The position numbers and the translations under genes were made by a program. Of a stretch of 64,000 bases of DNA, positions 1 through 64,000 are shown piece after piece (positions within the stretch are counted from its first letter, which is position 1; every line of letters starts with the position of its first letter). The notes below the pieces were generated by a model. That model had not been told where the DNA came from. It made no database searches and saw only the letters and a list, made by a program, of their open reading frames with translations. The stretch is from Bacteroidia bacterium (GTDB lineage: Bacteria > Bacteroidota > Bacteroidia > AKYH767-A > 2013-40CM-41-45): the NCBI GenBank assembly GCA_035341855.1, contig DAOQWA010000012.1:2451-66450 (forward strand), read 5' to 3'.

Positions 1-2
1 GT

Positions 3-1292
3 ATTCGAAATAATTATATCAGTCTGACAGCTGCATTAAAAACAGAACTATCACCGGTTTCTATAGTTTGGAATTACCTGAGGCAAAATCATCCCGGTAT
101 AGAATTATACCAGAGTGATGAAAGCCATCCTTCCGCTTACGGATCCTATGCTGCCGCATGCTCTTTCTATTCGACGATCTTTAAAAAGGATCCTACTTTG
201 ATCAGCTATGATTTCGGACTAGATGCTGCAGATGCTGCGATCATCAGAGCTGTTGCTAAAACACAGGTTTTCGATCACCTGAATTCATGGGATTACAAGG
301 TGCTTCCTGAATCTGATTTCAGATACCGGACCGGAAATGGCTTGAACGAGGTCTTTTTCACGCCTGTGAAACCGGGCACTGCCGAAATGTATTTCTGGGA
401 TTTTGGAGATGGCAATACTTCGAATATTTCGAATCCTGTTCATTCATATTCTTCCGATGGAACTTATACAGTATCATTTACAAGCAGTACTTGCGATCTA
501 AATGGATTACATAGCAGTACTACTGATACAATAATCCAATTTTGTAGTCACACTCCCTTAGTCAGCTCCCCACATTCCTCCTTATGTCAGGCTGACACTC
601 TATGGACGCAGGCAGCTGACAGTTATCAATGGCTCTACCAGGGAGAATTGATCCCTGAGACCAATCAATTTCTTGCAAACTATATTCAATATGGTATTTC
701 AAATTTCAGTGTGCTAAGTACAATTGCCGGTTGTACTGAATTATCTGTTTTATTCACCGATGTTTCACAATGGTCCGGTTACTATTTTGACCTGAGTCCG
801 GGTGCTGACCCTTGTACCGGTGACACAGTTGTTTTTTCTGTACTGCACATCAATGGCTTTCTTTCCGGAAGTGAAGTTATTCGGTGGTTTAAAAATGACT
901 CCTTACTGAGTTTCGCAAACAATGATGATACCCTTTTAATTCTGAATGGTGGCATCTATGAATGTAAAGTGATCGCACCAAATTCAAATTGCCCGCTGGA
1001 TACTACATCTTATTCCATTGAGTATTCCTGCAGTACAATTGGGATAGATGAGTTAGAAAAAAGTATTAGCTGGAAGCTGTTCCCAAATCCTGTAAATGAA
1101 ATTGTAAATGTTCTGCTGCCATCCGGAGTGCTTCAGGATGAGTTAATGATATATGACCTTAGCGGGCGCTTGCAAAAACAAATTGCTCTTAGTCCGGAAC
1201 CCAGCTTCAGCGTAGATGATCTTGCAGAAGGGGTATATTTTATTCGCTTAAAGAACCGGGCAGCACCTGCCCTTAAGTTCATAAAATACTAA
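3..1292 (+). CDS. 5'-truncated secreted SGNH/GDSL-like hydrolase with PKD domain and T9SS C-terminal sorting domain
   Basis: The frame of ORF 198..1292 is open back to position 3 and reads ...YQSDESHPSAYGSYAAACSFY..., an SGNH block V DxxH motif. It also has a PKD motif (YFWDFGDGNTSNISNPVHSY) and a CTD (LFPNPVNE...IYDLSGR...GVYFIRL). The start lies outside the window. Confidence 0.75.
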   Translation: MRNNYISLTAALKTELSPVSIVWNYLRQNHPGIELYQSDESHPSAYGSYAAACSFYSTIFKKDPTLISYDFGLDAADAAIIRAVAKTQVFDHLNSWDYKVLPESDFRYRTGNGLNEVFFTPVKPGTAEMYFWDFGDGNTSNISNPVHSYSSDGTYTVSFTSSTCDLNGLHSSTTDTIIQFCSHTPLVSSPHSSLCQADTLWTQAADSYQWLYQGELIPETNQFLANYIQYGISNFSVLSTIAGCTELSVLFTDVSQWSGYYFDLSPGADPCTGDTVVFSVLHINGFLSGSEVIRWFKNDSLLSFANNDDTLLILNGGIYECKVIAPNSNCPLDTTSYSIEYSCSTIGIDELEKSISWKLFPNPVNEIVNVLLPSGVLQDELMIYDLSGRLQKQIALSPEPSFSVDDLAEGVYFIRLKNRAAPALKFIKY

Positions 1293-1371
1293 CCTGAAAG
1301 TTCAAAAACGTTTTGCTGTCAAATATAATTTGAATTTAGTTTTTTAAAATGGTCTATAATAGCAATGAACA

Positions 1372-1941
1372 ATGGCTAAAAAGAACGCTAAAACCCTTTC
1401 CACAACAGAAGCTGATGATCTACTCAAGATACTGCATTTGCGTTTTGAAAAAAACATGCAAAGACATAAGGATATAAGCTGGGATAAAGTGGTCTCGAAA
1501 CTTAAATCGAATAGCAAAAAGCTTGTTGTCTTAAATGACATGGAAAAAACCGGAGGCGAACCCGATATTGTCGGCTTTGATAAAAAAACAGGTGAGTATA
1601 TTTTTTATGATTGCTCCCCGGAAAGCCCGAAAGAGCGAAGGAGTTTGTGTTATGACCGCAAAGCACTCGATGCACGCAAAGAGCATAAGCCAAAGAATAG
1701 TGCTATGGACATGGCAGCAGAGATCGGAATAGAAATTTTAACTGAAGAAGAATATAGAAATTTGCAAAAGCTGGGCAATTTCGATTCGAAAACGTCCAGT
1801 TGGGTAAAGACACCTGATGCAATAAGAAAACTTGGTGGAGCAATTTTTTGTGACTTCCGTTTCAATACGGTTTTTGTTTATCATAATGGCGCCGAATCTT
1901 ATTATGCAGCCAGAGGTTTTCGTGGCTCACTAAGAGTTTGA
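1372..1941 (+). CDS. DUF4256-family hypothetical protein
   Basis: Motifs RFEKNMQRH, MEKTGGEPD, SPESPKERRSLCYD and HNGAESYYAARGFRG are typical of DUF4256. Confidence 0.8.
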   Translation: MAKKNAKTLSTTEADDLLKILHLRFEKNMQRHKDISWDKVVSKLKSNSKKLVVLNDMEKTGGEPDIVGFDKKTGEYIFYDCSPESPKERRSLCYDRKALDARKEHKPKNSAMDMAAEIGIEILTEEEYRNLQKLGNFDSKTSSWVKTPDAIRKLGGAIFCDFRFNTVFVYHNGAESYYAARGFRGSLRV

Positions 1942-2007
1942 TATAAATATGTGCATGCATTCAATTTATTATCTGACGTCTCTATAAAAATTAGAACTGA
2001 ATAAATA

Positions 2008-2496
2008 ATGTCTTTGTTCAATCCGATGAAAAAAACACAAGAACTGGCAAGCCGGCTCAGAGAGATAATACTGAATGGTACCTGGGTCGCGAATACAAAT
2101 TACAAAGCTCAACTCAAGGACCTTGACTGGAAAATTGCAACTTCTGAACTCAATTCATTGAACACAATTGCAGCCCTGGCACAGCATGTTCATTATTATA
2201 TTGCAGGACTAACAAATGTATTCAGAGGCGGTAATCTTGAAGTAAAAGATAAATTCAGTTTCGATTTCAAAGCTATTCAATCACAAACTGAATGGGAAAC
2301 ATTCTTGAATAAGTTCTGGAATGACGCTGAAGAATTTTCCTCACAGGTTGAACAGTTTCCTGATGAAAAACTACAAGAGGCATTCGTTGATAAAAAATAT
2401 GGAACCTATCAGCGAAACATTGATGGAATCATTGAGCATAGCTATTATCATCTCGGACAAATTGTGTTGATCAAAAAGCTATTATCATCAGAATAA
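2008..2496 (+). CDS. DinB/DUF1572-like protein
   Basis: NTIAALAQHVHYY and IEHSYYHLGQI match the DinB-superfamily His motifs. The start may be the ATG at 2026. Confidence 0.75.
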   Translation: MSLFNPMKKTQELASRLREIILNGTWVANTNYKAQLKDLDWKIATSELNSLNTIAALAQHVHYYIAGLTNVFRGGNLEVKDKFSFDFKAIQSQTEWETFLNKFWNDAEEFSSQVEQFPDEKLQEAFVDKKYGTYQRNIDGIIEHSYYHLGQIVLIKKLLSSE

Positions 2497-2652
2497 TTAT
2501 TGTTTCAGATTTTATGTCTACTTAGGGTTTGACTAATTTTCTACTCCTCAGCCGGTCAATATGGTTTACATTTCAAACCTCACTTTGTTTCTGACGAGAT
2601 TTCAATTTTCGATAAATGTAAAATATTGTATATAGGATCATTTTTTATTTTT

Positions 2653-5010
2653 TTAATTCATCACAAGCCTTTTCTTCATCGATTTAAATTCATTCTCCAG
2701 AAAAACCACATAGACACCTGATTCAAGATCCGGGAGATCAAGTGCAAGCTTATTAGATCCTTTGTTTGACTCTACCGTTGATGAATAAACCAGCTGTCCT
2801 TTTAAATCAATAACTCTTATGCTTGTTTGTACTACCTTCTGGCAATGATAAACCAGCACTACATCTTCTGTTGCAGGATTTGGATAAATTAAAAAGCCAT
2901 CCTTTTGTTTTCTGAAATCTACACTAATTGTTTGTGAATATGTTGATCGTCCATCATAATCGGTTTGCTTTAGCCGATAATAAGATATTCCTTCATAAGG
3001 ATGTTTATCGATGGTAGCATAGTCAATATTTACAGAAGAGTTACCTGCGCCATCAACGATTTGCACCGGAACAAATTCATTAGCGTCCTTACTTTTCTCT
3101 ACAGTGAAATAATCATTGTTGATCTCTCCTACGGTCATCCATTTTAAATTCACCACATCAAGTTCCGGCTCTGCCGTGAACATTGTAAGTTCTATCGGAA
3201 GGACTTGACAATTCAATGTACTTCCTCCTGTTAATATCCAATCCAATGTAAATCCACTTCCTCCCGGCGACCATTTGTTTACCATCAAGTAGTATGTTTC
3301 ACCTGTCAGAACTGTCTTGGTATCAGTCCATCCATTTCCGCAAACATCTTCGTTCTGATCTGATCCGTTATTTGCAGGACCACATACAGCAGTGTTTGTT
3401 GAAAGGTTCAATGCATTATCCATTCCGGTATTGCCGGTATTGGCAGCGTAAGAACATCGTGTCGGAGAGCCCAGGGTTCCACATGATGTTGCCTGATACA
3501 AAGCAAAATCATAATCATCGCTTGCTACATTAGGAATTATTCTCAAACCCAAAGTTCCATTGTTCTGAATGAGAATTTTATACCAATTACTAAAATTTTC
3601 CGCAAGAACACACCCTCCTCCTCCATCTGAAACTATTCCCGGGCCGGTACTAGCATCTGTGAAACTTTGATCCGTACATATTGGCGTAAACTGTGCACAG
3701 TCACTGTTATCAGTTCCGTTAGGACCATTTGCGCATGGAACACAATCGAATGTGGTTACCCATCCCGGAAGGTTCACTGAGCCATCCGAATTAAATCTAA
3801 AGGTTATACAACCACTTTGATCTGTTGAAACATAGGGGCCCATCCCGGCTGCCATGGTAGCCTGATAAGATGTTGCAGTTCCCGACCAGGTCGAACCTGT
3901 TCCAAACTGAGGACTATTTTGTGTCGGGCCATTAAGTACACTCAGATAATCATAACCCGACTCAGTTGAGAATGACCAGAAATTTGCCCTTAAACATTTT
4001 CCTGCCTCATCAGGACAAAATGTTCTATACACATAATTGATATTATTTGAATAGTTTGATCCGGCTCCGCTATTATCAGTATAAGTACCTCCGCAAGTTG
4101 CAACCATGTTCGTTCCTACATTTGCGTTTTGCAAACCTGAAGTCGGGTGAGTATAGGTAGTTGAACCGGGTGGCGTAGGACAAACACTGCAGGATATTGT
4201 TGCAGCCCATCCGGCATTTACCTGAGTGTTTCCGTCTGTTACAAAGCGGATGGTAATACATCCTGTACTTGATAAAATTGTTCGCGGTGAATTTGATCCT
4301 GAATAAGTTCCCACCTGCGGAGATGCCGTACTTGGCCCATCATATATCGTCATTACATCACCATTCCTCAATGAAAAGGATGTAAATATCATCTTCATGC
4401 AATCACCTGCATTTGAACAGAAGGTTTTTGTGTAATTGTCATATCGTCCATAATTTGATGATGGACCTCCGCTATCATAAAACAAACCACCGCAAGTGTT
4501 CACTGCTGTGTTATTATTTAACAGATACGTCGAACCACATGGACTACAAGAAATATTTGCAACCCATCCTGATCGGTTATTATTTCCATTTGAAACAAAT
4601 CGGAAAGTAAGGCAACCTGAAGATGACACGACATTTCCGGGTGAAGTTGTTCCGGAGAAAGTTCCAATTACAGGAGAGCTCGTATTCGGCCCATCGTAAA
4701 TTGTAAGAATGTCGTTTCCTCCCTGTGTCCTGAAGGCGGTAAAATTTACCGACAAGCAGTTTCCACCTGTAGCACAAATAGTTTGTGTAATATTTAAATT
4801 ATTACCATAATTATTTGTTCCTCCCGGATCATAAAATGTACCGCTGCATGTGTTGATGGTTCCGTTACTCATGGTATATGTTTGAGAATGCGCAGAACTC
4901 ATCAACATAAAGAAGAAGATGATGATCACATATGGAATAGGCTTAGAAAACATTTTTCGATCCGGTTGGGCATGAGGATTCGTGAGAGACTCCACAGAAT
5001 ACTCAATCAT
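2653..5010 (-). CDS. T9SS-secreted protein with three CUB-like domains
   Basis: Three repeats of C-x-G-x-(F/Y)-x-D...(D)xLxIYDG...GCxTxRFxSxG...GW, and a C-terminal IYPNP...GVYVV CTD. The likely start is the ATG at 4953 (MFSKP...AHS/Q signal peptide). Confidence 0.8.
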   Translation of the reverse strand: MIEYSVESLTNPHAQPDRKMFSKPIPYVIIIFFFMLMSSAHSQTYTMSNGTINTCSGTFYDPGGTNNYGNNLNITQTICATGGNCLSVNFTAFRTQGGNDILTIYDGPNTSSPVIGTFSGTTSPGNVVSSSGCLTFRFVSNGNNNRSGWVANISCSPCGSTYLLNNNTAVNTCGGLFYDSGGPSSNYGRYDNYTKTFCSNAGDCMKMIFTSFSLRNGDVMTIYDGPSTASPQVGTYSGSNSPRTILSSTGCITIRFVTDGNTQVNAGWAATISCSVCPTPPGSTTYTHPTSGLQNANVGTNMVATCGGTYTDNSGAGSNYSNNINYVYRTFCPDEAGKCLRANFWSFSTESGYDYLSVLNGPTQNSPQFGTGSTWSGTATSYQATMAAGMGPYVSTDQSGCITFRFNSDGSVNLPGWVTTFDCVPCANGPNGTDNSDCAQFTPICTDQSFTDASTGPGIVSDGGGGCVLAENFSNWYKILIQNNGTLGLRIIPNVASDDYDFALYQATSCGTLGSPTRCSYAANTGNTGMDNALNLSTNTAVCGPANNGSDQNEDVCGNGWTDTKTVLTGETYYLMVNKWSPGGSGFTLDWILTGGSTLNCQVLPIELTMFTAEPELDVVNLKWMTVGEINNDYFTVEKSKDANEFVPVQIVDGAGNSSVNIDYATIDKHPYEGISYYRLKQTDYDGRSTYSQTISVDFRKQKDGFLIYPNPATEDVVLVYHCQKVVQTSIRVIDLKGQLVYSSTVESNKGSNKLALDLPDLESGVYVVFLENEFKSMKKRLVMN

Positions 5011-5130
5011 AAAATAACCAATTCAAAGTCCGGTGGCGATTTTATTCGTTTAATCCCTTTAAAAACTTGGTAAAATGCCTGTTAACAATGGCGAAAACAG
5101 CAAAAAACTCCTCAGAAAAATTTTATAAAA

Positions 5131-7053
5131 CTACACTAATACCGATTCACCCACCAGTTGCCGTACTGCATTTTTAATCGCATCTGCATTGAAGTGACAT
5201 TCTTCGTATAATTCCTTTTGTTCTCCATGCTCTATAAACTGATCCGGAATTCCAAGACGAATAACGCTCGCACTGTAGCCATGGTCTGCCATGAATTCTA
5301 TCACCGCACTTCCAAAACCGCCCATGATACAGCCATCTTCAACGGTAACTATCTTTTTAAACTTCTTAAACACCTGATGTAATAACTCGGCATCAAGAGG
5401 CTTTGCAAAACGGAGGTCATAATGTGCAGGATGCATTCCTTCAACATTTAAATCATTACAGGCCTGAACAGCAAAATTTCCCGGATGACCAAAACTAAGG
5501 ATAGCTACTTCTTCGCCATCGCAAACTTTTCTTCCTTTACCGATTTGCAATTCCTGAAAAGGCTGACGCCAATCGAGAGTAACGCCATTTCCTCTTGGGT
5601 AACGAATAGAAAAAGGTGCATTTGTACTTTCCAGTTGTGCAGTGAACATGAGGTTTCGCAATTCAATTTCATTCATCGGCGCAGAAACTATCATGTTTGG
5701 AATACACCTGAAATATGCAATATCAAAAGATCCGTGATGTGTTGGACCATCAGCTCCGGCAAGACCTCCGCGATCGAGGCAAAAAATCACGTGAAGATTT
5801 TGCAAGGCAACATCATGCACAACCTGATCATAGCCACGTTGCATGAATGATGAATAGATATTACAAAATGGTATCATACCCTGTGTCGCCAGTCCTGCAG
5901 AAAAAGTAACTGCATGTTGTTCAGCAATGCCTACATCAAAAGCACGTTCAGGAATTTCTTTCATCATGATATTCAAAGAACAACCTGAAGGCATAGCAGG
6001 TGTTATACCTACTATCTTCGGATTTAATTTGGCCAACTCAACAATAGTGTGACCAAAAACATCCTGATACTTCGGTGGCTGAGGTGCTGTCTGAGCCGGC
6101 TTTACAATCTCACCGGAAATTTTATCGAACAATCCCGGAGCATGCCATTTTGTTTGATCTTTCTCTGCAAGATCATACCCTTTTCCTTTTACCGTAAGGC
6201 AGTGTAATATTTTCGGTCCCGGAATATCTTTCAGGTCATTCATCACCTTCACCAATCTATTTACATCATGACCATCAACCGGACCGAAATAACGGAAGCG
6301 TAATGATTCAAATAAATTACTTTGCTTTAGTAATGAAGTCTTGATCGCATTCTCAACATTGGAAGCAATCTCTTGCGCATTCGGACCGAAGCGACTGATG
6401 ACGCCTAACAGCTTCCATACTTCATCTTTTACTTTATTGTAAGTATGCGAGGTAGTAATATCAGTCAAATATTCTTTTAATGCACCAACATTAGGATCGA
6501 TGCTCATACAATTGTCGTTCAGAACGACAAGCAAATTCGAATTCTCGACACCGGCATGATTAAGTCCTTCGAATGCCAGACCGGCGGTCATCGCACCATC
6601 ACCTATGACGGCAATATGTTGTCTTGCAGTTTCACCCTTGATCCTTGAGGCAACAGCCATACCTAAAGCTGCAGAAATAGAAGTCGAAGAGTGACCAACA
6701 CCAAAGGTGTCATATTCACTTTCGCTACGTTTCGGAAAACCACTTATTCCCTTATAAATTCGGTTAGTATGAAAAACGTCTTTCCGACCTGTGAGTATCT
6801 TATGTCCATAAGCCTGATGGCCTACGTCCCAGACAAGTTGATCAAAAGGGGTATTAAATACATAGTGTAAGGCTACTGTAAGCTCTACAACTCCCAATGA
6901 AGCGCCAAAATGCCCTCCGTTAACAGACACAATATCAATGATATAGTCCCTCAGATCATGACAAACCCTCAAAAGCTCAGTTTCGGGAAGTTTTCTCAGA
7001 TCTTCAGGAACATTGATTTTCTTCAACAAATCTCCCGGCTTATGATCCATCAT
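5131..7053 (-). CDS. dxs: 1-deoxy-D-xylulose-5-phosphate synthase
   Basis: GGHFGASLG, WDVGHQAYGHK, the ThDP motif GDGAM...NDN, DVGIAEQHA and DGPTHHG. Confidence 0.97.
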   Translation of the reverse strand: MMDHKPGDLLKKINVPEDLRKLPETELLRVCHDLRDYIIDIVSVNGGHFGASLGVVELTVALHYVFNTPFDQLVWDVGHQAYGHKILTGRKDVFHTNRIYKGISGFPKRSESEYDTFGVGHSSTSISAALGMAVASRIKGETARQHIAVIGDGAMTAGLAFEGLNHAGVENSNLLVVLNDNCMSIDPNVGALKEYLTDITTSHTYNKVKDEVWKLLGVISRFGPNAQEIASNVENAIKTSLLKQSNLFESLRFRYFGPVDGHDVNRLVKVMNDLKDIPGPKILHCLTVKGKGYDLAEKDQTKWHAPGLFDKISGEIVKPAQTAPQPPKYQDVFGHTIVELAKLNPKIVGITPAMPSGCSLNIMMKEIPERAFDVGIAEQHAVTFSAGLATQGMIPFCNIYSSFMQRGYDQVVHDVALQNLHVIFCLDRGGLAGADGPTHHGSFDIAYFRCIPNMIVSAPMNEIELRNLMFTAQLESTNAPFSIRYPRGNGVTLDWRQPFQELQIGKGRKVCDGEEVAILSFGHPGNFAVQACNDLNVEGMHPAHYDLRFAKPLDAELLHQVFKKFKKIVTVEDGCIMGGFGSAVIEFMADHGYSASVIRLGIPDQFIEHGEQKELYEECHFNADAIKNAVRQLVGESVLV

Positions 7054-7066
7054 TTTTTTGCTTATA

Positions 7067-7074
7067 CAAATATA
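7067..7074 (-). promoter_or_regulatory. Bacteroidota -7 box (dxs)
   Basis: TATATTTG, 13 nt upstream of the ORF start. Confidence 0.6.
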
Positions 7075-7232
7075 GAAAGATTCATTGGAACGTGCTTCGG
7101 GAACTCTTTATTCTAGGCAAATTGACTGAATTTTCCCCTGTCCCTGCATGCTTAAAGTTTATCTTCTTCAAGATTCATCTTAATTTGCCTAAGCCCCTAT
7201 TAATTGTCATTTTTGCCGAATAATATAAAATT

Positions 7233-8615
7233 ATGAAATCAATACGGGTCATTGACCTTTTGCAATCGAAGGAGACGGGGATAGATGTTTTTTTACAAGG
7301 ATGGGTTCGTACCCGCCGGGGTAATAAACAAATTGCATTTATCGCGATCAATGATGGCTCGATAATTCATTCCATTCAGGTTGTTGCTGAAATTGAAAAG
7401 TTCGGCGAGGATTTCATGAAGACGATTACTACAGGCGCATGTATTTCGGTGAAAGGAAAACTTGTTCCTTCTCAAGGGCAAGGCCAAAGTGTAGAGATAC
7501 AAGCTGAAAAAATTGAATTACTTGGAGGCGCTGATGAAACTTATCCATTACAAAAGAAAGGTCACTCTCTTGAATTCCTGAGAGAGATCGCACACCTGCG
7601 TCCTCGTACAAACACCTTTGGTGCTGTGTTACGCATGCGTCATCATATGACCTTTGCGATCCATAAATATTTTAACGACAAGGGATTTTTTAATCTGCAT
7701 TCACCGATCATTACCGGTTCCGATGCAGAAGGAGCCGGAGAAATGTTCCAGGTTACAACTCTTGACTTTGATAAAGTTCCCCGCAATCCGGACGGTACCG
7801 TAAACTATAAAGAAGATTTTTTCGGTAAGGCGACCAACCTCACTGTATCCGGACAATTAGAAGGAGAGTTAGGCGCCATGGCATTGGGACTAGTCTATAC
7901 ATTCGGACCAACCTTTCGAGCGGAGAATTCAAATACACCACGCCACCTTGCAGAGTTTTGGATGATAGAACCTGAAATGGCATTCTATGATCTTGCAGAC
8001 AACATGGATCTTGCAGAAGATTTTTTGAAGTATCTCATCTCCTATGCTCTCAAACACTGTAAGGATGATCTTGACTTTCTGACCAACCTTTACGACAAAG
8101 AATTATTAAATCGTTTGAAATCTGTCGTCAGCAAACCATTTAAACGGTTAACATATACAGAAGCGATTGAAGTCCTCGGATCATCTTCAAAAAAATTCGA
8201 ATTCCCTGTGAGCTGGGGTACAGATCTTCAAAAAGAACACGAGAATTATCTTGTTGAACATTTTCAAAGTCCGGTGATCTTATCCAATTACCCGAAGGAA
8301 ATCAAGTCATTTTACATGAAGCAAAATGAAGATGGCAAGACGGTTCGGGCTATGGATATTTTGTTTCCATGGATAGGCGAGATCATTGGAGGATCGCAGC
8401 GTGAAGAGAATCATGAAAAACTTCTGGCTCGCATCAAAGAGATGAAAATTCACCAAGAAGAACTGTGGTGGTATCTCGAAACACGTAAGTTTGGAACCTG
8501 CGAACATTCAGGCTTCGGACTTGGCTTTGAAAGGTTGATGCTGTTCGTTACGGGTATGACTAACATCCGTGATGTGATACCATTTCCGCGTACGCCGAAG
8601 AATGCGGAGTTTTAA
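7233..8615 (+). CDS. asnS: asparagine--tRNA ligase
   Basis: N-terminal OB fold (GWVRTRR), [35 protein letters not shown] and GFGLGFER. Confidence 0.97.
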
Positions 8616-8736
8616 TGGGGCTCGATTCTTTTCTTTGACATAACTTTTCTTAGTGTTTACTGTATTTATATTAACACTAAACAGCTAAGAAAAACGCAAT
8701 TGTCAATTACTCAAAAAAGTCCATAAAGAACTCCCT

Positions 8737-9300
8737 TTAAAATTTTATCCTCGCATTAATTCCAAAGTCAATCCATTCCGGACCGGGCTTTAACAGGCTA
8801 TAAAAGGGGTTGGCATCTATACCAATGGTAAATGGAATTTTTCGTGTATCATATTCCAAACCAACCATAACATCCATACCTGCAGCAATGGTTTGATCTT
8901 TATAAAAAACAGGCTGCCCCTCTTTGATACTGTAATAGTCGTATTTGAAATAACTGGCATGCCCACCTATTCCAAAAACGATATCGACAGGTATCTGCAA
9001 CATCGAATTAAAGATCGGCAATTGTTTCACGAAATAACCCTTGGCAATGTATCCACCCTTGGCTTCTCTTGTAATTCCGGCCTGTATCTCGAATCCTGTA
9101 TTTGAACTGGCATCAAAGAAATGTTTGACGTTTATACCTGTTGCGAATTTCCCGACGCGAAGCCCTGCTGCGGTTGTGTACTGTGCGTGGACTACCGAAT
9201 ACTGAAATAGCATCAAGGCAAATAAGATTGAAATGAATGTAAAAGTTTTTTTCATTGGTGTATGCGTTGAACTTATGGTATTCAAACATACAATCAGCAA
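8737..9300 (-). CDS. hypothetical outer-membrane beta-barrel-like protein
   Basis: Signal peptide from the ATG at 9255 (MKKTF...VHA/Q), alternating beta-strand pattern (GLRVG, GINVKHF) and a terminal aromatic residue (IKF). Confidence 0.6.
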   Translation of the reverse strand: MLIVCLNTISSTHTPMKKTFTFISILFALMLFQYSVVHAQYTTAAGLRVGKFATGINVKHFFDASSNTGFEIQAGITREAKGGYIAKGYFVKQLPIFNSMLQIPVDIVFGIGGHASYFKYDYYSIKEGQPVFYKDQTIAAGMDVMVGLEYDTRKIPFTIGIDANPFYSLLKPGPEWIDFGINARIKF

Positions 9301-9534
9301 CAGAGCCGGAAGGATAATAAATTGATAAAAGCTTACAAAAAGGATTAATCGTCTTATTATTTTGAATGCCCATTTTTAAACGGGAATGGCATTGGATTTC
9401 AAGAAAAACTGTAGCAATTCAAAAACAGACCAATAAAATTAAAAAGAACAGCGTAGGTATGCACATTCGCAATAAATCTTACAAAATGTTTTTAAGTATG
9501 GTTGAAAAAATAACAAATAAATATATACTGTCTG

Positions 9535-11121
9535 ATGGAATTTCACACCTTTACATTGGATATGAAATTCCCGGGCAGAAAGGCTAAGTTTTATTTTCTT
9601 TCTTTTCTAAAACATGATCTCAAGGCGAGCATCACGGTATTTTTTGTTGCACTACCTTTGTGTCTGGGTGTCGCACTGGCTTCAAATGCACCTGTAATTT
9701 CCGGTTTGCTTGCCGGGATAATAGGAGGGGTTGTGGTCTCCCTCTTCAGCAATTCTCAATTAAGCGTGAGTGGACCGGCTGCCGGCCTCACAGCTATTTG
9801 CGCTGCTGCGATCACAAAATTCGATTCATTGGAAATTTTTTATTTATCTGTTACAGTGGCAGGAGTACTTCAATTCATCCTTGGATTATTAAAGTTAGGT
9901 GGATTTACTCATTTCATTCCGGCATCAGTGATCAAGGGAATGTTATCTGCTATTGGCATCATTCTTATTTCAAAACAAATTCCTCCTTTGATAGGATATG
10001 ACAGACCTGAGTTTTGGTCCAATGAATTTTTTAATATTATCACATTAAACCATGCATTTCAAAATGTTCATGACCTTTTAGAACATAGTTCTGCCGGTGC
10101 TATTCTGATAGCCGGAATTGCGACACTATTTTTAATAGCCTGGAAAAAATATCTTGCTCATTCACTATCCTATCTACCTGCCTCATTTCTGGTAGTAATA
10201 CTTGGCATTTTATCAAGCCTGTTTTTAAAAACATATATGCCTTCGATCCAATTAGCCCCCTCTCAATTTGTGAGCATTCCGGACCAGGTGTTTTCTTCGA
10301 TGAAATTTCCAGATCTGAGTATGCTGTTGAGTAATTCCGGTATTTGGCAAACTGGGGTGATTATATGCTTTGTTGCATCTCTTGAAACCTTATTAAGCCT
10401 TGCCGCAATTGACAAACTTGATCCATACAACAGGATCTCCTCTTCGAATAAGGAACTTATGGCGCAAGGAACCGGTAATTTTGTGAGTGGTTTATTGGGC
10501 GGACTACCGATCACAGCCGTAATAGTAAGGAGTTCCGCAAATGCAGAAGCCAAGGCGAAAACTAAACTATCAGCAATTTTTCATGCTATCTGGATTCTTA
10601 TTGCGATCAGCGTTGCTGTTCCGCTCATCAACATGATTCCTTATTGTGTACTTGCTGTGATCCTGCTTCGGACAGGATACAATCTTGTGAAACCTAAAAT
10701 GGTGAAATCAATTTACAGGCAGGGTAAGGAGCAATTTCTTCCATTCATTGTTACCGTCATTGCAATTTTACTTACCGATCTACTCATCGGTGTCTTGATC
10801 GGTATCATTCATGCCATATACTATAGTATTAAACACACCTATTTAGCAGGCTTTACGCTTACTCAAACAAACGATGGTCACAATAAACAGTTTACGATCA
10901 GCCTTGCCTTAAATGTGAGCTTCCTCAGTAAAAAAAGATTTATTGAAATGCTGGATAAAATTCCTGAATACTCTGTAGTACTAATTGACGGTTCAAAAAG
11001 CAACTATATAGATAGAGACGTACTTGAAATTTTTCAGGAGTTTAAAGCCAAGGCCAGGCAAAAACATATTCAACTTGAATTAAAAGAAATTCCTGATGTA
11101 GAAATAATTGAGTTACACTAA
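9535..11121 (+). CDS. SulP/SLC26 family anion transporter with short STAS-like tail
   Basis: DLKASITVFFVALPLCLGVALAS, SVSGPAAGL, ELMAQGTGN and VIVRSSAN. Confidence 0.9.
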   Translation: MEFHTFTLDMKFPGRKAKFYFLSFLKHDLKASITVFFVALPLCLGVALASNAPVISGLLAGIIGGVVVSLFSNSQLSVSGPAAGLTAICAAAITKFDSLEIFYLSVTVAGVLQFILGLLKLGGFTHFIPASVIKGMLSAIGIILISKQIPPLIGYDRPEFWSNEFFNIITLNHAFQNVHDLLEHSSAGAILIAGIATLFLIAWKKYLAHSLSYLPASFLVVILGILSSLFLKTYMPSIQLAPSQFVSIPDQVFSSMKFPDLSMLLSNSGIWQTGVIICFVASLETLLSLAAIDKLDPYNRISSSNKELMAQGTGNFVSGLLGGLPITAVIVRSSANAEAKAKTKLSAIFHAIWILIAISVAVPLINMIPYCVLAVILLRTGYNLVKPKMVKSIYRQGKEQFLPFIVTVIAILLTDLLIGVLIGIIHAIYYSIKHTYLAGFTLTQTNDGHNKQFTISLALNVSFLSKKRFIEMLDKIPEYSVVLIDGSKSNYIDRDVLEIFQEFKAKARQKHIQLELKEIPDVEIIELH

Positions 11122-11126
11122 GAGTC

Positions 11127-12167
11127 CTAAAAGGCTCCTCCTGTATTCTCGCTATAGACTACATGCATAACCGTTTGCCCAACTGCTTTCAGAGTTCTTT
11201 TGTCAATAACATCCATATTGTCGGCATGGGTATGCCAGTGATTTGGAAAACCTGTACTTGAAGAGGCGTCACTTGCAATGATGTCTATACTCGGAATATT
11301 TATTCGATTCACATATACGTGATCGTCTGTTATCCAACCCCCATCCTGAAAAATAAAATAATCTGAAAAGCCGAGGTTAACACCTGTTTTCCAAACCTTT
11401 TCAAGGACAAAGGATGCAAACTGTTTCGAATTTCCTTCCATTCTGAATTTAGAATTTCGTCCACCAACCATGTCTAAAAGAATTCCATACTCAGCCGTAT
11501 AACCCGGCACATGTAGGTTTTTTGTCCAATACTGTGCTCCCAGACAATACGAGTCTTCAGATTCAGGTCCTCCTCCACTCTTTCCCCAATCCTCGGCGTC
11601 AAAAAGAATTATATCTACACCAATCGTTGGCGCCTGGATGGAAAATTGTCTGGCTATTTCCAGAAGCACGCCCACTCCACTGGCACCGTCATCTGCACCT
11701 AAATTAGGTTCATTCCTTCGCTCTGTACCATGATCAGCCCAGGGGCGAGTATCCCAATGAGCGAACAGAAGCACGCGTTGCTTATTCTCAGGATTAAACG
11801 AAGCAATAATATTTTTCATATCAAGATTAACTCCATCATAAGTACGAACAGTTCCTTTCTGCATCATCACCGAACTGGTGAACTTCTTAAATTCTGCGAC
11901 GAGATAATCTGCACATGCAGCATGAGCTTTTGAATTAGGGACACGTGGCCCAAAATCAACTTGCTTCTGTACATAAGAATATGCGGAATCTTCATTAAAG
12001 ACCGGTACTGTGACTACAGGTTGCCTAACCTCAGTTCCACTGTTGCTTGCCGGGGTCTCTATTGGCTTATCAGGAGAAGAACATGAAAACAAGACAAGCA
12101 ACAAACACAAGAAGAATACTCCCGGGGTCTTAATGAATGCTTGCGAATTTTTTAAAAAGAAATTCAT
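11127..12167 (-). CDS. M28-family lipoprotein, probable glutaminyl cyclase
   Basis: Lipobox-like LFSC, and M28 motifs AHWDTRP, GADDGASG, DAEDWG, LDMVG, DDH and HWHT. Confidence 0.8.
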   Translation of the reverse strand: MNFFLKNSQAFIKTPGVFFLCLLLVLFSCSSPDKPIETPASNSGTEVRQPVVTVPVFNEDSAYSYVQKQVDFGPRVPNSKAHAACADYLVAEFKKFTSSVMMQKGTVRTYDGVNLDMKNIIASFNPENKQRVLLFAHWDTRPWADHGTERRNEPNLGADDGASGVGVLLEIARQFSIQAPTIGVDIILFDAEDWGKSGGGPESEDSYCLGAQYWTKNLHVPGYTAEYGILLDMVGGRNSKFRMEGNSKQFASFVLEKVWKTGVNLGFSDYFIFQDGGWITDDHVYVNRINIPSIDIIASDASSSTGFPNHWHTHADNMDVIDKRTLKAVGQTVMHVVYSENTGGAF

Positions 12168-12203
12168 AATGACAAGTGAACAATAATGACAATAATAGAA
12201 AGA

Positions 12204-13682
12204 TCAGTCCCTCGACCATGATACCGTACCATCTTTCTCATCTTTTATCTTAAAACCAAGAGAAGCCAGCTCGTCCCTGATCTTATCAGAGGTAGTAAAA
12301 TCTTTTCTCCCTTTAGCATCTGTGCGAAGGCTCAAAATAAATTTCATGAGCTTATCTGTATCAGTTGAGCTATTATTTTCTTCCAACTTCAATCCAAGGA
12401 TATCAAAAACAAATTCCTGATACGTTTGCTTAAGAATCTCAAGATCGACGGCACTTATGGTCTCAGTCCCTGCATGCACGGAATTAATTATCCTTACTGC
12501 TTCAAACAAATGTGCAATAGTAATAGCCGTGTTGATATCATCGGCCATCGCATCAAAACAAGCTTGACGTAATGCCGGAATATCTGAAGTGCTGGTTGCA
12601 GATGATTTTAATTTCTGTAATACTTCGGAAGCATTCAACAATTTGCTTAATCCTTTTTCTGCTGCTTTTAAACCTTCGTTTGAAAAATCCAGAGTACTCC
12701 TATAATGCGCTTGTAAAATGAAAAAACGAATGGTCATGGGAGAATAAGACTTCTCCAGCAACTTGTGATTACCTGTAAAAAAATCATCAAGGTTAATAAA
12801 ATTGCCTAATGACTTCCCCATCTTCTGTCCATTGATGGTGATCATATTGTTATGCATCCAGTAACGCACGGGTGCATTGCCGCAAGCGCCTTTCGATTGT
12901 GCAATTTCGCTTTCATGGTGAGGGAATAAAAGGTCCATTCCTCCTCCATGAATATCAAAAGTTTCTCCGAGGTATTTAGTACTCATGGCAGAACATTCAA
13001 TATGCCAGCCGGGAAAACCTTCGCTCCAGGGTGATGGCCAATGCATAATGTGTTCAGGCGCTGCTTTTTTCCATAAGGCAAAATCAGCAGGATTCTGTTT
13101 CTCATCCTGACCTTCCAGCTCACGACGTTCATTGCCTGCTCCTGCTATCAGCTCTTCTATAACTCTGCCGCTTAACTTACCATAGTCATGTGTCTTGCTG
13201 TATTTTACAACATCAAAATAGACAGAACCATTAGAAACATAAGCCCATCCATTATCAATAATTTTTTGGATCATATCAATTTGTTCAATGATATGTCCTG
13301 ACGCACGAGGCTCAATGCTCACAGGTAAATTATTCAAGGCACGCATTGCTTCATGAAATTTTCCTGTGTATAATTCCACCACTTCCATTGGCTCAAGCTT
13401 TTCTATGAGAGCACGTTTTGCAATTTTATCTTCGCCCTCATCCGCATCGTCAACCAAATGACCTACGTCAGTAATATTTCTTACATAGCGAACGCGATAA
13501 CCAAGTTTGGTCATAAAACGAAAAAACACATCGAATGTAGTATAAGGTCGTGCATGTCCGAGGTGTGGTGCCCCATACACTGTCGGTCCGCATACGTACA
13601 AGCCCACAAAACCAGGGACTAAAGGTTCGAACTTTTCTTTCTTACGAGAAAGAGAATTAGTTATATAAATTTCATTCACCAT
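12204..13682 (-). CDS. cysS: cysteine--tRNA ligase
   Basis: [12 protein letters not shown] (HIGH), [17 protein letters not shown] and KMGKSLGN. Confidence 0.97.
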
Positions 13683-13743
13683 AAAGGTTTGATTGCTAAA
13701 ATAAATGTATGATTAGGAAGAACCCCGATAAGGTCAGAAAATA

Positions 13744-14712
13744 CTAGTGAGAGACCAAAGCATGCTGAATATGATTGTACATGTCTTCGGTCATTCGACA
13801 CAGATCATATTCGGCTTCCCATCCCCAGTCCTTTCTTGCTACGCTATCATCAATACTTTGTGGCCAGCTATCAGCGTAGTTCTGACGGATATCAGGATTA
13901 TATGTGATACTGAAATCCGGAATATGTTTGCGAATCTCTGCTGCCAGCTCTTCCGGATTAAAACTCATACCTGCTACATTATAACTTGAACGAACTTTTA
14001 CTCTTTCTGCATCTGCCTGCATCAGACTTATTGTTGCGCGTAATGCATCCGGCATATACATCATTGGCAAAGTAGATTTCGCAGAGAGAAATGATTCATA
14101 CTTCTTGTTGCGGATAGCCTCGTGAAAAATGGTGACAGCGTAATCGGTTGTCCCGCCTCCGGGATCAGTTTTATATCCGATCAGTCCGGGATATCGAATG
14201 CTACGCACATCAACACCAAAATGATTGTGATAATATTCACACCAGCGCTCACCGGCAAGCTTGCTTATTCCATATACCGTTGATGGCTCAGCGATTGTAA
14301 ATTGAGGTGTATTAATTTTGGGTGTATTCGGTCCAAAGATGGCAATAGAACTAGGCCAGAATAATTTGAACTTTTCCTCCCGAGCCATGTCCAACAAACC
14401 AAGAAGCCCTTCCATGTTCAGCTTCCATGCCGATTTAATTTTTTTCTCTGCTGTTGCCGATAAAAGAGCGGCAAGCAAATAAACCTGCTTCACATTATTC
14501 TTGCGGATGATCTCATTCACTCGTGGAAAATCTAAAACATCGAGCTGATAATAGGGTCCTCCATTTTTAACTTCAGTACTAGGCTCTTTAATATCTGTTG
14601 CAATAACCTGAGAAGATCCATAGATACGACGTAGTTCTTCAACCAACTCCGTTCCGATCTGGCCATTAGCACCAATGACGAGGAGAGATTCTTGTTTTTT
14701 AGTAGAGGTCAT
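13744..14712 (-). CDS. NAD-dependent epimerase/SDR, L-threonine 3-dehydrogenase type
   Basis: GANGQIG, YGISK and PGGGTTDYAV. The start is placed at ATG 14712 (MTSTKK), just after a TACATTTG box; the ORF track extends it to 14793. Confidence 0.85.
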   Translation of the reverse strand: MTSTKKQESLLVIGANGQIGTELVEELRRIYGSSQVIATDIKEPSTEVKNGGPYYQLDVLDFPRVNEIIRKNNVKQVYLLAALLSATAEKKIKSAWKLNMEGLLGLLDMAREEKFKLFWPSSIAIFGPNTPKINTPQFTIAEPSTVYGISKLAGERWCEYYHNHFGVDVRSIRYPGLIGYKTDPGGGTTDYAVTIFHEAIRNKKYESFLSAKSTLPMMYMPDALRATISLMQADAERVKVRSSYNVAGMSFNPEELAAEIRKHIPDFSITYNPDIRQNYADSWPQSIDDSVARKDWGWEAEYDLCRMTEDMYNHIQHALVSH

Positions 14713-14717
14713 GGCTG

Positions 14718-14725
14718 CAAATGTA
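14718..14725 (-). promoter_or_regulatory. Bacteroidota -7 box (SDR dehydrogenase)
   Basis: TACATTTG, 5 nt upstream of ATG 14712. Confidence 0.55.
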
Positions 14726-14847
14726 AGGAAAAGAGAATGGATGCCGGAAAAGTAATTGTAAAATACCCACGAAATATCCTCAAATTCGCGCATTTACGAA
14801 GTTTTATTATTACGGAATTGAAAGCAGGTATTGTATATTCGTGCGCA

Positions 14848-16323
14848 ATGCGAAAATGGCTTCCTTTTATTCTCTTTGCCTTATTGCTCCCTCTCCTTTG
14901 GCTAAATGTCAAAAATAGCCACGATTGGGGTGATGATTTTGCTCAATATATAATACAAGCGAGAAACATTGTTGAAGGTAAAGCACAAACAAATAATGCT
15001 TTGATCTTCGATGAAGAAGCAGGGCAGTTTGCAGTCACTGCTTATCCTGCCGGCTTTCCTCTCTTGCTAAGTCCCGTAGTAGCAGTATACGGTATAGCCA
15101 TTAAACCTCTGTTGTTGCTTGAATCTGTTTTCCTTCTAATCCTTGGATTACTTTCCTTTCACTTTTTCCGGAAATATTTTTCGGACTTGCCTGCCTTTAT
15201 ATTTACTCTCTTCTTATGCTATCATTCTCTCACCCTGGAACTAAAAGGGCAGATACTATCTGAGATCCCCTTTACTGCTTTGCTGACCGCGATCTTTCTC
15301 ATCATACGTTCAGGGATGTTCAACTCAAAAAAATATCTGTTGATTGGCTTCATGATTGCTTTCCTGGCATCAGTACGCATTGTTGGGCTCCTGATAATTC
15401 CGGCACTTGCTATCTTTCTATTACAAGGATTCTTAAAGAAGGATGCAAATCCTCTGTCACAGAATTTTAATCGGTTGAATTTTTTTATCCGGACCACCAT
15501 CAGTTCCTCTTTGCTTTTCATAATATTCAATTCACTTCTGTTTGACATCCACTTAGACGACTTTTTTAATTTTTACCTCAATGCAGGCCAGGCGCATGAA
15601 ACAAAATTTATCGAAAATCTTTTTTCTTACTATGAGCAACTAGCTTATGTGTTTAAAATTCCATTCCTAAACCATTCACTGGTATCCTTCTTGTGCTGCG
15701 GACTTGTTCTTGCAGGAATGGTACAAAGCTTTAGAAAGAATGCCGGCCCTGAACATTGGTTTCTTCTGCTTTACCTATTGATGTTAGGATTATACCCTTA
15801 CAATTCGGGAGGCTTCCGCTTTTTATTTCCGATATTTCCGCCACTAATACTATTCTTTTTTGAAGGAATAAGATTCTTTATTCAAAAGACAACACCCTAT
15901 GTGCAATCATCTGTTTTAATTTTTGCCTGTCTGCTTTTATTCTATTCTCAATATTATCCTCTGAAACAAATATTAAAACAAAGCTCCGGGATCACAATGG
16001 GTCCTCAGGATAAGGCTTCGCAGGAATTGTTTTCATTCATTCGCAATAATACTCCTACAGATGCCGTTGTAGCTTTTCCCAGAGCCAGGGCCATGTCACT
16101 CTATGTAAATCGGGCGGCAACTTATTTGATCAAGTCAAATTCTACGGAAGAAAACGCTCAGTTAGTTGAAAGACTAAATGTTAGCCATCTTATTGTCAGT
16201 AAAGGAAATGAAACAAACCCACTCTATGATGATGCGCTGCTGAATTATATCAGCTATGATCGGGACAAACTGCAACCGGCCTGGGAGAACGAGGATTATA
16301 TCATCTACCGGCGATCGGATTAA
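14848..16323 (+). CDS. GT-C fold (ArnT/PMT-like) polytopic membrane glycosyltransferase
   Basis: First-loop acidic motif WGDDFAQY, AYPAGFP, SEIPF, RFLFPIFP, many TM segments and a soluble C-terminal domain. The likely start is ATG 14848 (MRKWLPF). Confidence 0.7.
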   Translation: MRKWLPFILFALLLPLLWLNVKNSHDWGDDFAQYIIQARNIVEGKAQTNNALIFDEEAGQFAVTAYPAGFPLLLSPVVAVYGIAIKPLLLLESVFLLILGLLSFHFFRKYFSDLPAFIFTLFLCYHSLTLELKGQILSEIPFTALLTAIFLIIRSGMFNSKKYLLIGFMIAFLASVRIVGLLIIPALAIFLLQGFLKKDANPLSQNFNRLNFFIRTTISSSLLFIIFNSLLFDIHLDDFFNFYLNAGQAHETKFIENLFSYYEQLAYVFKIPFLNHSLVSFLCCGLVLAGMVQSFRKNAGPEHWFLLLYLLMLGLYPYNSGGFRFLFPIFPPLILFFFEGIRFFIQKTTPYVQSSVLIFACLLLFYSQYYPLKQILKQSSGITMGPQDKASQELFSFIRNNTPTDAVVAFPRARAMSLYVNRAATYLIKSNSTEENAQLVERLNVSHLIVSKGNETNPLYDDALLNYISYDRDKLQPAWENEDYIIYRRSD

Positions 16324-16424
16324 GCTAAATCCTTTATCCACATTTGAGGCTAATAATTCAATTTCCGGTCTATATTTCCAAGAAAGGATTTTCATAATTT
16401 AACCGATTCATTCCTATTCCGGAA

Positions 16425-19400
16425 TTGGCGAAAAGCATGGCAGAAAAGAGTAAACTCTTCATATTTAATGATGGAACCTCCTTGCGAGATGTAATTTTCA
16501 TTCCATTGTTTCTTTCACTTTTTCTGGTGTACCACTTTTTTCAGGATGTTGAATTTCAACTGGAAATGTTTGAAGGCCGGTCCATTTCAATTGCTACAGC
16601 CGAAGGACTCGATATTTCGAAAAGGGTAAGAAGCTTCTACAACGGAATAATAACATTCATTCTACTGGCTGCATCGTTCAGCTATGCTGTTCAGCGTTTT
16701 CGAAAAGCTATTTCCGGCCAGGATCTAAGAATGTTGAATGCCGTTTCTGCTGCCGGAACTGCCTTACTTTTCTTTCAGCTTTTCGGCGCAACAATGCTTC
16801 CTTCAATTCACCTGATAATTGCTTTGATGCTTGTCATCACCGGAGGAATCATACTAAAACTGAAATTGAAATTTCATAATGAGGAAAAAGTATACTCTTC
16901 TTTATTGATTTGGATCTGTACTCTTTCTTTCTCTTTATACTTTTTACAAATTCAACTATTTCAATTGGCAGGACTGAGTGCTACGCAGTCATTACCGATT
17001 TTCATTCTTGTCTTTTCTTCTGTATTGCTTCTGTTTTATTTTATTGCTCAACGAACAGAGCCTATGACATATGCTACTGTTCAGGGAAATATATTCATTA
17101 GCTTTCCCCTGGCATTTCTACCAATATTGAGTGTTTTGGCCAATGAATTTTATATGGTTCTGAACCAACATTCAATTCATAGCATTGGAATAAAAAGCAT
17201 TTTCGGAACATTCCTTCTGTTAATATTATTCTGGATGTTCATGCGCAGAATAAATTGGAGAAGACAAAACATTAGCGAGTATACTGAATCTTTATCCCTA
17301 CTAAGTAAATCCTGGTTCCCTGCAATAGTCATTGGTATATCTTCTCTGGCAGGTTACAAAGCTACAGTCAGCCCCTCGGTCGACTGGTTCGAAGACGCCA
17401 ACAGAATATTACCGCTTCAACAATGGTTTGATTTCGGGAAAGTTCCTTTTTTAGACACCTTTAGCTCACATGCTTTCTCAGATTTCGGCCCGGGAGTATT
17501 ATTTTCATTCCTTAACGGCTACAATCCATTGGGAGGTTTTGTTTATCAGTTCATGATCCCTGTCATAGTATCACTGGTAGTATATTACCTTTTACTCCGT
17601 GTTACAGAAAATGGATTTATAGCCTTGTTCATTGCACTACTTTATCCTTATGTCGATTTTATCCTCCCTTCTTATTACAACCTCATTCCTGTCACAGCGC
17701 TTGCACTCCTGAATCTATACAGAAAACAAAGTGTTCTTAACTATTTCACTTTCTTCCTGGTACTTGTCCTGATGATTTTCTGGAGAATAGACCTTGGATC
17801 TGCAAATCTTGTAGCAGGGCTGGGAGGAATCTTGTTCCTTTGTTTTGCCGTTCCGGGGTTCAAACCTGATTATCTTCAGCTAGGCAAAGGATTTTTTATG
17901 CTGAGTTTTATTTTGCTCGGCAGCTTATTTGTTACATTCCTGTTTTATGATGGAAGTTTATTTCATCGCTTTAGTGAAATCCTAGGATACATATCATCTT
18001 TCCAATCTTATGGAATAAAAGAATTGAGCATAAACAAGGATTTCAAATATTATTCCTTGTACTTCATCATGCCTGTGGCCGTGCTTCTTTCTGCCGCATA
18101 CGCTTTCATAAGGCTTGTCCGCAACCATGAAGAGAAGAAATATGTCACACAAATTTCTTTGCTTATCTTGTTTCTAAGCGTTTTCTACTTTGCAAACTTT
18201 CAAAGGGGGCTTGTACGGCACACATTAGCAGAATATTGGGATACTGCTTTAAGCTCTTATGGTTTCTTTATTCTTTCCATCAGCATATTCCTCAATGAAA
18301 GGTTTCATAAAAATTCAACGATCAAGTTTTTTGCATTCATCACACTGGCATCCTTGCTAATCATCAATTATAAATTCAGCTCACCGGATCTGCGACAAAA
18401 CAACACTTATTTCAAAGCAAAACAACAGGCATCTCAGGCTCTATTTCTTTCCCCTCTCAATGGAAAAATCAACAGAAGCCCTGAAGCCCCTGATGTTGCA
18501 GAACGCTACAATGAACTTGATGCATTCCTCAGAGAAAATTTTTCCGACACAAGTACTTTTCTTGACTTCAGCAATACGCCGATGTTATACCATTACTTAC
18601 ATCGCATAACACCAAATTATTTCTGTCAGATCCCACATACAGCACATAATGAACAAATGCAGGAAGATCTGTTGGAAGGTCTCAGCAACTACGATATTCC
18701 TGTAGTTGTATTCTCCAATGTACCGATGAATTTCTGGGATTTTCTTGACGGCATTCCGAATACTTTGCGACACTATCGCATCAGCGAATATATTTATAAA
18801 AATTATAAGCCATACGGAATACTGGATATGCACTCGGTGTGGATCAAAAAAGACATCGACTTAAAAATTTCAGAACCTTCTGAGATCGTGAACATAAAAA
18901 ATTTAGATGTAGTCAAAGTGGAAGGTGCTGGTATTACTGATAGCATCATACTTGCTTCAACATCAGAAACTCCGGTCAAAATAAAAAATATCCTGGCTGC
19001 CCCTCTGGCATTAAAGGAATCTATGCATTATTACCTCCACTTAAAGATGCAATCCGGATCAGCCGGGGTTCTTTCTGCCCTTGTTACTTTCGGCAATCAA
19101 CAAGGCAATGAAACCAGAAAGGTCGACTTGCGCCTGAATTCCGGGGACTCTGAACCCTTCATCATCCTTGACAGAAAACCAGGAGAAGAGTATATTCAAA
19201 ATATCGATATCCTATTACCTTCGAATTCCACCTATTCCGTTTCTTCGATTACATTAAACGAATGTGAAACCATTCCTGACCTTTATTCTAAGCAGTTTCA
19301 GGAGCATACTCTAAAACTCATTCCGTATGTTTGGGGAAATTATGATGTTCTTGGCAAACAAAGCAATACAGAATCCTCTATCAAAGTACTGGATCAAAAA

Positions 19401-19712
19401 TATTCCTTACAAGCAAACAGGGAAACAAGATTACTGATTCCTCCGGTAGCTGATGTATCATCAGGAAACTATATTCACATTAAAGCCAAAGCTGAAGGAG
19501 AAGCACCTGCTGAAGTAGTGCTAAATTATGGATTGGGAAATCTCAGGGCAGGAGCTTATACATTCACTATATTGCCTGAAGAATATAAAAATTACAAAAT
19601 TAGAATCAGCACACAGTACAACTGGTATAATTCACAGCAGGAATGGCTGACATTATATTCCGGAGGTGCTACAATTGAGTTGGAGTCGATATCAATTGAA
19701 AAGGGAGATTAG
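16425..19712 (+). CDS. large (about 1090 aa) polytopic membrane protein, GT-C-like core plus extracytoplasmic C-terminal domains
   Basis: Long run of hydrophobic segments, then VDWFEDANRILPLQQWFDFGKVPFLDTFSSH, then about 400 aa of soluble beta-rich C-terminus. ATG at 16437. Confidence 0.55.
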   Translation: MAKSMAEKSKLFIFNDGTSLRDVIFIPLFLSLFLVYHFFQDVEFQLEMFEGRSISIATAEGLDISKRVRSFYNGIITFILLAASFSYAVQRFRKAISGQDLRMLNAVSAAGTALLFFQLFGATMLPSIHLIIALMLVITGGIILKLKLKFHNEEKVYSSLLIWICTLSFSLYFLQIQLFQLAGLSATQSLPIFILVFSSVLLLFYFIAQRTEPMTYATVQGNIFISFPLAFLPILSVLANEFYMVLNQHSIHSIGIKSIFGTFLLLILFWMFMRRINWRRQNISEYTESLSLLSKSWFPAIVIGISSLAGYKATVSPSVDWFEDANRILPLQQWFDFGKVPFLDTFSSHAFSDFGPGVLFSFLNGYNPLGGFVYQFMIPVIVSLVVYYLLLRVTENGFIALFIALLYPYVDFILPSYYNLIPVTALALLNLYRKQSVLNYFTFFLVLVLMIFWRIDLGSANLVAGLGGILFLCFAVPGFKPDYLQLGKGFFMLSFILLGSLFVTFLFYDGSLFHRFSEILGYISSFQSYGIKELSINKDFKYYSLYFIMPVAVLLSAAYAFIRLVRNHEEKKYVTQISLLILFLSVFYFANFQRGLVRHTLAEYWDTALSSYGFFILSISIFLNERFHKNSTIKFFAFITLASLLIINYKFSSPDLRQNNTYFKAKQQASQALFLSPLNGKINRSPEAPDVAERYNELDAFLRENFSDTSTFLDFSNTPMLYHYLHRITPNYFCQIPHTAHNEQMQEDLLEGLSNYDIPVVVFSNVPMNFWDFLDGIPNTLRHYRISEYIYKNYKPYGILDMHSVWIKKDIDLKISEPSEIVNIKNLDVVKVEGAGITDSIILASTSETPVKIKNILAAPLALKESMHYYLHLKMQSGSAGVLSALVTFGNQQGNETRKVDLRLNSGDSEPFIILDRKPGEEYIQNIDILLPSNSTYSVSSITLNECETIPDLYSKQFQEHTLKLIPYVWGNYDVLGKQSNTESSIKVLDQKYSLQANRETRLLIPPVADVSSGNYIHIKAKAEGEAPAEVVLNYGLGNLRAGAYTFTILPEEYKNYKIRISTQYNWYNSQQEWLTLYSGGATIELESISIEKGD

Positions 19713-19714
19713 TT

Positions 19715-20980
19715 TTGAAAACCAGATCAAAAGTAATTTTAGATGAGTGGCTCGGTCGCCTGATCGTTTACATCCTGAATTTGATCGCAAGAATTCTTGG
19801 CAAAATTCTTGGCATCAATCATAGCTTCGACAAAATACCGGAGCGCATTGTCGTTTGTAAATTTTTGGGAATGGGAAGTATCATCCAGGCAACACCCCTT
19901 CTTCAAACTTTAAGACAAAGTTTTCCAAATGCTAAAATCTTTTTTGTCACCTCAAAGGCCAATCAAAGTCTATTGAAGAAAACACTGTCAGTCAATGACG
20001 TATGGTGTGTTGACGATAAAAACATTTTCAGCGTAGTGTCGACAACCTTAAAAGTCCTCAATAAACTATGGAAGAAAAAAATTGATCTCTATATAGACCT
20101 TGAAACATATTCCTATTACAGTACAGCAGTTGCTACACTTAGCCTGAGCAGGAACCGGCTCGGTTTTTACAGGGCTGAAAGAAACATTCGTATGGGTGTT
20201 TATACACATATGATGTTCTTCAATTCAAGAGCCCCCATTTCAGAATCATATCTTCAAATGGGCAGACTTGTTGGTTGCAGGGAGATCGAGACCGGTTTGT
20301 TTCCGTACCGTGTAAGCGAGAAAGACAAAAATAATTGCAGGGAAATAATTAAGAGTCTAAATCCTGAGAGCGAATCAAAGTACATCGTTATCAATCCAAA
20401 TGCATCTGATTTGAGAATAGAGAGAAGATGGCCATTAGAAAATTTTGCACAATTGATCACGAGATTGTCGAAAGAATTTCCTGATCATAGCTTTTATCTT
20501 ATAGGAACAAAAAATGAATTTGATTGGGTAGAGAAATTATTAAATCTTATAGACATTCCGGAAAAGAAGAAAGTATTTAATACTGCAGGTAAATTTTCCT
20601 TAGGTGAACTATTTGCTTTGATAGCCGATGCAGGACTTACAATTACGAATGACACCGGTCCAATGCATATTTCCTTTGCTCTGAAGAAAGCTACCGTTTG
20701 TTTATTCGGACCTGCATCTCCATCACAGTATGGACAAAACCCTTATGCTTTTGGATTGTACAAAAACATTTATTGTTCTCCTTGCGTCCATGAATTTCTT
20801 ACTCCGCCATGCAGAGGAAACAATCAATGCATGAAGCTGATTACCGTTGATGAGGTGGAAGCACTTAGCAAGCGGCTTTTAAGAGATGAGTTCATTTCTC
20901 CACCTGACTTCCCGGCTTTCCCGCAACAATTCGCTATATCAAATAACCTGGCAGCTCTCGGCCTGGTAGAACGAACATAA
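19715..20980 (+). CDS. glycosyltransferase family 9 (heptosyltransferase-like)
   Basis: KFLGMGSIIQATPLL, RRWPLENF, TAGKFSLGE and ITNDTGPMHIS...VCLFGP. TTG start 2 nt after the upstream stop. Confidence 0.88.
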   Translation: MKTRSKVILDEWLGRLIVYILNLIARILGKILGINHSFDKIPERIVVCKFLGMGSIIQATPLLQTLRQSFPNAKIFFVTSKANQSLLKKTLSVNDVWCVDDKNIFSVVSTTLKVLNKLWKKKIDLYIDLETYSYYSTAVATLSLSRNRLGFYRAERNIRMGVYTHMMFFNSRAPISESYLQMGRLVGCREIETGLFPYRVSEKDKNNCREIIKSLNPESESKYIVINPNASDLRIERRWPLENFAQLITRLSKEFPDHSFYLIGTKNEFDWVEKLLNLIDIPEKKKVFNTAGKFSLGELFALIADAGLTITNDTGPMHISFALKKATVCLFGPASPSQYGQNPYAFGLYKNIYCSPCVHEFLTPPCRGNNQCMKLITVDEVEALSKRLLRDEFISPPDFPAFPQQFAISNNLAALGLVERT

Positions 20981-21882
20981 TGGCAATCGTTAACATATCC
21001 TGTTCTTGCTGTAAAGGTGTCGAAGGTGAAATAATTCACTCCGGATTGAAATCGGTATATACTGACACACCATATTCTGTGGTTAAATGTACAGTTTGCA
21101 CTAATGGAATTACATATCCTTCTGTGGAGAAGGAAGAACTGAATAAAATATATTCACAGATCTACCTTTATCCTGTCCACCTCCTTGCCCTTGGAGAAAA
21201 AAAATTCCGTGCCAGGTCAATGGCCTCATATATCAGGACAAATGCTCCGGCAAAAACTCACCACTCCGTGCTTGAAGTTGGATGCATGTTTGGCTATCTC
21301 CTTCAGGAATTGAAATCAGAATACAAAGTAAAAGGTATCGACATTGGTCGTAACGCTGTCAGCTATTGCAGAAATAAAGGACTCGATGTGGACGATATCA
21401 GCATTGAAAATTTCATATCCAACAGCAATCAAAAATTCGACATCATTGTTATCTCACACGTTTTAGAACATTTATTGAAACCTCATGAAGTCCTGAACGA
21501 CCTTCATCTTCATTTGAATCCCGGAGGAAAGATCTTCATCCTTGTTCCAAACTACAAGTCATTCTCAGCAAAGGTCTTTGGCAGATACTGGGGCTGGTGG
21601 CAGATACCGGTACACATAAACCATTTTAACGAGAGCTCAATTACCGCCTTATCTGACTCTACACATTTTAAAAAAGAACTTGTAAGATATCGTGGTGGCG
21701 ACAGCCTCATGCTGCTACTGAACTTCATAAACCTCTTTTCCTTTCGAAACAAAAATGAAGCTCCCGGCATTTTTCAAAAAATGATCATTGGATTCTTTAC
21801 AAGTGTATTTCGCTATTGGTACTATTTGGGAAATGAAGAACTGACGGTTGTGCTTGTAAGCAAAAAATCTCCAAAGCTGTAA
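20980..21882 (+). CDS. class I SAM-dependent methyltransferase with N-terminal Cys cluster
   Basis: CSCC...CTVC, motif I VLEVGCMFG, and SHVLEHL...GGKIFILVPN. Overlaps the GT9 stop codon by 1 nt. Confidence 0.88.
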   Translation: MAIVNISCSCCKGVEGEIIHSGLKSVYTDTPYSVVKCTVCTNGITYPSVEKEELNKIYSQIYLYPVHLLALGEKKFRARSMASYIRTNAPAKTHHSVLEVGCMFGYLLQELKSEYKVKGIDIGRNAVSYCRNKGLDVDDISIENFISNSNQKFDIIVISHVLEHLLKPHEVLNDLHLHLNPGGKIFILVPNYKSFSAKVFGRYWGWWQIPVHINHFNESSITALSDSTHFKKELVRYRGGDSLMLLLNFINLFSFRNKNEAPGIFQKMIIGFFTSVFRYWYYLGNEELTVVLVSKKSPKL

Positions 21883-21892
21883 TTTTCACTTA

Positions 21893-22999
21893 TCAGGCTC
21901 CAAACAAAACTACTCTAAGTCCCGGCCACCAAAAAGGCGGATAAGGTATTGGCTCCAATGCGCCAATACATAATGATGGAATAAAGAGATTGATAAAAAC
22001 AAGTGTCCAGGTTAGATTGTTAAAGATCTTTGTCCCGTAAGCATCTCTTATTGTCCATGCTGATAAAATAATCAAAGGAAAAGCAAGTCCCATCAAGCGG
22101 GAAATATCATATGCAATGAAGAACTGACTTGCAATAAAAACAAAACCGACGATCAATATTAAAACATCTTTGAAATTCCTTTTTGAAATATATAACAGCA
22201 TTGCCAGAATAGGAAGCACCCAACCAAGCCTGAATGCCTGAAAAATTCCTTCTGCCAGATGTTCTGAGACGCGATCTCTTGTCCACCGAAGATTTTCAGG
22301 GTCGAAGTAATATGAAGTGTTAAAATCAACTTCAGAAACTGAATTGATAATACTTCTATAACTTGCATATAAAAGCACAGCAGGTACGAAAAGCAGGAAA
22401 GTCTTAAACGCGGTTGTCAACTTGTATTCATTCCCCAGCAGGAATATAAAAAAGAACGGAAACAAAAAAACTGTGTTATCGTGATTGAACAATAGTAATG
22501 TGAGACATGTCATCACAACATTTCTGCGATCTTTATAAAATAGTACAATCAGGATCAAGACATAAGAAACCGGATCACTGTAGCCGGGAAAATGAAGCTG
22601 ATAAAAACTTAATGTCGAAAAGGACAACAACATGGTTATTCCAATGCAGTTAGCCGGACTAAATCCTTTCTTGCGATGAAAGTAGTATAGTAAGACCAAA
22701 AAGGCTGCAAGAAAACCGAGCATGAGGTACTTGAACAACTCCCCTTTCAAAAACAATACATAACCTAATACAGGAGCAAGTATTCTGTAACGCAAACTAC
22801 TCTCAACTGACAGATCAAAAGGAGCCATCGATAAACGGGCAAAACCCTTTCCATGATAGAAAAGCTCCCATCTTGGAGTGGTAAATAAGGCTGCCAGGCC
22901 AAGCACTATCAAACCGATTAAGAGTCCGGGCAAAAAAAGCCCCCATTTCTTCTCCAGACGGTGGACTAAAGTATCAATAGTTTCAAAAAAACGCTTCAT
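21893..22999 (-). CDS. polytopic membrane protein, possibly GT-C-like
   Basis: About 9-10 hydrophobic segments with RYRILAP, YSDP and NHD motifs. Confidence 0.5.
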   Translation of the reverse strand: MKRFFETIDTLVHRLEKKWGLFLPGLLIGLIVLGLAALFTTPRWELFYHGKGFARLSMAPFDLSVESSLRYRILAPVLGYVLFLKGELFKYLMLGFLAAFLVLLYYFHRKKGFSPANCIGITMLLSFSTLSFYQLHFPGYSDPVSYVLILIVLFYKDRRNVVMTCLTLLLFNHDNTVFLFPFFFIFLLGNEYKLTTAFKTFLLFVPAVLLYASYRSIINSVSEVDFNTSYYFDPENLRWTRDRVSEHLAEGIFQAFRLGWVLPILAMLLYISKRNFKDVLILIVGFVFIASQFFIAYDISRLMGLAFPLIILSAWTIRDAYGTKIFNNLTWTLVFINLFIPSLCIGALEPIPYPPFWWPGLRVVLFGA

Positions 23000-23129
23000 A
23001 AATGAAATTCAAGAGATATTAGTATTCTCCGGCTGATGCAAAATTCGTAATTTTATAGCCTGTTGCGGCAGAGGTTTACAATATAATCATCACTGCTTCG
23101 TTGGCAACAAATCCCCTTTTTAATTTACC

Positions 23130-25496
23130 ATGAAAAAAATCTATACAGGAATTTGGCTTCTTCTAAGCATAAGTTTTTTGAGCATTTCCGGTCTTGAGGC
23201 ACAAAACCCTTCTATAGCCATAGGTCAGTGGAGAGAGCACATTCCATTCAATAAAACTATTGATGTAACTGAGGTAGGCAATACAATTTATGCTGCCAGT
23301 CAGTATGGTATGTTCACTTATTCAAAAACCGATGGAGAGCTAAATCTTCTTACTCGGCTGAATGGACTTTCGGATTATGAAATTTCAGAGATCCGCGCGG
23401 ATGTACAAAGTGGAGTTGTACTTGTTGCCTATCAAACATCAAATATTGATCTGATCTATCCGGATCATACAATTGTGAATCTCTCCGATATTAAAAGAAA
23501 GAATATTATTGGAGGAAAAAAAATCAATCACATCTTATTTGCAGCAGGCAATGCATACTTGTCATGCGAGTTTGGGATCGTCGTCATTGACCTTTCCCGA
23601 AAAGAAATCTCTGACACATATTATATAGGGCAAAACGGACAAAACACAAATGTAAATGGTCTTGCTTTCAACGGAACCTACATGCTTGCAGCCACAGATA
23701 GCGGCATGTACAAAGCAAATTTCAATGACCCGAATATTTTCAACTATACAGCCTGGTCTCTAGAAACCGGTCTTCCTGTACCTTATGCGAATTACACTTC
23801 AGTTACTGCATTAAACGGCAACTTCTATGCTATAAAAACAAACAGCAGTTTCGCCAAAGACACTTTGCTTGTATATGATGGCAGCACCTGGGCCCCATTT
23901 TTTAATGATGACTATGAAGGTGGCTACATAGATTCCTATAACAACATGCTTTTGTATCGTAATGACTATAAAGTTTCAGCTTTTGATGCAGCGGCAAACG
24001 AAATTCATCGTGTAGATCTAGGCATGTATTCCAATGGCAATATCAGCAGAGGCTTTGTTGATAATGCCGGAATTTTTTGGGTCGCAGATGCAAACAACGG
24101 ACTGATTAGATATTCTTCCAATCCTTATGATCTTCAAAAAATTTCTCCCAACGGACCCAGATCCTCAGCAGTATGGGCGATGGACGCAAGAAAGGGAAAC
24201 ATCTGGGTTGCATCAGGCTCTTTGAGTGGTGACGCCCCGAATTTTGCGGAAAGAAATGGGACTTATCTTTTTTCTGAAAATAGCTGGAAAACCTTTGACC
24301 AGAGCAATGATGCCATATATACAGCACTGGTAAATTCAGGTTCACCTGCATTGATATCGGTAGCCGTCGACCCTTCAGATCCGGATCATGCATTCTTTGC
24401 CTGTTGGGGTGTAGGTGTTATGGAAACAAGGAAAACTGGAGGGGTAGAAATCTATAAATCTTCGAATAGCTCGTTAAAGGGAATCAGTGGCCTGGGAAAT
24501 TATATCATTGCAGGTGGATTAACTTTCGACGATTCAAATAACCTTTGGGTTGTTGCCGGAGGAAACACTTCACCTCTCTCTGTCAGAAGACCTGACGGAA
24601 GCTGGCAATCATTCGTAATCCCCAATGCCGATATGGCCAGATTTGGACTTTATCAGATTATCGTCGATGACTACAATCAGAAATGGTTCATTGCCAAAGA
24701 AGGAGCAAGTCACGGCCAAGGAATTGGAGTCTTCAACGAAAATGATCCTAACATTTCAACTGACGATCAGTTCAGAAGGATTACTGCTGATGCCCAACAA
24801 GGATCTCTGGCAGATATTTATGTTCGATCCTTGGCAAAAGATAAAGATGGTGCAATTTGGATAGGTACTGATAAAGGAATATCAGTAATCTATAATCCTG
24901 CTAATGTTTTTTCCTCTCAATCATTCGATTCACAAAGAATCATTATCGAACAAGATGGTAATGCACAGTACCTATTGGAGACTGAAGCGGTATCTGTGAT
25001 TACTGTTGATGGTGCAAATAGAAAATGGTTTGGAACTACAAATGGCGGAGCCTTTTTAATGTCTGCCGATGGCACCAAACAGCTTTTAAATTTTAATATT
25101 GATAACTCACCTCTACCATCAAACGGTATTACCTCTATTGCTATCGATGAAGTAAGCGGAGAAGTATTCTTCGGAACCGACAAGGGTATTGTATCTTACC
25201 GAGGTGATGCAACTGCAGGAACTGAAACATGTGGCGACTATCTTGTTTTTCCAAATCCAGTCAGACACGATTATCAGGGCCCTATCGCCATTCGTGGTTT
25301 GGTAGAAAATGCTGATGTAAAGATCACTGATATTGCCGGGAATTTAGTCTTTCACACTATTGCAAATGGAGGTCAGGCTATTTGGTATGGAACAAATTTT
25401 GGAGGTGAAAGAGTACAAACAGGTATTTACACCATTATGGTTAGCAATACCGACGGTACAGAAACCTGTGCCACTAAATTATTATTGGCAAACTGA
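23130..25496 (+). CDS. porZ: T9SS component PorZ (beta-propeller protein with CTD)
   Basis: Signal peptide, IGQWREH, propeller repeats (DGAIWIGTDKG, RKWFGT, EVFFGTDKGIVSYRGDAT), FPNPVR CTD, and position directly upstream of recO. Confidence 0.88.
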   Translation: MKKIYTGIWLLLSISFLSISGLEAQNPSIAIGQWREHIPFNKTIDVTEVGNTIYAASQYGMFTYSKTDGELNLLTRLNGLSDYEISEIRADVQSGVVLVAYQTSNIDLIYPDHTIVNLSDIKRKNIIGGKKINHILFAAGNAYLSCEFGIVVIDLSRKEISDTYYIGQNGQNTNVNGLAFNGTYMLAATDSGMYKANFNDPNIFNYTAWSLETGLPVPYANYTSVTALNGNFYAIKTNSSFAKDTLLVYDGSTWAPFFNDDYEGGYIDSYNNMLLYRNDYKVSAFDAAANEIHRVDLGMYSNGNISRGFVDNAGIFWVADANNGLIRYSSNPYDLQKISPNGPRSSAVWAMDARKGNIWVASGSLSGDAPNFAERNGTYLFSENSWKTFDQSNDAIYTALVNSGSPALISVAVDPSDPDHAFFACWGVGVMETRKTGGVEIYKSSNSSLKGISGLGNYIIAGGLTFDDSNNLWVVAGGNTSPLSVRRPDGSWQSFVIPNADMARFGLYQIIVDDYNQKWFIAKEGASHGQGIGVFNENDPNISTDDQFRRITADAQQGSLADIYVRSLAKDKDGAIWIGTDKGISVIYNPANVFSSQSFDSQRIIIEQDGNAQYLLETEAVSVITVDGANRKWFGTTNGGAFLMSADGTKQLLNFNIDNSPLPSNGITSIAIDEVSGEVFFGTDKGIVSYRGDATAGTETCGDYLVFPNPVRHDYQGPIAIRGLVENADVKITDIAGNLVFHTIANGGQAIWYGTNFGGERVQTGIYTIMVSNTDGTETCATKLLLAN

Positions 25497-26221
25497 TGCT
25501 GCACAAAACCCGAGGCATTGTTTTCAGGACTACGGATTTTTCCGAGTCAAGTCTGGTGGTTAAAGTTTACACTGAGCTTTATGGCTTGCAGACCTACATG
25601 GTTAACAGCGTACGTAAAAAAAATGCACGTGTAAGATCCTCGGTCTTTCAGTCACTCAGTTTGGTAGAGATGGTTGTGTATCACAAAGAACGTGGAGGTA
25701 TTCAGCGAATCGCTGAGATCAGACCGATGCCTGTTTTGAGAACCGTTCCTTTCGACGTACTAAAAAGTTCAATGGCCCTCTTCCTGAACGAAGTCCTCTA
25801 CAAGTCAATTCATGAAGAAGAAGCTAATGCACAGCTTTTCGATTTTTTATTTCATTCCATCCAATGGCTGGATGTGCATGAACCGGCCAACTCCGATTTC
25901 CATTTGTTATTCTTGCTCCAACTGAGCAAATATCTCGGCTTTTTCCCTGATGATAATTTTTCTGAAGAAAATAAATACTTCGATCTGCAAGAAGGAAACT
26001 TTCAGCCTGTCAGTCCACCACATCCTTTGTTCCTGAACCCTGCTTTGAGTATGCACTTGCATCAGATTCTTCGCAAGCTGCCCGACTTCTCTGCCGGTTT
26101 TAACATTCCTCTTGGCGAAAAAAGAGAATTAATCGAAAGGATATTGGAATACTATCAGCTGCATATATCAGGTTTTGGAAACATCAAATCACACAAAGTC
26201 CTTGAACAGATCTGGGCTTAG
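25496..26221 (+). CDS. recO: DNA repair protein RecO
   Basis: MLHKTRGIV...YTELYG and FLNEVL...HEEE; TGATG overlap with porZ. Confidence 0.92.
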   Translation: MLHKTRGIVFRTTDFSESSLVVKVYTELYGLQTYMVNSVRKKNARVRSSVFQSLSLVEMVVYHKERGGIQRIAEIRPMPVLRTVPFDVLKSSMALFLNEVLYKSIHEEEANAQLFDFLFHSIQWLDVHEPANSDFHLLFLLQLSKYLGFFPDDNFSEENKYFDLQEGNFQPVSPPHPLFLNPALSMHLHQILRKLPDFSAGFNIPLGEKRELIERILEYYQLHISGFGNIKSHKVLEQIWA

Positions 26222-26226
26222 ACAGA

Positions 26227-27318
26227 TCAAGCCTCAGGCTTCATCACTTCTTCAACCTCCGCTTTCGTAAATCTTTTGCGTATCCAGCGTGGCAATAAGA
26301 TTGCTCCTATAAACAGATAAGGATAATAAGAGACCAATCGCCAGAGTAATCCTAATGAAGCTGACAAACCCTTTGGAATAAACTCTCCCAGAAAATCGGT
26401 AAACATAAATTCTGCCAGTCCGCTACCACCGGGAGTAGGGCTGAACAAAATTATTATACCCATAACTACTTGTCGTGCAAAAACTATGAACTGATCAACA
26501 GGAACATCATGGAATGCGAAGATTAGACAATTAACTATGGTATAGCGTGCAGTCCAGGAAATGAATGTCCCTCCAAATGAATGGGTCCAGAATTTACGGC
26601 TTTTATTCTTTAAACCCTTTGATGCGATCACCAACTGGTTTCCTGTTTCCAGGGCAGATGGCTTCCATCTCCTGAGGATAGGAAATGAAAAAATTTTGAT
26701 CAACAACCATTTTACAAAACGCGGGTTGATGAACAAAGCATAAGCTACGAATAATTTGTATGCAAGAATGATAAAATAGACTGCCCAGAAGGAATAGAAG
26801 AATCCTGTACCAAAAGTTACCGGGCTGATATTGTCCACGTCGAGCGTTGAAAATAGCCGCTCTCTTCCAACAGTATAATATACCAGGGGAGCCATTATTG
26901 CAAGAAAGACCCCATCCTGGAATGAGGATAACATGATTGCAGTAATACTCCTGCCCATATTGATCCTCTCTTTGTTCAGAATAAATATCGCAAAAATAAA
27001 TCCCCCGCCCAGCATGCCGGGAGCTAGTGCCGAGGCAAACTCCCAGAGCATAATAACGTTGAATGAATTTCTCCAGTTTAACTGTCCATCTGTAAGTGCA
27101 CGAATACGAACCATGTAAGCCCAATCACGGACTACCATCATCATTAGCGCCATAAAAATCCAAAAGGAACTATTCCATGACCAGTTGATTCCTTCAAAGG
27201 CTTCTTTATCAAAATTCCGGACCAGTAAAAAAGTAGCAGCACCCAACCCAATTAAGATCGGCAAGAAAATCCGGGAAGGCCGGAACGTATTTAAGAGTTG
27301 CCTGCTATCGGGTTGCAT
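26227..27318 (-). CDS. lysylphosphatidylglycerol synthase TM domain / flippase-like membrane protein
   Basis: RDWAYMVR, WEFASALAPG, PTPGGSGLAE and LLWRLVSYY. Confidence 0.82.
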   Translation of the reverse strand: MQPDSRQLLNTFRPSRIFLPILIGLGAATFLLVRNFDKEAFEGINWSWNSSFWIFMALMMMVVRDWAYMVRIRALTDGQLNWRNSFNVIMLWEFASALAPGMLGGGFIFAIFILNKERINMGRSITAIMLSSFQDGVFLAIMAPLVYYTVGRERLFSTLDVDNISPVTFGTGFFYSFWAVYFIILAYKLFVAYALFINPRFVKWLLIKIFSFPILRRWKPSALETGNQLVIASKGLKNKSRKFWTHSFGGTFISWTARYTIVNCLIFAFHDVPVDQFIVFARQVVMGIIILFSPTPGGSGLAEFMFTDFLGEFIPKGLSASLGLLWRLVSYYPYLFIGAILLPRWIRKRFTKAEVEEVMKPEA

Positions 27319-27341
27319 AAAAAAGATGAAGGACTCGAAGA

Positions 27342-28079
27342 TCAGCTTTCGCTGAGCCAGAAATTATTAAATCCTATGCCAAGAGATATCTGAACAACTT
27401 GCTCCTGGAGAAGTTCGAGAATTCCCAGGAAAGTGAAAATGGCTTGTACTTTATTCTTACAGGACAGGATGATATCAGTGAAAGGAACCTTATCACGACC
27501 ACGTAACATACTCCTCACACTTTCTTTTTGTTCGGCAATAGTATATGGAAACTGTACGACCTTATGGTGCACCTTGTTTTTTTCCAGTTCAAAACGCTTG
27601 ACGACTTTATTGAATGTATTCAACAATTGGTACAGAGAAAGATTCACCATCTCTTCAGCCTGTGAGTTTTGCAAGGCGATCTCGGCAAGCTCACGCTGGA
27701 TATTTCCTCGCTGCGATTTCATTGCACGGTCTTCTTCCAGACCGCGCATTTCCTCGCATGCCTCTTTATACTGTTTGTATAATAAAAGTCTTTCGATCAG
27801 ATCTTTCCTAGGATCCACTTCATTGCCTTCCTCATCAATCTCAGGTCGTGGCAATAAAAGTTTTGCCTTGATGCGCATCAAGGTGGCAGCAACCAGAATA
27901 AATTCACTGGCGAGCTCAATATTGAGCTCAGTCATCTGATGAATGTAGTCCAGAAAATCGTTGGTGATCTTTGAGATCTCGATGTTATGTATATCTACTT
28001 CATCACGTTCAATGAAAAAGAGCAACAAGTCGAAGGGGCCTTCAAACTGAGGCAACCTGATTTCAAATATTTTTTCCAC
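27342..28079 (-). CDS. scpA: segregation and condensation protein A (kleisin)
   Basis: FEGPFDLLL, ASEFILVAATLMRIKAKLLLP and FLGILEL. The likely start is GTG 28079, downstream of a TAAGTTTG box. Confidence 0.9.
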   Translation of the reverse strand: MEKIFEIRLPQFEGPFDLLLFFIERDEVDIHNIEISKITNDFLDYIHQMTELNIELASEFILVAATLMRIKAKLLLPRPEIDEEGNEVDPRKDLIERLLLYKQYKEACEEMRGLEEDRAMKSQRGNIQRELAEIALQNSQAEEMVNLSLYQLLNTFNKVVKRFELEKNKVHHKVVQFPYTIAEQKESVRSMLRGRDKVPFTDIILSCKNKVQAIFTFLGILELLQEQVVQISLGIGFNNFWLSES

Positions 28080-28096
28080 GGGTATCGAATAGGCTT

Positions 28097-28104
28097 CAAA
28101 CTTA
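28097..28104 (-). promoter_or_regulatory. Bacteroidota -7 box (scpA)
   Basis: TAAGTTTG upstream of GTG 28079. Confidence 0.5.
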
Positions 28105-28258
28105 GGCATTTTTTTGCAAAAAACCATGAAAAGAAGCATTGGAAAGTGGTGATAAACAGGGAGATATTATTAAATATTACCCGTCGGTTCAGTCACCTGC
28201 TTTAAAACGATTTGTTGACCTCTTAATTTTTCAAAAACGAATGAGTAAGAGGTTTATG

Positions 28259-29701
28259 CTACTCCCAAACCACACTCTTACTCCATTGCTCGAGACCATC
28301 GAGACGAACATGATAGATGCCGCTTCTCATGCCGCTTAAATTTAGATCCATAAACTGGAGGCCACTAAAAGAAAGTTGTTGCACTAAGCGTCCTGCAGAA
28401 TCAAAAACTCTTGCACTTGTAAAGGTGGCTGGATTATCCCAGGAAAATTTATAAACCCCGTCATGAGAAGAGCGAGAAACAATAACAGTACCTGGAATTT
28501 TCAGCTCAGGTGTAGCAAGTAAAACACAACCGGCATGACTACTATCCAATACAGTGAAACAATAAGTAAAATTTGCAATACCGAGATAAGGACAATTATC
28601 ATCGACTACACGCACGATCAGGCAACGGGGGATTCCGGAAACATCAGATATGTCGGGAGTCCAGATCATTAAAAGACTGTCGCGATTGCCTCCGCTTCTT
28701 ATATACTGAGCGGAATTAATATCAGTATCCCATGAAATGAATGTTTGGTTTGAATAGTTCGGGTCTGTACTTGCGATGAAAATTTCAAGAGGTACATTCG
28801 GACAAACATTCATTGAAAAGGATGATCCACCATTGAGTCCGGTTAGACGGGGTAAAAAATTATTACATGCCGACGCTTCAATCTGAAAATCTCTTTCTAC
28901 CTGTCCTATGAGTACACCGTTTCTAAATTCACTCACTAAAACTGCAAAGGGAGATACCTCTATCTGGTTCGGCACGACACAAAGACTACCGGTCACAGAA
29001 TTGAAAGTGGCAGAGGGACTTGAATTAATCGGCTGAGTATATGAATAAGGAGCGCGATAGCTAATTGGTGTACCTGAGGCAGTTAAAGGTGTGATGAGTT
29101 GATAGCTTAGAGAGTCTCCATCCGGATCAATCGCCGTATTATTAATGCAATATTGTTGCCCTACACAAACTTGTTGCACCGGAGGCATAACGAATACAGG
29201 CGAATTATTACAATCTCCATCGCTATTGTTTAGCAAGGAAAAGACATATAAGTTAAATGTGGTCACATTGTCTACCGTAGTGATAGCACTATTTCTACAG
29301 CACTCGGCATAGCTAAACATCCAGTCTGCACAGAGTCCGGGCAAGGTGACAACCTCACTATAGATCCATTCTTCAATTCCGGTGTAGGTACCACCATTGC
29401 AAGTAGTGATGGCAGAAGGGCAAACATTAGAAACTTGTGTGGGACTTCCAGGAATTGGATACAAACTAATCTGTCCTCCCGGAAAACAACCTGAAGTATA
29501 TACAACATCTATTGAGGGAGGTGCAGGAATTCCATCACAATCTCTATAAAACGAATAGTATAACCGGTACTGGTTCGAACTCAAACATTCGTAGGTCAGT
29601 TCAGCGCCCATTGCATGTGATGCCTTCAAACCTTCGGTATTGCAGAATGCCAACAGCAGGAAACAATAAAAAATTGTAAAGTGTCCTTGTTTGCGGCTCA
29701 T
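28259..29701 (-). CDS. secreted Cys-rich protein with T9SS-like C-terminal domain
   Basis: ASHAMGAELTY...YRDCDG, ECCRNSAIT, NNSPVF and DPDGDSLSYQL, as seen in Bacteroidota secreted proteins. Degenerate CTD (VFDSAGRLV...GIYHV). Confidence 0.7.
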   Translation of the reverse strand: MSRKQGHFTIFYCFLLLAFCNTEGLKASHAMGAELTYECLSSNQYRLYYSFYRDCDGIPAPPSIDVVYTSGCFPGGQISLYPIPGSPTQVSNVCPSAITTCNGGTYTGIEEWIYSEVVTLPGLCADWMFSYAECCRNSAITTVDNVTTFNLYVFSLLNNSDGDCNNSPVFVMPPVQQVCVGQQYCINNTAIDPDGDSLSYQLITPLTASGTPISYRAPYSYTQPINSSPSATFNSVTGSLCVVPNQIEVSPFAVLVSEFRNGVLIGQVERDFQIEASACNNFLPRLTGLNGGSSFSMNVCPNVPLEIFIASTDPNYSNQTFISWDTDINSAQYIRSGGNRDSLLMIWTPDISDVSGIPRCLIVRVVDDNCPYLGIANFTYCFTVLDSSHAGCVLLATPELKIPGTVIVSRSSHDGVYKFSWDNPATFTSARVFDSAGRLVQQLSFSGLQFMDLNLSGMRSGIYHVRLDGLEQWSKSVVWE

Positions 29702-29887
29702 AGGATTTCCAAAAATTTATTTAACGATGCTTTTTGCATACGGTTACGCACAAGTGTCTGATTTTGATATAATAACTGCACAATATTGTGCTTTTTGAGC
29801 ATTTTAAATCGGCTTTTCAAAAAATGTAGTTCATGACACCAATTTCGAGCGTCCTGATACTTCAATTTTTAGAGGAAAACATTAACA

Positions 29888-30256
29888 TTGCCCTCTTCTA
29901 TGAAAAAGATCTATCACCTTAGTACCTGCAGCACCAACCAGCGAATTCTTAAAGAACTCAAGCCCGGAAAGGATGTTGTTTTACAGGACATTAAAACTGA
30001 AAAGATCACTGCAAAGCAACTTGATGAGATGCGTGAAAAAGCAGGAACTTACGAGGCATTGTTCAGTCGAATTGCGATGAAGTACAGAAGCATGGGACTG
30101 AATACCAAGAAGCTCACAGAAAAAGATTACAGGAAGTATATTCTTGAAGAATACACCTTTCTAAAAAGGCCGGTTGTGATCGTAGATAAGGAGATTTTCA
30201 TAGGAAACTCCTCCAAAGTAGTTGCCTCTGCAAAATCTGCATTACACAAAAAATGA
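29888..30256 (+). CDS. ArsC/Spx-family thioredoxin-fold protein
   Basis: YHLSTCSTNQRI and FLKRPV. ATG at 29900. Confidence 0.8.
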   Translation: MPSSMKKIYHLSTCSTNQRILKELKPGKDVVLQDIKTEKITAKQLDEMREKAGTYEALFSRIAMKYRSMGLNTKKLTEKDYRKYILEEYTFLKRPVVIVDKEIFIGNSSKVVASAKSALHKK

Positions 30257-31149
30257 CCGGGCACAGACAGGCTCATGTAGCCATATTCTTTGCTAACCTG
30301 ATCTATGGGGCCAACTTTAGTATAGCTCGCCTTGCTATGCCTCAGTACCTGAGCCCTTCGGGATTCATAATGTTGAGAGTCCTTTTCGCAACGGTATTGT
30401 TTATTGTTCTTGATCGCTATGCTCCTTCGCCTCAGAGACTTGAAAAAAAGGATATCTTCCGCTTCATTCAGCTTGGTTTATTTGGTGTTGCAATCAATCA
30501 GCTTCTGTTCTTTGAAGGCTTGAGTCGAACATCCAACATAAATGCTGCATTAATCATGACTTCAACCCCAATCCTTGTTACGGGGATGGCTTTTCTACTG
30601 CTAAAAGATCGCTTGAATTTTCTTCAAAGTGTAGGAATACTACTAGGCTTATCCGGTGCTATAACATTAATCTTGCAATACAATACTGTAAGTGGATCAC
30701 CCACTGCCTATGGCGACCTGATGGTTTTGTTAAATGCGGCATCTTATGCATTATTTATGGTGAGGGCGAAACCAATGATGAAAAAATATGGAACGATACA
30801 AGTCATTAAATGGACTTTCATCTTCGGTACTCTATTTGTCATCCCATTTGGCGCTCCTCAGCTACAAAATGTACAATGGTCAGAATTCCCGGCTTCAGCA
30901 TGGTTCTCTGTTGCCTTCGTATTACTTTTTACAACTTTTGCGGCTTATCTCCTAAACACATTCGGGTTAAAACACCTCAGTCCTTCCATTGTTAGTTATT
31001 ATATTTATCTCCAACCGATATTTGCAACACTCATTTCAAGACTCATTACCGGCGAACAAGTCACTCCGGTTCAGATTCTTGCCTGTATCCTGATTTTTGG
31101 GGGCGTTTACCTTGTTAACCGGCGCACCCTTGTGAAGACGGAATCTTAA
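30253..31149 (+). CDS. EamA/DMT family transporter
   Basis: Ten TM segments in two repeats; IYGANF and YIYLQP. Confidence 0.9.
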   Translation: MTGHRQAHVAIFFANLIYGANFSIARLAMPQYLSPSGFIMLRVLFATVLFIVLDRYAPSPQRLEKKDIFRFIQLGLFGVAINQLLFFEGLSRTSNINAALIMTSTPILVTGMAFLLLKDRLNFLQSVGILLGLSGAITLILQYNTVSGSPTAYGDLMVLLNAASYALFMVRAKPMMKKYGTIQVIKWTFIFGTLFVIPFGAPQLQNVQWSEFPASAWFSVAFVLLFTTFAAYLLNTFGLKHLSPSIVSYYIYLQPIFATLISRLITGEQVTPVQILACILIFGGVYLVNRRTLVKTES

Positions 31150-31151
31150 AC

Positions 31152-31159
31152 TAATTTTG
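31152..31159 (+). promoter_or_regulatory. Bacteroidota -7 box (yicC-gmk-nadD)
   Basis: TAATTTTG. Confidence 0.6.
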
Positions 31160-31182
31160 TCCATCCTTTTCAAATTAAAAAT

Positions 31183-32055
31183 ATGATTCGTTCCATGACC
31201 GGTTTTGGCACTGCAACGGCCAATTACCTCAACAAAACCATCACTGTAGAAATTAAATCGGTGAACAGTAAATTCTTTGACCTGATGTTGCGCTTGCCTT
31301 CCATTTATAAAGAGAAGGAATACGAGCTTCGTACCGATCTTTCGCGTACAATAGAAAGAGGGAAAGTTGACTTTTCAATCACGATCGATTCAGTGGATGC
31401 TATAAAAAAGACGAGCATCAATCCTGTCCTCTTTAAAGCCTATTATGACGACCTGAGATCCATACAAGACAAATACAATACCGGTGAATCTGACCTGATG
31501 CGTATTGTGCTTGGTTTACCTGATGTAATGAGCAATGATAAACAGGCTTTATCTGAAGAGGAATGGAATGTTGTTACAAATACAATTGAACTTGGCCTTT
31601 CTGCATTTCACTCCTTTCGACTAGCAGAAGGTGCTTCAATGCAGAAAGATCTGGAAGAAAGAATAAATTCAATAGTCAGCCGACTCACAGAGATTGAAAA
31701 GTTTGAAGGAGGGCGTATTGAACAAGTTAGAAAAAGATTGACCGGAAGTTTGGAGGAATTCATTCAAACGCAGAACATAGACCGAAACAGAATCGAACAA
31801 GAATTAATTTTTTATGTTGAGAAGTTCGATATTTCTGAAGAAAAGGTTCGCCTACGCACGCATTGCAATTACTTTCTGGAGACCATAAAATCAGATGCCT
31901 CCAATGGCAAAAAGCTCGCATTTATTTCTCAGGAAATAGGTCGGGAAATAAACACAATTGGTTCAAAAGCAAATGATGCAGAAATGCAGAAAATTGTAGT
32001 TAACCTGAAAGACGAACTGGAAAAGATAAAAGAATTATTACTCAACGTATTGTAA
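31183..32055 (+). CDS. yicC: YicC/YloC family endoribonuclease
   Basis: MIRSMTGFG, EIKSVNSK, DISEEKVRL and QEIGREINTIGSKA. Confidence 0.93.
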   Translation: MIRSMTGFGTATANYLNKTITVEIKSVNSKFFDLMLRLPSIYKEKEYELRTDLSRTIERGKVDFSITIDSVDAIKKTSINPVLFKAYYDDLRSIQDKYNTGESDLMRIVLGLPDVMSNDKQALSEEEWNVVTNTIELGLSAFHSFRLAEGASMQKDLEERINSIVSRLTEIEKFEGGRIEQVRKRLTGSLEEFIQTQNIDRNRIEQELIFYVEKFDISEEKVRLRTHCNYFLETIKSDASNGKKLAFISQEIGREINTIGSKANDAEMQKIVVNLKDELEKIKELLLNVL

Positions 32056-32627
32056 TGGACGTCACCGGAAAGCTTCTTTTGTTCTGTGGTCCTTCAGGAA
32101 GTGGTAAGACAACCTTGGTTCACTACCTGCTGAAAAAATATCCCCGCCTGAAATTTTCCGTCTCTGCTACGACCCGGCCTATGCGATCTTCAGAAAAAGA
32201 TGGTGTCGATTACCATTTCTTATCTGTCGAGGAATTCAAGAAAAAAATTGCAGCAGATGAATTTGTTGAGTGGGAACAAGTGTATGAAGATCGCTATTAC
32301 GGCACTTTAAAGTCAGAGATAGAACGGATATGGACTGACAATGGAATAGTTGTCTTTGACGTAGATGTCGAGGGTGGTTTGAAAATAAAAAAAATCTTTG
32401 GTGACCGTTTGTTGGCAGTCTTTGTCATGCCTCCATCTGTCGACGAATTGCATAATAGATTGAAGGCTAGAAATTCCGAAACAAGCGCATCCTACAAGGC
32501 GAGAATTATGAAATCTGAACACGAGTTGACCTATGCTTTCAGGTTCGATTATGTGCTCATCAACGATAACCTTGAAGTTGCACTGGAAGAAGCCGAACGT
32601 GTCACACAAAAATTTATCAATAAGTAA
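32055..32627 (+). CDS. gmk: guanylate kinase
   Basis: GPSGSGKTT, SATTRPMR, DGVDYHF and YYGT. Confidence 0.95.
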   Translation: MDVTGKLLLFCGPSGSGKTTLVHYLLKKYPRLKFSVSATTRPMRSSEKDGVDYHFLSVEEFKKKIAADEFVEWEQVYEDRYYGTLKSEIERIWTDNGIVVFDVDVEGGLKIKKIFGDRLLAVFVMPPSVDELHNRLKARNSETSASYKARIMKSEHELTYAFRFDYVLINDNLEVALEEAERVTQKFINK

Positions 32628-32633
32628 TTTGGA

Positions 32634-33206
32634 ATGAAAGTCGGTTTGTTTTTTGGATCCTTCAATCCCATTCATAATGGTCACCTGATCATTGCCGGAT
32701 ATCTTGCGGAATTTACAGATCTCGATCAGGTGTGGCTTGTAGTGTCTCCACACAACCCACACAAACTAAAGAGAACACTATTACAGGATCATCACCGCTT
32801 GGCTATCGTAAAAATTGCAATAGGAGACAATCGAAAAATCAAAGCAAGTGATATAGAATTTAAACTGGAGAAGCCTAGTTATACAGTTGTTACTCTTACC
32901 TATTTGCATGAAAAATTCCCGGAACATCAGTTTGCCCTTATCTTAGGTAGCGACAACCTGGAAAATTTTCACAAATGGAAAAACTACGAGCAAATTCTTG
33001 AACACAATGAATTGTATGTATATCCCAGAAAAGGATCATCAGGTGGCGATCTGCTGAGTCACCCTAAGGTAAAATTGATCGAAGCACCAATGATGGAACT
33101 CTCTTCAACTTTTATTCGGGATGCCATCAAAGCGAAGAAGGACGTAAGATATATGCTACCGGAGTCAGCATGGAATTATATAGATGAGATGAATTTTTAC
33201 CGTTAG
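32634..33206 (+). CDS. nadD: nicotinate-nucleotide adenylyltransferase
   Basis: FGSFNPIHNGH, SYT, GSDN and SSTFIR. Confidence 0.95.
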   Translation: MKVGLFFGSFNPIHNGHLIIAGYLAEFTDLDQVWLVVSPHNPHKLKRTLLQDHHRLAIVKIAIGDNRKIKASDIEFKLEKPSYTVVTLTYLHEKFPEHQFALILGSDNLENFHKWKNYEQILEHNELYVYPRKGSSGGDLLSHPKVKLIEAPMMELSSTFIRDAIKAKKDVRYMLPESAWNYIDEMNFYR

Positions 33207-33302
33207 TTTATTTTGAATAGGATCTCAATGCCATTTCACAAAGCGCATTGCATTATACATAAACATGCAGAATTGCCTCCCCATGCAAACGATAAAATAA
33301 AT

Positions 33303-33310
33303 TACCTTTG
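33303..33310 (+). promoter_or_regulatory. Bacteroidota -7 box (cystathionine enzyme, near-leaderless)
   Basis: TACCTTTG, 5 nt upstream of the ATG. Confidence 0.6.
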
Positions 33311-33315
33311 CCCAC

Positions 33316-34467
33316 ATGAACAACAACAGCGAATTCGGAACAAGAGCCATACATGCAGGACAAGAGCCTGATCCAAGTACAGGTGCAATCATGACCCCTA
33401 TTTACCAGACTTCAACCTATGTTCAGGAAAGTCCGGGTAAACACAAGGGCTATGCTTATGCCAGAGGTAAAAACCCGACAAGGATTGCATTGGAAAAATG
33501 TATTGCTTCACTTGAAAATGCAAAACACGGACTTTGTTTTTCAAGTGGCCAGGGTGCAGAAGATGCTATATTAAAATTGTTAAGACCGGGCGATGAAGTT
33601 ATTGCAACTGACGATTTATATGGGGGCTCATACCGTATGTTCACAAAAGTTTTTGAGCCTTTTGGTATTACATTCCGCTTCGTGAACATGCACGAAATGA
33701 CTGAATTGAAAAATGCCATCAGTCCAAAAACAAAAATGATATGGGTTGAGACCCCGACGAACCCATTGATGAAGATCATTGACATCAGGGCCTGCGCTGC
33801 CATTGCAAAAGAGAACAAACTAATACTTGTGGTAGACAATACTTTTGCCTCTCCTTATTTGCAAAATCCTTTAGATCTGGGGGCTGATATTGTTACTCAT
33901 TCTGCTACAAAATATTTAGGAGGGCACTCTGATGTTATCCTTGGGGCTCTTTGTACCAATGATGATAAGCTTCATGAAGACCTTGCTTTCATCGCCAACT
34001 CATGTGGTGCCGTACCCGGACCTATGGATAGTTTCCTTGTTCTCCGCGGATTGAAATCATTGCATGTAAGAATGGATCGACATTGTTCAAACGGAAAGGC
34101 TATTGCTCAATACCTGAGATCTCATCCGAAGGTAGACAAGGTGTATTGGCCCGGATTCAGCGATCATCCAAATCATGACATTGCAAAAACACAAATGCGG
34201 GATTTTGGTGGAATGATCTCCTTCACTTTAAAAGGAAACTCCAAAGATGATGCATTTGCCATGGCAAGCAGAGCGAAAGTCTTTTCACTTGCCGAATCAT
34301 TGGGTGGTGTTGAATCCCTCATTGGTCATCCGGCCAGTATGACACATGCTTCGATTCCAAAAGAACTTCGGGAGAAAGCAGGTGTCCTTGACTCTTTGCT
34401 TCGCCTGAGTGTCGGGATTGAAGATGTTAAAGATTTGTTAGAGGACCTCAAACAAGCCATTGGCTGA
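33316..34467 (+). CDS. cystathionine gamma-synthase/gamma-lyase family PLP enzyme
   Basis: YARGKNPT, ETPTNP, DNTF, SATKYLGGHSD (PLP lysine) and AESLGGVES. Confidence 0.93.
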   Translation: MNNNSEFGTRAIHAGQEPDPSTGAIMTPIYQTSTYVQESPGKHKGYAYARGKNPTRIALEKCIASLENAKHGLCFSSGQGAEDAILKLLRPGDEVIATDDLYGGSYRMFTKVFEPFGITFRFVNMHEMTELKNAISPKTKMIWVETPTNPLMKIIDIRACAAIAKENKLILVVDNTFASPYLQNPLDLGADIVTHSATKYLGGHSDVILGALCTNDDKLHEDLAFIANSCGAVPGPMDSFLVLRGLKSLHVRMDRHCSNGKAIAQYLRSHPKVDKVYWPGFSDHPNHDIAKTQMRDFGGMISFTLKGNSKDDAFAMASRAKVFSLAESLGGVESLIGHPASMTHASIPKELREKAGVLDSLLRLSVGIEDVKDLLEDLKQAIG

Positions 34468-34586
34468 TTGAAACTGCGACATTTTCTTTCTTTTTAACCT
34501 AAAATCGTTTGTTTTTGCCGGCTATACTGCTACGTCAGTCTAGTGTCAAAACAGGTCATAACTGTCAGAATTTTAAAAGGTTTGAG

Positions 34587-34594
34587 TATCTTTG
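34587..34594 (+). promoter_or_regulatory. Bacteroidota -7 box (M43 protease)
   Basis: TATCTTTG. Confidence 0.55.
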
Positions 34595-34639
34595 CTATGT
34601 ACATTATTATATTAATTAGAAAAACCCACTCTTAATTTC

Positions 34640-36724
34640 ATGAAGAAAATTCTACTCTTATCGTTACTGACTGTCTTTTTCGGTAACCTGACATTTGCAC
34701 AACAAGGGCTCCGGTGTCATACCGATGAAGTATATCAGGAAGCTGTACGCAATAACCCTGATATTCTTCGTATTCAAAATCAACTGGAAGACTTTACTGC
34801 AAATTATGTTCGCAGCAATCAGCCAATGCAGAGAAACGCTTCCGGTGCTCCGGTGTATATCATTCCATTGGTTTTTCACATTCTTCACAATTACGGACCT
34901 GAAAACATATCCGATGCACAGGTTGTAGATGCTGTGAGAGTGATCAATGAAGACTATAGCAAAATGAATGCTGACACGAGCCAGATTTTAAGTCAATTTT
35001 TAGGTATCGCTGCAAATGCACAGATCGAATTCAGGCTTGCCAACATCGACCCGAGTGGAAATTGTACAAACGGTATTGACAGGATAGTCACAAACCTTAC
35101 CTACAATGCCAACGACAATTCTAAATTAAACCCCTGGCCGAATCAGAAGTATATAAATATTTGGGTAGCCCATACACTTGAAAGAACCGGTGCGGCTGCA
35201 TATGCATTTCTACCAGGAACAACATCAAATTCAAATGATGGAATTCTAACCCGTCATAATTATACAGGAAGTATTGGTACCAGCAGCAATAACAACAAAA
35301 GAACACTTACCCATGAGCTGGGTCACGTACTTAACTTGTTGCACCCATGGGGAAGCGGGAATGAAGTCGGAACTGCATGCGGTGATGATTTTGTAAGTGA
35401 CACTCCTATTACGATGGGGTTTTCTTCATGCCAGACCGCTGCATCAGCTCAGGTTTGCAACCCTCCTATCGTTGAGAACTTTCAGAACTTTATGGATTAT
35501 TCCTACTGTGATGTTATGTTCACTGAAGGACAAAAAACCAGAATGTTTGCTGCACTAAATTCAGGTGCCAGCGGTAGAAATAATCTTTGGACCAATGCTA
35601 ACCTGATTGCAACCGGAACTGACGGTTCCCCTATTAACATATGTACTCCAATTGCTGATTTTTCTACAAACCGCAGTGAGGTTTGCGAGGGCGGTTCTAT
35701 TACTTTCAATGACTTATCCTGGAATGGTACACCTACAAGCTGGTATTGGGAATTTCCGGGTGGAACTCCGAGTACATCAACGGATTCTATGCCGGTGGTG
35801 ACATATTCAACAGCCGGTGTATACGACGTCTTATTCGCTTCTGCAAATGGAACAGGATCTGACACACTATCACGCGTAGGCTATGTACACGTTTCAGGAA
35901 CGCCATCAATAACAATGACAGGACCATCTTATGTTGAGGACTTCGAATTGCCAACCTCATTCCCTGGTGCAGACGGCTACGTACTAAACCCTGACAATGG
36001 ACAGACATGGTCGCTTGTTTCCGGTGTAGCATATACAGGAAACGGATCTATACGTATCAATAACTATGTAAACGTAGCACGTGAAATCGATGAGTGGGTG
36101 ATGCCGGCCATGGACTTATCTAATGTAAACTTCCCTGTTAATATGACATTCTGGTATGCTAATGCGCAAAGAAGCAGCACATCAAATGATGAGTTGTCTG
36201 TTTGGGGGTCGATTAACTGCGGACAACTATGGTTAAACAGATGGACCAGAAATGGCTCAAGCCTTGCTACAGCCGGAATCATTTCAATAAGCTTCACACC
36301 AAGTAATACCGGACAGTGGGCGCAGGCAACCGTTTCAATGAACCCTTATGCTTTGAAGTCGAATGTTCGTTTCAAATTCCGTAATACAAGTGATAAAGGA
36401 AACAACATTTATATTGACGATATTAACATCACAGGTACTTATGTAAATGTGGACGAGATGGATGAGATCAACCTTGGATTTGCTTTGTATCCTAATCCGG
36501 GAACAGGCAATTCTAAAATTCAATTCCAGTTATCGAAAACACTTCCGGTCAGCATTCAGGTAACTGATATCGCGGGCAGACTTATCACAACTGTTGCTGA
36601 TGAAACTGTTGCTGCGGGACTTCATGAGTACCCGATCAATGTTACTACACCGGGTATTTATCTTATCAACCTAATCACAAATGGTAAGTACCACGTAAGA
36701 AAACTCATTGTCAGCAACGACTGA
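34640..36724 (+). CDS. M43 (pappalysin/ulilysin-like) zinc metalloprotease with PKD domain and T9SS CTD
   Basis: HELGHVLNLLH zinc motif, NFMDYS Met-turn, PKD (WEFPGGTPS) and LYPNP CTD. Confidence 0.88.
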   Translation: MKKILLLSLLTVFFGNLTFAQQGLRCHTDEVYQEAVRNNPDILRIQNQLEDFTANYVRSNQPMQRNASGAPVYIIPLVFHILHNYGPENISDAQVVDAVRVINEDYSKMNADTSQILSQFLGIAANAQIEFRLANIDPSGNCTNGIDRIVTNLTYNANDNSKLNPWPNQKYINIWVAHTLERTGAAAYAFLPGTTSNSNDGILTRHNYTGSIGTSSNNNKRTLTHELGHVLNLLHPWGSGNEVGTACGDDFVSDTPITMGFSSCQTAASAQVCNPPIVENFQNFMDYSYCDVMFTEGQKTRMFAALNSGASGRNNLWTNANLIATGTDGSPINICTPIADFSTNRSEVCEGGSITFNDLSWNGTPTSWYWEFPGGTPSTSTDSMPVVTYSTAGVYDVLFASANGTGSDTLSRVGYVHVSGTPSITMTGPSYVEDFELPTSFPGADGYVLNPDNGQTWSLVSGVAYTGNGSIRINNYVNVAREIDEWVMPAMDLSNVNFPVNMTFWYANAQRSSTSNDELSVWGSINCGQLWLNRWTRNGSSLATAGIISISFTPSNTGQWAQATVSMNPYALKSNVRFKFRNTSDKGNNIYIDDINITGTYVNVDEMDEINLGFALYPNPGTGNSKIQFQLSKTLPVSIQVTDIAGRLITTVADETVAAGLHEYPINVTTPGIYLINLITNGKYHVRKLIVSND

Positions 36725-36737
36725 TAGACAACATCAA

Positions 36738-36768
36738 AGCCCCGGTTTTCGAGCCGGGGCTCTTTTTT
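36738..36768 (+). terminator. intrinsic terminator
   Basis: AGCCCCGG-ttttcgag-CCGGGGCT stem followed by a T6 tract, 13 nt after the protease stop. Confidence 0.88.
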
Positions 36769-36940
36769 ATCCTCACTTCAGGAGCCACACCTCTTTTCAT
36801 TTTTAAAACCTTACATTGCTTATTCCACGGGGCAAAATCTGCAACTATTTTTTTTTACTATCGTATTTTTGAAATAATCAGATAAATAATTGGGCATATC
36901 CATTTTTTTTTGAAGATTTGCAGGGCTTCACTTCCAGAAA

Positions 36941-37633
36941 ATGTCATTTTACAAGTCACTCTTATCCTTCCTCAGCCTCTTTTTGGTTCATCTGACTGTT
37001 TTTTCGCAGGAAGTACCTGATTTTAAAAGAAGCGCTTTGGCTATTGACATTACTCAAATGGCTACTAATGAAGTTAATTTATCTTATGAATTGTCGTTCT
37101 CTTCAAGAAGAAGTCTGGAAATAGCGCTCGGAATAATCTATGTCAACGATGCACTCGAAGATCTTTCAAGGGATATGAGTAATTCACATTACTTTTCTGA
37201 GCATGGTTTTAGTGCCAGAGTTGCCTATAAACTTTACAGAAGGCAAGTGGAGGATTCTAAGTGGCGAGACTACCTTGCCCCGGCAATTACATACAAATAC
37301 CTTTACTTCAATAACCAATGGTTTTCCAACGAAGTCACTGACGAAAATAAAGGGATTAAATACGATGAGTGCTTGTACCAGCACAGGTACAGGAGCAAAT
37401 TTGGGTTTGAGTTTTTATGGGGTAAAGTTTATAACTTCAACAAAAGTCTGGCATTAGAAATGTTTTATGGTGTTGGTTTAAGGGCTACAAGTTCTGTTAG
37501 ATCTGATCTCCTAAAGCAAGACATTTGCGGGGTCGACAGTTCCGCAATTTACGTACCTGACTACGGCGATGACAAAAGATTTTTCGTTCGCCCGGCCTTA
37601 CGTGCCGGTTTGAAATTCAGGATTTCATTTTAG
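36941..37633 (+). CDS. hypothetical outer-membrane protein (DUF3575-like)
   Basis: Signal peptide ending VFS/Q, beta-strand pattern (NLSYE, GFEFLWG, EMFYGVG) and terminal F. Confidence 0.55.
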   Translation: MSFYKSLLSFLSLFLVHLTVFSQEVPDFKRSALAIDITQMATNEVNLSYELSFSSRRSLEIALGIIYVNDALEDLSRDMSNSHYFSEHGFSARVAYKLYRRQVEDSKWRDYLAPAITYKYLYFNNQWFSNEVTDENKGIKYDECLYQHRYRSKFGFEFLWGKVYNFNKSLALEMFYGVGLRATSSVRSDLLKQDICGVDSSAIYVPDYGDDKRFFVRPALRAGLKFRISF

Positions 37634-37669
37634 TTTTATTAAATATAATACTCATTGATTTAGACCTTA

Positions 37670-40501
37670 TCAATGAGCCTCCAGCCAATTTTCTCCTACA
37701 CCCATTCCGACCTCTATCGGAACCTTTAATGGAATTGCATTTTTCATCCGGGCTTCTACGAGCTTTTTTAATACCTCGACCTCTTCACGGTGTGCATCAA
37801 AAATTAGTTCATCATGTACCTGTAATAACATTTTAGATCTCATCTTCTCTTTCTCAAGGTCAGATGCAATTCTGATCATGGCGATTTTTATCATATCGGC
37901 TGCACTACCCTGAATCGGCGCATTAATTGCATTTCGTTCTGCAAAACCTCTGACAGTTGCGTTAGCAGAATTAATATCCCTAAGATATCTTCTTCGGCCC
38001 ATGATTGTCTCGACGAATCCCTTCTTTTTTGCCTTCTCAATACTTAGATCCATGTAATCCTTCACGCCCGGATACTGGATAAAATAATTATCAATAATTT
38101 CCTTTGCTTCCGTTCGGGAAATATTCAGACGGTCTGCAAGGCCAAAGGCAGAGATTCCATAAATGATCCCGAAGTTTACCATCTTGGCATTTCGTCTCAT
38201 TTCAGAATTTACCTCTTTAATTGGAACACCATAAACTTTAGAGGCAGTTGCAGCATGAATATCTTCTCCGCTCTGAAATGCTTCAAGCATGCCTTTATCC
38301 TGACTTAGTTCTGCAATAACCCTCAATTCGATTTGCGAGTAATCAGCAGACAACAATAGAAAATCTTTTCCCCTCGAAACGAATGCCTTCCTTATTTCTC
38401 TTCCTCGTTCTGTACGAATGGGTATATTTTGCAAATTCGGGTTGTCAGAACTTAAACGACCTGTCACCGCCACAATCTGATTGTATGAAGTGTGTATTCT
38501 TCCGGTATCAGGATTTACAAGCGTCGGTAAAACATCTACATATGTATTCTTGAGCTTAACTAATTCACGAAAGTCAAGAATCTTTCTAACGATTGGATGC
38601 TTGTTCTCTAATTTGCTGAGTACGTCCTCTCCTGTAGAGAACTGGCCTGTTTTGGTTTTCGATGGTTTATCTATGATCTTTAACCTGTTGAACAATATCT
38701 CTCCTACCTGCTTTGGTGATGAAATATTAAACTCTTCTCCTGCCAATGTTTGAATTTCAGATTCTACATTTTTTATGTCAACTTCAAGTTCTGCTGAAAG
38801 TGCCTTCAACGCTTTTTTATCTACAGTAATACCTTCTGCTTCCATCGCAGCCAACACAGGTACTAATGGCATCTCGACTTCATAAAACAATTTTTGTACA
38901 CCTGCATTCTTAAGCTTAGGTTCGAAAACTTCATACAATTGCAAAGTAATGTCAGCATCTTCTGCAGCATATTCTGTAACCTCCTCCACAGGAACGTCCC
39001 TCATGCTCAGCTGATCCTTCCCTCTTTTCCCGATTAAATTTTCTATTGAAACAGGGGAATAATGAAGATACGTTTCCGACAGAACGTTCATTGAATGACG
39101 CATCTCTGGACGAATAAGAAAGTGAGAGATCATTGTATCAAAATACTTTCCTTTAAATTCAATGCCATATCGCTTTAGAACTGAAAGATCATATTTTAAA
39201 TTCTGTGCAACCTTTACGATATTTTCATTCCTGAAAACAGCATCGAACTCCATCACAATTTTTCGGGCACCTTCGTAGTCATTCGGAACAGGTACATAAT
39301 AGCCTTCGTGTTTCTTCGAAGAAAAAGACATTCCAACCAAATCAGCAGTATGTGAATCAAGGCCGGTCGTTTCAGTATCAAAACTGATCACGCTTTGTTC
39401 CAACAGTAATTTAATCAACTTTGAACGCTTTTCATCAGTGTTTGTTAACTCATAACTGTGCTTTGTTGACTCAATGTTCTTTAGTAGTGATGGTGACGGT
39501 GTTTCCGGCTCTTCGTCAAACACCTCTGGTTCTTCGGTCTCTTCTACACCAAATAATGATGCTTGTGTTGTTACAACTTTCTTCTCTTTGATGGCCTTTT
39601 TCTCTGTAGGTTTTGACTCAGCGTTCTTCAGATTTAATTGATCTGCGAGACGTCTGAATTCCAATTCAGCAAACAAGCTTTGAACAGCATCGATATCTGC
39701 ATCTTGTGCTTTTAGATCTTCCAGTTCAACTTCTATAGGAACATTTGTAATAATTGTTGCCAACCATTTTGACTGCGTCGCATCCTCCTTACTATTTTCA
39801 ACTTTTTCTTTAAGCTTTCCTTTAAGCTTATCCGTATTTACCAATAAATTTTCAATCGAACCGAATTGTTTTATCAATGAGATGGCTGTCTTTTCTCCTA
39901 CGCCACGGATACCCGGGATATTGTCCACCTTATCACCCATTAATCCAAGGATATCCTTAAGCTGATCAACATTCTCAATTTCCCATCTTTCACAGATTTC
40001 TTTAACTCCCAGTATCTCTGCACCGACACCGCTACGAGCAGGTTTATAGATGAATGTATGCTCATCCACAAGCTGGCCATAATCCTTATCAGGTGTCATC
40101 ATATAAGTTTCAAAGCCTTCCTTCTCTGCACGCATCGCCAACGTGCCGATTACATCGTCAGCTTCATAACCATCCATTGCAAGAACCGGAATTCTAAATG
40201 CTTCACATAACTTAACCACAACGGGAATGGCAGAAGCAAGATCTTCCGGGATCTCCTCACGATTGGCTTTATAATCGGAAAACTCCTCATGCCTGCTTGT
40301 TGGAGCTGCTGTATCGAATACAACAGCAATGTGTGTTGGTTTCTGTTTTTTAAGAACGTCAAGCAGTGTGTTCGTAAAACCAAATACGGCAGAGGTGTTC
40401 TGTCCTTTAGAATTTATTCTGTGATTATTGCTAAAAGCAAAATAGGCCCGGTAGATTAAGGCCATTGCATCCAGCAGGAATAGTTTCTTCTCTTCAGCCA
40501 T
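37670..40501 (-). CDS. polA: DNA polymerase I
   Basis: 5'-3' exonuclease (LDAMALIYRAYFA, EADD), 3'-5' exonuclease (FDTETTG), and polymerase motifs (DYSQIELR, AKMVNFGIIYG, QVHDE). ATG at 40501. Confidence 0.97.
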   Translation of the reverse strand: MAEEKKLFLLDAMALIYRAYFAFSNNHRINSKGQNTSAVFGFTNTLLDVLKKQKPTHIAVVFDTAAPTSRHEEFSDYKANREEIPEDLASAIPVVVKLCEAFRIPVLAMDGYEADDVIGTLAMRAEKEGFETYMMTPDKDYGQLVDEHTFIYKPARSGVGAEILGVKEICERWEIENVDQLKDILGLMGDKVDNIPGIRGVGEKTAISLIKQFGSIENLLVNTDKLKGKLKEKVENSKEDATQSKWLATIITNVPIEVELEDLKAQDADIDAVQSLFAELEFRRLADQLNLKNAESKPTEKKAIKEKKVVTTQASLFGVEETEEPEVFDEEPETPSPSLLKNIESTKHSYELTNTDEKRSKLIKLLLEQSVISFDTETTGLDSHTADLVGMSFSSKKHEGYYVPVPNDYEGARKIVMEFDAVFRNENIVKVAQNLKYDLSVLKRYGIEFKGKYFDTMISHFLIRPEMRHSMNVLSETYLHYSPVSIENLIGKRGKDQLSMRDVPVEEVTEYAAEDADITLQLYEVFEPKLKNAGVQKLFYEVEMPLVPVLAAMEAEGITVDKKALKALSAELEVDIKNVESEIQTLAGEEFNISSPKQVGEILFNRLKIIDKPSKTKTGQFSTGEDVLSKLENKHPIVRKILDFRELVKLKNTYVDVLPTLVNPDTGRIHTSYNQIVAVTGRLSSDNPNLQNIPIRTERGREIRKAFVSRGKDFLLLSADYSQIELRVIAELSQDKGMLEAFQSGEDIHAATASKVYGVPIKEVNSEMRRNAKMVNFGIIYGISAFGLADRLNISRTEAKEIIDNYFIQYPGVKDYMDLSIEKAKKKGFVETIMGRRRYLRDINSANATVRGFAERNAINAPIQGSAADMIKIAMIRIASDLEKEKMRSKMLLQVHDELIFDAHREEVEVLKKLVEARMKNAIPLKVPIEVGMGVGENWLEAH

Positions 40502-40756
40502 CGTTTTGAATTTTATATAAAGATTGCAATTTACCAAAAAATTGAAGGTACTGAATGGTGCCGATCATTACATGCGCAAATAATATTGATGGCAAGCCGG
40601 ATGCATAGGAATAAACATCTAAAAGCTCTTTGTCCGGTCGTTTGAAAAGACCTTTTTTAAGAATAGCATCAAACTTAAAATCAAAGTCAATTGCAAAACT
40701 AATTTCTCAAATTGGGTGCTATACGGCTAATCTTTAGTTGCCCGGGCATACAGGGA

Positions 40757-42862
40757 CTAATGAAGATTAGTCCATATCAATTTTGCATTCTTTAACGAAA
40801 CATATTCACGGCCATCACCTCTTTGCAGCATAGCTATGTGATCAAAAAGAGTCTCAACCCTATCGTATTCACACGGCGCAATGATTTGCCCACTACTCAA
40901 AGCAATTCCATACATCCCTTGCCGGGATAAAATATAGTTATTCTCTATTTTACTAATGTCATCATAGCTTGGTTCCAAAATCCATTTCCCCTCGCTATTA
41001 ATTATTCCCAGTTGCTGATCCGCTTTAACAATTGCTCCGGAAGAACTGAACGAATATGCTTCTTGATATATACATGGTATTTTTATTTTTCCATGATAAT
41101 CTACATAGCCCCACTTCCTGTTTTTTTGCACGGGTATCAGTCCCTCTGATGGTCTCCCCGTATTTTCATAGCCCGGAAACTGAATACGCACTCCAAGAGT
41201 ATCCAGCACAGTATTCTTTCCCTTGTTATTAATTACAACATATCCATTTGAAAAAACTGCATTCGTCAATAAGTTTTCTGCAAAGCGATAATTCAGAGGA
41301 ATAATAATCTTCCCCTTTGAATCCACAAAACCACACTTAGAATTTTTAGCAACCAGTGCCAGACCGTCATGAAAATCACCGACTGCATCATATTCAATTT
41401 CCAGGATCTTCTCTCCAACGCGGTTGATCAAACCCCAAGAACCATTATTTCCTACCCTGAGTAATTCAGTCGATGCCCAGGATAAATGCTCATACTCAGC
41501 TTCAAACACCAAATTGCCTTTTGAATCTATCAATCCATACAGCTCGTCAATCCCCACAATGGCAAAGCCATCATGAAAATCTGCAGCCATGTCGAAAATT
41601 AATTTGGTTATAGGGTTTCCATTTCTGCCTATGTAACCTGATTTCTCATTATTCATCACCACACATATATCCTCAACCGGCTCAGTGAGCTCTTCATATT
41701 GCAGAGGAATAAGAAATTCTCCATTCCTATTTATTAGCCCGAATTTATTTTCTTTACTGACAACGGCACAATTATTCTTAAAAGGTTCTGCGTCATCCCA
41801 CATAAATGGAATCATAACTTTTCCGCTCTTATTAATATAACCATACTTATCATTTCGGGATACTGCTGCAAGTCCTTCAGAAAAATAATTCACTTCTTCA
41901 TATACTGCGTCGATCATCTCAAGCCCTTCTTCATTGATGAAGCCCCATAATCCATTCTTTTTAAATGGAAGAAACAATGAAGTTTGTCGCATATAATCAT
42001 TCTCCAATTCGTCCATGAATGGATAGTCCGGATAGTCAAACTTGAACTGCAGATAAGTTTGTTCATCATAATTCTGCATGCTGATCCTGTAAATTTGGCG
42101 CCAGGATTCACGTACATAACGATTGGCAGGATAACGTTTGATAAATGCTTTGTGTTCAGGCAGGCTACCTTGTGATGTCGACAAACTATATATCATTCGT
42201 TCAGCTTGCATTAAGTATGGGCTCTCAGGATATAATTCAATAAATCTTTCGTAGGCACCCAGCTGATGACTTTCGGTTTGTTCTTCAAATACTCTTTCGT
42301 GATAACGATTTTGTGCATCGTTTGCCTCCTCTGCGTCGGGATACATTTCAAGATAATTCTTATATCCTTCGGCAGTATTCAGAGCACGTGCTTCCTGGAA
42401 TGCAATGGAATTACGCAAGCCGGTAACCTGATCCTCTGAGCCACAAAATGAGAAATTTGTCAGATAATGATTAAGCATTTCTATAGAAGCTCTACTCTCA
42501 GCAGCCACAAGCGCCTTTGAACAAATGCTATCCTTGCACAGCCGGATACTCTCCTGAGTTACACCCAGCTCGGCATATTTAATCTGCTGTTTTTCTTTTA
42601 ACAACGGAAATACTGAGTCAGAAACAAGGATATAACTTTTGGCTGAATCAAGATTATAGAAAGGATTGTTTCCTGAAGAATGTATTTTGGCCAAACCAAA
42701 GCCTGCTGCAACAGGATCCTTTTTCATGGATTTGATGAATAGCTCCCGGGCATTAAAATAATCAAACACTTCTAATCTTTCGAAGGCCTTCTCAAGACTT
42801 CCGGCTTTTAAGCTTTGATCCTGAACAAGAAAAATGAACAGCAACATAACAATCCTCTTCAT
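40757..42862 (-). CDS. WG (KWG) repeat-containing secreted protein with helical N-terminal repeats
   Basis: Many xGxIxxxG...FxEGLAxV repeats (LWGFINEEG, KYGYINKSG, KWGYVDYHG) and N-terminal YxxFIxxYP repeats. Confidence 0.88.
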   Translation of the reverse strand: MKRIVMLLFIFLVQDQSLKAGSLEKAFERLEVFDYFNARELFIKSMKKDPVAAGFGLAKIHSSGNNPFYNLDSAKSYILVSDSVFPLLKEKQQIKYAELGVTQESIRLCKDSICSKALVAAESRASIEMLNHYLTNFSFCGSEDQVTGLRNSIAFQEARALNTAEGYKNYLEMYPDAEEANDAQNRYHERVFEEQTESHQLGAYERFIELYPESPYLMQAERMIYSLSTSQGSLPEHKAFIKRYPANRYVRESWRQIYRISMQNYDEQTYLQFKFDYPDYPFMDELENDYMRQTSLFLPFKKNGLWGFINEEGLEMIDAVYEEVNYFSEGLAAVSRNDKYGYINKSGKVMIPFMWDDAEPFKNNCAVVSKENKFGLINRNGEFLIPLQYEELTEPVEDICVVMNNEKSGYIGRNGNPITKLIFDMAADFHDGFAIVGIDELYGLIDSKGNLVFEAEYEHLSWASTELLRVGNNGSWGLINRVGEKILEIEYDAVGDFHDGLALVAKNSKCGFVDSKGKIIIPLNYRFAENLLTNAVFSNGYVVINNKGKNTVLDTLGVRIQFPGYENTGRPSEGLIPVQKNRKWGYVDYHGKIKIPCIYQEAYSFSSSGAIVKADQQLGIINSEGKWILEPSYDDISKIENNYILSRQGMYGIALSSGQIIAPCEYDRVETLFDHIAMLQRGDGREYVSLKNAKLIWTNLH

Positions 42863-42884
42863 ACAAAGTAGATTTCAATTCGAA

Positions 42885-42892
42885 CAAATATA
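42885..42892 (-). promoter_or_regulatory. Bacteroidota -7 box (WG-repeat gene)
   Basis: TATATTTG on the minus strand. Confidence 0.55.
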
Positions 42893-43036
42893 AAGGATTT
42901 CAGAAGAGCTAATTATTAATTATCCCAAAAAACCGGATCACACCGACCTGATTCTTCCTATGTAGACTGTATCATCATTTAGCTGGGATTTTAAGCTCAA
43001 CAAGCTTGATTCGTAGGAATAAACAAGCCCATTGCT

Positions 43037-43044
43037 TATCTTTG
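43037..43044 (+). promoter_or_regulatory. Bacteroidota -7 box (DEAD helicase)
   Basis: TATCTTTG. Confidence 0.6.
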
Positions 43045-43066
43045 AAGCCTAATTGACCTTCGCACA

Positions 43067-44323
43067 TTGACTTTCGACGATTTTAATTTTTTCCCTTCTC
43101 TCATAGAAGGACTCGATGCAATGGGTTTCTCCAAACCCACTCCCATCCAGGAACAAGTAATCCCTATAATTCTTAAAGGAAAAGACCTTATAGCTTGTGC
43201 CCAAACGGGTACAGGAAAAACGGCAGCCTATCTTTTGCCAACCTTACATAGAATTGCTGCAGACAAGATTCCTCACACATCTGCCTTAATTGTTGCACCA
43301 ACACGTGAACTGGCACAACAAATAGACAATGCCTTTCAGGGATTTGCATATTTTACACATGCCAGTTCTATCGCCGTTTACGGTGGTAGCGACGGACAGG
43401 TATTTGAACGGGAAAAGAAGGCTCTCGCTGAAGGAACTTCTGTGGTCATTGCAACTCCGGGCAGACTATTAAGTCATCTCAATAATGGCTATGTAAAATT
43501 CGACAAACTAGATGTTCTCATCCTTGACGAAGCAGATAAAATGCTTGATATGGGTTTTTATGAGGATATTCTTAAAATCATTCGATATCTTCCGGTGAAA
43601 AGGCAAAATTTATTGTTTAGTGCCACGATGCCTTCAAAGATGCGTGAATTGGCAAAGCGTATATTACATGATCCTATTGAAGTAAACATCGCTATCAGTA
43701 AACCTGCTGCCGGCATCCTGCAAAATGCTTACCTTGTTTACGACTCTCAAAAAATTCCGCTTACACGCGATATTCTCATTGCTAAAAATTTAGACAGCGT
43801 CTTAATATTTGCTTCTACAAAATCCGGTGTGAAAGCATTGGAGAAGGAACTGCTTCGCATGAAATTATCTGCTAAAGCAATCCATAGTGATCTCAGCCAA
43901 AATGAACGTGAAGAAGTGCTGCTAAGTTTTCGAAACAGAAACACAAAGATTCTGGTAGCCACAGACATTCTTTCACGTGGTATTGATATAGAAAACATCG
44001 GACTTGTTATCAACTACGATGTTCCAGGCGATGCAGAAGATTATGTTCACCGCGTTGGAAGAACTGCACGTGCTGCGTCTACCGGTGAGGCAATTACCCT
44101 TATCAACGAGAAGGATCAACGTCGTTTTTCTCAAATTGAAGAATTAATTGAGAAGGAAGTTCCAAAGTTGCCACTACCTGTTGAATTGGGTTCAGGTCCT
44201 GCCTGGGCTCCTCAGAAAAAACATTCCTTTAAACCTTCAGGCAGATCAGGGCGCCCGTTTAAAAAAGGGAATCACAAAGGTCATAGACAAAGACCAAAAG
44301 GTGACGGACCAAAAAAAAATTAA
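43067..44323 (+). CDS. DEAD-box RNA helicase (RhlE-like)
   Basis: Q motif, AQTGTGKT, PTRELA, DEAD, SAT, HRVGRTAR and a basic C-terminal tail. TTG start. Confidence 0.95.
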   Translation: MTFDDFNFFPSLIEGLDAMGFSKPTPIQEQVIPIILKGKDLIACAQTGTGKTAAYLLPTLHRIAADKIPHTSALIVAPTRELAQQIDNAFQGFAYFTHASSIAVYGGSDGQVFEREKKALAEGTSVVIATPGRLLSHLNNGYVKFDKLDVLILDEADKMLDMGFYEDILKIIRYLPVKRQNLLFSATMPSKMRELAKRILHDPIEVNIAISKPAAGILQNAYLVYDSQKIPLTRDILIAKNLDSVLIFASTKSGVKALEKELLRMKLSAKAIHSDLSQNEREEVLLSFRNRNTKILVATDILSRGIDIENIGLVINYDVPGDAEDYVHRVGRTARAASTGEAITLINEKDQRRFSQIEELIEKEVPKLPLPVELGSGPAWAPQKKHSFKPSGRSGRPFKKGNHKGHRQRPKGDGPKKN

Positions 44324-45825
44324 TTAATTACTCCTTTCAAATTAAAATCTTTTTCAATGAGTTCTGCAACAATTTTTGCAGAAAGCAAGCACAGGGGAAT
44401 CCCTGCTCCGGGATGCACACTACCTCCACAAAAATAAAGACCCTGCTTTCCTTTAATAAAATTTGGATGTCTTAAAAAAGCAGAGAAGACTCCATTACTG
44501 CTGTTCCCATAAATAGAACCTTTCCACGAACCTGTTTGTGCTTCTATATCTCTAGGGGATATCACTTCTTCTACCTCTATCAAATTTTCCAGATCAATAT
44601 TCAATGTATTCGAGAGCTTTCTTATAATCTGCTTTCTTACCCTATCGATGAGTGTGTCCCAATTTTGTCCTTCATCACATGGAGCAGTAATCATCACAAA
44701 CCAATTTGCCTTTCCTGATGGCGCATCACCGGTTGAATGTGATGAAGTGTTACATAAATAAATTGAAGGGTCATTACAAATTGTCTTTTCTTTAAATACG
44801 GCATTATATTCGAGCAGATCATCTTCACCGAAAAAAGTATTATGCAAATTAATTGAAGAAACATTTTCTTTTAACCCCCAAAGAAAAATAATGACCGAAC
44901 TTGATCTTTCTTGTTTGAGTGAAAAATCATTTTTCTTTATCCCGTGCATGAGTTGATGATAAGCTACATGAATGTCGGTATTGCAAATCACACAAGAACT
45001 TTCATGAAATTTATTGCCTGCTTTCACACCCTTCACACTTCCATCCTTTATCACAATTTCATCAACCCTTTGTCCATAATTGATTTCTACTCCACATTCA
45101 CCTGCCAATTTAAGCATAGCTTCAACAATCTTACGCATCCCTCCTTTGGAAAAATAAGCTCCTTCATTCATTTCGAAATGACTGATCACATTCAGAGTAC
45201 CCGGAGCTTCAAAAGGATTTGATCCATTGTAACTGGCATAACGATCAAAGATTCTCACAAGTCTGTCATCTGATAAATTTCTTCTATTATAATAATGCAT
45301 TGTTTGAAATGCACGAACTTTTCTAAACTGCACAATGCCTCTAACTGTAGGCCAATTAAAATAATTTTTAATTTTGTGAAGAGAGCGTTCTAAAAAAACC
45401 TTATGCGTCAGTTTGTATATTTTATGAGCATCCCTCAGCACCTTTTTGAGATTAGAAACAGGTTCTGTTGATTTTGCCTGTAACTCTTTTAACATTTTCC
45501 CCGGATCAGAAAAAGTATTTATGAAAGTCTTATCATTAAAGTAAAAACGGAATAAGGGGTCAACTTTTTCGAGACTGATATAATCATCCATGTTTTTACC
45601 GCAAAGATCAAATAGTTCTTTTAGATACTCAGGTTTGGTAAGGACAGAAGGACCAATATCAAAACGGAAACCATTGATATTCTTCTCGGCAATTTTTCCT
45701 CCTGCCTGAGAATTTGCTTCGAATATTCGAACTTTCCAACCCAATCGTGATGCTCGTATTGCAGCAGCCAGACCGGCTATTCCTGATCCGACTACTATAC
45801 AAATATTACCCCTCTTATCAGACAT
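44320..45825 (-). CDS. crtD: 1-hydroxycarotenoid 3,4-desaturase (CrtD-type phytoene desaturase family)
   Basis: GSGIAG, FRFDIGPS, RYASYNGSNPF, GSIYGNSSN...AFLRHPNF and GGSVHPGAGIPLCLLSA resemble Bacteroidota CrtD. Confidence 0.8.
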   Translation of the reverse strand: MSDKRGNICIVVGSGIAGLAAAIRASRLGWKVRIFEANSQAGGKIAEKNINGFRFDIGPSVLTKPEYLKELFDLCGKNMDDYISLEKVDPLFRFYFNDKTFINTFSDPGKMLKELQAKSTEPVSNLKKVLRDAHKIYKLTHKVFLERSLHKIKNYFNWPTVRGIVQFRKVRAFQTMHYYNRRNLSDDRLVRIFDRYASYNGSNPFEAPGTLNVISHFEMNEGAYFSKGGMRKIVEAMLKLAGECGVEINYGQRVDEIVIKDGSVKGVKAGNKFHESSCVICNTDIHVAYHQLMHGIKKNDFSLKQERSSSVIIFLWGLKENVSSINLHNTFFGEDDLLEYNAVFKEKTICNDPSIYLCNTSSHSTGDAPSGKANWFVMITAPCDEGQNWDTLIDRVRKQIIRKLSNTLNIDLENLIEVEEVISPRDIEAQTGSWKGSIYGNSSNGVFSAFLRHPNFIKGKQGLYFCGGSVHPGAGIPLCLLSAKIVAELIEKDFNLKGVIN

Positions 45826-45863
45826 TCTGAATGACTCTACAGTTGTACTTATTAATAATATTG

Positions 45864-45871
45864 CAAATCTA
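45864..45871 (-). promoter_or_regulatory. Bacteroidota -7 promoter box for crtD
   Basis: TAGATTTG on the minus strand, 38 nt upstream of the crtD ATG. Confidence 0.55.
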
Positions 45872-45970
45872 TCAATTTCAATTTCTTGAACACAAATATT
45901 TTAGTTCTGAATATTTACATTACGGTCGATCAATTTATCATTTCTTAGGCTAAGAATAGATGATAAATGG

Positions 45971-45978
45971 TATTTTTG
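45971..45978 (+). promoter_or_regulatory. Bacteroidota -7 promoter box for the carrier-protein operon
   Basis: TATTTTTG, 18 nt upstream of ATG 45997. Confidence 0.55.
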
Positions 45979-45996
45979 GCATTTATAAAACTATAA

Positions 45997-46257
45997 ATGT
46001 CAGACCTTAAACCAGCCGATCAAGTTAAAGAAGCTTTGATGGATTTTCTCAGGGACAATCACGGATTCTCAGGGACAAATTTTTCTTCAGAACAGAATCT
46101 TAAAGACGCCGGCATTGATTCTTTCAAGATTATCGAATTAATTCTCTTCATGGAAAACAATTTCAATATCAAATTTCCGGAGGAGTCTTATACAGCAGCT
46201 AACTTGTATTCAGTTGATTCTATCGTCAAATGTGCCTTTCGTGAAAATTTCCGATGA
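45997..46257 (+). CDS. stand-alone acyl/peptidyl carrier protein
   Basis: 86 aa with a GIDS phosphopantetheinylation motif (Ser42) and ELILFMENNFNIKFP. Confidence 0.88.
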   Translation: MSDLKPADQVKEALMDFLRDNHGFSGTNFSSEQNLKDAGIDSFKIIELILFMENNFNIKFPEESYTAANLYSVDSIVKCAFRENFR

Positions 46258-47510
46258 CCATGCCAACGATGACCGGTGCTGACAGATTTCAGTTTTTTTT
46301 AGACAAGGATGGTCGTAAAAACACCGGCATTGGTAATACTATTAAAACACATATTGTTCTTAAGGGTGTACTTACACGTGAACAGATAAGCGGGGTTATA
46401 AAAAATAACAAAGCAATTGAATTTTTATCGTCCCTCTCAGCAAAAAGAAAATTTTATTCATTCCAATTTTTCTGGAAGCAAGGAACAAGACCCGGACTCG
46501 AAAATATTTTCAGTTACGAAGTATCAAAATCCGCTCAAGTATTAATTGACAAAGCGCTAACTTACGACTGTAATCCGGAGCGGGGTTCTCCCATACTTGT
46601 TGACGTGATTGCAGATATTGAACTTAAATTAACGCACATTATTCTCTCGGTGAATCATAGCCTGCTCGATTATGCCGGCATGGAATTGTTACTTAAATCC
46701 TTTTCTGAAGACAGTGATAGCTTGATACTACACATGCCTCCTCAAAAGCCTTTTTCCTTATTCAAAAGATTTGTCCAAACTATACAGGCAACGGCTTTTG
46801 TCGCCAAAAGATCCGGTTGGAATATCCAAAGGCTTGAAAAAACCTCTGTTAATTACAAGCCTGTTTTCACAGAGTTAAGCATTTCGAACCAGGAGTTGCG
46901 ATCAGAAAGTGTTTCATCAAGAAGCATAGGCATTCCCAGGTACCTGGCATGTTCGATACATGCTTTGTGCAAAAGCTCAAAAATTTTTAAGAATCACCAA
47001 CTACCTGTTTTTGTGCCTGTTCCCTTGAACAGGAGAACTGAAAAATACAACAGAGTTCTTCTTTCCAACAGATTTTCATTTTTATTCTTCAGAATAAATA
47101 CAAATGAATTTTCCAATGTTAAATCTTTGGAAAGGGCTTTTCTTCAACAAATGATTCTACAAGCTCAACAGAAAATTCCTGAAAAATTTGATTCTCTTCT
47201 GAGTGTTTTTTCCTTACTGCCGAATTCAATATATAGAGCGTTTCTGAACCTGCCTTCTAAAGGTCATTCTTCGACATTTGCATTTTCAAATTTGCCGGTA
47301 TCTGTTCTTGATGGTAGCACATTCCTGGGGATGAAAATAATCGATTTCACACACTACCCTCCCTTTCTTTCGCCTCCTGGATTAAATCTTGCCATCATTG
47401 AAATGAAAGATGGTATCAAACTGGTAAGCTGCTATGATTCTACAAGGCTAACAACAGATGATGCCAATTTGCTTCTACAAGATATTAAAAGTAATTTGAT
47501 AAGCTCTTGA
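46254..47510 (+). CDS. free-standing condensation-domain / PapA5-like CoA-dependent acyltransferase-fold protein
   Basis: NHSLLDYAG (HxxxD), VPVPLNRR and FSNLP. ATGA overlap with the carrier protein gene. Confidence 0.65.
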   Translation: MTMPTMTGADRFQFFLDKDGRKNTGIGNTIKTHIVLKGVLTREQISGVIKNNKAIEFLSSLSAKRKFYSFQFFWKQGTRPGLENIFSYEVSKSAQVLIDKALTYDCNPERGSPILVDVIADIELKLTHIILSVNHSLLDYAGMELLLKSFSEDSDSLILHMPPQKPFSLFKRFVQTIQATAFVAKRSGWNIQRLEKTSVNYKPVFTELSISNQELRSESVSSRSIGIPRYLACSIHALCKSSKIFKNHQLPVFVPVPLNRRTEKYNRVLLSNRFSFLFFRINTNEFSNVKSLERAFLQQMILQAQQKIPEKFDSLLSVFSLLPNSIYRAFLNLPSKGHSSTFAFSNLPVSVLDGSTFLGMKIIDFTHYPPFLSPPGLNLAIIEMKDGIKLVSCYDSTRLTTDDANLLLQDIKSNLISS

Positions 47511-48742
47511 ATAATTCCTTCTATACAGATGTGCTCATAATTGGCGCCGGCGCCGCAGGTATTGCAGCGGCTACAGCCTCAGTTGAAGCCGGAGCATCCG
47601 TAACAGTCGTTGAAAAATTAAACTATCCTGGGGGATGCGCAACTGCTTCCGCTGTCGGAACCATCTGTGGCCTCTTTCTGCGTGGAGAAAAAGAAGTGTT
47701 CTCGATGAATGGGCTTCCAAAAGAGTTTGCCTTAAACATCTTGAAAAAATCTAAGAAAGAACCTCAACGCTTTTCAGAAAAACTTTGGTTCATTCCTTGC
47801 CAGGCAAATCATTTCAGATCAGTCGCAGAAGAATACCTCTCACACGAGAAGATTAATATTCTTTACAACACAGAAGTAAAATCAATTTCACAAGCAGGGG
47901 GATTGATTGATAAAATAGTTATAGAAAACAAAAATGTAAAACAAACGATCTTTGCTAAGGCATATATAGATTGTTCGGGAGTAGGTGTAACTCTTTCGCT
48001 TTTAAAACATCCTCTAATCCTCGATAAACAGCAGCAAGCTGCAGCAGTTGTTTTTCAAGCAAATGGAATACTTTCCGAGAATGAATTTTCTCTACATCAT
48101 CTTATCATCAAATATATCACTCAGGCAATCAAGCCGGGTTCCGAACAGGAGTTTTACAAACTAATTAGCATTATTCCGGGATCTCTTAAGAATGGTTCTG
48201 CTCAATTTAAATTAGGTATCCCTTGGACTCCTGAAGGTGATCCGGTTGAATTGAATTTCCATGCACACAAATTCATTCATGAAGTACTTTCTTTTCTTAA
48301 GTCCGGAATGCCACAGTTTGAAAATGCAAGTCTTGCCTGGATAGCTGACGAGGTAGGGCAACGTAGTGGCGCAAGACCTATAGGAAGAGAAATACTGAAA
48401 GAAGAAGATGTATTGACTTGCAAAAAAAGAACAGACGAAATATGTAAAGGCTCGTGGCCAATCGAGTTTTGGGAAATTGGAAATAAAAAAGTTAATATGA
48501 CCTACTTCCCGCAAAATGACTACTATTCTATACCCGCTTCTTGTCTGATATCAAACACCTTTACAAATTTGTTTTTTGGAGGCAAATTAATTTCTGCTTC
48601 TGAAAAGGCAATTGCAAGTGCAAGAGTTATTGGTACATGTTTAGGTACAGGTTATGCAGCAGGAATACTCGCAACATATAAGTCAATGGGAAAATCAGAA
48701 CAGGAAGGTATTTCCTTTATTCAAAACCGCATCTCAATTTAG
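47507..48742 (+). CDS. FAD-dependent oxidoreductase (FAD_oxidored/PF12831-like)
   Basis: DVLIIGAGAAGIAAA...EK...GG, IDCSG and ASARVIGTCLGTGYAAG. TTG start overlapping the upstream TGA. Confidence 0.85.
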   Translation: MNNSFYTDVLIIGAGAAGIAAATASVEAGASVTVVEKLNYPGGCATASAVGTICGLFLRGEKEVFSMNGLPKEFALNILKKSKKEPQRFSEKLWFIPCQANHFRSVAEEYLSHEKINILYNTEVKSISQAGGLIDKIVIENKNVKQTIFAKAYIDCSGVGVTLSLLKHPLILDKQQQAAAVVFQANGILSENEFSLHHLIIKYITQAIKPGSEQEFYKLISIIPGSLKNGSAQFKLGIPWTPEGDPVELNFHAHKFIHEVLSFLKSGMPQFENASLAWIADEVGQRSGARPIGREILKEEDVLTCKKRTDEICKGSWPIEFWEIGNKKVNMTYFPQNDYYSIPASCLISNTFTNLFFGGKLISASEKAIASARVIGTCLGTGYAAGILATYKSMGKSEQEGISFIQNRISI

Positions 48743-48747
48743 TTCTA

Positions 48748-50190
48748 ATGTCTTTTCAAAGCTTTGACATACTAGAGTCGTCTTGTGCCAAATGGCCAAA
48801 CAAAATAGCTATATACCATAACGATGATAAGATCACTTTCCAAAAATTACATGATAAAGCAAAAGCACTTGCAGACTTAATTTTAACTTCGCATAGCAAG
48901 GAAAGAAACGGAAAAGTTATAGGTTTACTGGCGGGAAATAATGCAAATTTCATTTCAGGATTGTTTGCAGCATCTGCAGCCGGCTATGTTGTGATGCCGG
49001 TTTGGAAAGATCTTGCTCCAATTGAAATTGTAAAAGTATTAGAACAGTCATACACTAAGCTTTTACTGATTGAAAAAAACATCTCTCTACACTTTCCTGT
49101 GCAACACGAAAGAACCCCGATTGACGGGAACTATGACATAATTACATTTAATGAATTAGCTGCTGAAAGTATCTATGACAAATTCGACGATGCTGCATTC
49201 ATTCGGCCCAGTTCCGGTACAACAGGGAATTCAAAAGGCGTAGTAATTTCTCATCAAGCAGTTCTTGAAAGAATAATTGCAGCCAACCAAGGACTCGAAC
49301 TTGGTCTCGATGACAAGGTTCTCTGGGTACTTCCAATGGCTTTTCACTTTCTTGTCTCTGTATGTCTATATATTTATTCCGGTTCCTCTATCATTATCAT
49401 AGATGATTTTTTTCCGGAGAAAATTATTGAAGAGTCAAATAGATTAAATGCAACTCTACTTTATGCATCACCATTACATTATCGTTTACTGGTAGCTTCA
49501 AGCTTAAAGGAACATTTTCTTACATTAAAAAAAGCTATATGCACCTCTGCAGAAATTGAACCGGACACGGTGAAAAAATTCAGGGAAAAATTTAATCTAA
49601 ATCTTAGCCAGGCATATGGAATCATAGAAATTGGACTTCCTCTCATCAACCTGAATAGGGATCCCGCAAAAGAGAATAGCATAGGAAAAGCACTTGAAGC
49701 TTATCAAGTAGGTATACTTGATGAATATTATAATTCAGTTGGAATTAATGAACCCGGCATGTTTGCCATCAAAGGGCCCGGTATGTTTTCCGGTTACCTT
49801 TGGCCTTTTCAAAGCAAGGAAGATGTCTTGCGAAATTCATGGTTTTTAACCGGAGATATCGCCCAAATAGATGAAGACAACTATGTCAGAATTTGTGGAA
49901 GAATGAAATCCATGATAAATGTTTCGGGCAATAAAGTATTTCCTGAAGAAGTAGAAGCCATCCTAAGATCACACCCGGAAATCACTGACGTCAGAGTGTT
50001 TAAAGGGTCACATCCATTGACCGGTGAAATTGTAGAAGCTGAAATCGTACTAAAGGAAAAATCAACTTTGACAACATCGGAGATAAATCTATTTTGCAGA
50101 AAACTTTTAGCCTCTGTTAAAATACCTCAGCGAATAAAATTCGTCAGCGAAATACAAAAAACAGTTACGGGCAAAACACTCAGGGCTTAA
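48748..50190 (+). CDS. class I adenylate-forming enzyme (acyl-CoA / acyl-carrier ligase)
   Basis: PSSGTTGNSKG, QAYGIIE, TGD, GRMKSMINVSGNKVFPEEVE and TGK. Confidence 0.9.
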   Translation: MSFQSFDILESSCAKWPNKIAIYHNDDKITFQKLHDKAKALADLILTSHSKERNGKVIGLLAGNNANFISGLFAASAAGYVVMPVWKDLAPIEIVKVLEQSYTKLLLIEKNISLHFPVQHERTPIDGNYDIITFNELAAESIYDKFDDAAFIRPSSGTTGNSKGVVISHQAVLERIIAANQGLELGLDDKVLWVLPMAFHFLVSVCLYIYSGSSIIIIDDFFPEKIIEESNRLNATLLYASPLHYRLLVASSLKEHFLTLKKAICTSAEIEPDTVKKFREKFNLNLSQAYGIIEIGLPLINLNRDPAKENSIGKALEAYQVGILDEYYNSVGINEPGMFAIKGPGMFSGYLWPFQSKEDVLRNSWFLTGDIAQIDEDNYVRICGRMKSMINVSGNKVFPEEVEAILRSHPEITDVRVFKGSHPLTGEIVEAEIVLKEKSTLTTSEINLFCRKLLASVKIPQRIKFVSEIQKTVTGKTLRA

Positions 50191-51352
50191 GACTTGTCGA
50201 ATAACCCAGACTCTCAAATGCAAAAGCCCAGCGTCTAACAATTTTTTCTTTCTCCGAATCATTAATTTTAAAAACATTCTTTTCGTAATTCTGATAGGCT
50301 TTCAATTCATCAATAAAAAATGGTTTAGCAGAGTCCAGACCTTCGAGTTCCAGTTTTTCGTAAATGTACTCCAATGATCTTAGTGGATCTATCTCGAAAT
50401 CTTCATATCTAATTTCAACTATATTATTTTGTGCAATCAACTTTTTGTCCTTGAAATATTGCTTCATTAAAAGTTCATAGCTGCCCATCACAAACTCTTC
50501 TACGTCTTTTATCTGTACTTGCTGAAATGAAAGTAGTGGCAAGAGCTTTCTGTATAGATGCAGATTACTTTGATACACATGATAAGGATTCCGGTAAATA
50601 TGTATGAAACGTGCATCCGGATACAAATCAAGAATCTGCTTAATCCTTCCGGTATTTCCTGGGCTCTTTAAAAGCAGAGTACCTGCATTTGATGAATAGC
50701 TAAGCTTCTTTAATAAATTATCAAAGTTATTTTTCCACCTGGATTCAGCTTTTGACCCGGTATTTAAAAACACAACATGATCACGAAAGTTTTTCATGAA
50801 GTTTTTTGGAAAATAATATCCGGCTACCAGGCTCTCAGCCCCAATGCCTGCCATTGCAAACTCTTCCTCCTTAGGTAAATGTGCTCCCATTTTTAAATTA
50901 TCCATTGGTCGTCTGCCCGGCAATACGCCTGACAACAATGCAGGAAATAATTTTGATCCGCTTAAAAATAAATGAGGGATCATTGCCTGATAGGTACTGC
51001 AATAAGAAAATCCCGGATCCTTGCTCATCAAATACTGCAAAAAAGTAGTGCCGCTTCTGGGATGCCCTATGATGAACACAGGATTTTTTACCCTAACCTT
51101 CGATACCCTCTTTCTATACCAAAATTTTTCTAACAATCGAAATGGTGTAGACAGAGCTATTGTAAGGCTGATGATAAAAACTTTAGGAACATACCCCGCA
51201 TCGATAGCAAACTTGTTGTTCGACAGTGTTTTTAACCAAGCCATCAGTCCCGAGCCATGAGCAGGGTGGCTGAAGAAAGAAAAATAATTTCGATAGCTGA
51301 ACTTCAAAAGACTTTTTGTCAAAACTACATAGAAAAGCAATAATATTTTCAA
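50180..51352 (-). CDS. PAPS-dependent sulfotransferase (Sulfotransfer_3, Stf3-like)
   Basis: 5'-PSB VFIIGHPRSGTTFL, RPMDN...PKEEE, LLKSP, 3'-PB YRNPYHVYQS and IRYEDF. TTG start. Confidence 0.88.
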   Translation of the reverse strand: MKILLLFYVVLTKSLLKFSYRNYFSFFSHPAHGSGLMAWLKTLSNNKFAIDAGYVPKVFIISLTIALSTPFRLLEKFWYRKRVSKVRVKNPVFIIGHPRSGTTFLQYLMSKDPGFSYCSTYQAMIPHLFLSGSKLFPALLSGVLPGRRPMDNLKMGAHLPKEEEFAMAGIGAESLVAGYYFPKNFMKNFRDHVVFLNTGSKAESRWKNNFDNLLKKLSYSSNAGTLLLKSPGNTGRIKQILDLYPDARFIHIYRNPYHVYQSNLHLYRKLLPLLSFQQVQIKDVEEFVMGSYELLMKQYFKDKKLIAQNNIVEIRYEDFEIDPLRSLEYIYEKLELEGLDSAKPFFIDELKAYQNYEKNVFKINDSEKEKIVRRWAFAFESLGYSTSLKP

Positions 51353-51397
51353 TTATATATCTCATTCCCGCTAGCTATTCATTATCCTGAGTATAAT

Positions 51398-51405
51398 TAA
51401 TTTTG
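51398..51405 (+). promoter_or_regulatory. Bacteroidota -7 box (DUF5686 gene)
   Basis: TAATTTTG. Confidence 0.5.
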
Positions 51406-51440
51406 AGTATGGATATAAGTATCTTCACAGATCACTATTT

Positions 51441-53933
51441 TTGTCAAGCGTGAAATATTTTCGTCTACTCCTCCTTGTTCTGCTTCTTATATCGGCTCAG
51501 AGTGTCTTTGCTCAAAATACAGGCATCAAAGGGCGGGTAATTCATGAGTATAATGAAGAACCTGTGCCTTATGCAAATGTTCTCCTAAAAGGCACAAGCA
51601 GAGGTACTGCCTGCGACAGCCTCGGAAGATTTCAGTTTACCGGTACAGGCAAACCGGATACCATCATGGTTTCTGCCATGGGTTATCTGGAACAACAGGT
51701 CCCGGTCTCACCATTGGCCGGCCAAACTCTTATTATCCGTCTTACCCCTAGCGAATATAATTTGGCAGAAGTCACCATAAAGCCCGGCGAAAACCCTGCA
51801 TTCGAAATTCTTCGAAAGGTCATTGCACACAAAAAGCAGAATAATCCGGATGAACTGGATGCGTATGAATATGAGGTTTATCACAAAGTTGAATTTGACT
51901 TGAATCATTTCACGGAAAAGATCAGAAAGAATATGTTTCTGCGTTCATTTGGTTTTATTTTCGATAACACAGATACAACTGCAGATGGTGTTACATACTT
52001 GCCAATACTATTCAATGAGTCAAATTCTGAAATTTATTTTAGAAAAAATCCGCGTATTAAAAAAGAATTTGTTAAAGGAAGAAGATCCGTTGGACTAAAA
52101 GGTCCTAAGATCATTCAATTTGTACAGGACATGTACCTCCACCCGAATATTTACGATGACTATGTAATTATACTGGATAAAAATTTTCCTAGTCCGCTAA
52201 ACGATAACTACAAATCAAATTACAAATTTTACCTCATCGACAGTCTTAACCTTGGAAACGATCGCTGTTACCACATTCAGTTCGTCCCAAAAGTAAAACA
52301 AGACATTGCATTTACGGGTGAAATGTTTATTGAAGATTCCGGATACTCTGTAAAGAGAATTGATTTGGAATTTAGCATTGAAGCAAATGTGAATTTCGTG
52401 CGCAACTACTGGATCAGACAAGAATATGAAAAACCTGATGGTGTCCACAGTATGATCAACAAAAGCCAGGTTATTGCCGATTTCACCGTTGCGGAAAATT
52501 CAGAGGAGCTTACAGGTTTCTTTGGAAGAAAAACTTCCTCTTTTAGAGATTACAAGATAAATCAAGTTAGAGACGACTCTTTTTATAAAGGCCTTGATCT
52601 TGTCAGCTTCCACGATAGCAGTGCTTCTAGAACAGATGAATATTGGAACACAAGAAGACAAGATAGTCTGAGCAAACAAGAAAAATCCGTGTTCAGTATG
52701 ATTGACACACTTGAAAAGAATAAAAAATTCAAACTACTCAAAAACTCAGTAAATACTTTCACCACCGGTTGGCTCCCGCTAAACCCGATCGGCATAGGAA
52801 ATATTTACACTTTTTATAGCTATAATAACGTTGAGCATTCTCGCCTGAAATTTGGTTTTCGCTATGGGAAAAATAATTTTGATAAACTCTATCTGAAAAG
52901 TTATCTCGCCTATGGTTTGGGAGATGAGCGTTTCAAATACATGGCAGAAGCTAGCCACGTTCTATATAGTCATGGTAGCAAGAAGACTATCCTTGGAGGA
53001 ATGATCAAAAAAGATGCGCATCAACCCGGACGCGGATCCAATATGTTTAGCCTTGATCACATCCTGAATTCTTTCACCAGCACTGCTTCAATGCACTTTC
53101 GTTCATACGTGGAAGAATATAGGTTCTATGCAGAAAGACAATGGATCACAGGGTTCAGTTCTCGCCTTTCCTGGTTTCGATCTGATTATAGTCCATTCGG
53201 TTCATATAAGTACTGGCAAAGAAATTCTGATGGAGCAATTTCAAGTAAAAAATCCTTGGTCAATGCAGGTTTGCAAGTATCTGCACGTTTCGCCTACGGT
53301 GAACGAAACCTGACGTCCAGATTTGGGGACGGACTTGAAGCCCTATACTTCCCAAAGTTTCCTGTAATAAGTTTGGAGTATAGCAAAAGCTTCAAGGATG
53401 TTTCAGGATCAGAATTTGATTTTCAAAAAATAAGATTAAGAATTGAACAAAAAGTCCGCTTGAAAAAAATCGGCTTCTCACTCCTTCGCCTGGAAACAGG
53501 AAAAATATTAGGAACTGCACCATGGCCATTATTGGAAACACCTATTGCCAATCAAGTCATCTTCAACGATGAGACAGCCTTCAATCTGATGAATTACATG
53601 GAATTTGTTTCTGATCAATACCTGAGTCTGATGATTGAACATCATTTTGAAGGATTGTTCTTTAATCGATTACCCGGTATTAACAAACTCAAGTGGCGTG
53701 AATTTATTTTTGCAAAAGCTTATGGCGGAACATTAAGTGAAAAAAATTATGGCACAAGCTTGTATATCCCTTTCGGAATAGGAAAGCTTACAGAACCATA
53801 TTATGAAGCAGGATTTGGTATTGAAAATATTTTTAAAATCTCAAGAATTGACTTTATCTGGAGATTAAACTACATTGATAAACCGGGGGTGTACTATTTT
53901 GTAGTAAAACCGTCATTCTATTTTAAATTCTAG
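51441..53933 (+). CDS. carboxypeptidase-regulatory-like domain + DUF5686 outer-membrane protein
   Basis: N-terminal IKGRV...EPVPYANV...G.F domain, YEYEVYHK, and C-terminal YYEAGFGIENIFKISRIDFIWRL. Confidence 0.85.
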   Translation: MSSVKYFRLLLLVLLLISAQSVFAQNTGIKGRVIHEYNEEPVPYANVLLKGTSRGTACDSLGRFQFTGTGKPDTIMVSAMGYLEQQVPVSPLAGQTLIIRLTPSEYNLAEVTIKPGENPAFEILRKVIAHKKQNNPDELDAYEYEVYHKVEFDLNHFTEKIRKNMFLRSFGFIFDNTDTTADGVTYLPILFNESNSEIYFRKNPRIKKEFVKGRRSVGLKGPKIIQFVQDMYLHPNIYDDYVIILDKNFPSPLNDNYKSNYKFYLIDSLNLGNDRCYHIQFVPKVKQDIAFTGEMFIEDSGYSVKRIDLEFSIEANVNFVRNYWIRQEYEKPDGVHSMINKSQVIADFTVAENSEELTGFFGRKTSSFRDYKINQVRDDSFYKGLDLVSFHDSSASRTDEYWNTRRQDSLSKQEKSVFSMIDTLEKNKKFKLLKNSVNTFTTGWLPLNPIGIGNIYTFYSYNNVEHSRLKFGFRYGKNNFDKLYLKSYLAYGLGDERFKYMAEASHVLYSHGSKKTILGGMIKKDAHQPGRGSNMFSLDHILNSFTSTASMHFRSYVEEYRFYAERQWITGFSSRLSWFRSDYSPFGSYKYWQRNSDGAISSKKSLVNAGLQVSARFAYGERNLTSRFGDGLEALYFPKFPVISLEYSKSFKDVSGSEFDFQKIRLRIEQKVRLKKIGFSLLRLETGKILGTAPWPLLETPIANQVIFNDETAFNLMNYMEFVSDQYLSLMIEHHFEGLFFNRLPGINKLKWREFIFAKAYGGTLSEKNYGTSLYIPFGIGKLTEPYYEAGFGIENIFKISRIDFIWRLNYIDKPGVYYFVVKPSFYFKF

Positions 53934-53972
53934 TTATTTTCTTAGAGTTTTTCTTTCGGTTGTTTTCTTGCG

Positions 53973-53980
53973 TAATTTTG
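53973..53980 (+). promoter_or_regulatory. Bacteroidota -7 box (hypothetical-crtZ)
   Basis: TAATTTTG. Confidence 0.55.
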
Positions 53981-54011
53981 CATCGATCTTCAAATTACCA
54001 AACAGTTTGTC

Positions 54012-54554
54012 ATGCAATACCGGAATCTGATCAGGCTTGTCTTCGTGCTGAATTTAATCTTGCTCTTTATCCCGGCTAACTTGGTTTCTGCCCAAAGTTT
54101 GACACTGGAAGAAATTAGAAGGGACTTTCCGAAGGCATCTAAGGACGAATCTGCCTGTGGCGAACTTTATTCAAAGATGGAATTATCCGCCAATAAAACA
54201 GACCCTATATGGATGGCATATCACGGAACCATAACAGTAATGTTGGCAAAATACAGCATGAATCCATTTAGAAAATTACAGTATTTCAAGTCCGGAAGAA
54301 TTCTTATTGATCAAAGCCTGCTGAAAGATCCAAACAATATTGAACTCCGATTTCTCCGTTTTACCGTGCAGGATCATACTCCATTCTTTCTCGACTACCA
54401 TGAAGATCTGGAAAATGACAAGAAATTTATTCTGGCGCAACTTGAAAAGGTACCATTTCCGTTGTTAAAAAAAGCCATTATTCACTATATTGCAGAAAGT
54501 GACAGGTTTTCTGCCGAAGAAAAAAAACTGGTCTCCAAATTAGGCGGATCTTGA
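54012..54554 (+). CDS. conserved secreted hypothetical protein, helical, carotenoid-gene neighbour
   Basis: Signal peptide (VSA/Q), AKYSMNPFRKLQYF and IELRFLRFTVQ. Lies 3 nt before crtZ. Confidence 0.65.
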   Translation: MQYRNLIRLVFVLNLILLFIPANLVSAQSLTLEEIRRDFPKASKDESACGELYSKMELSANKTDPIWMAYHGTITVMLAKYSMNPFRKLQYFKSGRILIDQSLLKDPNNIELRFLRFTVQDHTPFFLDYHEDLENDKKFILAQLEKVPFPLLKKAIIHYIAESDRFSAEEKKLVSKLGGS

Positions 54555-54557
54555 GCT

Positions 54558-55019
54558 TTGAATAATATGCAAACCATTTTAGTAAATATTGCGATAGTAC
54601 TTGGCAGCTTTATAGTAATGGAAGGAGTAGCCTGGTCATCACATAAGTTTTTAATGCACGGATTTCTTTGGAAAGTTCATCAAGATCATCATACAGGAAC
54701 GAAAAGTTTTTTTCAGAGAAACGATCTCTTCTTTTTCATCTTCGCTATTCCGAGCTGGCTCTTTATGATGTTCGGCATTATGGCAGGATGCGACTATCGT
54801 ATGTGGATAGGAATTGGAATTGCCCTGTATGGAATAGCATACTTTATGGTTCATGAAGTCATTATTCACCAACGCTTGAAATTTTTCAGCAGAAGCAATA
54901 ACAGATATATCGTTGCCGTTAGAAAAGCCCATAAAGCACATCACAAACACCTGGGAAAGGAAAACGGTGAGTGTTTCGGCATGTTAATGGTTCCTTTCAA
55001 ATATTTTAAAAGACAATAA
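54558..55019 (+). CDS. crtZ: beta-carotene hydroxylase
   Basis: MEGVAWSSHKFLMHG, HQDHH, FMVHEVIIHQR and HKAHH histidine boxes. Confidence 0.9.
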   Translation: MNNMQTILVNIAIVLGSFIVMEGVAWSSHKFLMHGFLWKVHQDHHTGTKSFFQRNDLFFFIFAIPSWLFMMFGIMAGCDYRMWIGIGIALYGIAYFMVHEVIIHQRLKFFSRSNNRYIVAVRKAHKAHHKHLGKENGECFGMLMVPFKYFKRQ

Positions 55020-55114
55020 TTTAAGTTTTTTTGAGGCATTTCAGTGTAAATCTGAACTTTCTATTTCCTTTTTTGTTTTAGCAAATGTTTTCACTCTTAC
55101 GCCATTAAATCCCT

Positions 55115-55774
55115 ATGCTTCAGAAAGTTTTTCTTACCGTCTTAGTTTTGCTTGCTTTTAGCTGCCTTTCTTGCTCTTTAACTTCCAATACCAGCAGAAA
55201 TTATCTGATTGATGCCATACATAGACCATATGACATCATTGTTGTCCCGGGCGTTCCTTTAGAGAGTGAAGAATGGAGCCTGACTATGAAAGCCAGGATA
55301 TATTGGTCAAAATACTTATTCGACAAAGGCATTACAAAAAACATTATGTATTCAGGTTCCTCCGTATATACACCCTACTATGAAGCGGAGGTCATGTCCT
55401 TATTTGCGCAAGCAATAGGTATTCCGAAAGAAAATATTTTTACAGAAAAGAAAGCCGAACACAGTACTGAAAATATTTACTACGGCTACCAAAAAGCTTG
55501 TTCTCTGGGTTTTCAAAGAGTCGCTCTGGCATCTGATCCTTTTCAAACTAAACTATTGAGACGATTCACAAAAAAGAAAGTGAGCAAAGATGTCGGACTC
55601 ATACCCATAGTATATGATACTCTCCGAAGCATGGAGCCATTCATGATCGATCCGAAAATTGAATACCAACAGGCACACAATCCGGATTTTGTATCCATTG
55701 AGGAAAGAGAATCATTCTGGCAGAGATTAAGAGGAACCAGAGGATTGAATCTGGACGAAAATGCATATCAGTGA
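55115..55774 (+). CDS. YdcF/DUF218 family lipoprotein-like protein
   Basis: IVVPG, SGSSVYTPYYEA, AEHSTENI and SDPFQ. Confidence 0.85.
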   Translation: MLQKVFLTVLVLLAFSCLSCSLTSNTSRNYLIDAIHRPYDIIVVPGVPLESEEWSLTMKARIYWSKYLFDKGITKNIMYSGSSVYTPYYEAEVMSLFAQAIGIPKENIFTEKKAEHSTENIYYGYQKACSLGFQRVALASDPFQTKLLRRFTKKKVSKDVGLIPIVYDTLRSMEPFMIDPKIEYQQAHNPDFVSIEERESFWQRLRGTRGLNLDENAYQ

Positions 55775-56073
55775 TTTATTATCATGATCATTTAAATTCC
55801 TAAAGAAGCCGGGTACCGGCAAATTTTTAAATCCTTGGTCGCCCATAAAACCGGGAAGGAACACCATGCTGGAGCTATTTAGTGCCCTCAGAAAAACTTG
55901 AAAACAACCAATGGGGGTACCCGAAAATCTTCTCAGGAATATTTTTGTCATTTATTTATTCTTTTAATCAAAATGTTTTCTTCGATTATGTATTTTGTAG
56001 CCTCAGATCACAGAGAATTGCTATCCTGTTTGTAAGACGATCAAATCTCATTTTGCAAATAAGCAACACAAGC

Positions 56074-56090
56074 ACGCAATCTATCTGCGC
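56074..56090. promoter_or_regulatory. candidate WYL operator upstream of the WYL gene
   Basis: ACGCA-atctatc-TGCGC, 16 nt upstream of ATG 56107. Confidence 0.55.
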
Positions 56091-56106
56091 ACTAATCTTT
56101 TTTTTT

Positions 56107-57117
56107 ATGCCAAAGAATAAAGAAGCTTATACCCGCTATCGCCTCATCGATGAGGCTTTGAAAAACAAACAAAAGCCATTTCCCAGCCTTAATGAACTGG
56201 CTGAAAAGTGTGAGCACCTTCTTGGAAAACGTGTTTCGGAGTCAACAATGCAAAAAGACATATATGCCATGCGTTTTGATGAAGGGTTAAATTTTCTTGC
56301 TCCTATCAACTATAGTAAAGCAAGAAAAGGTTATTACTATACTGATCCTGACTACTCCATCAGTAAATTACCTTTAAAGCAGGAAGATCTTTATGCACTG
56401 GAATTTGCAGCAGGATTATTAAGGCAATTCAAGGATTTCCCGATTCTGAAACAGTTTGACAATACCATCGGACGTTTATTACAAGCCGTACAGATAAGTC
56501 GTTCTCTTTATGGCACAGAAATAACAGATTTCATCCAGGTTGAACGACCTTCACACTCTGATGGAACAGATCATTTAGAGAAAATCCTCAAAGCTATCAC
56601 CAATAAAGTGGAGATCCAGTTTCAATATTTTAATTTTTCCAAAGCAACTACCAGTCATCATAACCTTCATCCATACCTGGTAAGAGAATACAGAAACCGA
56701 TGGTATGTCACTGGACACTCGCCTAAGCATAACAGGATCCTAACTTTCGGACTAGATCGCATTAAACATCTGCAGGTAACAGGAACAATGTTTGAAAAAG
56801 ATGCACACTTCAACGCAAAGAAATTCTTTCATCATTCTTTCGGAATCACTGTCAACGATCTTATCCCGGTTAAGGTTGAATTATCATTTACTCCACTGGA
56901 GGGCCTATACATAAAAGCTCAGGCTATCCATCACACACAAAAAATACTGAAAGACAATTCAAAGGAATTAAGAATAAGTATTGATGTCATCCCCTCTCAT
57001 GAATTAAACATGCAAATTCTGAGTTATGGCGATAACGTAAAAGTTATTAAACCAAAGGAGCTGAGAAAAGAAATCCAGGATAGTATTAAAAGTGCTTTGA
57101 AGAATTATACCAAGTGA
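56107..57117 (+). CDS. wHTH-WYL-WCX transcriptional regulator
   Basis: MPKNKEAYTRYRLID...STMQKDIYAMR (wHTH), LHPYLVREYRNRWYVTG...TFGLDRI (WYL) and HELNMQILSYGDNVKVIKP (WCX). The ORF-track start at 55882 is over-extended. Confidence 0.93.
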   Translation: MPKNKEAYTRYRLIDEALKNKQKPFPSLNELAEKCEHLLGKRVSESTMQKDIYAMRFDEGLNFLAPINYSKARKGYYYTDPDYSISKLPLKQEDLYALEFAAGLLRQFKDFPILKQFDNTIGRLLQAVQISRSLYGTEITDFIQVERPSHSDGTDHLEKILKAITNKVEIQFQYFNFSKATTSHHNLHPYLVREYRNRWYVTGHSPKHNRILTFGLDRIKHLQVTGTMFEKDAHFNAKKFFHHSFGITVNDLIPVKVELSFTPLEGLYIKAQAIHHTQKILKDNSKELRISIDVIPSHELNMQILSYGDNVKVIKPKELRKEIQDSIKSALKNYTK

Positions 57118-57200
57118 GTTTAACCCCAATCTTTTCTCAGTTCAAAATATCCTCTCTTGTTAATTTCAGGAATAGCGATAAAAGAATCCCTAAAGCCTGA

Positions 57201-57219
57201 TACGCATATACAATGCGTA
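57201..57219. promoter_or_regulatory. perfect palindrome, candidate WYL operator upstream of the DUF2779 gene
   Basis: TACGCAT-ataca-ATGCGTA, 34 nt upstream of the ATG. Confidence 0.65.
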
Positions 57220-57253
57220 GTGACTCATTATTTTTACAATCTCAAAAACTCTG

Positions 57254-58723
57254 ATGCGTCACATTCTATCTAAATCAACATTCCTCTACGGTACACAGTG
57301 CCCAAAGCGTCTTTACTTTTATAAATTCAGGCGTGATTTGCTGGGAGAAATTTCTGCATCTCAACAAGCAATCTTTGACAGAGGCACCTCAGTGGGAGAA
57401 CTGGCAAGGGATCTATTTCCGGGTGGCGTGGACGCCTCGCCTGCCTCGCCATATGACTATGCAAAATCAGTCCTGGTCACAAAACAGATGATTGATGCAG
57501 GTGAAAAAATTATTTATGAAGCCGCCTTCCAATACGAAGGTGTTTTGGCTGCCGTTGATATACTGGTAAAGAAAAACGGAAAGTGGAAAGCCTACGAGGT
57601 AAAAAGCTCTACCTCTGTGAAGGAAGTGAATATTCTGGATGCAGCACTACAATACCACGTAATCACTAATTCCGGGATAGACCTGGCAGATATATTCATT
57701 GTCCATCTTAACAACGAATATGTTCGCAAAAAGAATTTAGTGATAGAGGAATTATTCTCAATAGTGTCAGTAAAAAATGATGCACTGGAAAATCAAACTT
57801 TTGTCATCGAAAAAATTTCTGAATTACTCGATCTGATAAAGTCAAAGAAAGAACCTAAGCAAGATATCGGACCACATTGCTCAGATCCGTATACCTGTGA
57901 TTTCATGGATCATTGTTGGAAACATATTCCCGAACCTTCTGTTTTCAATCTTACCGGTATGCGTAGCGCTAAAAAATTTGAGTTTTATGAACAGGGTATT
58001 ATAAAAATCTCTGACCTACCCGATAGCACACAATTAAGCGACTATCAACACATCCAGATGGAAGCATATTTGAAGAATAAAAAAAATATTGACAAAGAAA
58101 ATCTACGCGACTTCCTTAAGGACTTCAGATACCCATTATACTTTATGGACTTTGAATCTTTCCAGCCGGCAGTACCACTTTATCGAAATAGCAGACCCTA
58201 TCAACAAATTCCTTTTCAGTATTCATTACATTATTTGAAAGACAAAATGTCGAATGCTCATCATTCAGAATTTTTAGCAGAGTCAAACGGTGATCCCCGT
58301 ATTCCTTTCATCGAAAAACTACTTGAGGATACAAAATCTGCCGGAAAAATAGTCACTTACAACATGTCTTTTGAACGAATGATTCTCAATAGCATTGCCA
58401 ATGACTTTCCGCAGTATGCAGAGGATATAGAGGATCGCTGTGAACGCTTACTTGATTTGATGCCTCCTTTCAGAAAAGGCTGGTACTACAAACCTGAAAT
58501 GGATGGATCTTATTCAATCAAACAGGTATTACCTGCTCTGGTACCTGATCTTACCTATGATGAACTTGAAATTGCCGATGGCGGCTCCGCAAGTCTGGCC
58601 TTCGAACAAATTCTATTTGACCCCAATGCCGATACAGAAAAAATCCGCAGCCAGCTTCTCGAATATTGCAAGATGGATACATTAGCCATGATCAAACTCC
58701 TGGCTGTTTTGGAAAAAGTATAA
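57254..58723 (+). CDS. DUF2779-type protein: Cas4/RecB-like PD-(D/E)XK nuclease fused to a DEDDy 3'-5' exonuclease-like domain
   Basis: C16 plus C209/C215/C221, VD102IL...E115VK117, MD299FE301, YNMSFE374 and Y471CKMD475. Confidence 0.85.
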   Translation: MRHILSKSTFLYGTQCPKRLYFYKFRRDLLGEISASQQAIFDRGTSVGELARDLFPGGVDASPASPYDYAKSVLVTKQMIDAGEKIIYEAAFQYEGVLAAVDILVKKNGKWKAYEVKSSTSVKEVNILDAALQYHVITNSGIDLADIFIVHLNNEYVRKKNLVIEELFSIVSVKNDALENQTFVIEKISELLDLIKSKKEPKQDIGPHCSDPYTCDFMDHCWKHIPEPSVFNLTGMRSAKKFEFYEQGIIKISDLPDSTQLSDYQHIQMEAYLKNKKNIDKENLRDFLKDFRYPLYFMDFESFQPAVPLYRNSRPYQQIPFQYSLHYLKDKMSNAHHSEFLAESNGDPRIPFIEKLLEDTKSAGKIVTYNMSFERMILNSIANDFPQYAEDIEDRCERLLDLMPPFRKGWYYKPEMDGSYSIKQVLPALVPDLTYDELEIADGGSASLAFEQILFDPNADTEKIRSQLLEYCKMDTLAMIKLLAVLEKV

Positions 58724-58765
58724 AGCTGATGATTACCGTTCTTTCAATTAGCTAGCCACTAATCT

Positions 58766-61060
58766 CTAGTCTTGTTTTAGCATTAGAACTGAACGAACAA
58801 ATGTTTTGCTTCGTAATTCTACCAGATACAAACCATTAGCTAATTCCTTCCCGGCACGAATAGTCCCGGTTTTGTTTTCTATTGCCTCCAACATGCGTCC
58901 GCTTTGATCATAAACATATAAACTCAGATTTTCATCCGTTTCTATATTAAAAGTGCTACTGAACGGGTTGGGGTATAAAACTATTGCATCTTTCATGCCG
59001 GCTGATGGCTCAAGACCTGTACAAATATCCAGGGTCACTTCAATAGTATCTTTGCCAATACATGAAAAACTATTTGATACACTAACCCTGAATGAAAATG
59101 TTCCTGTACCTCTTCCATTAGTATCAACTGTTATCACCTGAGTATTCTGTCCGGTGTTCCATAGATAGCTTGAAAATCCTGCACCTGCATCCAATTCTAA
59201 ACTTTCATTTTGACAAATAGTTGTATCTGGTCCCAAACTAACAACAGGAACTGCATTTACCACGATATTCTGTGTATCTCTGCCTGCACAGGTATTTGAA
59301 TCAATATAAGTGTAAATGATTGGGTGCGTTCCTGCACCTGCAATACCGGTGTAAAAGGTAGTTCCCCCTACTGCATTCCCGCTGTAAGTTCCACCACTTG
59401 GCATACCGGAGTTTAAGCTTACCGGTCCGGTGTTGGCACAAACACTTGCAAATGTCCCTAATGTAACCTCCGGAGAGCTATTAACCATAATGACAGATGT
59501 GTCTGTATTCACACAACCGTTTGAATTTGTATATGTATAGGTAATTGTATGAAGACCTGTATCAGCAACAGCAGGTGAAAACACATTAGAACTCACCCCA
59601 TCGCCACTATAAACACCACCGAGAGGATTGCCTCCGCTGAGTGTAAAAGGGCTAGCACTTTTGCATACATCACTAAGCGAATTAAATGTCACAGAAGGCA
59701 ATCCGCCAACTTGCAGGGTTCCTGTAGTTGAGTCAGAACAACCTGATGCATTGGTAAAACGATATGCTATGGTATGTGTGCCTACTCCTGCAACACCAGG
59801 ATCAAATTCACCGGCACTAACCCCGGGACCTGAATATACTCCTCCTGTAGGAGTTCCTCCGGTCAATGCAAATGGAGCTGCGTCAATACAAACAACGGCA
59901 AATGTAGCCAGGCTGACAGTTGGTGATGCATTAACTGTGATAGACGAACTGGCAGAACTCGAACAACCGTGGGAATCGGTATATTCATAGGTGATCGTGT
60001 GTGTTCCGGTTCCTGCATCTACAGGATCAAAAACACCTCCGCTGACTCCGCTTCCACTATAGCTTCCTCCGCTGGGACTACCACCACTTAAAGTCACTTC
60101 TCCGGCATTATAACATCTGTTGGGAAATGATGATAAGGTTACCGTTGGCAAGCTGTATACGATAAGAGTTCTTGTAGCAAAATTCGAACATCCCTGAACA
60201 TTCGTATAAGTATAGGTAATCGTATGAAAACCCGTTCCTGCATCATCTGCGCTAAAGGTGTTTCCACTCACACCTGGACCACTATAAACGCCTCCCGATG
60301 GAGAGCCTCCACTGAGTGTACGCGGGTCATCATCAATACATGAACTGGGTTGTGATGCAAGCGATACGGTTGGTTTTGGATTTACAGTCAATGTTATTCT
60401 TTCATAAGCCTGACAACCTGAACCATCAGTACCTAAGACCGAATATCTTGTTGTTGCACTCGGTGAAGCAACTACAGACGGACCAACAGTAGTTGACAAA
60501 CCACTTCCCGGCGACCAAATATAAGTACTGGCACCAGAAGCATCCAAATTGACTGAAGAGCCAGAACATAACACTGTATCGGATGCTGTGATTTCAATCG
60601 ATACTCCAAATGGAATAGTATCTGCTTCAGGATAAATTGAAGTAAGATAATCACTTCCTCCTCCTGTGCCGTTAAACTCGAAAATCGCAAAATAGTAGGT
60701 CTTGTTTGCATTTAGGGCCGTTACAGTGACGCTACTTCCGGTTGCACTATATACTACATAATTATTGCTTCCAAGATCGGTCCCTGAACCAAATATATTT
60801 CCTGCAACATAACCGACTCCATCAACAGGGAAACTACTCACAGGACTTCCGGATGAACCAACAACTAATCTCCTCGTACCGTCTCCCTGCACCCAACTGA
60901 TGTCGACTTCATTGCAATTGCTAACCGATAAAGTCATCAGGGAAGAAGGAATGGTAGGCTCCACAGCCTGACTATTATTTACACTACCGAATATTGAAAG
61001 GATAATTAAAAGAAACAAACTGAGGGTGGTTGTATCTTTTTTAATAGAAACTGGTTTCAT
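58766..61060 (-). CDS. T9SS-secreted surface protein with FN3-like N-terminus and tandem Ig-like repeats
   Basis: Signal peptide, DISWVQGDGTRRLVV...YYFAIFEFNG, five 75-aa repeats and LYPNPF CTD. Confidence 0.85.
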   Translation of the reverse strand: MKPVSIKKDTTTLSLFLLIILSIFGSVNNSQAVEPTIPSSLMTLSVSNCNEVDISWVQGDGTRRLVVGSSGSPVSSFPVDGVGYVAGNIFGSGTDLGSNNYVVYSATGSSVTVTALNANKTYYFAIFEFNGTGGGSDYLTSIYPEADTIPFGVSIEITASDTVLCSGSSVNLDASGASTYIWSPGSGLSTTVGPSVVASPSATTRYSVLGTDGSGCQAYERITLTVNPKPTVSLASQPSSCIDDDPRTLSGGSPSGGVYSGPGVSGNTFSADDAGTGFHTITYTYTNVQGCSNFATRTLIVYSLPTVTLSSFPNRCYNAGEVTLSGGSPSGGSYSGSGVSGGVFDPVDAGTGTHTITYEYTDSHGCSSSASSSITVNASPTVSLATFAVVCIDAAPFALTGGTPTGGVYSGPGVSAGEFDPGVAGVGTHTIAYRFTNASGCSDSTTGTLQVGGLPSVTFNSLSDVCKSASPFTLSGGNPLGGVYSGDGVSSNVFSPAVADTGLHTITYTYTNSNGCVNTDTSVIMVNSSPEVTLGTFASVCANTGPVSLNSGMPSGGTYSGNAVGGTTFYTGIAGAGTHPIIYTYIDSNTCAGRDTQNIVVNAVPVVSLGPDTTICQNESLELDAGAGFSSYLWNTGQNTQVITVDTNGRGTGTFSFRVSVSNSFSCIGKDTIEVTLDICTGLEPSAGMKDAIVLYPNPFSSTFNIETDENLSLYVYDQSGRMLEAIENKTGTIRAGKELANGLYLVELRSKTFVRSVLMLKQD
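59249..60373 (-). repeat. five tandem 225-bp (75-aa) coding repeats
   Basis: Units of the form PxVxL...C...LxGGxPxGGxYSGxGV...F...AGxGxHxIxYxYT...C; 5 x 225 bp spans the interval exactly. Confidence 0.85.
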
Positions 61061-61326
61061 GATTGGTTTGATTGGTCATTGGGTCAGAATTCTTCTTACT
61101 AATTTGAGAGTGGAAAGTTCCGTTTTATCTGTATTGATTTCTTGTTTTAAGATGATAGATCCTCTACGAAATTCGGATCATTCAGGATAGCATCGCCGGA
61201 AGCACTCATTGAGTAGCCATCTTCTCCTGCATCCGGAATATTAAATATACTCAAAATTAGAATTCCTCCAAGGCTATTTGGATGAAACAAATGCTTTACA
61301 AATGAAAAATCATGAATTTCCTGAAA

Positions 61327-61761
61327 CTAGGCTGCCAAGGACAACAACTCAACAATGTTTAATGGCTTCTTGAGATAATTCAATACATATGGGTTTCTGA
61401 TAGCCCGGTAGTAGTCGATCAAATCTGTTGAAGATGTTAACATGATGATACTGGTATTAAATCGAATTGAAGGGTCCAGATCTTCAAACAATTTCAAAAA
61501 CCCAAAACCGTCAATACCCGGCATTTTTATGTCCAAAAATACAAGGTCCGGCGTCTTTCCGAAACGTCTAAACTCGTTCTCCAGGTAAGAAATACCTTCA
61601 TTAGCTGAAGTGACACTTGTAACAGCAGAGGCAAAATTATTTTTTAGGATAATGGATCTGTTGATCAGGTTGTCAGACTCACTATCATCAATCAATAAAA
61701 TGCTTTTATACAAAAACTGATTCTTAAGAAACATGCTTAATCGAATTTCAAAACCCTTCAA
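61327..61761 (-). CDS. single-domain response regulator (CheY-like)
   Basis: LLIDD, FLDIKMP, LTSS and KKP. Confidence 0.9.
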   Translation of the reverse strand: MKGFEIRLSMFLKNQFLYKSILLIDDSESDNLINRSIILKNNFASAVTSVTSANEGISYLENEFRRFGKTPDLVFLDIKMPGIDGFGFLKLFEDLDPSIRFNTSIIMLTSSTDLIDYYRAIRNPYVLNYLKKPLNIVELLSLAA

Positions 61762-61929
61762 TAAAAAAGATAAGCAAAACTAAATCAGATAGGACTGAAT
61801 TAATCCATCTTCCTTACACTTTTATCAACATTAAAAGTCTCATAGCAATCCGGCCGAAAACACCGTTAAAAACAAACAAAAAATCTGCCTGATAATTAAT
61901 TTGCAAGCTTAATACTATACACAAAAACA

Positions 61930-61956
61930 AAAAAGGTGTTCCTTGAACACCTTTTT
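61930..61956. terminator. bidirectional-type intrinsic terminator
   Basis: AAAAAGGTGTTC-ctt-GAACACCTTTTT, downstream of the cyclophilin gene. Confidence 0.8.
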
Positions 61957-61979
61957 GTCAATTCATTAAATAAAATTAT

Positions 61980-62411
61980 TTAGACGAGCTCAATTTTTTC
62001 AATCTCATCCCCTTGTCTTATCTGATCAATGACCTCAAGTCCTTCAATAACTTTTCCAAAGCAAGTATGCTTTCTGTCTAGATGGGCGGTGTTATTCCTA
62101 CTGTGGCAGATAAAAAATTGCGAACCACCGGTGTCCCTACCGGCATGCGCCATTGACAAAACTCCTCTGTCGTGATGCTGATTGCCACCATCCAGTTCAC
62201 ATTTTATTTTGTATCCGGGACCGCCGGTGCCTGTCCCTTGTGGGCAACCGCCTTGTATTACAAAATCAGGGATCACTCTGTGAAATGTTAATCCGTTATA
62301 AAATCCTTTTTCAATTAGATCACAAAAGTTCTTCACCGTTCCCGGCGCATCTTTTTCAAACAATTCGACCTTCATTAAACCTTTACTGGTATGGATATTG
62401 GCTGTTTTCAT
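61980..62411 (-). CDS. cyclophilin-type peptidyl-prolyl isomerase
   Basis: [29 protein letters not shown], and [10 protein letters not shown]. Confidence 0.95.
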
Positions 62412-62436
62412 CGTTATATTATTTTTATTGAAGGGA

Positions 62437-62444
62437 CAAAGGTA
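62437..62444 (-). promoter_or_regulatory. Bacteroidota -7 box (cyclophilin)
   Basis: TACCTTTG on the minus strand. Confidence 0.6.
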
Positions 62445-62450
62445 AGAATA

Positions 62451-62873
62451 TTAAGGGTGTTTATTAGCCGGCATGAGCCTTACCTCGTATTTGGAAGCCA
62501 TTCTTTCAAGCATTTCATCTGATATGCCATGAATATTTCTTCCTCCATGCCTGTTTTCAACAGTCACCACATACACCCTGTACTCATACTCTCTTGCTAA
62601 GTTTTCATAAGGTTCCATCTCCCAGTCCATCGTAAAGGTGTTGTCAACTAAGATCTTTTCACTCTTAGCTTCCATACTTTTCCGTGTATTTTCTACACAT
62701 TTTGAATAGGCAAGGTGATTGAGCTTATGGTCGAAATGATACTTCCCGCTATTTTTATCTGTAAAAAAATCGTCTACACAATAAACAGGGTACTTGCCCC
62801 CTTCTGAGAGAACTTGTGCCAAACTGCTTTTTCCTGAACCGGGTAATCCCCTGATTAATATTAATGACTTCAT
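62451..62873 (-). CDS. AAA_33 / N4BP2-like P-loop kinase
   Basis: IRGLPGSGKS, DDFF, VDNT and NIHGI. Confidence 0.82.
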   Translation of the reverse strand: MKSLILIRGLPGSGKSSLAQVLSEGGKYPVYCVDDFFTDKNSGKYHFDHKLNHLAYSKCVENTRKSMEAKSEKILVDNTFTMDWEMEPYENLAREYEYRVYVVTVENRHGGRNIHGISDEMLERMASKYEVRLMPANKHP

Positions 62874-63062
62874 GTATTAAAGTCTCGCATTTTATATTAG
62901 AATGATATTATATAGCCATATATAAACATACAATATAACTAAATTGCATTTTTGATTATTTAAAGAATTGCTCTTCGCCCAAAACAATAAACCGTAATAC
63001 TTCCCCTCAAATGGGAAAATATTACGGTTTTGGGTTCCTGTGATTAACAGGTCCTAAATAAA

Positions 63063-63671
63063 TTATCGCCTATAGTTAATCTCCATAGACTTGAATTCTT
63101 TACCCTCTTGAGTAGCATACATCTCAAAAATGTGATGATTGTCAGCAACAAACTTGTAAACTTCGCGAGTCTTAACTTCCTTTCCTGTCATAGGATCGAT
63201 GTAACTACCTTTGAAAGTAATTGAATTTGTCTTCTCATCATAAGGACCTTCAGAATACATGATACCTGTACCCATATTATCTGACCAGGTGTTTACAAAC
63301 ATGTTTTTCAGGTTGTCATAACCAACAAGGCCACGTCCTTCATATGGCATACCCATTACGCTGCTTTCATATTTTGACTCCTGGTATCTTCCGCCAAGAA
63401 TCATTTCATTCATACAGCTACCGGTACTGGTTTGTGGTTCTGCATTAGGAGCCATCCACATTTTCATGTCGGTCTTCCACTCTCCTGCTCCCGAGGCCAG
63501 CAATTTATGCATCGGTCCTACTGCCATTGCTTTTTCCCAGGCAGCATTTTCAGCGTCACTCGGACCACCTTGAGCTTTGTCAGCTGCCATCTCAGCATTA
63601 TCCTGAGCCATCAGACTCGTTCCTGCGCATAGCAAAAATGCCATCGCCAATGATTTTAAAATAGTTTTCAT
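63063..63671 (-). CDS. DUF1579-family secreted protein
   Basis: Signal peptide (LMA/Q), GPMHKLL..GEW, ILGGRY, GYDN...WSDNMGTG. Confidence 0.85.
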   Translation of the reverse strand: MKTILKSLAMAFLLCAGTSLMAQDNAEMAADKAQGGPSDAENAAWEKAMAVGPMHKLLASGAGEWKTDMKMWMAPNAEPQTSTGSCMNEMILGGRYQESKYESSVMGMPYEGRGLVGYDNLKNMFVNTWSDNMGTGIMYSEGPYDEKTNSITFKGSYIDPMTGKEVKTREVYKFVADNHHIFEMYATQEGKEFKSMEINYRR

Positions 63672-63901
63672 GTGTTGTGTTTTTGGATTAGGGCTTCAAA
63701 TTACTAAATAAAGAAAATTAGCACAAACTTATTAGTTTTAACGCCGTAATTTGTGTGAATATCAAGCAGTTACTTGGGACAAACAAAACTAGATACACTC
63801 ACCTCTTTTGATTAGAAAGATCCAAAATCGGTGTTATTCTGTCACCTTCAGACGTACTCCTGATCCAAAACACAAGGGATACACTCAATAATTAAAGCTT
63901 T

Positions 63902-64000
63902 ATGAAACGTAAACCTTCTGTCTTTCCATTTGCACTATTGATTATTCTCACAAAATATATTCCGGAATTAAAATCCTTTGTGTCAATACTTAGCTCCACA
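63902..64000 (+). CDS. possible 5' end of a gene running off the window
   Basis: The ATG opens MKRKPSVFPFALLIILTKYIPELKSFVSILSST with no stop, and the start resembles a signal peptide. Confidence 0.3.
   Translation, partial: MKRKPSVFPFALLIILTKYIPELKSFVSILSST

Follow-up and report, generated by a model that had tools for sequence, protein, structure and literature searches.

Canonical CrtD requires the hydratase CruF. Fatty acyl esters of carotenoid derivatives are formed by CrtO of Staphylococcus and by CruD of Salinibacter and cyanobacteria; these integral-membrane acyltransferases have a glycoside as substrate and are not known to need a dedicated carrier protein. In C-1027 biosynthesis, the SgcC1-SgcC2-SgcC3/SgcC-SgcC5 set consists of a free-standing adenylation enzyme, carrier, tailoring flavoenzymes and condensation enzyme, by which a tailored acid is ester-bonded to the scaffold. 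The flavobacterial myxol/saproxanthin pathway, for example in Nonlabens spongiae, is described as comprising CrtY, CruF, CrtD and CrtA-OH as well as CrtZ (PMC11855829). Sulfates of zeaxanthin, caloxanthin, nostoxanthin and erythroxanthin are described from Erythrobacter (Alphaproteobacteria), where a sulfotransferase is reported to have been inferred solely from activity in a cell extract, with no gene named (PMC6627997). AzeD (PDB 8s6l) of Pseudomonas aeruginosa is described as a stand-alone dehydratase of the condensation (C) family (bioRxiv 10.64898/2026.07.17.738954).

Here we characterize a nine-gene island (44320-55019) in a 64,000-nt window, meaning the whole stretch of DNA analysed, of contig DAOQWA010000012.1 (GCA_035341855.1) from an uncultured member of the Bacteroidota. 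Its stand-alone adenylating enzyme, free carrier, flavoenzyme and stand-alone condensation-fold enzyme recall the SgcC set, but no sequence relationship to it can be detected, the flavoprotein belongs to PF12831 and not to a halogenase or hydroxylase family, and the acceptor would be a membrane pigment. As with CrtO and CruD, acylation of a carotenoid derivative to an ester is proposed, although the candidate enzyme is predicted to be a soluble condensation-fold protein with its own carrier and ligase. Like the myxol/saproxanthin pathway as described (PMC11855829), the island places a Bacteroidota CrtD-family desaturase and a CrtZ after crtI, crtB and crtY; unlike the myxol cluster, it has a carrier module, a sulfotransferase and a DUF5686 protein, and CruF was not found in any of six carrier genomes. 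The proposed product is of the same sulfated hydroxy-carotenoid type as the Erythrobacter compounds, which are not reported to involve an acyl module. A hydroxylase and a PAPS-type sulfotransferase acting on a long envelope isoprenoid, proposed here from the genes, also characterize the mycobacterial sulfomenaquinone pathway (PMC7404182), but the phylum and likely scaffold differ, and the mycobacterial pathway as outlined there lacks a carrier module, CrtD and DUF5686. Our literature search found no published account of this cluster.

Results

Organization of the island

The features of the island are as follows.

44320-45825, minus strand: CrtD-like FAD desaturase, 501 aa (NF042421, 499.6 bits, cut-off 500; TIGR02734, 350.7 bits)
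45826-45996, no strand: crtD/carrier divergent intergenic region, 171 nt (sequence read)
45997-46257, plus strand: free-standing acyl/peptidyl carrier protein, 86 aa (PF00550, 21.9 bits, cut-off 20.8)
46254-47510, plus strand: stand-alone condensation-domain-fold HxxxD enzyme, 418 aa, putative acyl-carrier-dependent O-acyltransferase ((H/N)HxxxD motif and fold)
47507-48742, plus strand: FAD-dependent oxidoreductase (flavoprotein), 411 aa (PF12831, 222 bits)
48748-50190, plus strand: stand-alone adenylate-forming AMP-ligase, 480 aa, presumed carrier loader (PF00501, PF13193)
50180-51352, minus strand: PAPS-type sulfotransferase, 390 aa, with hydrophobic N-terminus (PF13469, 107 bits; PF00685, 35.9 bits)
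51441-53933, plus strand: DUF5686 protein with a CarboxypepD_reg domain, 830 aa, presumed outer-membrane component (PF18939, 185 bits; PF13715, 55.5 bits)
54012-54554, plus strand: exported all-helical hypothetical protein, 180 aa (no Pfam match; Bacteroidota family found in pigment clusters)
54558-55019, plus strand: CrtZ-type carotene hydroxylase, 153 aa, the genome's second copy (PF04116, 43.3 bits, cut-off 31)

Every gene from crtD to crtZ lies where the first-pass annotation had placed it, as does the divergent region that it had described. Its statement that crtB, crtI and crtY are missing from the window also held, as tblastn with the genome's own copies returned only the crtD gene, a 25% match to CrtI; the genome carries these three genes on contigs C22 and C23. 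The carrier-module genes are translationally coupled, with 4-nt overlaps between the carrier and HxxxD genes and between the HxxxD and flavoprotein genes, and the AMP-ligase gene starts after a 5-nt gap. crtD has a TAnnTTTG box 39 nt upstream (45864-45871, minus strand), and the carrier gene has one 19 nt upstream (45971-45978, plus strand); the motif is not enriched across the window (70 found, 70.35 expected), and a search for an operator common to the island and the crt clusters found none.

The desaturase and hydroxylase

The CrtD-like protein shares 46-49% identity with proteins named CrtD in Pedobacter and Mucilaginibacter, 37-44% with CruF-linked CrtDs fetched for comparison, and 50-78% with a closer group whose members are unnamed or called 'phytoene desaturase', several of them from contigs that also bear the carrier module. 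All 21 cassette-linked CrtD sequences formed a single clade (SH-aLRT 99), which nests inside Bacteroidota CrtD in the tree and not in another CrtI-family branch. A search of six carrier genomes yielded no CruF, whereas five of five control genomes have one, adjoining crtD in four. By these sequence criteria, the island desaturase is a member of a cassette-linked, CruF-independent CrtD subclade, and the separateness of this clade suggests that the linked CrtDs evolved together with the module. Given the separate clade and the failure to find CruF in these six carriers, the earlier premise that CrtD acts in hydroxy-carotenoid synthesis is not simply transferable to this island.

The island CrtZ shares 55.6% identity with its counterpart in the C23 crt cluster, and orthologues of the island CrtZ close the island in two relatives, G401 (90%) and L019 (72%). 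crtB occurs in 10 of 10 carrier genomes and 37 of 51 non-carriers, a co-occurrence that is weak given the dependence among kin. On contig C6 the genome has a flexirubin-type cluster of its own, which contains no HxxxD gene.

The carrier module

All 14 module carrier proteins compared share the attachment serine of the G-x-D-S motif (Ser42). Pfam and NCBIfam searches of the 418-aa HxxxD protein gave no match. Its residues 134-142 read N-H-S-L-L-D-Y-A-G, and His135, Asp139 and Gly142 are invariant across the 15 HxxxD sequences aligned; Asn, not His, precedes the catalytic His in the window protein, whereas the family more often has canonical HHxxxD (22 of 36 motifs parsed). The best Foldseek match to its AlphaFold model (pLDDT 93.6) was AzeD (TM 0.76, E 4.5e-20); NRPS C domains and TRI3 came next. 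Acyl-transferring C domains matched at TM 0.5-0.7, all below AzeD. The top structural matches included C domains of the starter type, which couple fatty acyl groups to amino acids. As modelled, the protein has the fold of an NRPS C domain, and it is a putative carrier-dependent O-acyltransferase. It resembles AzeD in standing alone and in replacing the first His of HHxxxDG, but the motif begins P-H in AzeD and N-H in the window protein, against H-H in most of the latter's family, the two are just 13% identical, and the HxxxD enzyme comes with a carrier and ligase of its own. The flavoprotein accompanies the module in most loci and is distant from its nearest solved structure (best PDB E-value 3.6e-5); the nearest solved relatives of the AMP-ligase are generic ANL enzymes, namely oxalate-, 4-coumarate- and malonyl-CoA ligases.

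The sulfotransferase and envelope proteins

The sulfotransferase translation shows a G-H-P-R-S-G-T-T loop and matches PDB 2z6v at 1.1e-10, with a weak match to 4gox, the sulfotransferase domain of a polyketide synthase (E 0.0016). Several homologues carry the JGI name 'omega-hydroxy-beta-dihydromenaquinone-9 sulfotransferase', an automatic annotation; by analogy with the mycobacterial pathway, in which the enzyme so named is Stf3, such enzymes would act on a hydroxylated isoprenoid chain. The genome has an APS kinase gene, and PAPS supply is available.

Twelve of 14 metagenome loci have DUF5686 after the sulfotransferase, and orthologues of the island DUF5686 (45-72% identity) were found only in cluster-bearing genomes, non-carriers having 35-38% paralogues. 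Homologues of the 180-aa protein lie inside canonical crt clusters (L145-L147), next to crtI in two relatives and near KAS III-like genes; its model (pLDDT 89.6) comprises nine helices and gave only weak matches, to TPR and 14-3-3 proteins. Paralogues of the two proteins are found within an operon of inositol-lipid type and next to KAS III-like genes, contexts that would fit a role in envelope-lipid handling.

Gain, loss and linkage to crt genes

The crtD-to-crtZ block (44320-55019) is present or absent as a whole. In three same-genus genomes without the island, the flanks are joined with none of it between: the DEAD helicase abuts DUF218 in G403 and G404 and lies 1.2 kb from a WYL gene in G405, which has no DUF218 match. 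These genomes have no CrtD orthologue (best match 25-26% identity), no orthologous DUF5686 (37-38%, against 72% in the carrier G401) and no crtZ at the island locus. Every close relative of the HxxxD gene keeps the set of CrtD-like, carrier, HxxxD, flavoprotein, AMP-ligase, sulfotransferase and DUF5686 genes. crtD adjoins the module in 10 of 10 close loci (the window counted) and is divergent from it in all seven Bacteroidota loci from genome contigs, and the sulfotransferase is present in all five of such loci whose contig reaches far enough. In G439, a genome from a different family, the same eight genes are rearranged, with a P450 at the place held by crtZ elsewhere. Carriers that have record titles are all uncultured MAGs. 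As the arrangement recurs in all relatives found, it is not due to chance, and the genes behave as a single unit.

Linkage to crt genes is repeated among metagenome loci. At L105 the order is crtI, crtB, crtZ, cyclase, crtD, ABC pair, carrier, HxxxD, flavoprotein, ligase, sulfotransferase, DUF5686; crtB, crtZ and crtD accompany the module at L085, crtZ and crtD at L082 and L100, and L121 has two further FA_hydroxylase genes. crtD is adjacent in 10 of the 15 sulfotransferase-bearing metagenome loci, and a contig end cuts three of the other five; no crtD was found near the sulfotransferase and DUF5686 genes at L131 (10 kb on each side) or L123 (4.4 kb upstream). The ligase and flavoprotein genes are missing at L082, L100, L111, L115, L118, L121, L124 and L126.

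Across 40 metagenome loci of at least 6 kb each, 25 had the module without crt genes, sulfotransferase or DUF5686. In 12 of these, aryl-polyene- or flexirubin-type genes (halogenase, KS, KR or GT2) are present, and in the remaining 13 the module stands alone, some with an ABC-2 pair (L084, L087 and L133 among the loci without pigment genes). Homologous carrier-HxxxD-flavoprotein-ligase modules lie inside aryl-polyene/flexirubin clusters of Bdellovibrionota and metagenomes, near KS, CLF, KR, ApeP dehydratase, halogenase, LolA, MMPL and GT2 genes, none of which was found in the window. The four-gene module is thus not carotenoid-specific.

Discussion

The first-pass annotation had suggested that the HxxxD enzyme and the sulfotransferase decorate hydroxy-carotenoids. 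Comparative genomics largely supports this reading, through the repeated crt linkage and the joint gain and loss; the wider contexts of the module and the separate CrtD clade without CruF do not support it in its original wording. Acylation and sulfation of a carotenoid are what we infer from this. On homology and gene context, the island CrtZ would place a hydroxyl on the beta ring, and the CrtD-clade flavoenzyme would desaturate the open psi end without the usual CruF hydration. The AMP-ligase would adenylate a carboxylic acid and load it onto the phosphopantetheine arm of the free carrier at Ser42, where the PF12831 flavoprotein may modify the tethered acyl group. The condensation-fold enzyme (His135/Asp139) would then transfer the acyl group from the carrier to a pigment hydroxyl to give an ester, the membrane-anchored sulfotransferase would sulfate a remaining hydroxyl from PAPS, and the DUF5686 and exported helical 180-aa proteins would bring the anionic pigment lipid into the outer membrane. 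In some other cluster versions an ABC-2 exporter is encoded as well.

The module could instead make its own product, such as an acylated small acid or an envelope lipo-amino acid, on which the sulfotransferase and DUF5686 protein would act, its adjacency to pigment genes reflecting only the regulation or export common to envelope-lipid genes. The 13 of 40 loci without pigment genes, some with only the exporter, the 12 of 40 in aryl-polyene/flexirubin contexts and the starter-type C-domain matches are in line with this reading, but it is unlikely in view of the adjacency of crtD in 10 of 15 sulfotransferase-bearing and 10 of 10 close loci, the joint gain and loss of crtD, crtZ, DUF5686 and module, and the CrtD clade suggestive of shared evolution. 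It is very improbable that a crt cluster already present and split took up an unrelated cassette, with crtD and crtZ unconnected to the genes between them, as the earlier annotation had offered. That crtI, crtB and crtY lie elsewhere and that other lineages have the module without crt genes could be so explained; however, the module is tied to crt genes, the three cassette-less same-genus genomes retain no crtD-crtZ pair at the joined flanks and lack crtD genome-wide as well as the orthologous DUF5686, the gene set survives rearrangement in G439, and the linked CrtDs form their own clade, which together refute the proposal.

Two further explanations concern the chemistry. The scaffold might be another isoprenoid or lipid, such as a menaquinone side chain or a fatty-acyl lipid, with the CrtD-clade enzyme and CrtZ acting on new substrates to yield a sulfated envelope lipid like mycobacterial sulfomenaquinone, in whose pathway the hydroxylase CYP128 is described as acting ahead of the sulfotransferase Stf3 (PMC7404182). 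The JGI names, the P450 in the G439 cluster, the lost CruF link and the DUF5686 paralogue in an inositol-lipid-type operon point this way. We regard it as rather improbable, however: the names are automatic, the cluster is repeatedly contiguous with crtI, crtB, cyclase and crtZ genes (L105, L085, L082, L100), and both the CrtZ (55.6% identical to that of a normal crt cluster) and the desaturase, nested in Bacteroidota CrtD, have carotenoid-pathway kin. There might also be no ester in the product if the HxxxD enzyme were an AzeD-like dehydratase and sulfate a leaving group, so that elimination follows sulfation of a carotenoid hydroxyl, or water is lost directly, to extend the conjugation of a final pigment without acyl or sulfate. 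AzeD is the top structural match (TM 0.76, against 0.5-0.7 for acyl-transferring C domains); for AzeD, loss of a hydroxyl adjoining a conjugated system and variation at the first His of the motif are described (bioRxiv 10.64898/2026.07.17.738954), which the N-H of the window protein would parallel. The weak 4gox match also agrees with it, and the missing CruF leaves room for unusual end-group chemistry. Yet almost every locus pairs the HxxxD gene with a carrier bearing an invariant serine, and usually also with an adenylating ligase, neither of which a free-lipid dehydratase needs; with the low identity and the P-H motif of AzeD also against it, we consider this quite improbable.

The reading that we favour, to which we give an about even chance, is that the nine genes form one accessory biosynthetic island tailoring a carotenoid that the crtI-crtB-crtY clusters at other sites of the genome produce. 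No pathway placing both an acyl group and a sulfate on a carotenoid has been described, and this, judging from its genes, is what the island probably does, moving the pigment to the outer membrane.

Gain and loss of the island as a unit

Every gene that the first-pass annotation had placed in the island was recovered by an ORF list and family scans, as was the 171-nt spacer between the divergent crtD and carrier genes.

Genes of the island (window coordinates, strand, description)
44320-45825, minus: CrtI-family flavoenzyme, 501 aa (NF042421 'CrtD', 499.6 bits, cut-off 500)
45997-46257, plus: carrier protein, 86 aa (PF00550)
46254-47510, plus: HxxxD protein, 418 aa (no family match; N-H-S-L-L-D-Y-A-G at 134-142)
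47507-48742, plus: flavoprotein (PF12831)
48748-50190, plus: adenylate-forming ligase (PF00501, PF13193)
50180-51352, minus: sulfotransferase (PF13469)
51441-53933, plus: DUF5686 protein with a CarboxypepD_reg domain
54012-54554, plus: 180-aa protein (no family match)
54558-55019, plus: CrtZ-type hydroxylase, 153 aa (PF04116)

The first three operon genes overlap successively by 4 nt, and the ligase and sulfotransferase genes share 11 nt at their 3' termini (50180-50190). The G+C content of the island (0.34-0.40) is near that of its flanks (0.38-0.41), so that composition shows no sign of recent foreign origin. The longest sulfotransferase ORF begins with TTG and has no -7-like box upstream on its strand (51353-51440), and its true start may therefore be further in. 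The window shows no enrichment of the Bacteroidota -7 box TAnnTTTG (70 found, 70.35 expected), and well-placed copies are weak evidence only. When the intergenic DNA of the island was compared with the sequences upstream of the crtI and MerR genes on contigs C22 and C23 of the same genome (G000), no usable common operator emerged, just AT-rich 11-mers containing one mismatch.

The cluster has a rare and patchy distribution. Searched with an HxxxD profile built from alignment A1, none of 400 other Bacteroidota species genomes sampled phylum-wide had a match, and 9 of 60 relatives did, comprising two of five genomes in the window's own genus, all five in a second genus of the same family and, in another family, two of three genomes of one genus; one of the nine, the unpublished G450, is counted only in these tallies and in the crtB count below. 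For three non-carriers of the same genus, the best match to the window CrtD is their own CrtI (25-26% identity), and the best DUF5686 match is a 37-38% paralogue, as against a 72% orthologue in the same-genus carrier G401. The flanking genes are joined in all three: they run WG-repeat, DEAD helicase, DUF218 in G403 (gap of 178 bp), DUF2779, WYL, DUF218, DEAD, WG-repeat in G404 and DUF2779, WYL, 1.2 kb, DEAD, WG-repeat in G405. The joined flanks, the missing crtD and the merely paralogous DUF5686 together establish crtD to crtZ, exactly 44320-55019, as a single presence/absence unit. As an alternative, the first-pass annotation had considered an unrelated cassette dropped into a split crt cluster; because the island is gained or lost whole, this is ruled out.

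Two observations concern the surroundings. A WYL/WCX regulator gene and a DUF2779 nuclease-like gene lie directly downstream of the island (window 55882-58723) and are still in place in genomes without it. In G404, a DUF5686 paralogue (C4:1051683-1053329) carries 16 in-frame stops (10 TGA, 3 TAG and 3 TAA).

Gene content in relatives and metagenomes

A scan of one genome per species found ten loci, in seven Bacteroidota and three Bdellovibrionota metagenome-assembled genomes. All seven Bacteroidota loci have a crtD-like gene divergent beside the carrier and HxxxD genes, and the sulfotransferase gene is convergent after the ligase gene at each of the five loci with a long enough contig. The order in G401 equals that of the window through DUF5686, the 180-aa gene, crtZ, DUF218 and WYL, and locus L019 agrees as far as crtZ. 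In G439, a carrier from a different family, the genes are reordered (crtD, HxxxD, sulfotransferase, DUF5686, 180-aa gene, carrier, flavoprotein, ligase), and the survival of this eight-gene set through rearrangement argues for shared function. A cytochrome P450 gene stands at the edge of the G439 cluster (L047:553-1953), where crtZ is absent, and it may replace the CrtZ hydroxylase. The loci of genus g188 (L015, L016 and L018) have a second carrier, a KS, a Ketoacyl-synt_2 (CLF-like) protein and a histidine kinase after the sulfotransferase and no DUF5686; upstream in L018 are UbiA, a type III PKS, a methyltransferase and an FAD monooxygenase. Among the relatives, crtB occurs in all ten carriers versus 37 of 51 non-carriers, which is consistent with a carotenoid function but weak, because kin are not independent.

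An HMMER search of 1.84 billion proteins with the A1 profile returned 621 representatives at E<=0.001, and a metagenome scan with the distant subfamily A4 gave 77 loci, 40 of at least 6 kb. Loci were labelled by a tblastn panel of the window proteins, the aryl-polyene proteins of L021 and L022 and the genome's CrtI, CrtB and CrtY, and Pfam bore out the labels of the distant loci. The synteny of operon and crt genes, which the first-pass annotation had proposed as a check, held in part. At 15 of the 40 loci, a sulfotransferase and/or DUF5686 gene follows the HxxxD gene, and these include crtD in 10, crtZ in 4, crtB in 2 and both crtI and a cyclase gene in 1; the remaining 25 carry none of the crt genes and neither a sulfotransferase nor DUF5686. 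Three of the five sulfotransferase/DUF5686 loci without crtD end at a contig edge, and crtD was not seen in L131 (10 kb each side) or in L123 (4.4 kb upstream). The fullest arrangement appears in L105, where crtI, crtB, crtZ, lycopene cyclase, crtD, an ABC ATPase and an ABC-2 permease precede the four-gene module of carrier, HxxxD protein, flavoprotein and ligase, and a sulfotransferase, DUF5686 and an outer-membrane barrel follow it. L085 places crtB, crtZ, crtD and the ABC pair ahead of the module, and L121 has two additional FA_hydroxylase genes, one of them between the HxxxD and sulfotransferase genes.

Twelve of the 25 loci are of aryl-polyene/flexirubin type, with halogenase, KS, KR, ApeP dehydratase, GT2/DUF2062, LolA or phosphopantetheinyl-transferase genes, and 13 have the module only, with an ABC-2 pair in some; the clusters at the three Bdellovibrionota loci are of a halogenated aryl-polyene type. 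As the module occurs in both contexts, carrier-HxxxD(-flavoprotein-ligase) is portable between polyene-pigment clusters, and the sulfotransferase and DUF5686 belong to its carotenoid-linked form. In aryl-polyene and flexirubin clusters elsewhere, homologous modules are surrounded by KS/CLF, KR, dehydratase and LolA/MMPL genes, whereas tblastn found no KS/CLF pair, KR, dehydratase or LolA/MMPL export gene in the window.

One metagenome lineage (L118:7894-9627, also L115, L126 and L111) carries, between crtD and the carrier gene, a gene for a 577-aa FAD monooxygenase-like protein that weakly matches Trp_halogenase and Lycopene_cycl, and has neither the ligase nor the PF12831 gene. Names looked up for ten distant HxxxD relatives were almost only those of unnamed metagenome proteins. 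The window's genome also holds a full flexirubin-type cluster (C6:79072-104710; L031, L032), with an aromatic amino-acid lyase, KR, several KS/CLF, two carriers, a halogenase-like gene, an O-methyltransferase, LolA, GT2/DUF2062, a CrtI-family oxidase, AAT, a PaaK-like ligase and a 1281-aa MMPL-acyltransferase-methyltransferase fusion.

Carotenoid enzymes

The window CrtD narrowly misses the NF042421 cut-off of 500 bits (499.6; 499.2 in the genome search), which 27 of 201 sampled Bacteroidota genomes pass. Its identity is 46-49% to Pedobacter and Mucilaginibacter proteins that bear the CrtD name and 50-78% to a closer group. In a maximum-likelihood tree of 58 rows, built by a quick search, it lay inside Bacteroidota CrtD relative to CrtI, in a separate clade; a branch with SH-aLRT 99 divides all 21 cassette-linked CrtD, a label that derives from the way in which the loci were collected, from all eight CruF-linked CrtD. 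A search of six carrier genomes (completeness 97-100%) for CruF (PF04240) found none, and each of five Bacteroidota control genomes with CrtD has it, in four cases no more than about 2 kb from crtD. An excerpt of PMC11855829 gives the 1'-hydroxy product of CruF as the substrate of flavobacterial CrtD. As CruF was not found in these six carriers, the cassette-linked desaturase probably takes a substrate other than that of canonical CrtD. A large CrtD subclade working without CruF is therefore probably mis-annotated as '1-hydroxycarotenoid 3,4-desaturase'.

CrtZ scores 43.3 bits against PF04116 (cut-off 31), its 153 aa agree with the expected length of about 150-160 aa, and its translation shows the histidine boxes H-x4-H and H-x2-H-H and a further H-rich box. 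The crtI, crtB and cyclase genes reported as missing from the window were indeed not found there by tblastn; the genome (completeness 98.9%, contamination 1.75%) carries core crt clusters on two other contigs.

Core crt clusters of the genome (contig coordinates, gene order)
C22:40025-43055 (L011): crtI-crtB-crtYcd
C23:35101-40565 (L012): MerR/CarH-like gene, crtI, crtB, idi, second crtZ, crtYcd

The island CrtZ is 55.6% identical to the product of the C23 crtZ. Among six carriers checked, this genome alone has two crtB genes.

The thiotemplate module

At E<=0.01 the HxxxD protein had no match in Pfam or NCBIfam, whether to PF00668 (Condensation) or to the WS/DGAT families PF03007 and PF06974, and its profile had no match among PDB sequences (best E-value 0.028); of 16 proteins listed, one has a precomputed PF06974 label. 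An AlphaFold model built from 117 sequences (pLDDT 93.6, pTM 0.93) has the two-lobed, CAT-like condensation-domain fold and matched 340 PDB chains in Foldseek at E<=0.001. Structural matches at TM 0.5-0.76 include the RzmA lipo-initiating starter C domain, SrfA-C, CDA C1 and the TRI3 acetyltransferase. The protein reads N-H-S-L-L-D-Y-A-G in place of HHxxxDG; its catalytic His and Asp do not vary in the family alignment, and of 36 family motifs parsed, 22 begin with H and 14 with N, both forms occurring in both contexts. The carrier protein passes PF00550 (21.9 bits, cut-off 20.8), and G39, D41 and S42, the last being the phosphopantetheine attachment serine, are invariant across all 14 module carriers. 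In sequence searches of solved structures, the ligase matched generic ANL enzymes only and the flavoprotein nothing informative.

We read the HxxxD enzyme as a putative acyl-carrier-dependent acyltransferase. It could alternatively be a dehydratase like AzeD, its top structural match (TM 0.76, 13% identity), which part of a preprint (bioRxiv 10.64898/2026.07.17.738954) describes as a stand-alone dehydratase of the C family whose motif reads P-H, but the adjacent carrier protein with its invariant attachment serine speaks against this.

Sulfotransferase and envelope proteins

The sulfotransferase matches PF13469 (107.2 bits) and PF00685 (35.9 bits) and has a PAPS loop, P-R-S-G-T-T, at about residues 98-103; an APS kinase gene on C17 (219.7 bits) could account for PAPS supply. 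Its nearest solved relative is 2z6v (1.1e-10). It has 619 homologues at E<=1e-10, and the names of 120 listed are mostly 'hypothetical protein' or 'sulfotransferase'. Among the matches listed, several at 43-53% identity bear the automatic JGI name 'omega-hydroxy-beta-dihydromenaquinone-9 sulfotransferase' (Stf3 type), which, as an automatic label, is a lead only. Stf3 sulfates a hydroxylated isoprenoid chain after CYP128, according to an excerpt of PMC7404182. For Erythrobacter, the section of PMC6627997 consulted infers a carotenoid sulfotransferase only from cell-extract activity.

The genome has three DUF5686 paralogues, and in the literature searched the family has two incidental mentions only. 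One paralogue sits in an inositol-lipid type operon (C6:71969-79028, L155), in the order myo-inositol-1-phosphate synthase, PgpA, GtrA, DUF5686, CDP-alcohol phosphatidyltransferase, DUF4833, PAP2; this gene context hints that DUF5686 proteins may handle envelope lipids in general. The 180-aa protein is predicted to be exported and all-helical, with no Foldseek match at E<=0.001 and only unnamed Bacteroidota clusters in the protein atlas. Members of its family are found between crtB and the cyclase gene in three canonical crt clusters, and next to crtI in two relatives. A paralogue precedes a 299-aa gene and a KAS III-like gene on C7:98295-103009 (L156), followed there by BtrH_N/DUF4872 and an ABC ATPase, and on L018:18427-20958, an arrangement that resembles the dialkylresorcinol genes (darA/darB). 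From these paralogue neighbourhoods, both families keep company with envelope-lipid and pigment genes.

Discussion

We are confident that the island works as a functional unit connected with carotenoid metabolism. More specifically, the most likely account, to which we give about an even chance, is that it tailors hydroxy-carotenoids by acylation and sulfation and then delivers them to the outer membrane. CrtZ would hydroxylate the carotenoid, the CrtD-clade enzyme would desaturate it independently of CruF, the ligase, carrier and HxxxD enzyme would carry out a thiotemplated O-acylation, the sulfotransferase would add a PAPS-dependent sulfate, and the finished pigment would be delivered to the outer membrane.

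Three other explanations have been weighed. Dehydration or elimination chemistry might take the place of an acylated or sulfated product; the likeness of the HxxxD model to AzeD points that way, and the conserved carrier serine points to acyl transfer. The scaffold might be a lipid other than a carotenoid, a thought prompted by the Stf3-type names and the inositol-lipid operon, to be set beside the nesting of the desaturase inside Bacteroidota CrtD and the run of crt genes that adjoins the module in L105. Finally, the module might make an independent product, as its occurrence on its own at 13 metagenome loci would allow; the island nevertheless behaves as one unit from crtD to crtZ, and the linked CrtD proteins make up a clade of their own. 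We continue to favour carotenoid tailoring.

Carotenoid sulfates have been known chemically for decades, and the literature searched names no gene for carotenoid sulfation and describes no cluster of this kind. The island offers a concrete candidate for such a gene, and the coupling of a thiotemplate module to a carotenoid would represent a new mode of pigment decoration. We further propose, tentatively and with less conviction than for the tailoring account itself, a new envelope-lipid class in uncultured Bacteroidota, namely a thiotemplate-esterified, PAPS-sulfated carotenoid inserted by DUF5686. If true, this would provide the first carotenoid sulfotransferase gene, the first carrier-protein-dependent carotenoid acyltransferase and a function for DUF5686, and the module would be a portable O-acylation kit that also serves aryl-polyene and flexirubin pigments. 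Three families gain a context here: the HxxxD family, for which Pfam has no model and which counts the 621 representatives, DUF5686 and the 180-aa helical proteins. For the organisms themselves, an anionic pigment lipid would be a trait setting the carrier lineages apart.

Follow-up and report, generated by a model that had tools for sequence, protein, structure and literature searches.

In Caulobacter, Actinobacteria and Acinetobacter, the action of WYL-domain transcription factors that sense nucleic-acid damage and activate their targets has already been elucidated. SiwR of Mycobacterium smegmatis is a homodimeric WYL activator of adjacent genes that uses a 19-bp imperfect palindrome in the neighbouring promoter, as the locus described here would; it differs in that its palindrome lies between the -35 and -10 elements and in its DinB-superfamily targets. 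PafBC, the actinobacterial damage-response activator that acts by sigma adaptation, consists of two WYL proteins, paired as a heterodimer or fused, with only one DNA-reading HTH, and its composite motif is the RecA-NDp motif. This motif is made up of a box and a -10 element at fixed spacing, the -35 element being replaced (PMC8635444). DriD, which activates an SOS-independent damage response in Caulobacter crescentus, binds ATACGAC-N7-GTCGTAT, a site that covers part of the -35 region and keeps a constant spacing to the -10 element in promoters without a recognisable -35, where sigma region 4 docks on the opposite face of the DNA (PMC13004042). The driD promoter itself carries the motif 10 nt before the start codon, an arrangement that was interpreted as negative autoregulation (PMC9186387). 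BrxR and CapW are described as WYL repressors that leave the DNA on ligand binding (PMC9122588, PMC11662680), and the operators of CapW overlap the -10 element (PMC9122588). Both are wHTH-WYL-WCX homodimers with ~20-bp palindromes beside their own genes, and they stand next to BREX, CBASS or other defence operons. Systems in which a WYL regulator has palindromic operators next to its own gene are already known; the phylum and its own promoter grammar are new, and our literature search found no WYL regulon or operator described in Bacteroidota.

The window, that is, the whole 64-kb stretch of DNA analysed, contains a single WYL gene at the locus studied (Table 1). Pfam recognised the WYL (2e-13) and WCX (6e-11) domains in its product, and the AlphaFold model (pLDDT 85) showed helices at residues 5-57, a wing at 67-78 and helices at 92-133, followed by beta-rich WYL (barrel) and WCX domains. 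Foldseek with the full-length model returned PafB (1.7e-14) and DriD (~1e-13), then BrxR (1e-9) and CapW (1e-8), and a sequence search of the PDB gave the same ranking, PafB being the best match by both sequence and structure. As modelled, the fold thus resembles the activators PafB and DriD most, and BrxR and CapW less; the latter two are weaker but clear structural relatives and, at ~290 aa, shorter than the 336-aa window protein. DriD has the same size and the same order of domains, but its identity to the window protein is only ~18-20%. Because the locus combines a single WYL gene with a symmetric operator, different in both respects from PafBC, the arrangement implies that the regulator would act as a homodimer. 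The equivalents of DriD Y168, Y192 and W206 are retained (Y174, Y200 and F214), whereas those of R204, R207 and Y240, which contact ssDNA in DriD (the arginines being key contacts in DriD and PafB), are L/I, G and S/T; conservation of these residues therefore gives no backing to ssDNA as the ligand, which the first-pass annotation had suggested adding in binding assays. The family has its own invariant residues R196, N197 and R198. The neighbouring genes encode a DUF218 protein, a fatty-acid hydroxylase and a protein with a T9SS tail, and this synteny is conserved. PADLOC returned generic WYL and Cas4 matches only. The locus lies in a core chromosomal context and not in a defence island, another difference from BrxR and CapW.

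Two copies of ACGCA-N7-TGCGY, the common form of site 1 (before the WYL gene) and site 2 (before the DUF2779 gene), were found in the window, compared to 0.04 expected by chance, and none of 100 shuffles of the 64 kb reached this count. No third operator of at least 10 bits was detected in the window with a 19-column weight matrix. The sequences, coordinates and identical half-site spacing given in the first-pass annotation proved exact, the two -7-like boxes TCATTTTG and TATTTTTA were where it had placed them, and its impression that the intergenic regions hold no other copy extends to the whole window. One of its claims had to be turned round. Site 1 had been taken for the weaker site, yet it scored 29.1 bits, compared to 22.7 bits for the 'perfect' palindrome of site 2. 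We rejected the palindrome as the stronger site: the family consensus fits site 1 better, because the asymmetric ATA of the spacer outweighs outer symmetry in it.

Table 1. Positions of the features discussed in the text; coordinates refer to the window unless a locus handle precedes them
Feature	Position	Strand	Details
WYL regulator gene	56107-57117	+	336 aa; wHTH / three-helix bundle / WYL / WCX
Site 1 operator ACGCA-atctatc-TGCGC	56074-56090		Halves ACGCA 56074-56078, TGCGC 56086-56090; window text aagcACGCAatctatcTGCGCactaat
Site 1, read on the other strand		-	GCGCA-GATAGAT-TGCGT; core CGCA-N7-TGCG with ATA in the spacer
-7-like box of leftward unit, CTTATTTG	56056-56063	-	TTTG 15 nt after TGCG
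-7-like box TCATTTTG	56048-56055	+	Candidate WYL promoter of the first-pass annotation
Site 2 palindrome TACGCAT-ataca-ATGCGTA	57201-57219		TACGCAT 57201-57207, ATGCGTA 57213-57219; window text ctgaTACGCATatacaATGCGTAgtg
Site 2 operator core ACGCA-TATACAA-TGCGT	57202-57218	+	
-7 box TATTTTTA	57229-57236	+	10 nt after site 2; consensus TAnnTTTG
DUF2779 gene	57254-58723	+	489 aa
Conserved 145-nt element	55801-55944	-	Between DUF218 and WYL genes, left of site 1 unit
Hairpin GCCGGGTACCGGC	55808-55820	both	T-rich tails on both strands; terminator-like
77-80-aa protein genes	L037:4613-4846, L046:4988-5224, L053:5209-5448, L056:5595-5837, L062:4990-5226, L074:5061-5300, L080:1778-2020		
RNA-repair-type examples	L157:2286-3785, L172:192-1775, L176:246-1265, L111:3795-5003		

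The motif was then compared across 80 genome loci that encode WYL orthologues of 37-79% identity (564 kb, all from Bacteroidota-type assemblies), to which closer relatives from metagenome assemblies were added. The core CGCA-N7-TGCG matched 31 times in the 564 kb, compared to 4.0 expected, and 22 of these matches fell within -260/+120 nt of a WYL ORF, compared to 0.14 expected, although many of the genomes are kin and such counts overstate the number of independent events. Sites that had been left out when the matrix was built scored 23-29 bits. The window clade, whose regulators are 67-83% identical, comprises eight members (the window, L001, L002, L081 and L084-L087), and all eight keep both sites: site 1 always lies 18 nt after a box like TCATTTTG, and in seven of them a 10-nt gap separates site 2 from a following TAnnTTT(G/A) box, while the sequence of either gap varies. 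The proposal that the two motifs are one type of operator linked to the WYL gene was thus borne out by this comparison. Sites 1 and 2 are strongly conserved and, judged by this comparison, functional; they are probably operators of the adjoining regulator, the WYL protein being the presumed reader of the box.

Among the 31 core matches, TTTG stood exactly 15 nt after TGCG in 21, on a background of 0.8% per position, and six more had a box that was displaced by one base or ended in A. When the 21 matches were oriented by TTTG alone, their spacers read n-A-T-A-(G/C)-n-n, with A in 20/21, T in 21/21 and A in 21/21. The resulting composite unit is CGCA-n-ATA-nnn-TGCG-N15-TTTG, and a scan of the window with up to three mismatches gave one extra match, at three mismatches, compared to a chance expectation of 1.5. 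In the Bacteroidetes sigma-A -7 box TAnnTTTG, which spans -12 to -5 in Flavobacterium (PMC9723704), TTTG forms the 3′ half. With starts extrapolated from the Flavobacterium consensus, the operator halves would lie at about -38 to -35 and -27 to -24, and the invariant ATA at about -33 to -31. The units have no TTTG/TTG -33 element at the usual distance. Orientation was equally constant: all 48 units at the orthologous loci (39 loci) face away from the WYL gene, 23 of them upstream and divergent and 25 downstream and pointing onward, none pointing into it, and the start codon of the next ORF usually lies 4-30 nt past TTTG.

This grammar resembles that of DriD in several respects. Both systems use a pseudo-palindrome with a 7-bp spacer and a TACG-type half-site (ATACGAC-N7-GTCGTAT and, here, TACGCA-N7-TGCGTA), both place the operator over the -35-equivalent at a constant distance from the -10-equivalent (here with respect to predicted starts), both have another site just ahead of the regulator's own start codon, and both count nucleases among their targets (bapE in the case of DriD). 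The locus differs from DriD in the partner of the operator, a sigma-A -7 box TAnnTTTG combined with an invariant, direction-specific ATA in the spacer; in its targets, which include DUF2779, a TPR protein and a UvrD-like helicase; in the ssDNA contacts mentioned above; and in that the site adjacent to the regulator is a complete promoter unit facing outwards.

The presence and conservation of an operator fit a repressor equally well, and an operator over the -33 region could just as well block sigma-A. Under such a scheme, similar to that of BrxR and CapW, the resting dimer would occupy the -33 region of both units and its own leader, and a ligand would release the DUF2779 gene, the leftward transcript and the regulator itself; the two precedents, described as ligand-released repressors (PMC9122588, PMC11662680), are detectable structural relatives. 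Several observations speak against it. CapW operators overlap the -10 element, whereas here the operator never overlaps the -7 box and ends 10 nt before it (site 2; 7/8 clade members). Simple occlusion would not call for the rigid 10-nt gap or for an orientation that stays the same throughout the phylum, the units have no -33 TTTG, the closest folds are those of activators and the locus is outside any defence island. We therefore regard repression as rather unlikely, while the regulator is probably a Bacteroidota relative of DriD and PafBC, with both motifs as its operators in composite promoters of the activation type.

At site 2, this organisation would form the promoter of the DUF2779 gene, with a predicted start at ~57241, a 13-nt leader and the operator at about -39 to -23; the -7 box TATTTTTA is imperfect. 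The first-pass annotation had put site 2 near -33 before this gene, which agrees with the 10-nt gap described above. It had also suggested that the regulator activates or gates the gene through this site. The placement is indeed activator-like, and it is from geometry that we choose between activation and repression; with phasing rigid, orientation constant, no -33 element and a fold like that of activators, activation through site 2 seems likely, and more so than repression by occlusion. The product carries a Cas4-like PD-(D/E)XK nuclease domain, in which a D...EVK motif and the cysteines C16, C208, C214 and C220 were recognised, followed by an RNase H-like (3′-5′ exonuclease-like) C-terminal domain. 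The DUF2779 family is uncharacterised and predicted to combine a Cas4-type nuclease with a 3′-5′ exonuclease (PMC13621843, PMC3985635). Sequence relatives of the protein were not found among solved structures, and the literature search returned no paper joining WYL and DUF2779. Three arrangements link DUF2779-like genes with WYL orthologues. In the window clade only, the gene stands behind a unit; a distant DUF2779-like gene is fused into one operon with the WYL gene at L075 and L076 and lies divergent from it at L038. A DUF2779-type gene was nearby in only five of the 80 genome loci, and DUF2779 was rejected as the general partner of the regulator.

Site 1 read on the minus strand is also a complete unit, CGCAGATAGATTGCG-N15-TTTG, with no mismatch to the composite pattern, although its box CTTATTTG is imperfect in that it has no TA. 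Its predicted start, from the position of the box, is about 56051. The palindrome TTTGCAAA (56052-56059) is common to this box and to the plus-strand box TCATTTTG, each containing one half. If TCATTTTG served the WYL gene, a candidate plus-strand start would lie near 56060 and site 1 would then occupy about +15 to +31. Site 1 lies 17 nt ahead of the WYL start codon. On a literal reading of the first-pass annotation, site 1 would be a weak auto-repression operator beyond TCATTTTG, with no leftward promoter, and the phasing of the minus strand would be a relic of an ancestral divergent gene. The TCAT..TG of the plus-strand box is kept in 7/8 clade members, most of which have no protein gene to the left, the minus-strand box lacks the TA dinucleotide and the driD promoter offers a precedent (PMC9186387). 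On the other hand, site 1 is the stronger match, the 15-nt phasing of its TTTG is exact in all eight clade members, and the spacing in the plus-strand TTTG-N15-TCATTTTG falls about 5 nt short of what is usual between -33 and -7. Furthermore, L086, which has no 145-nt element, carries the same leftward unit 20 nt before an ORF, and downstream of the site 1 unit comes the conserved element, whose minus-strand fold is the better one, and then a terminator. We consider the literal layout unlikely.

Auto-repression through site 1 is thus plausible as a secondary effect and not evident as its primary role. It is at most a by-product, since site 1 and all 23 upstream units at orthologous loci point away from the WYL gene; it is plausible because site 1 lies so close to the WYL start, in the leader or over a promoter near the ATG. 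A bound dimer, or polymerase at the overlapping leftward promoter, should plausibly also lower WYL expression. In another clade this seems not to apply. The -7-like box of the WYL gene (..TAyCTTGCAGC) ends 4 nt before the ATG in L008-L012, L018, L019 and others, which suggests leaderless WYL mRNAs, and in that clade autoregulation would be unlikely because the WYL box, ~100 nt upstream, serves the divergent TPR gene. A further stretch of the window, TGTTTG..ACAATCATT (56029-56047 and relatives; alignment A2, columns 470-500), shows conservation within the clade to the left of TTTGCAAA. It could either form the first 30 nt of a leftward RNA or contribute to a plus-strand promoter of non-canonical type (TTTG-N15-TCATTTTG).

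We read the site 1 unit as the promoter of a leftward transcript of ~250 nt. No conserved ORF was found to the left of site 1. Where the leftward RNA would start there is a short ORF (21 aa in the window, 8 aa in L002), which was dismissed as not coding, with only ~8 codons conserved and variable lengths, and a 74-aa minus-strand ORF (55727-55951) was rejected because the indels of its relatives are not multiples of three. Beyond ~100 unconserved nt from the predicted start lies the 145-nt element, which is present in the window, L001, L002, L081, L084, L085 and L130. Its consensus fold reached -16.5 kcal/mol on the minus strand, compared to -6.5 kcal/mol on the plus strand; eight pairs showed double changes, 87% of the cells were paired compared to 79% after shuffling, and its covariation was exceeded by none of 500 shuffles. 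There was no Rfam match across 55000-59000 at E-values up to 1, and a covariance model of the element, run over 1.4 Mb of fetched loci, found no match beyond the window clade. From these seven related sequences, the element is a candidate new structured RNA of the minus strand. The hairpin GCCGGGTACCGGC looks like a bidirectional terminator that ends the DUF218 gene and would also end the leftward RNA at ~250 nt.

Flavobacteriales and Cryomorphaceae orthologues are accompanied by a symmetric CGTA...TACG variant of the half-site, and this variant parallels changes in the N-terminal arm and the recognition helix (MPANKYALLRYR compared to MPKNK.A.IRYR) in a protein subclade. The co-variation, confounded as it is with phylogeny, is suggestive only, in the direction of binding by the WYL protein. 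Another transcription factor could in principle read the box, or the box could be a structural or RNA hairpin element whose proximity to WYL genes is incidental; palindromes can form hairpins, and in one case the minus-strand hairpin was scored as resembling a terminator. The hairpin reading fits badly, because the conserved letters include the 'loop' ATA and the phased TTTG. The Bacteroidetes SOS-repressor motifs, GGA-N5-TCC and CTAA-N5-TTAG, are unlike the box, and the box tracks WYL orthologues and paralogues through many unrelated gene contexts, so that we give these explanations very little credence. Two outward-facing units (L003:3318-3351 and L003:4599-4632) also flank the WYL gene of L003, the nearest outgroup (56% identity); their spacer has ATC and their flanking genes are others, with no DUF2779, so that the two-unit layout seems older than the link to DUF2779.

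The genes behind the units vary by lineage, the constant neighbour at the orthologous loci being the WYL gene. They encode a TPR protein of 215-226 aa (11 loci), a UvrD-type helicase (L008, L010 and L012), an HNH nuclease (L076), an LRR protein (L015), an AAA ATPase (L038) and two small-protein families of 62-80 aa. That the targets differ while the WYL gene stays, as expected when a regulator is encoded next to its targets, is the argument that the WYL protein reads the box. The first small family, of 77-80 aa, with the pattern M.NL.DAKR.IDSF.RP.GYNTYAWN..KKMALEVWECYL..., occurs behind CGTA-type units of Flavobacteriales (Table 1), and the second, of 62-63 aa, follows units in L039, L043 and L065.

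When metagenome contigs were scanned for the composite pattern, 120 loci (L088-L207) were retrieved, of which a few GC-rich matches look like chance. The genes behind these units encode RtcB (13), a paralogous WYL regulator (12), Ro60/TROVE proteins (5), IS1595 transposases (5) and T4-type RNA ligases (2); RlaP, a PIF1 helicase, a RecN/SMC-like protein and others occurred once each. The paralogous regulator is ~30% identical to that of the window, and its unit points into its own gene. The box is therefore not confined to the orthologues but shared across a larger WYL family of Bacteroidota, RNA-repair operons included, and the matches suggest that RtcB, Ro60/TROVE, RNA-ligase and RlaP operons are under WYL control in Bacteroidota. 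The IS1595-family transposase genes stand directly behind the unit (L101, L113, L151, L195 and L205), and either transposition would be stress-inducible through the regulator or the box lies within the ends of the element.

In the mechanism that we propose, a homodimeric regulator would bind both operators, at about -38 to -24, in place of a -33 element. Loaded with its ligand, by analogy a nucleic-acid fragment, it would recruit or stabilise RNA polymerase at the DUF2779 promoter. The site 1 unit would fire leftward into an untranslated stretch of ~250 nt that ends in the structured 145-nt element and the terminator, and occupancy of site 1 may also damp expression of the regulator itself, since the -7 box of this unit overlaps the plus-strand box, comparable to what was proposed for driD.

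Taken more broadly, the units may represent a phylum-wide, undescribed class of Bacteroidota promoters for a WYL-run response to nucleic-acid damage, a possibility that we put forward tentatively. The orthologous family would drive DUF2779 and HNH nucleases, a UvrD-like helicase, TPR and small proteins, the paralogous family would drive RtcB/Ro60/RNA-ligase repair operons and itself, and the regulator-side unit of the window clade would drive a new structured non-coding RNA. Bacteroidota promoters use a different -33/-7 grammar, and the direction-specific ATA near -33 raises the prospect that sigma region 4 and the WYL dimer may share one stretch of DNA. The locus offers a ready operator, an easily mutated phased promoter unit and a candidate regulon, and, DUF2779 being widespread, it gives a first regulatory handle on a putative dual nuclease.
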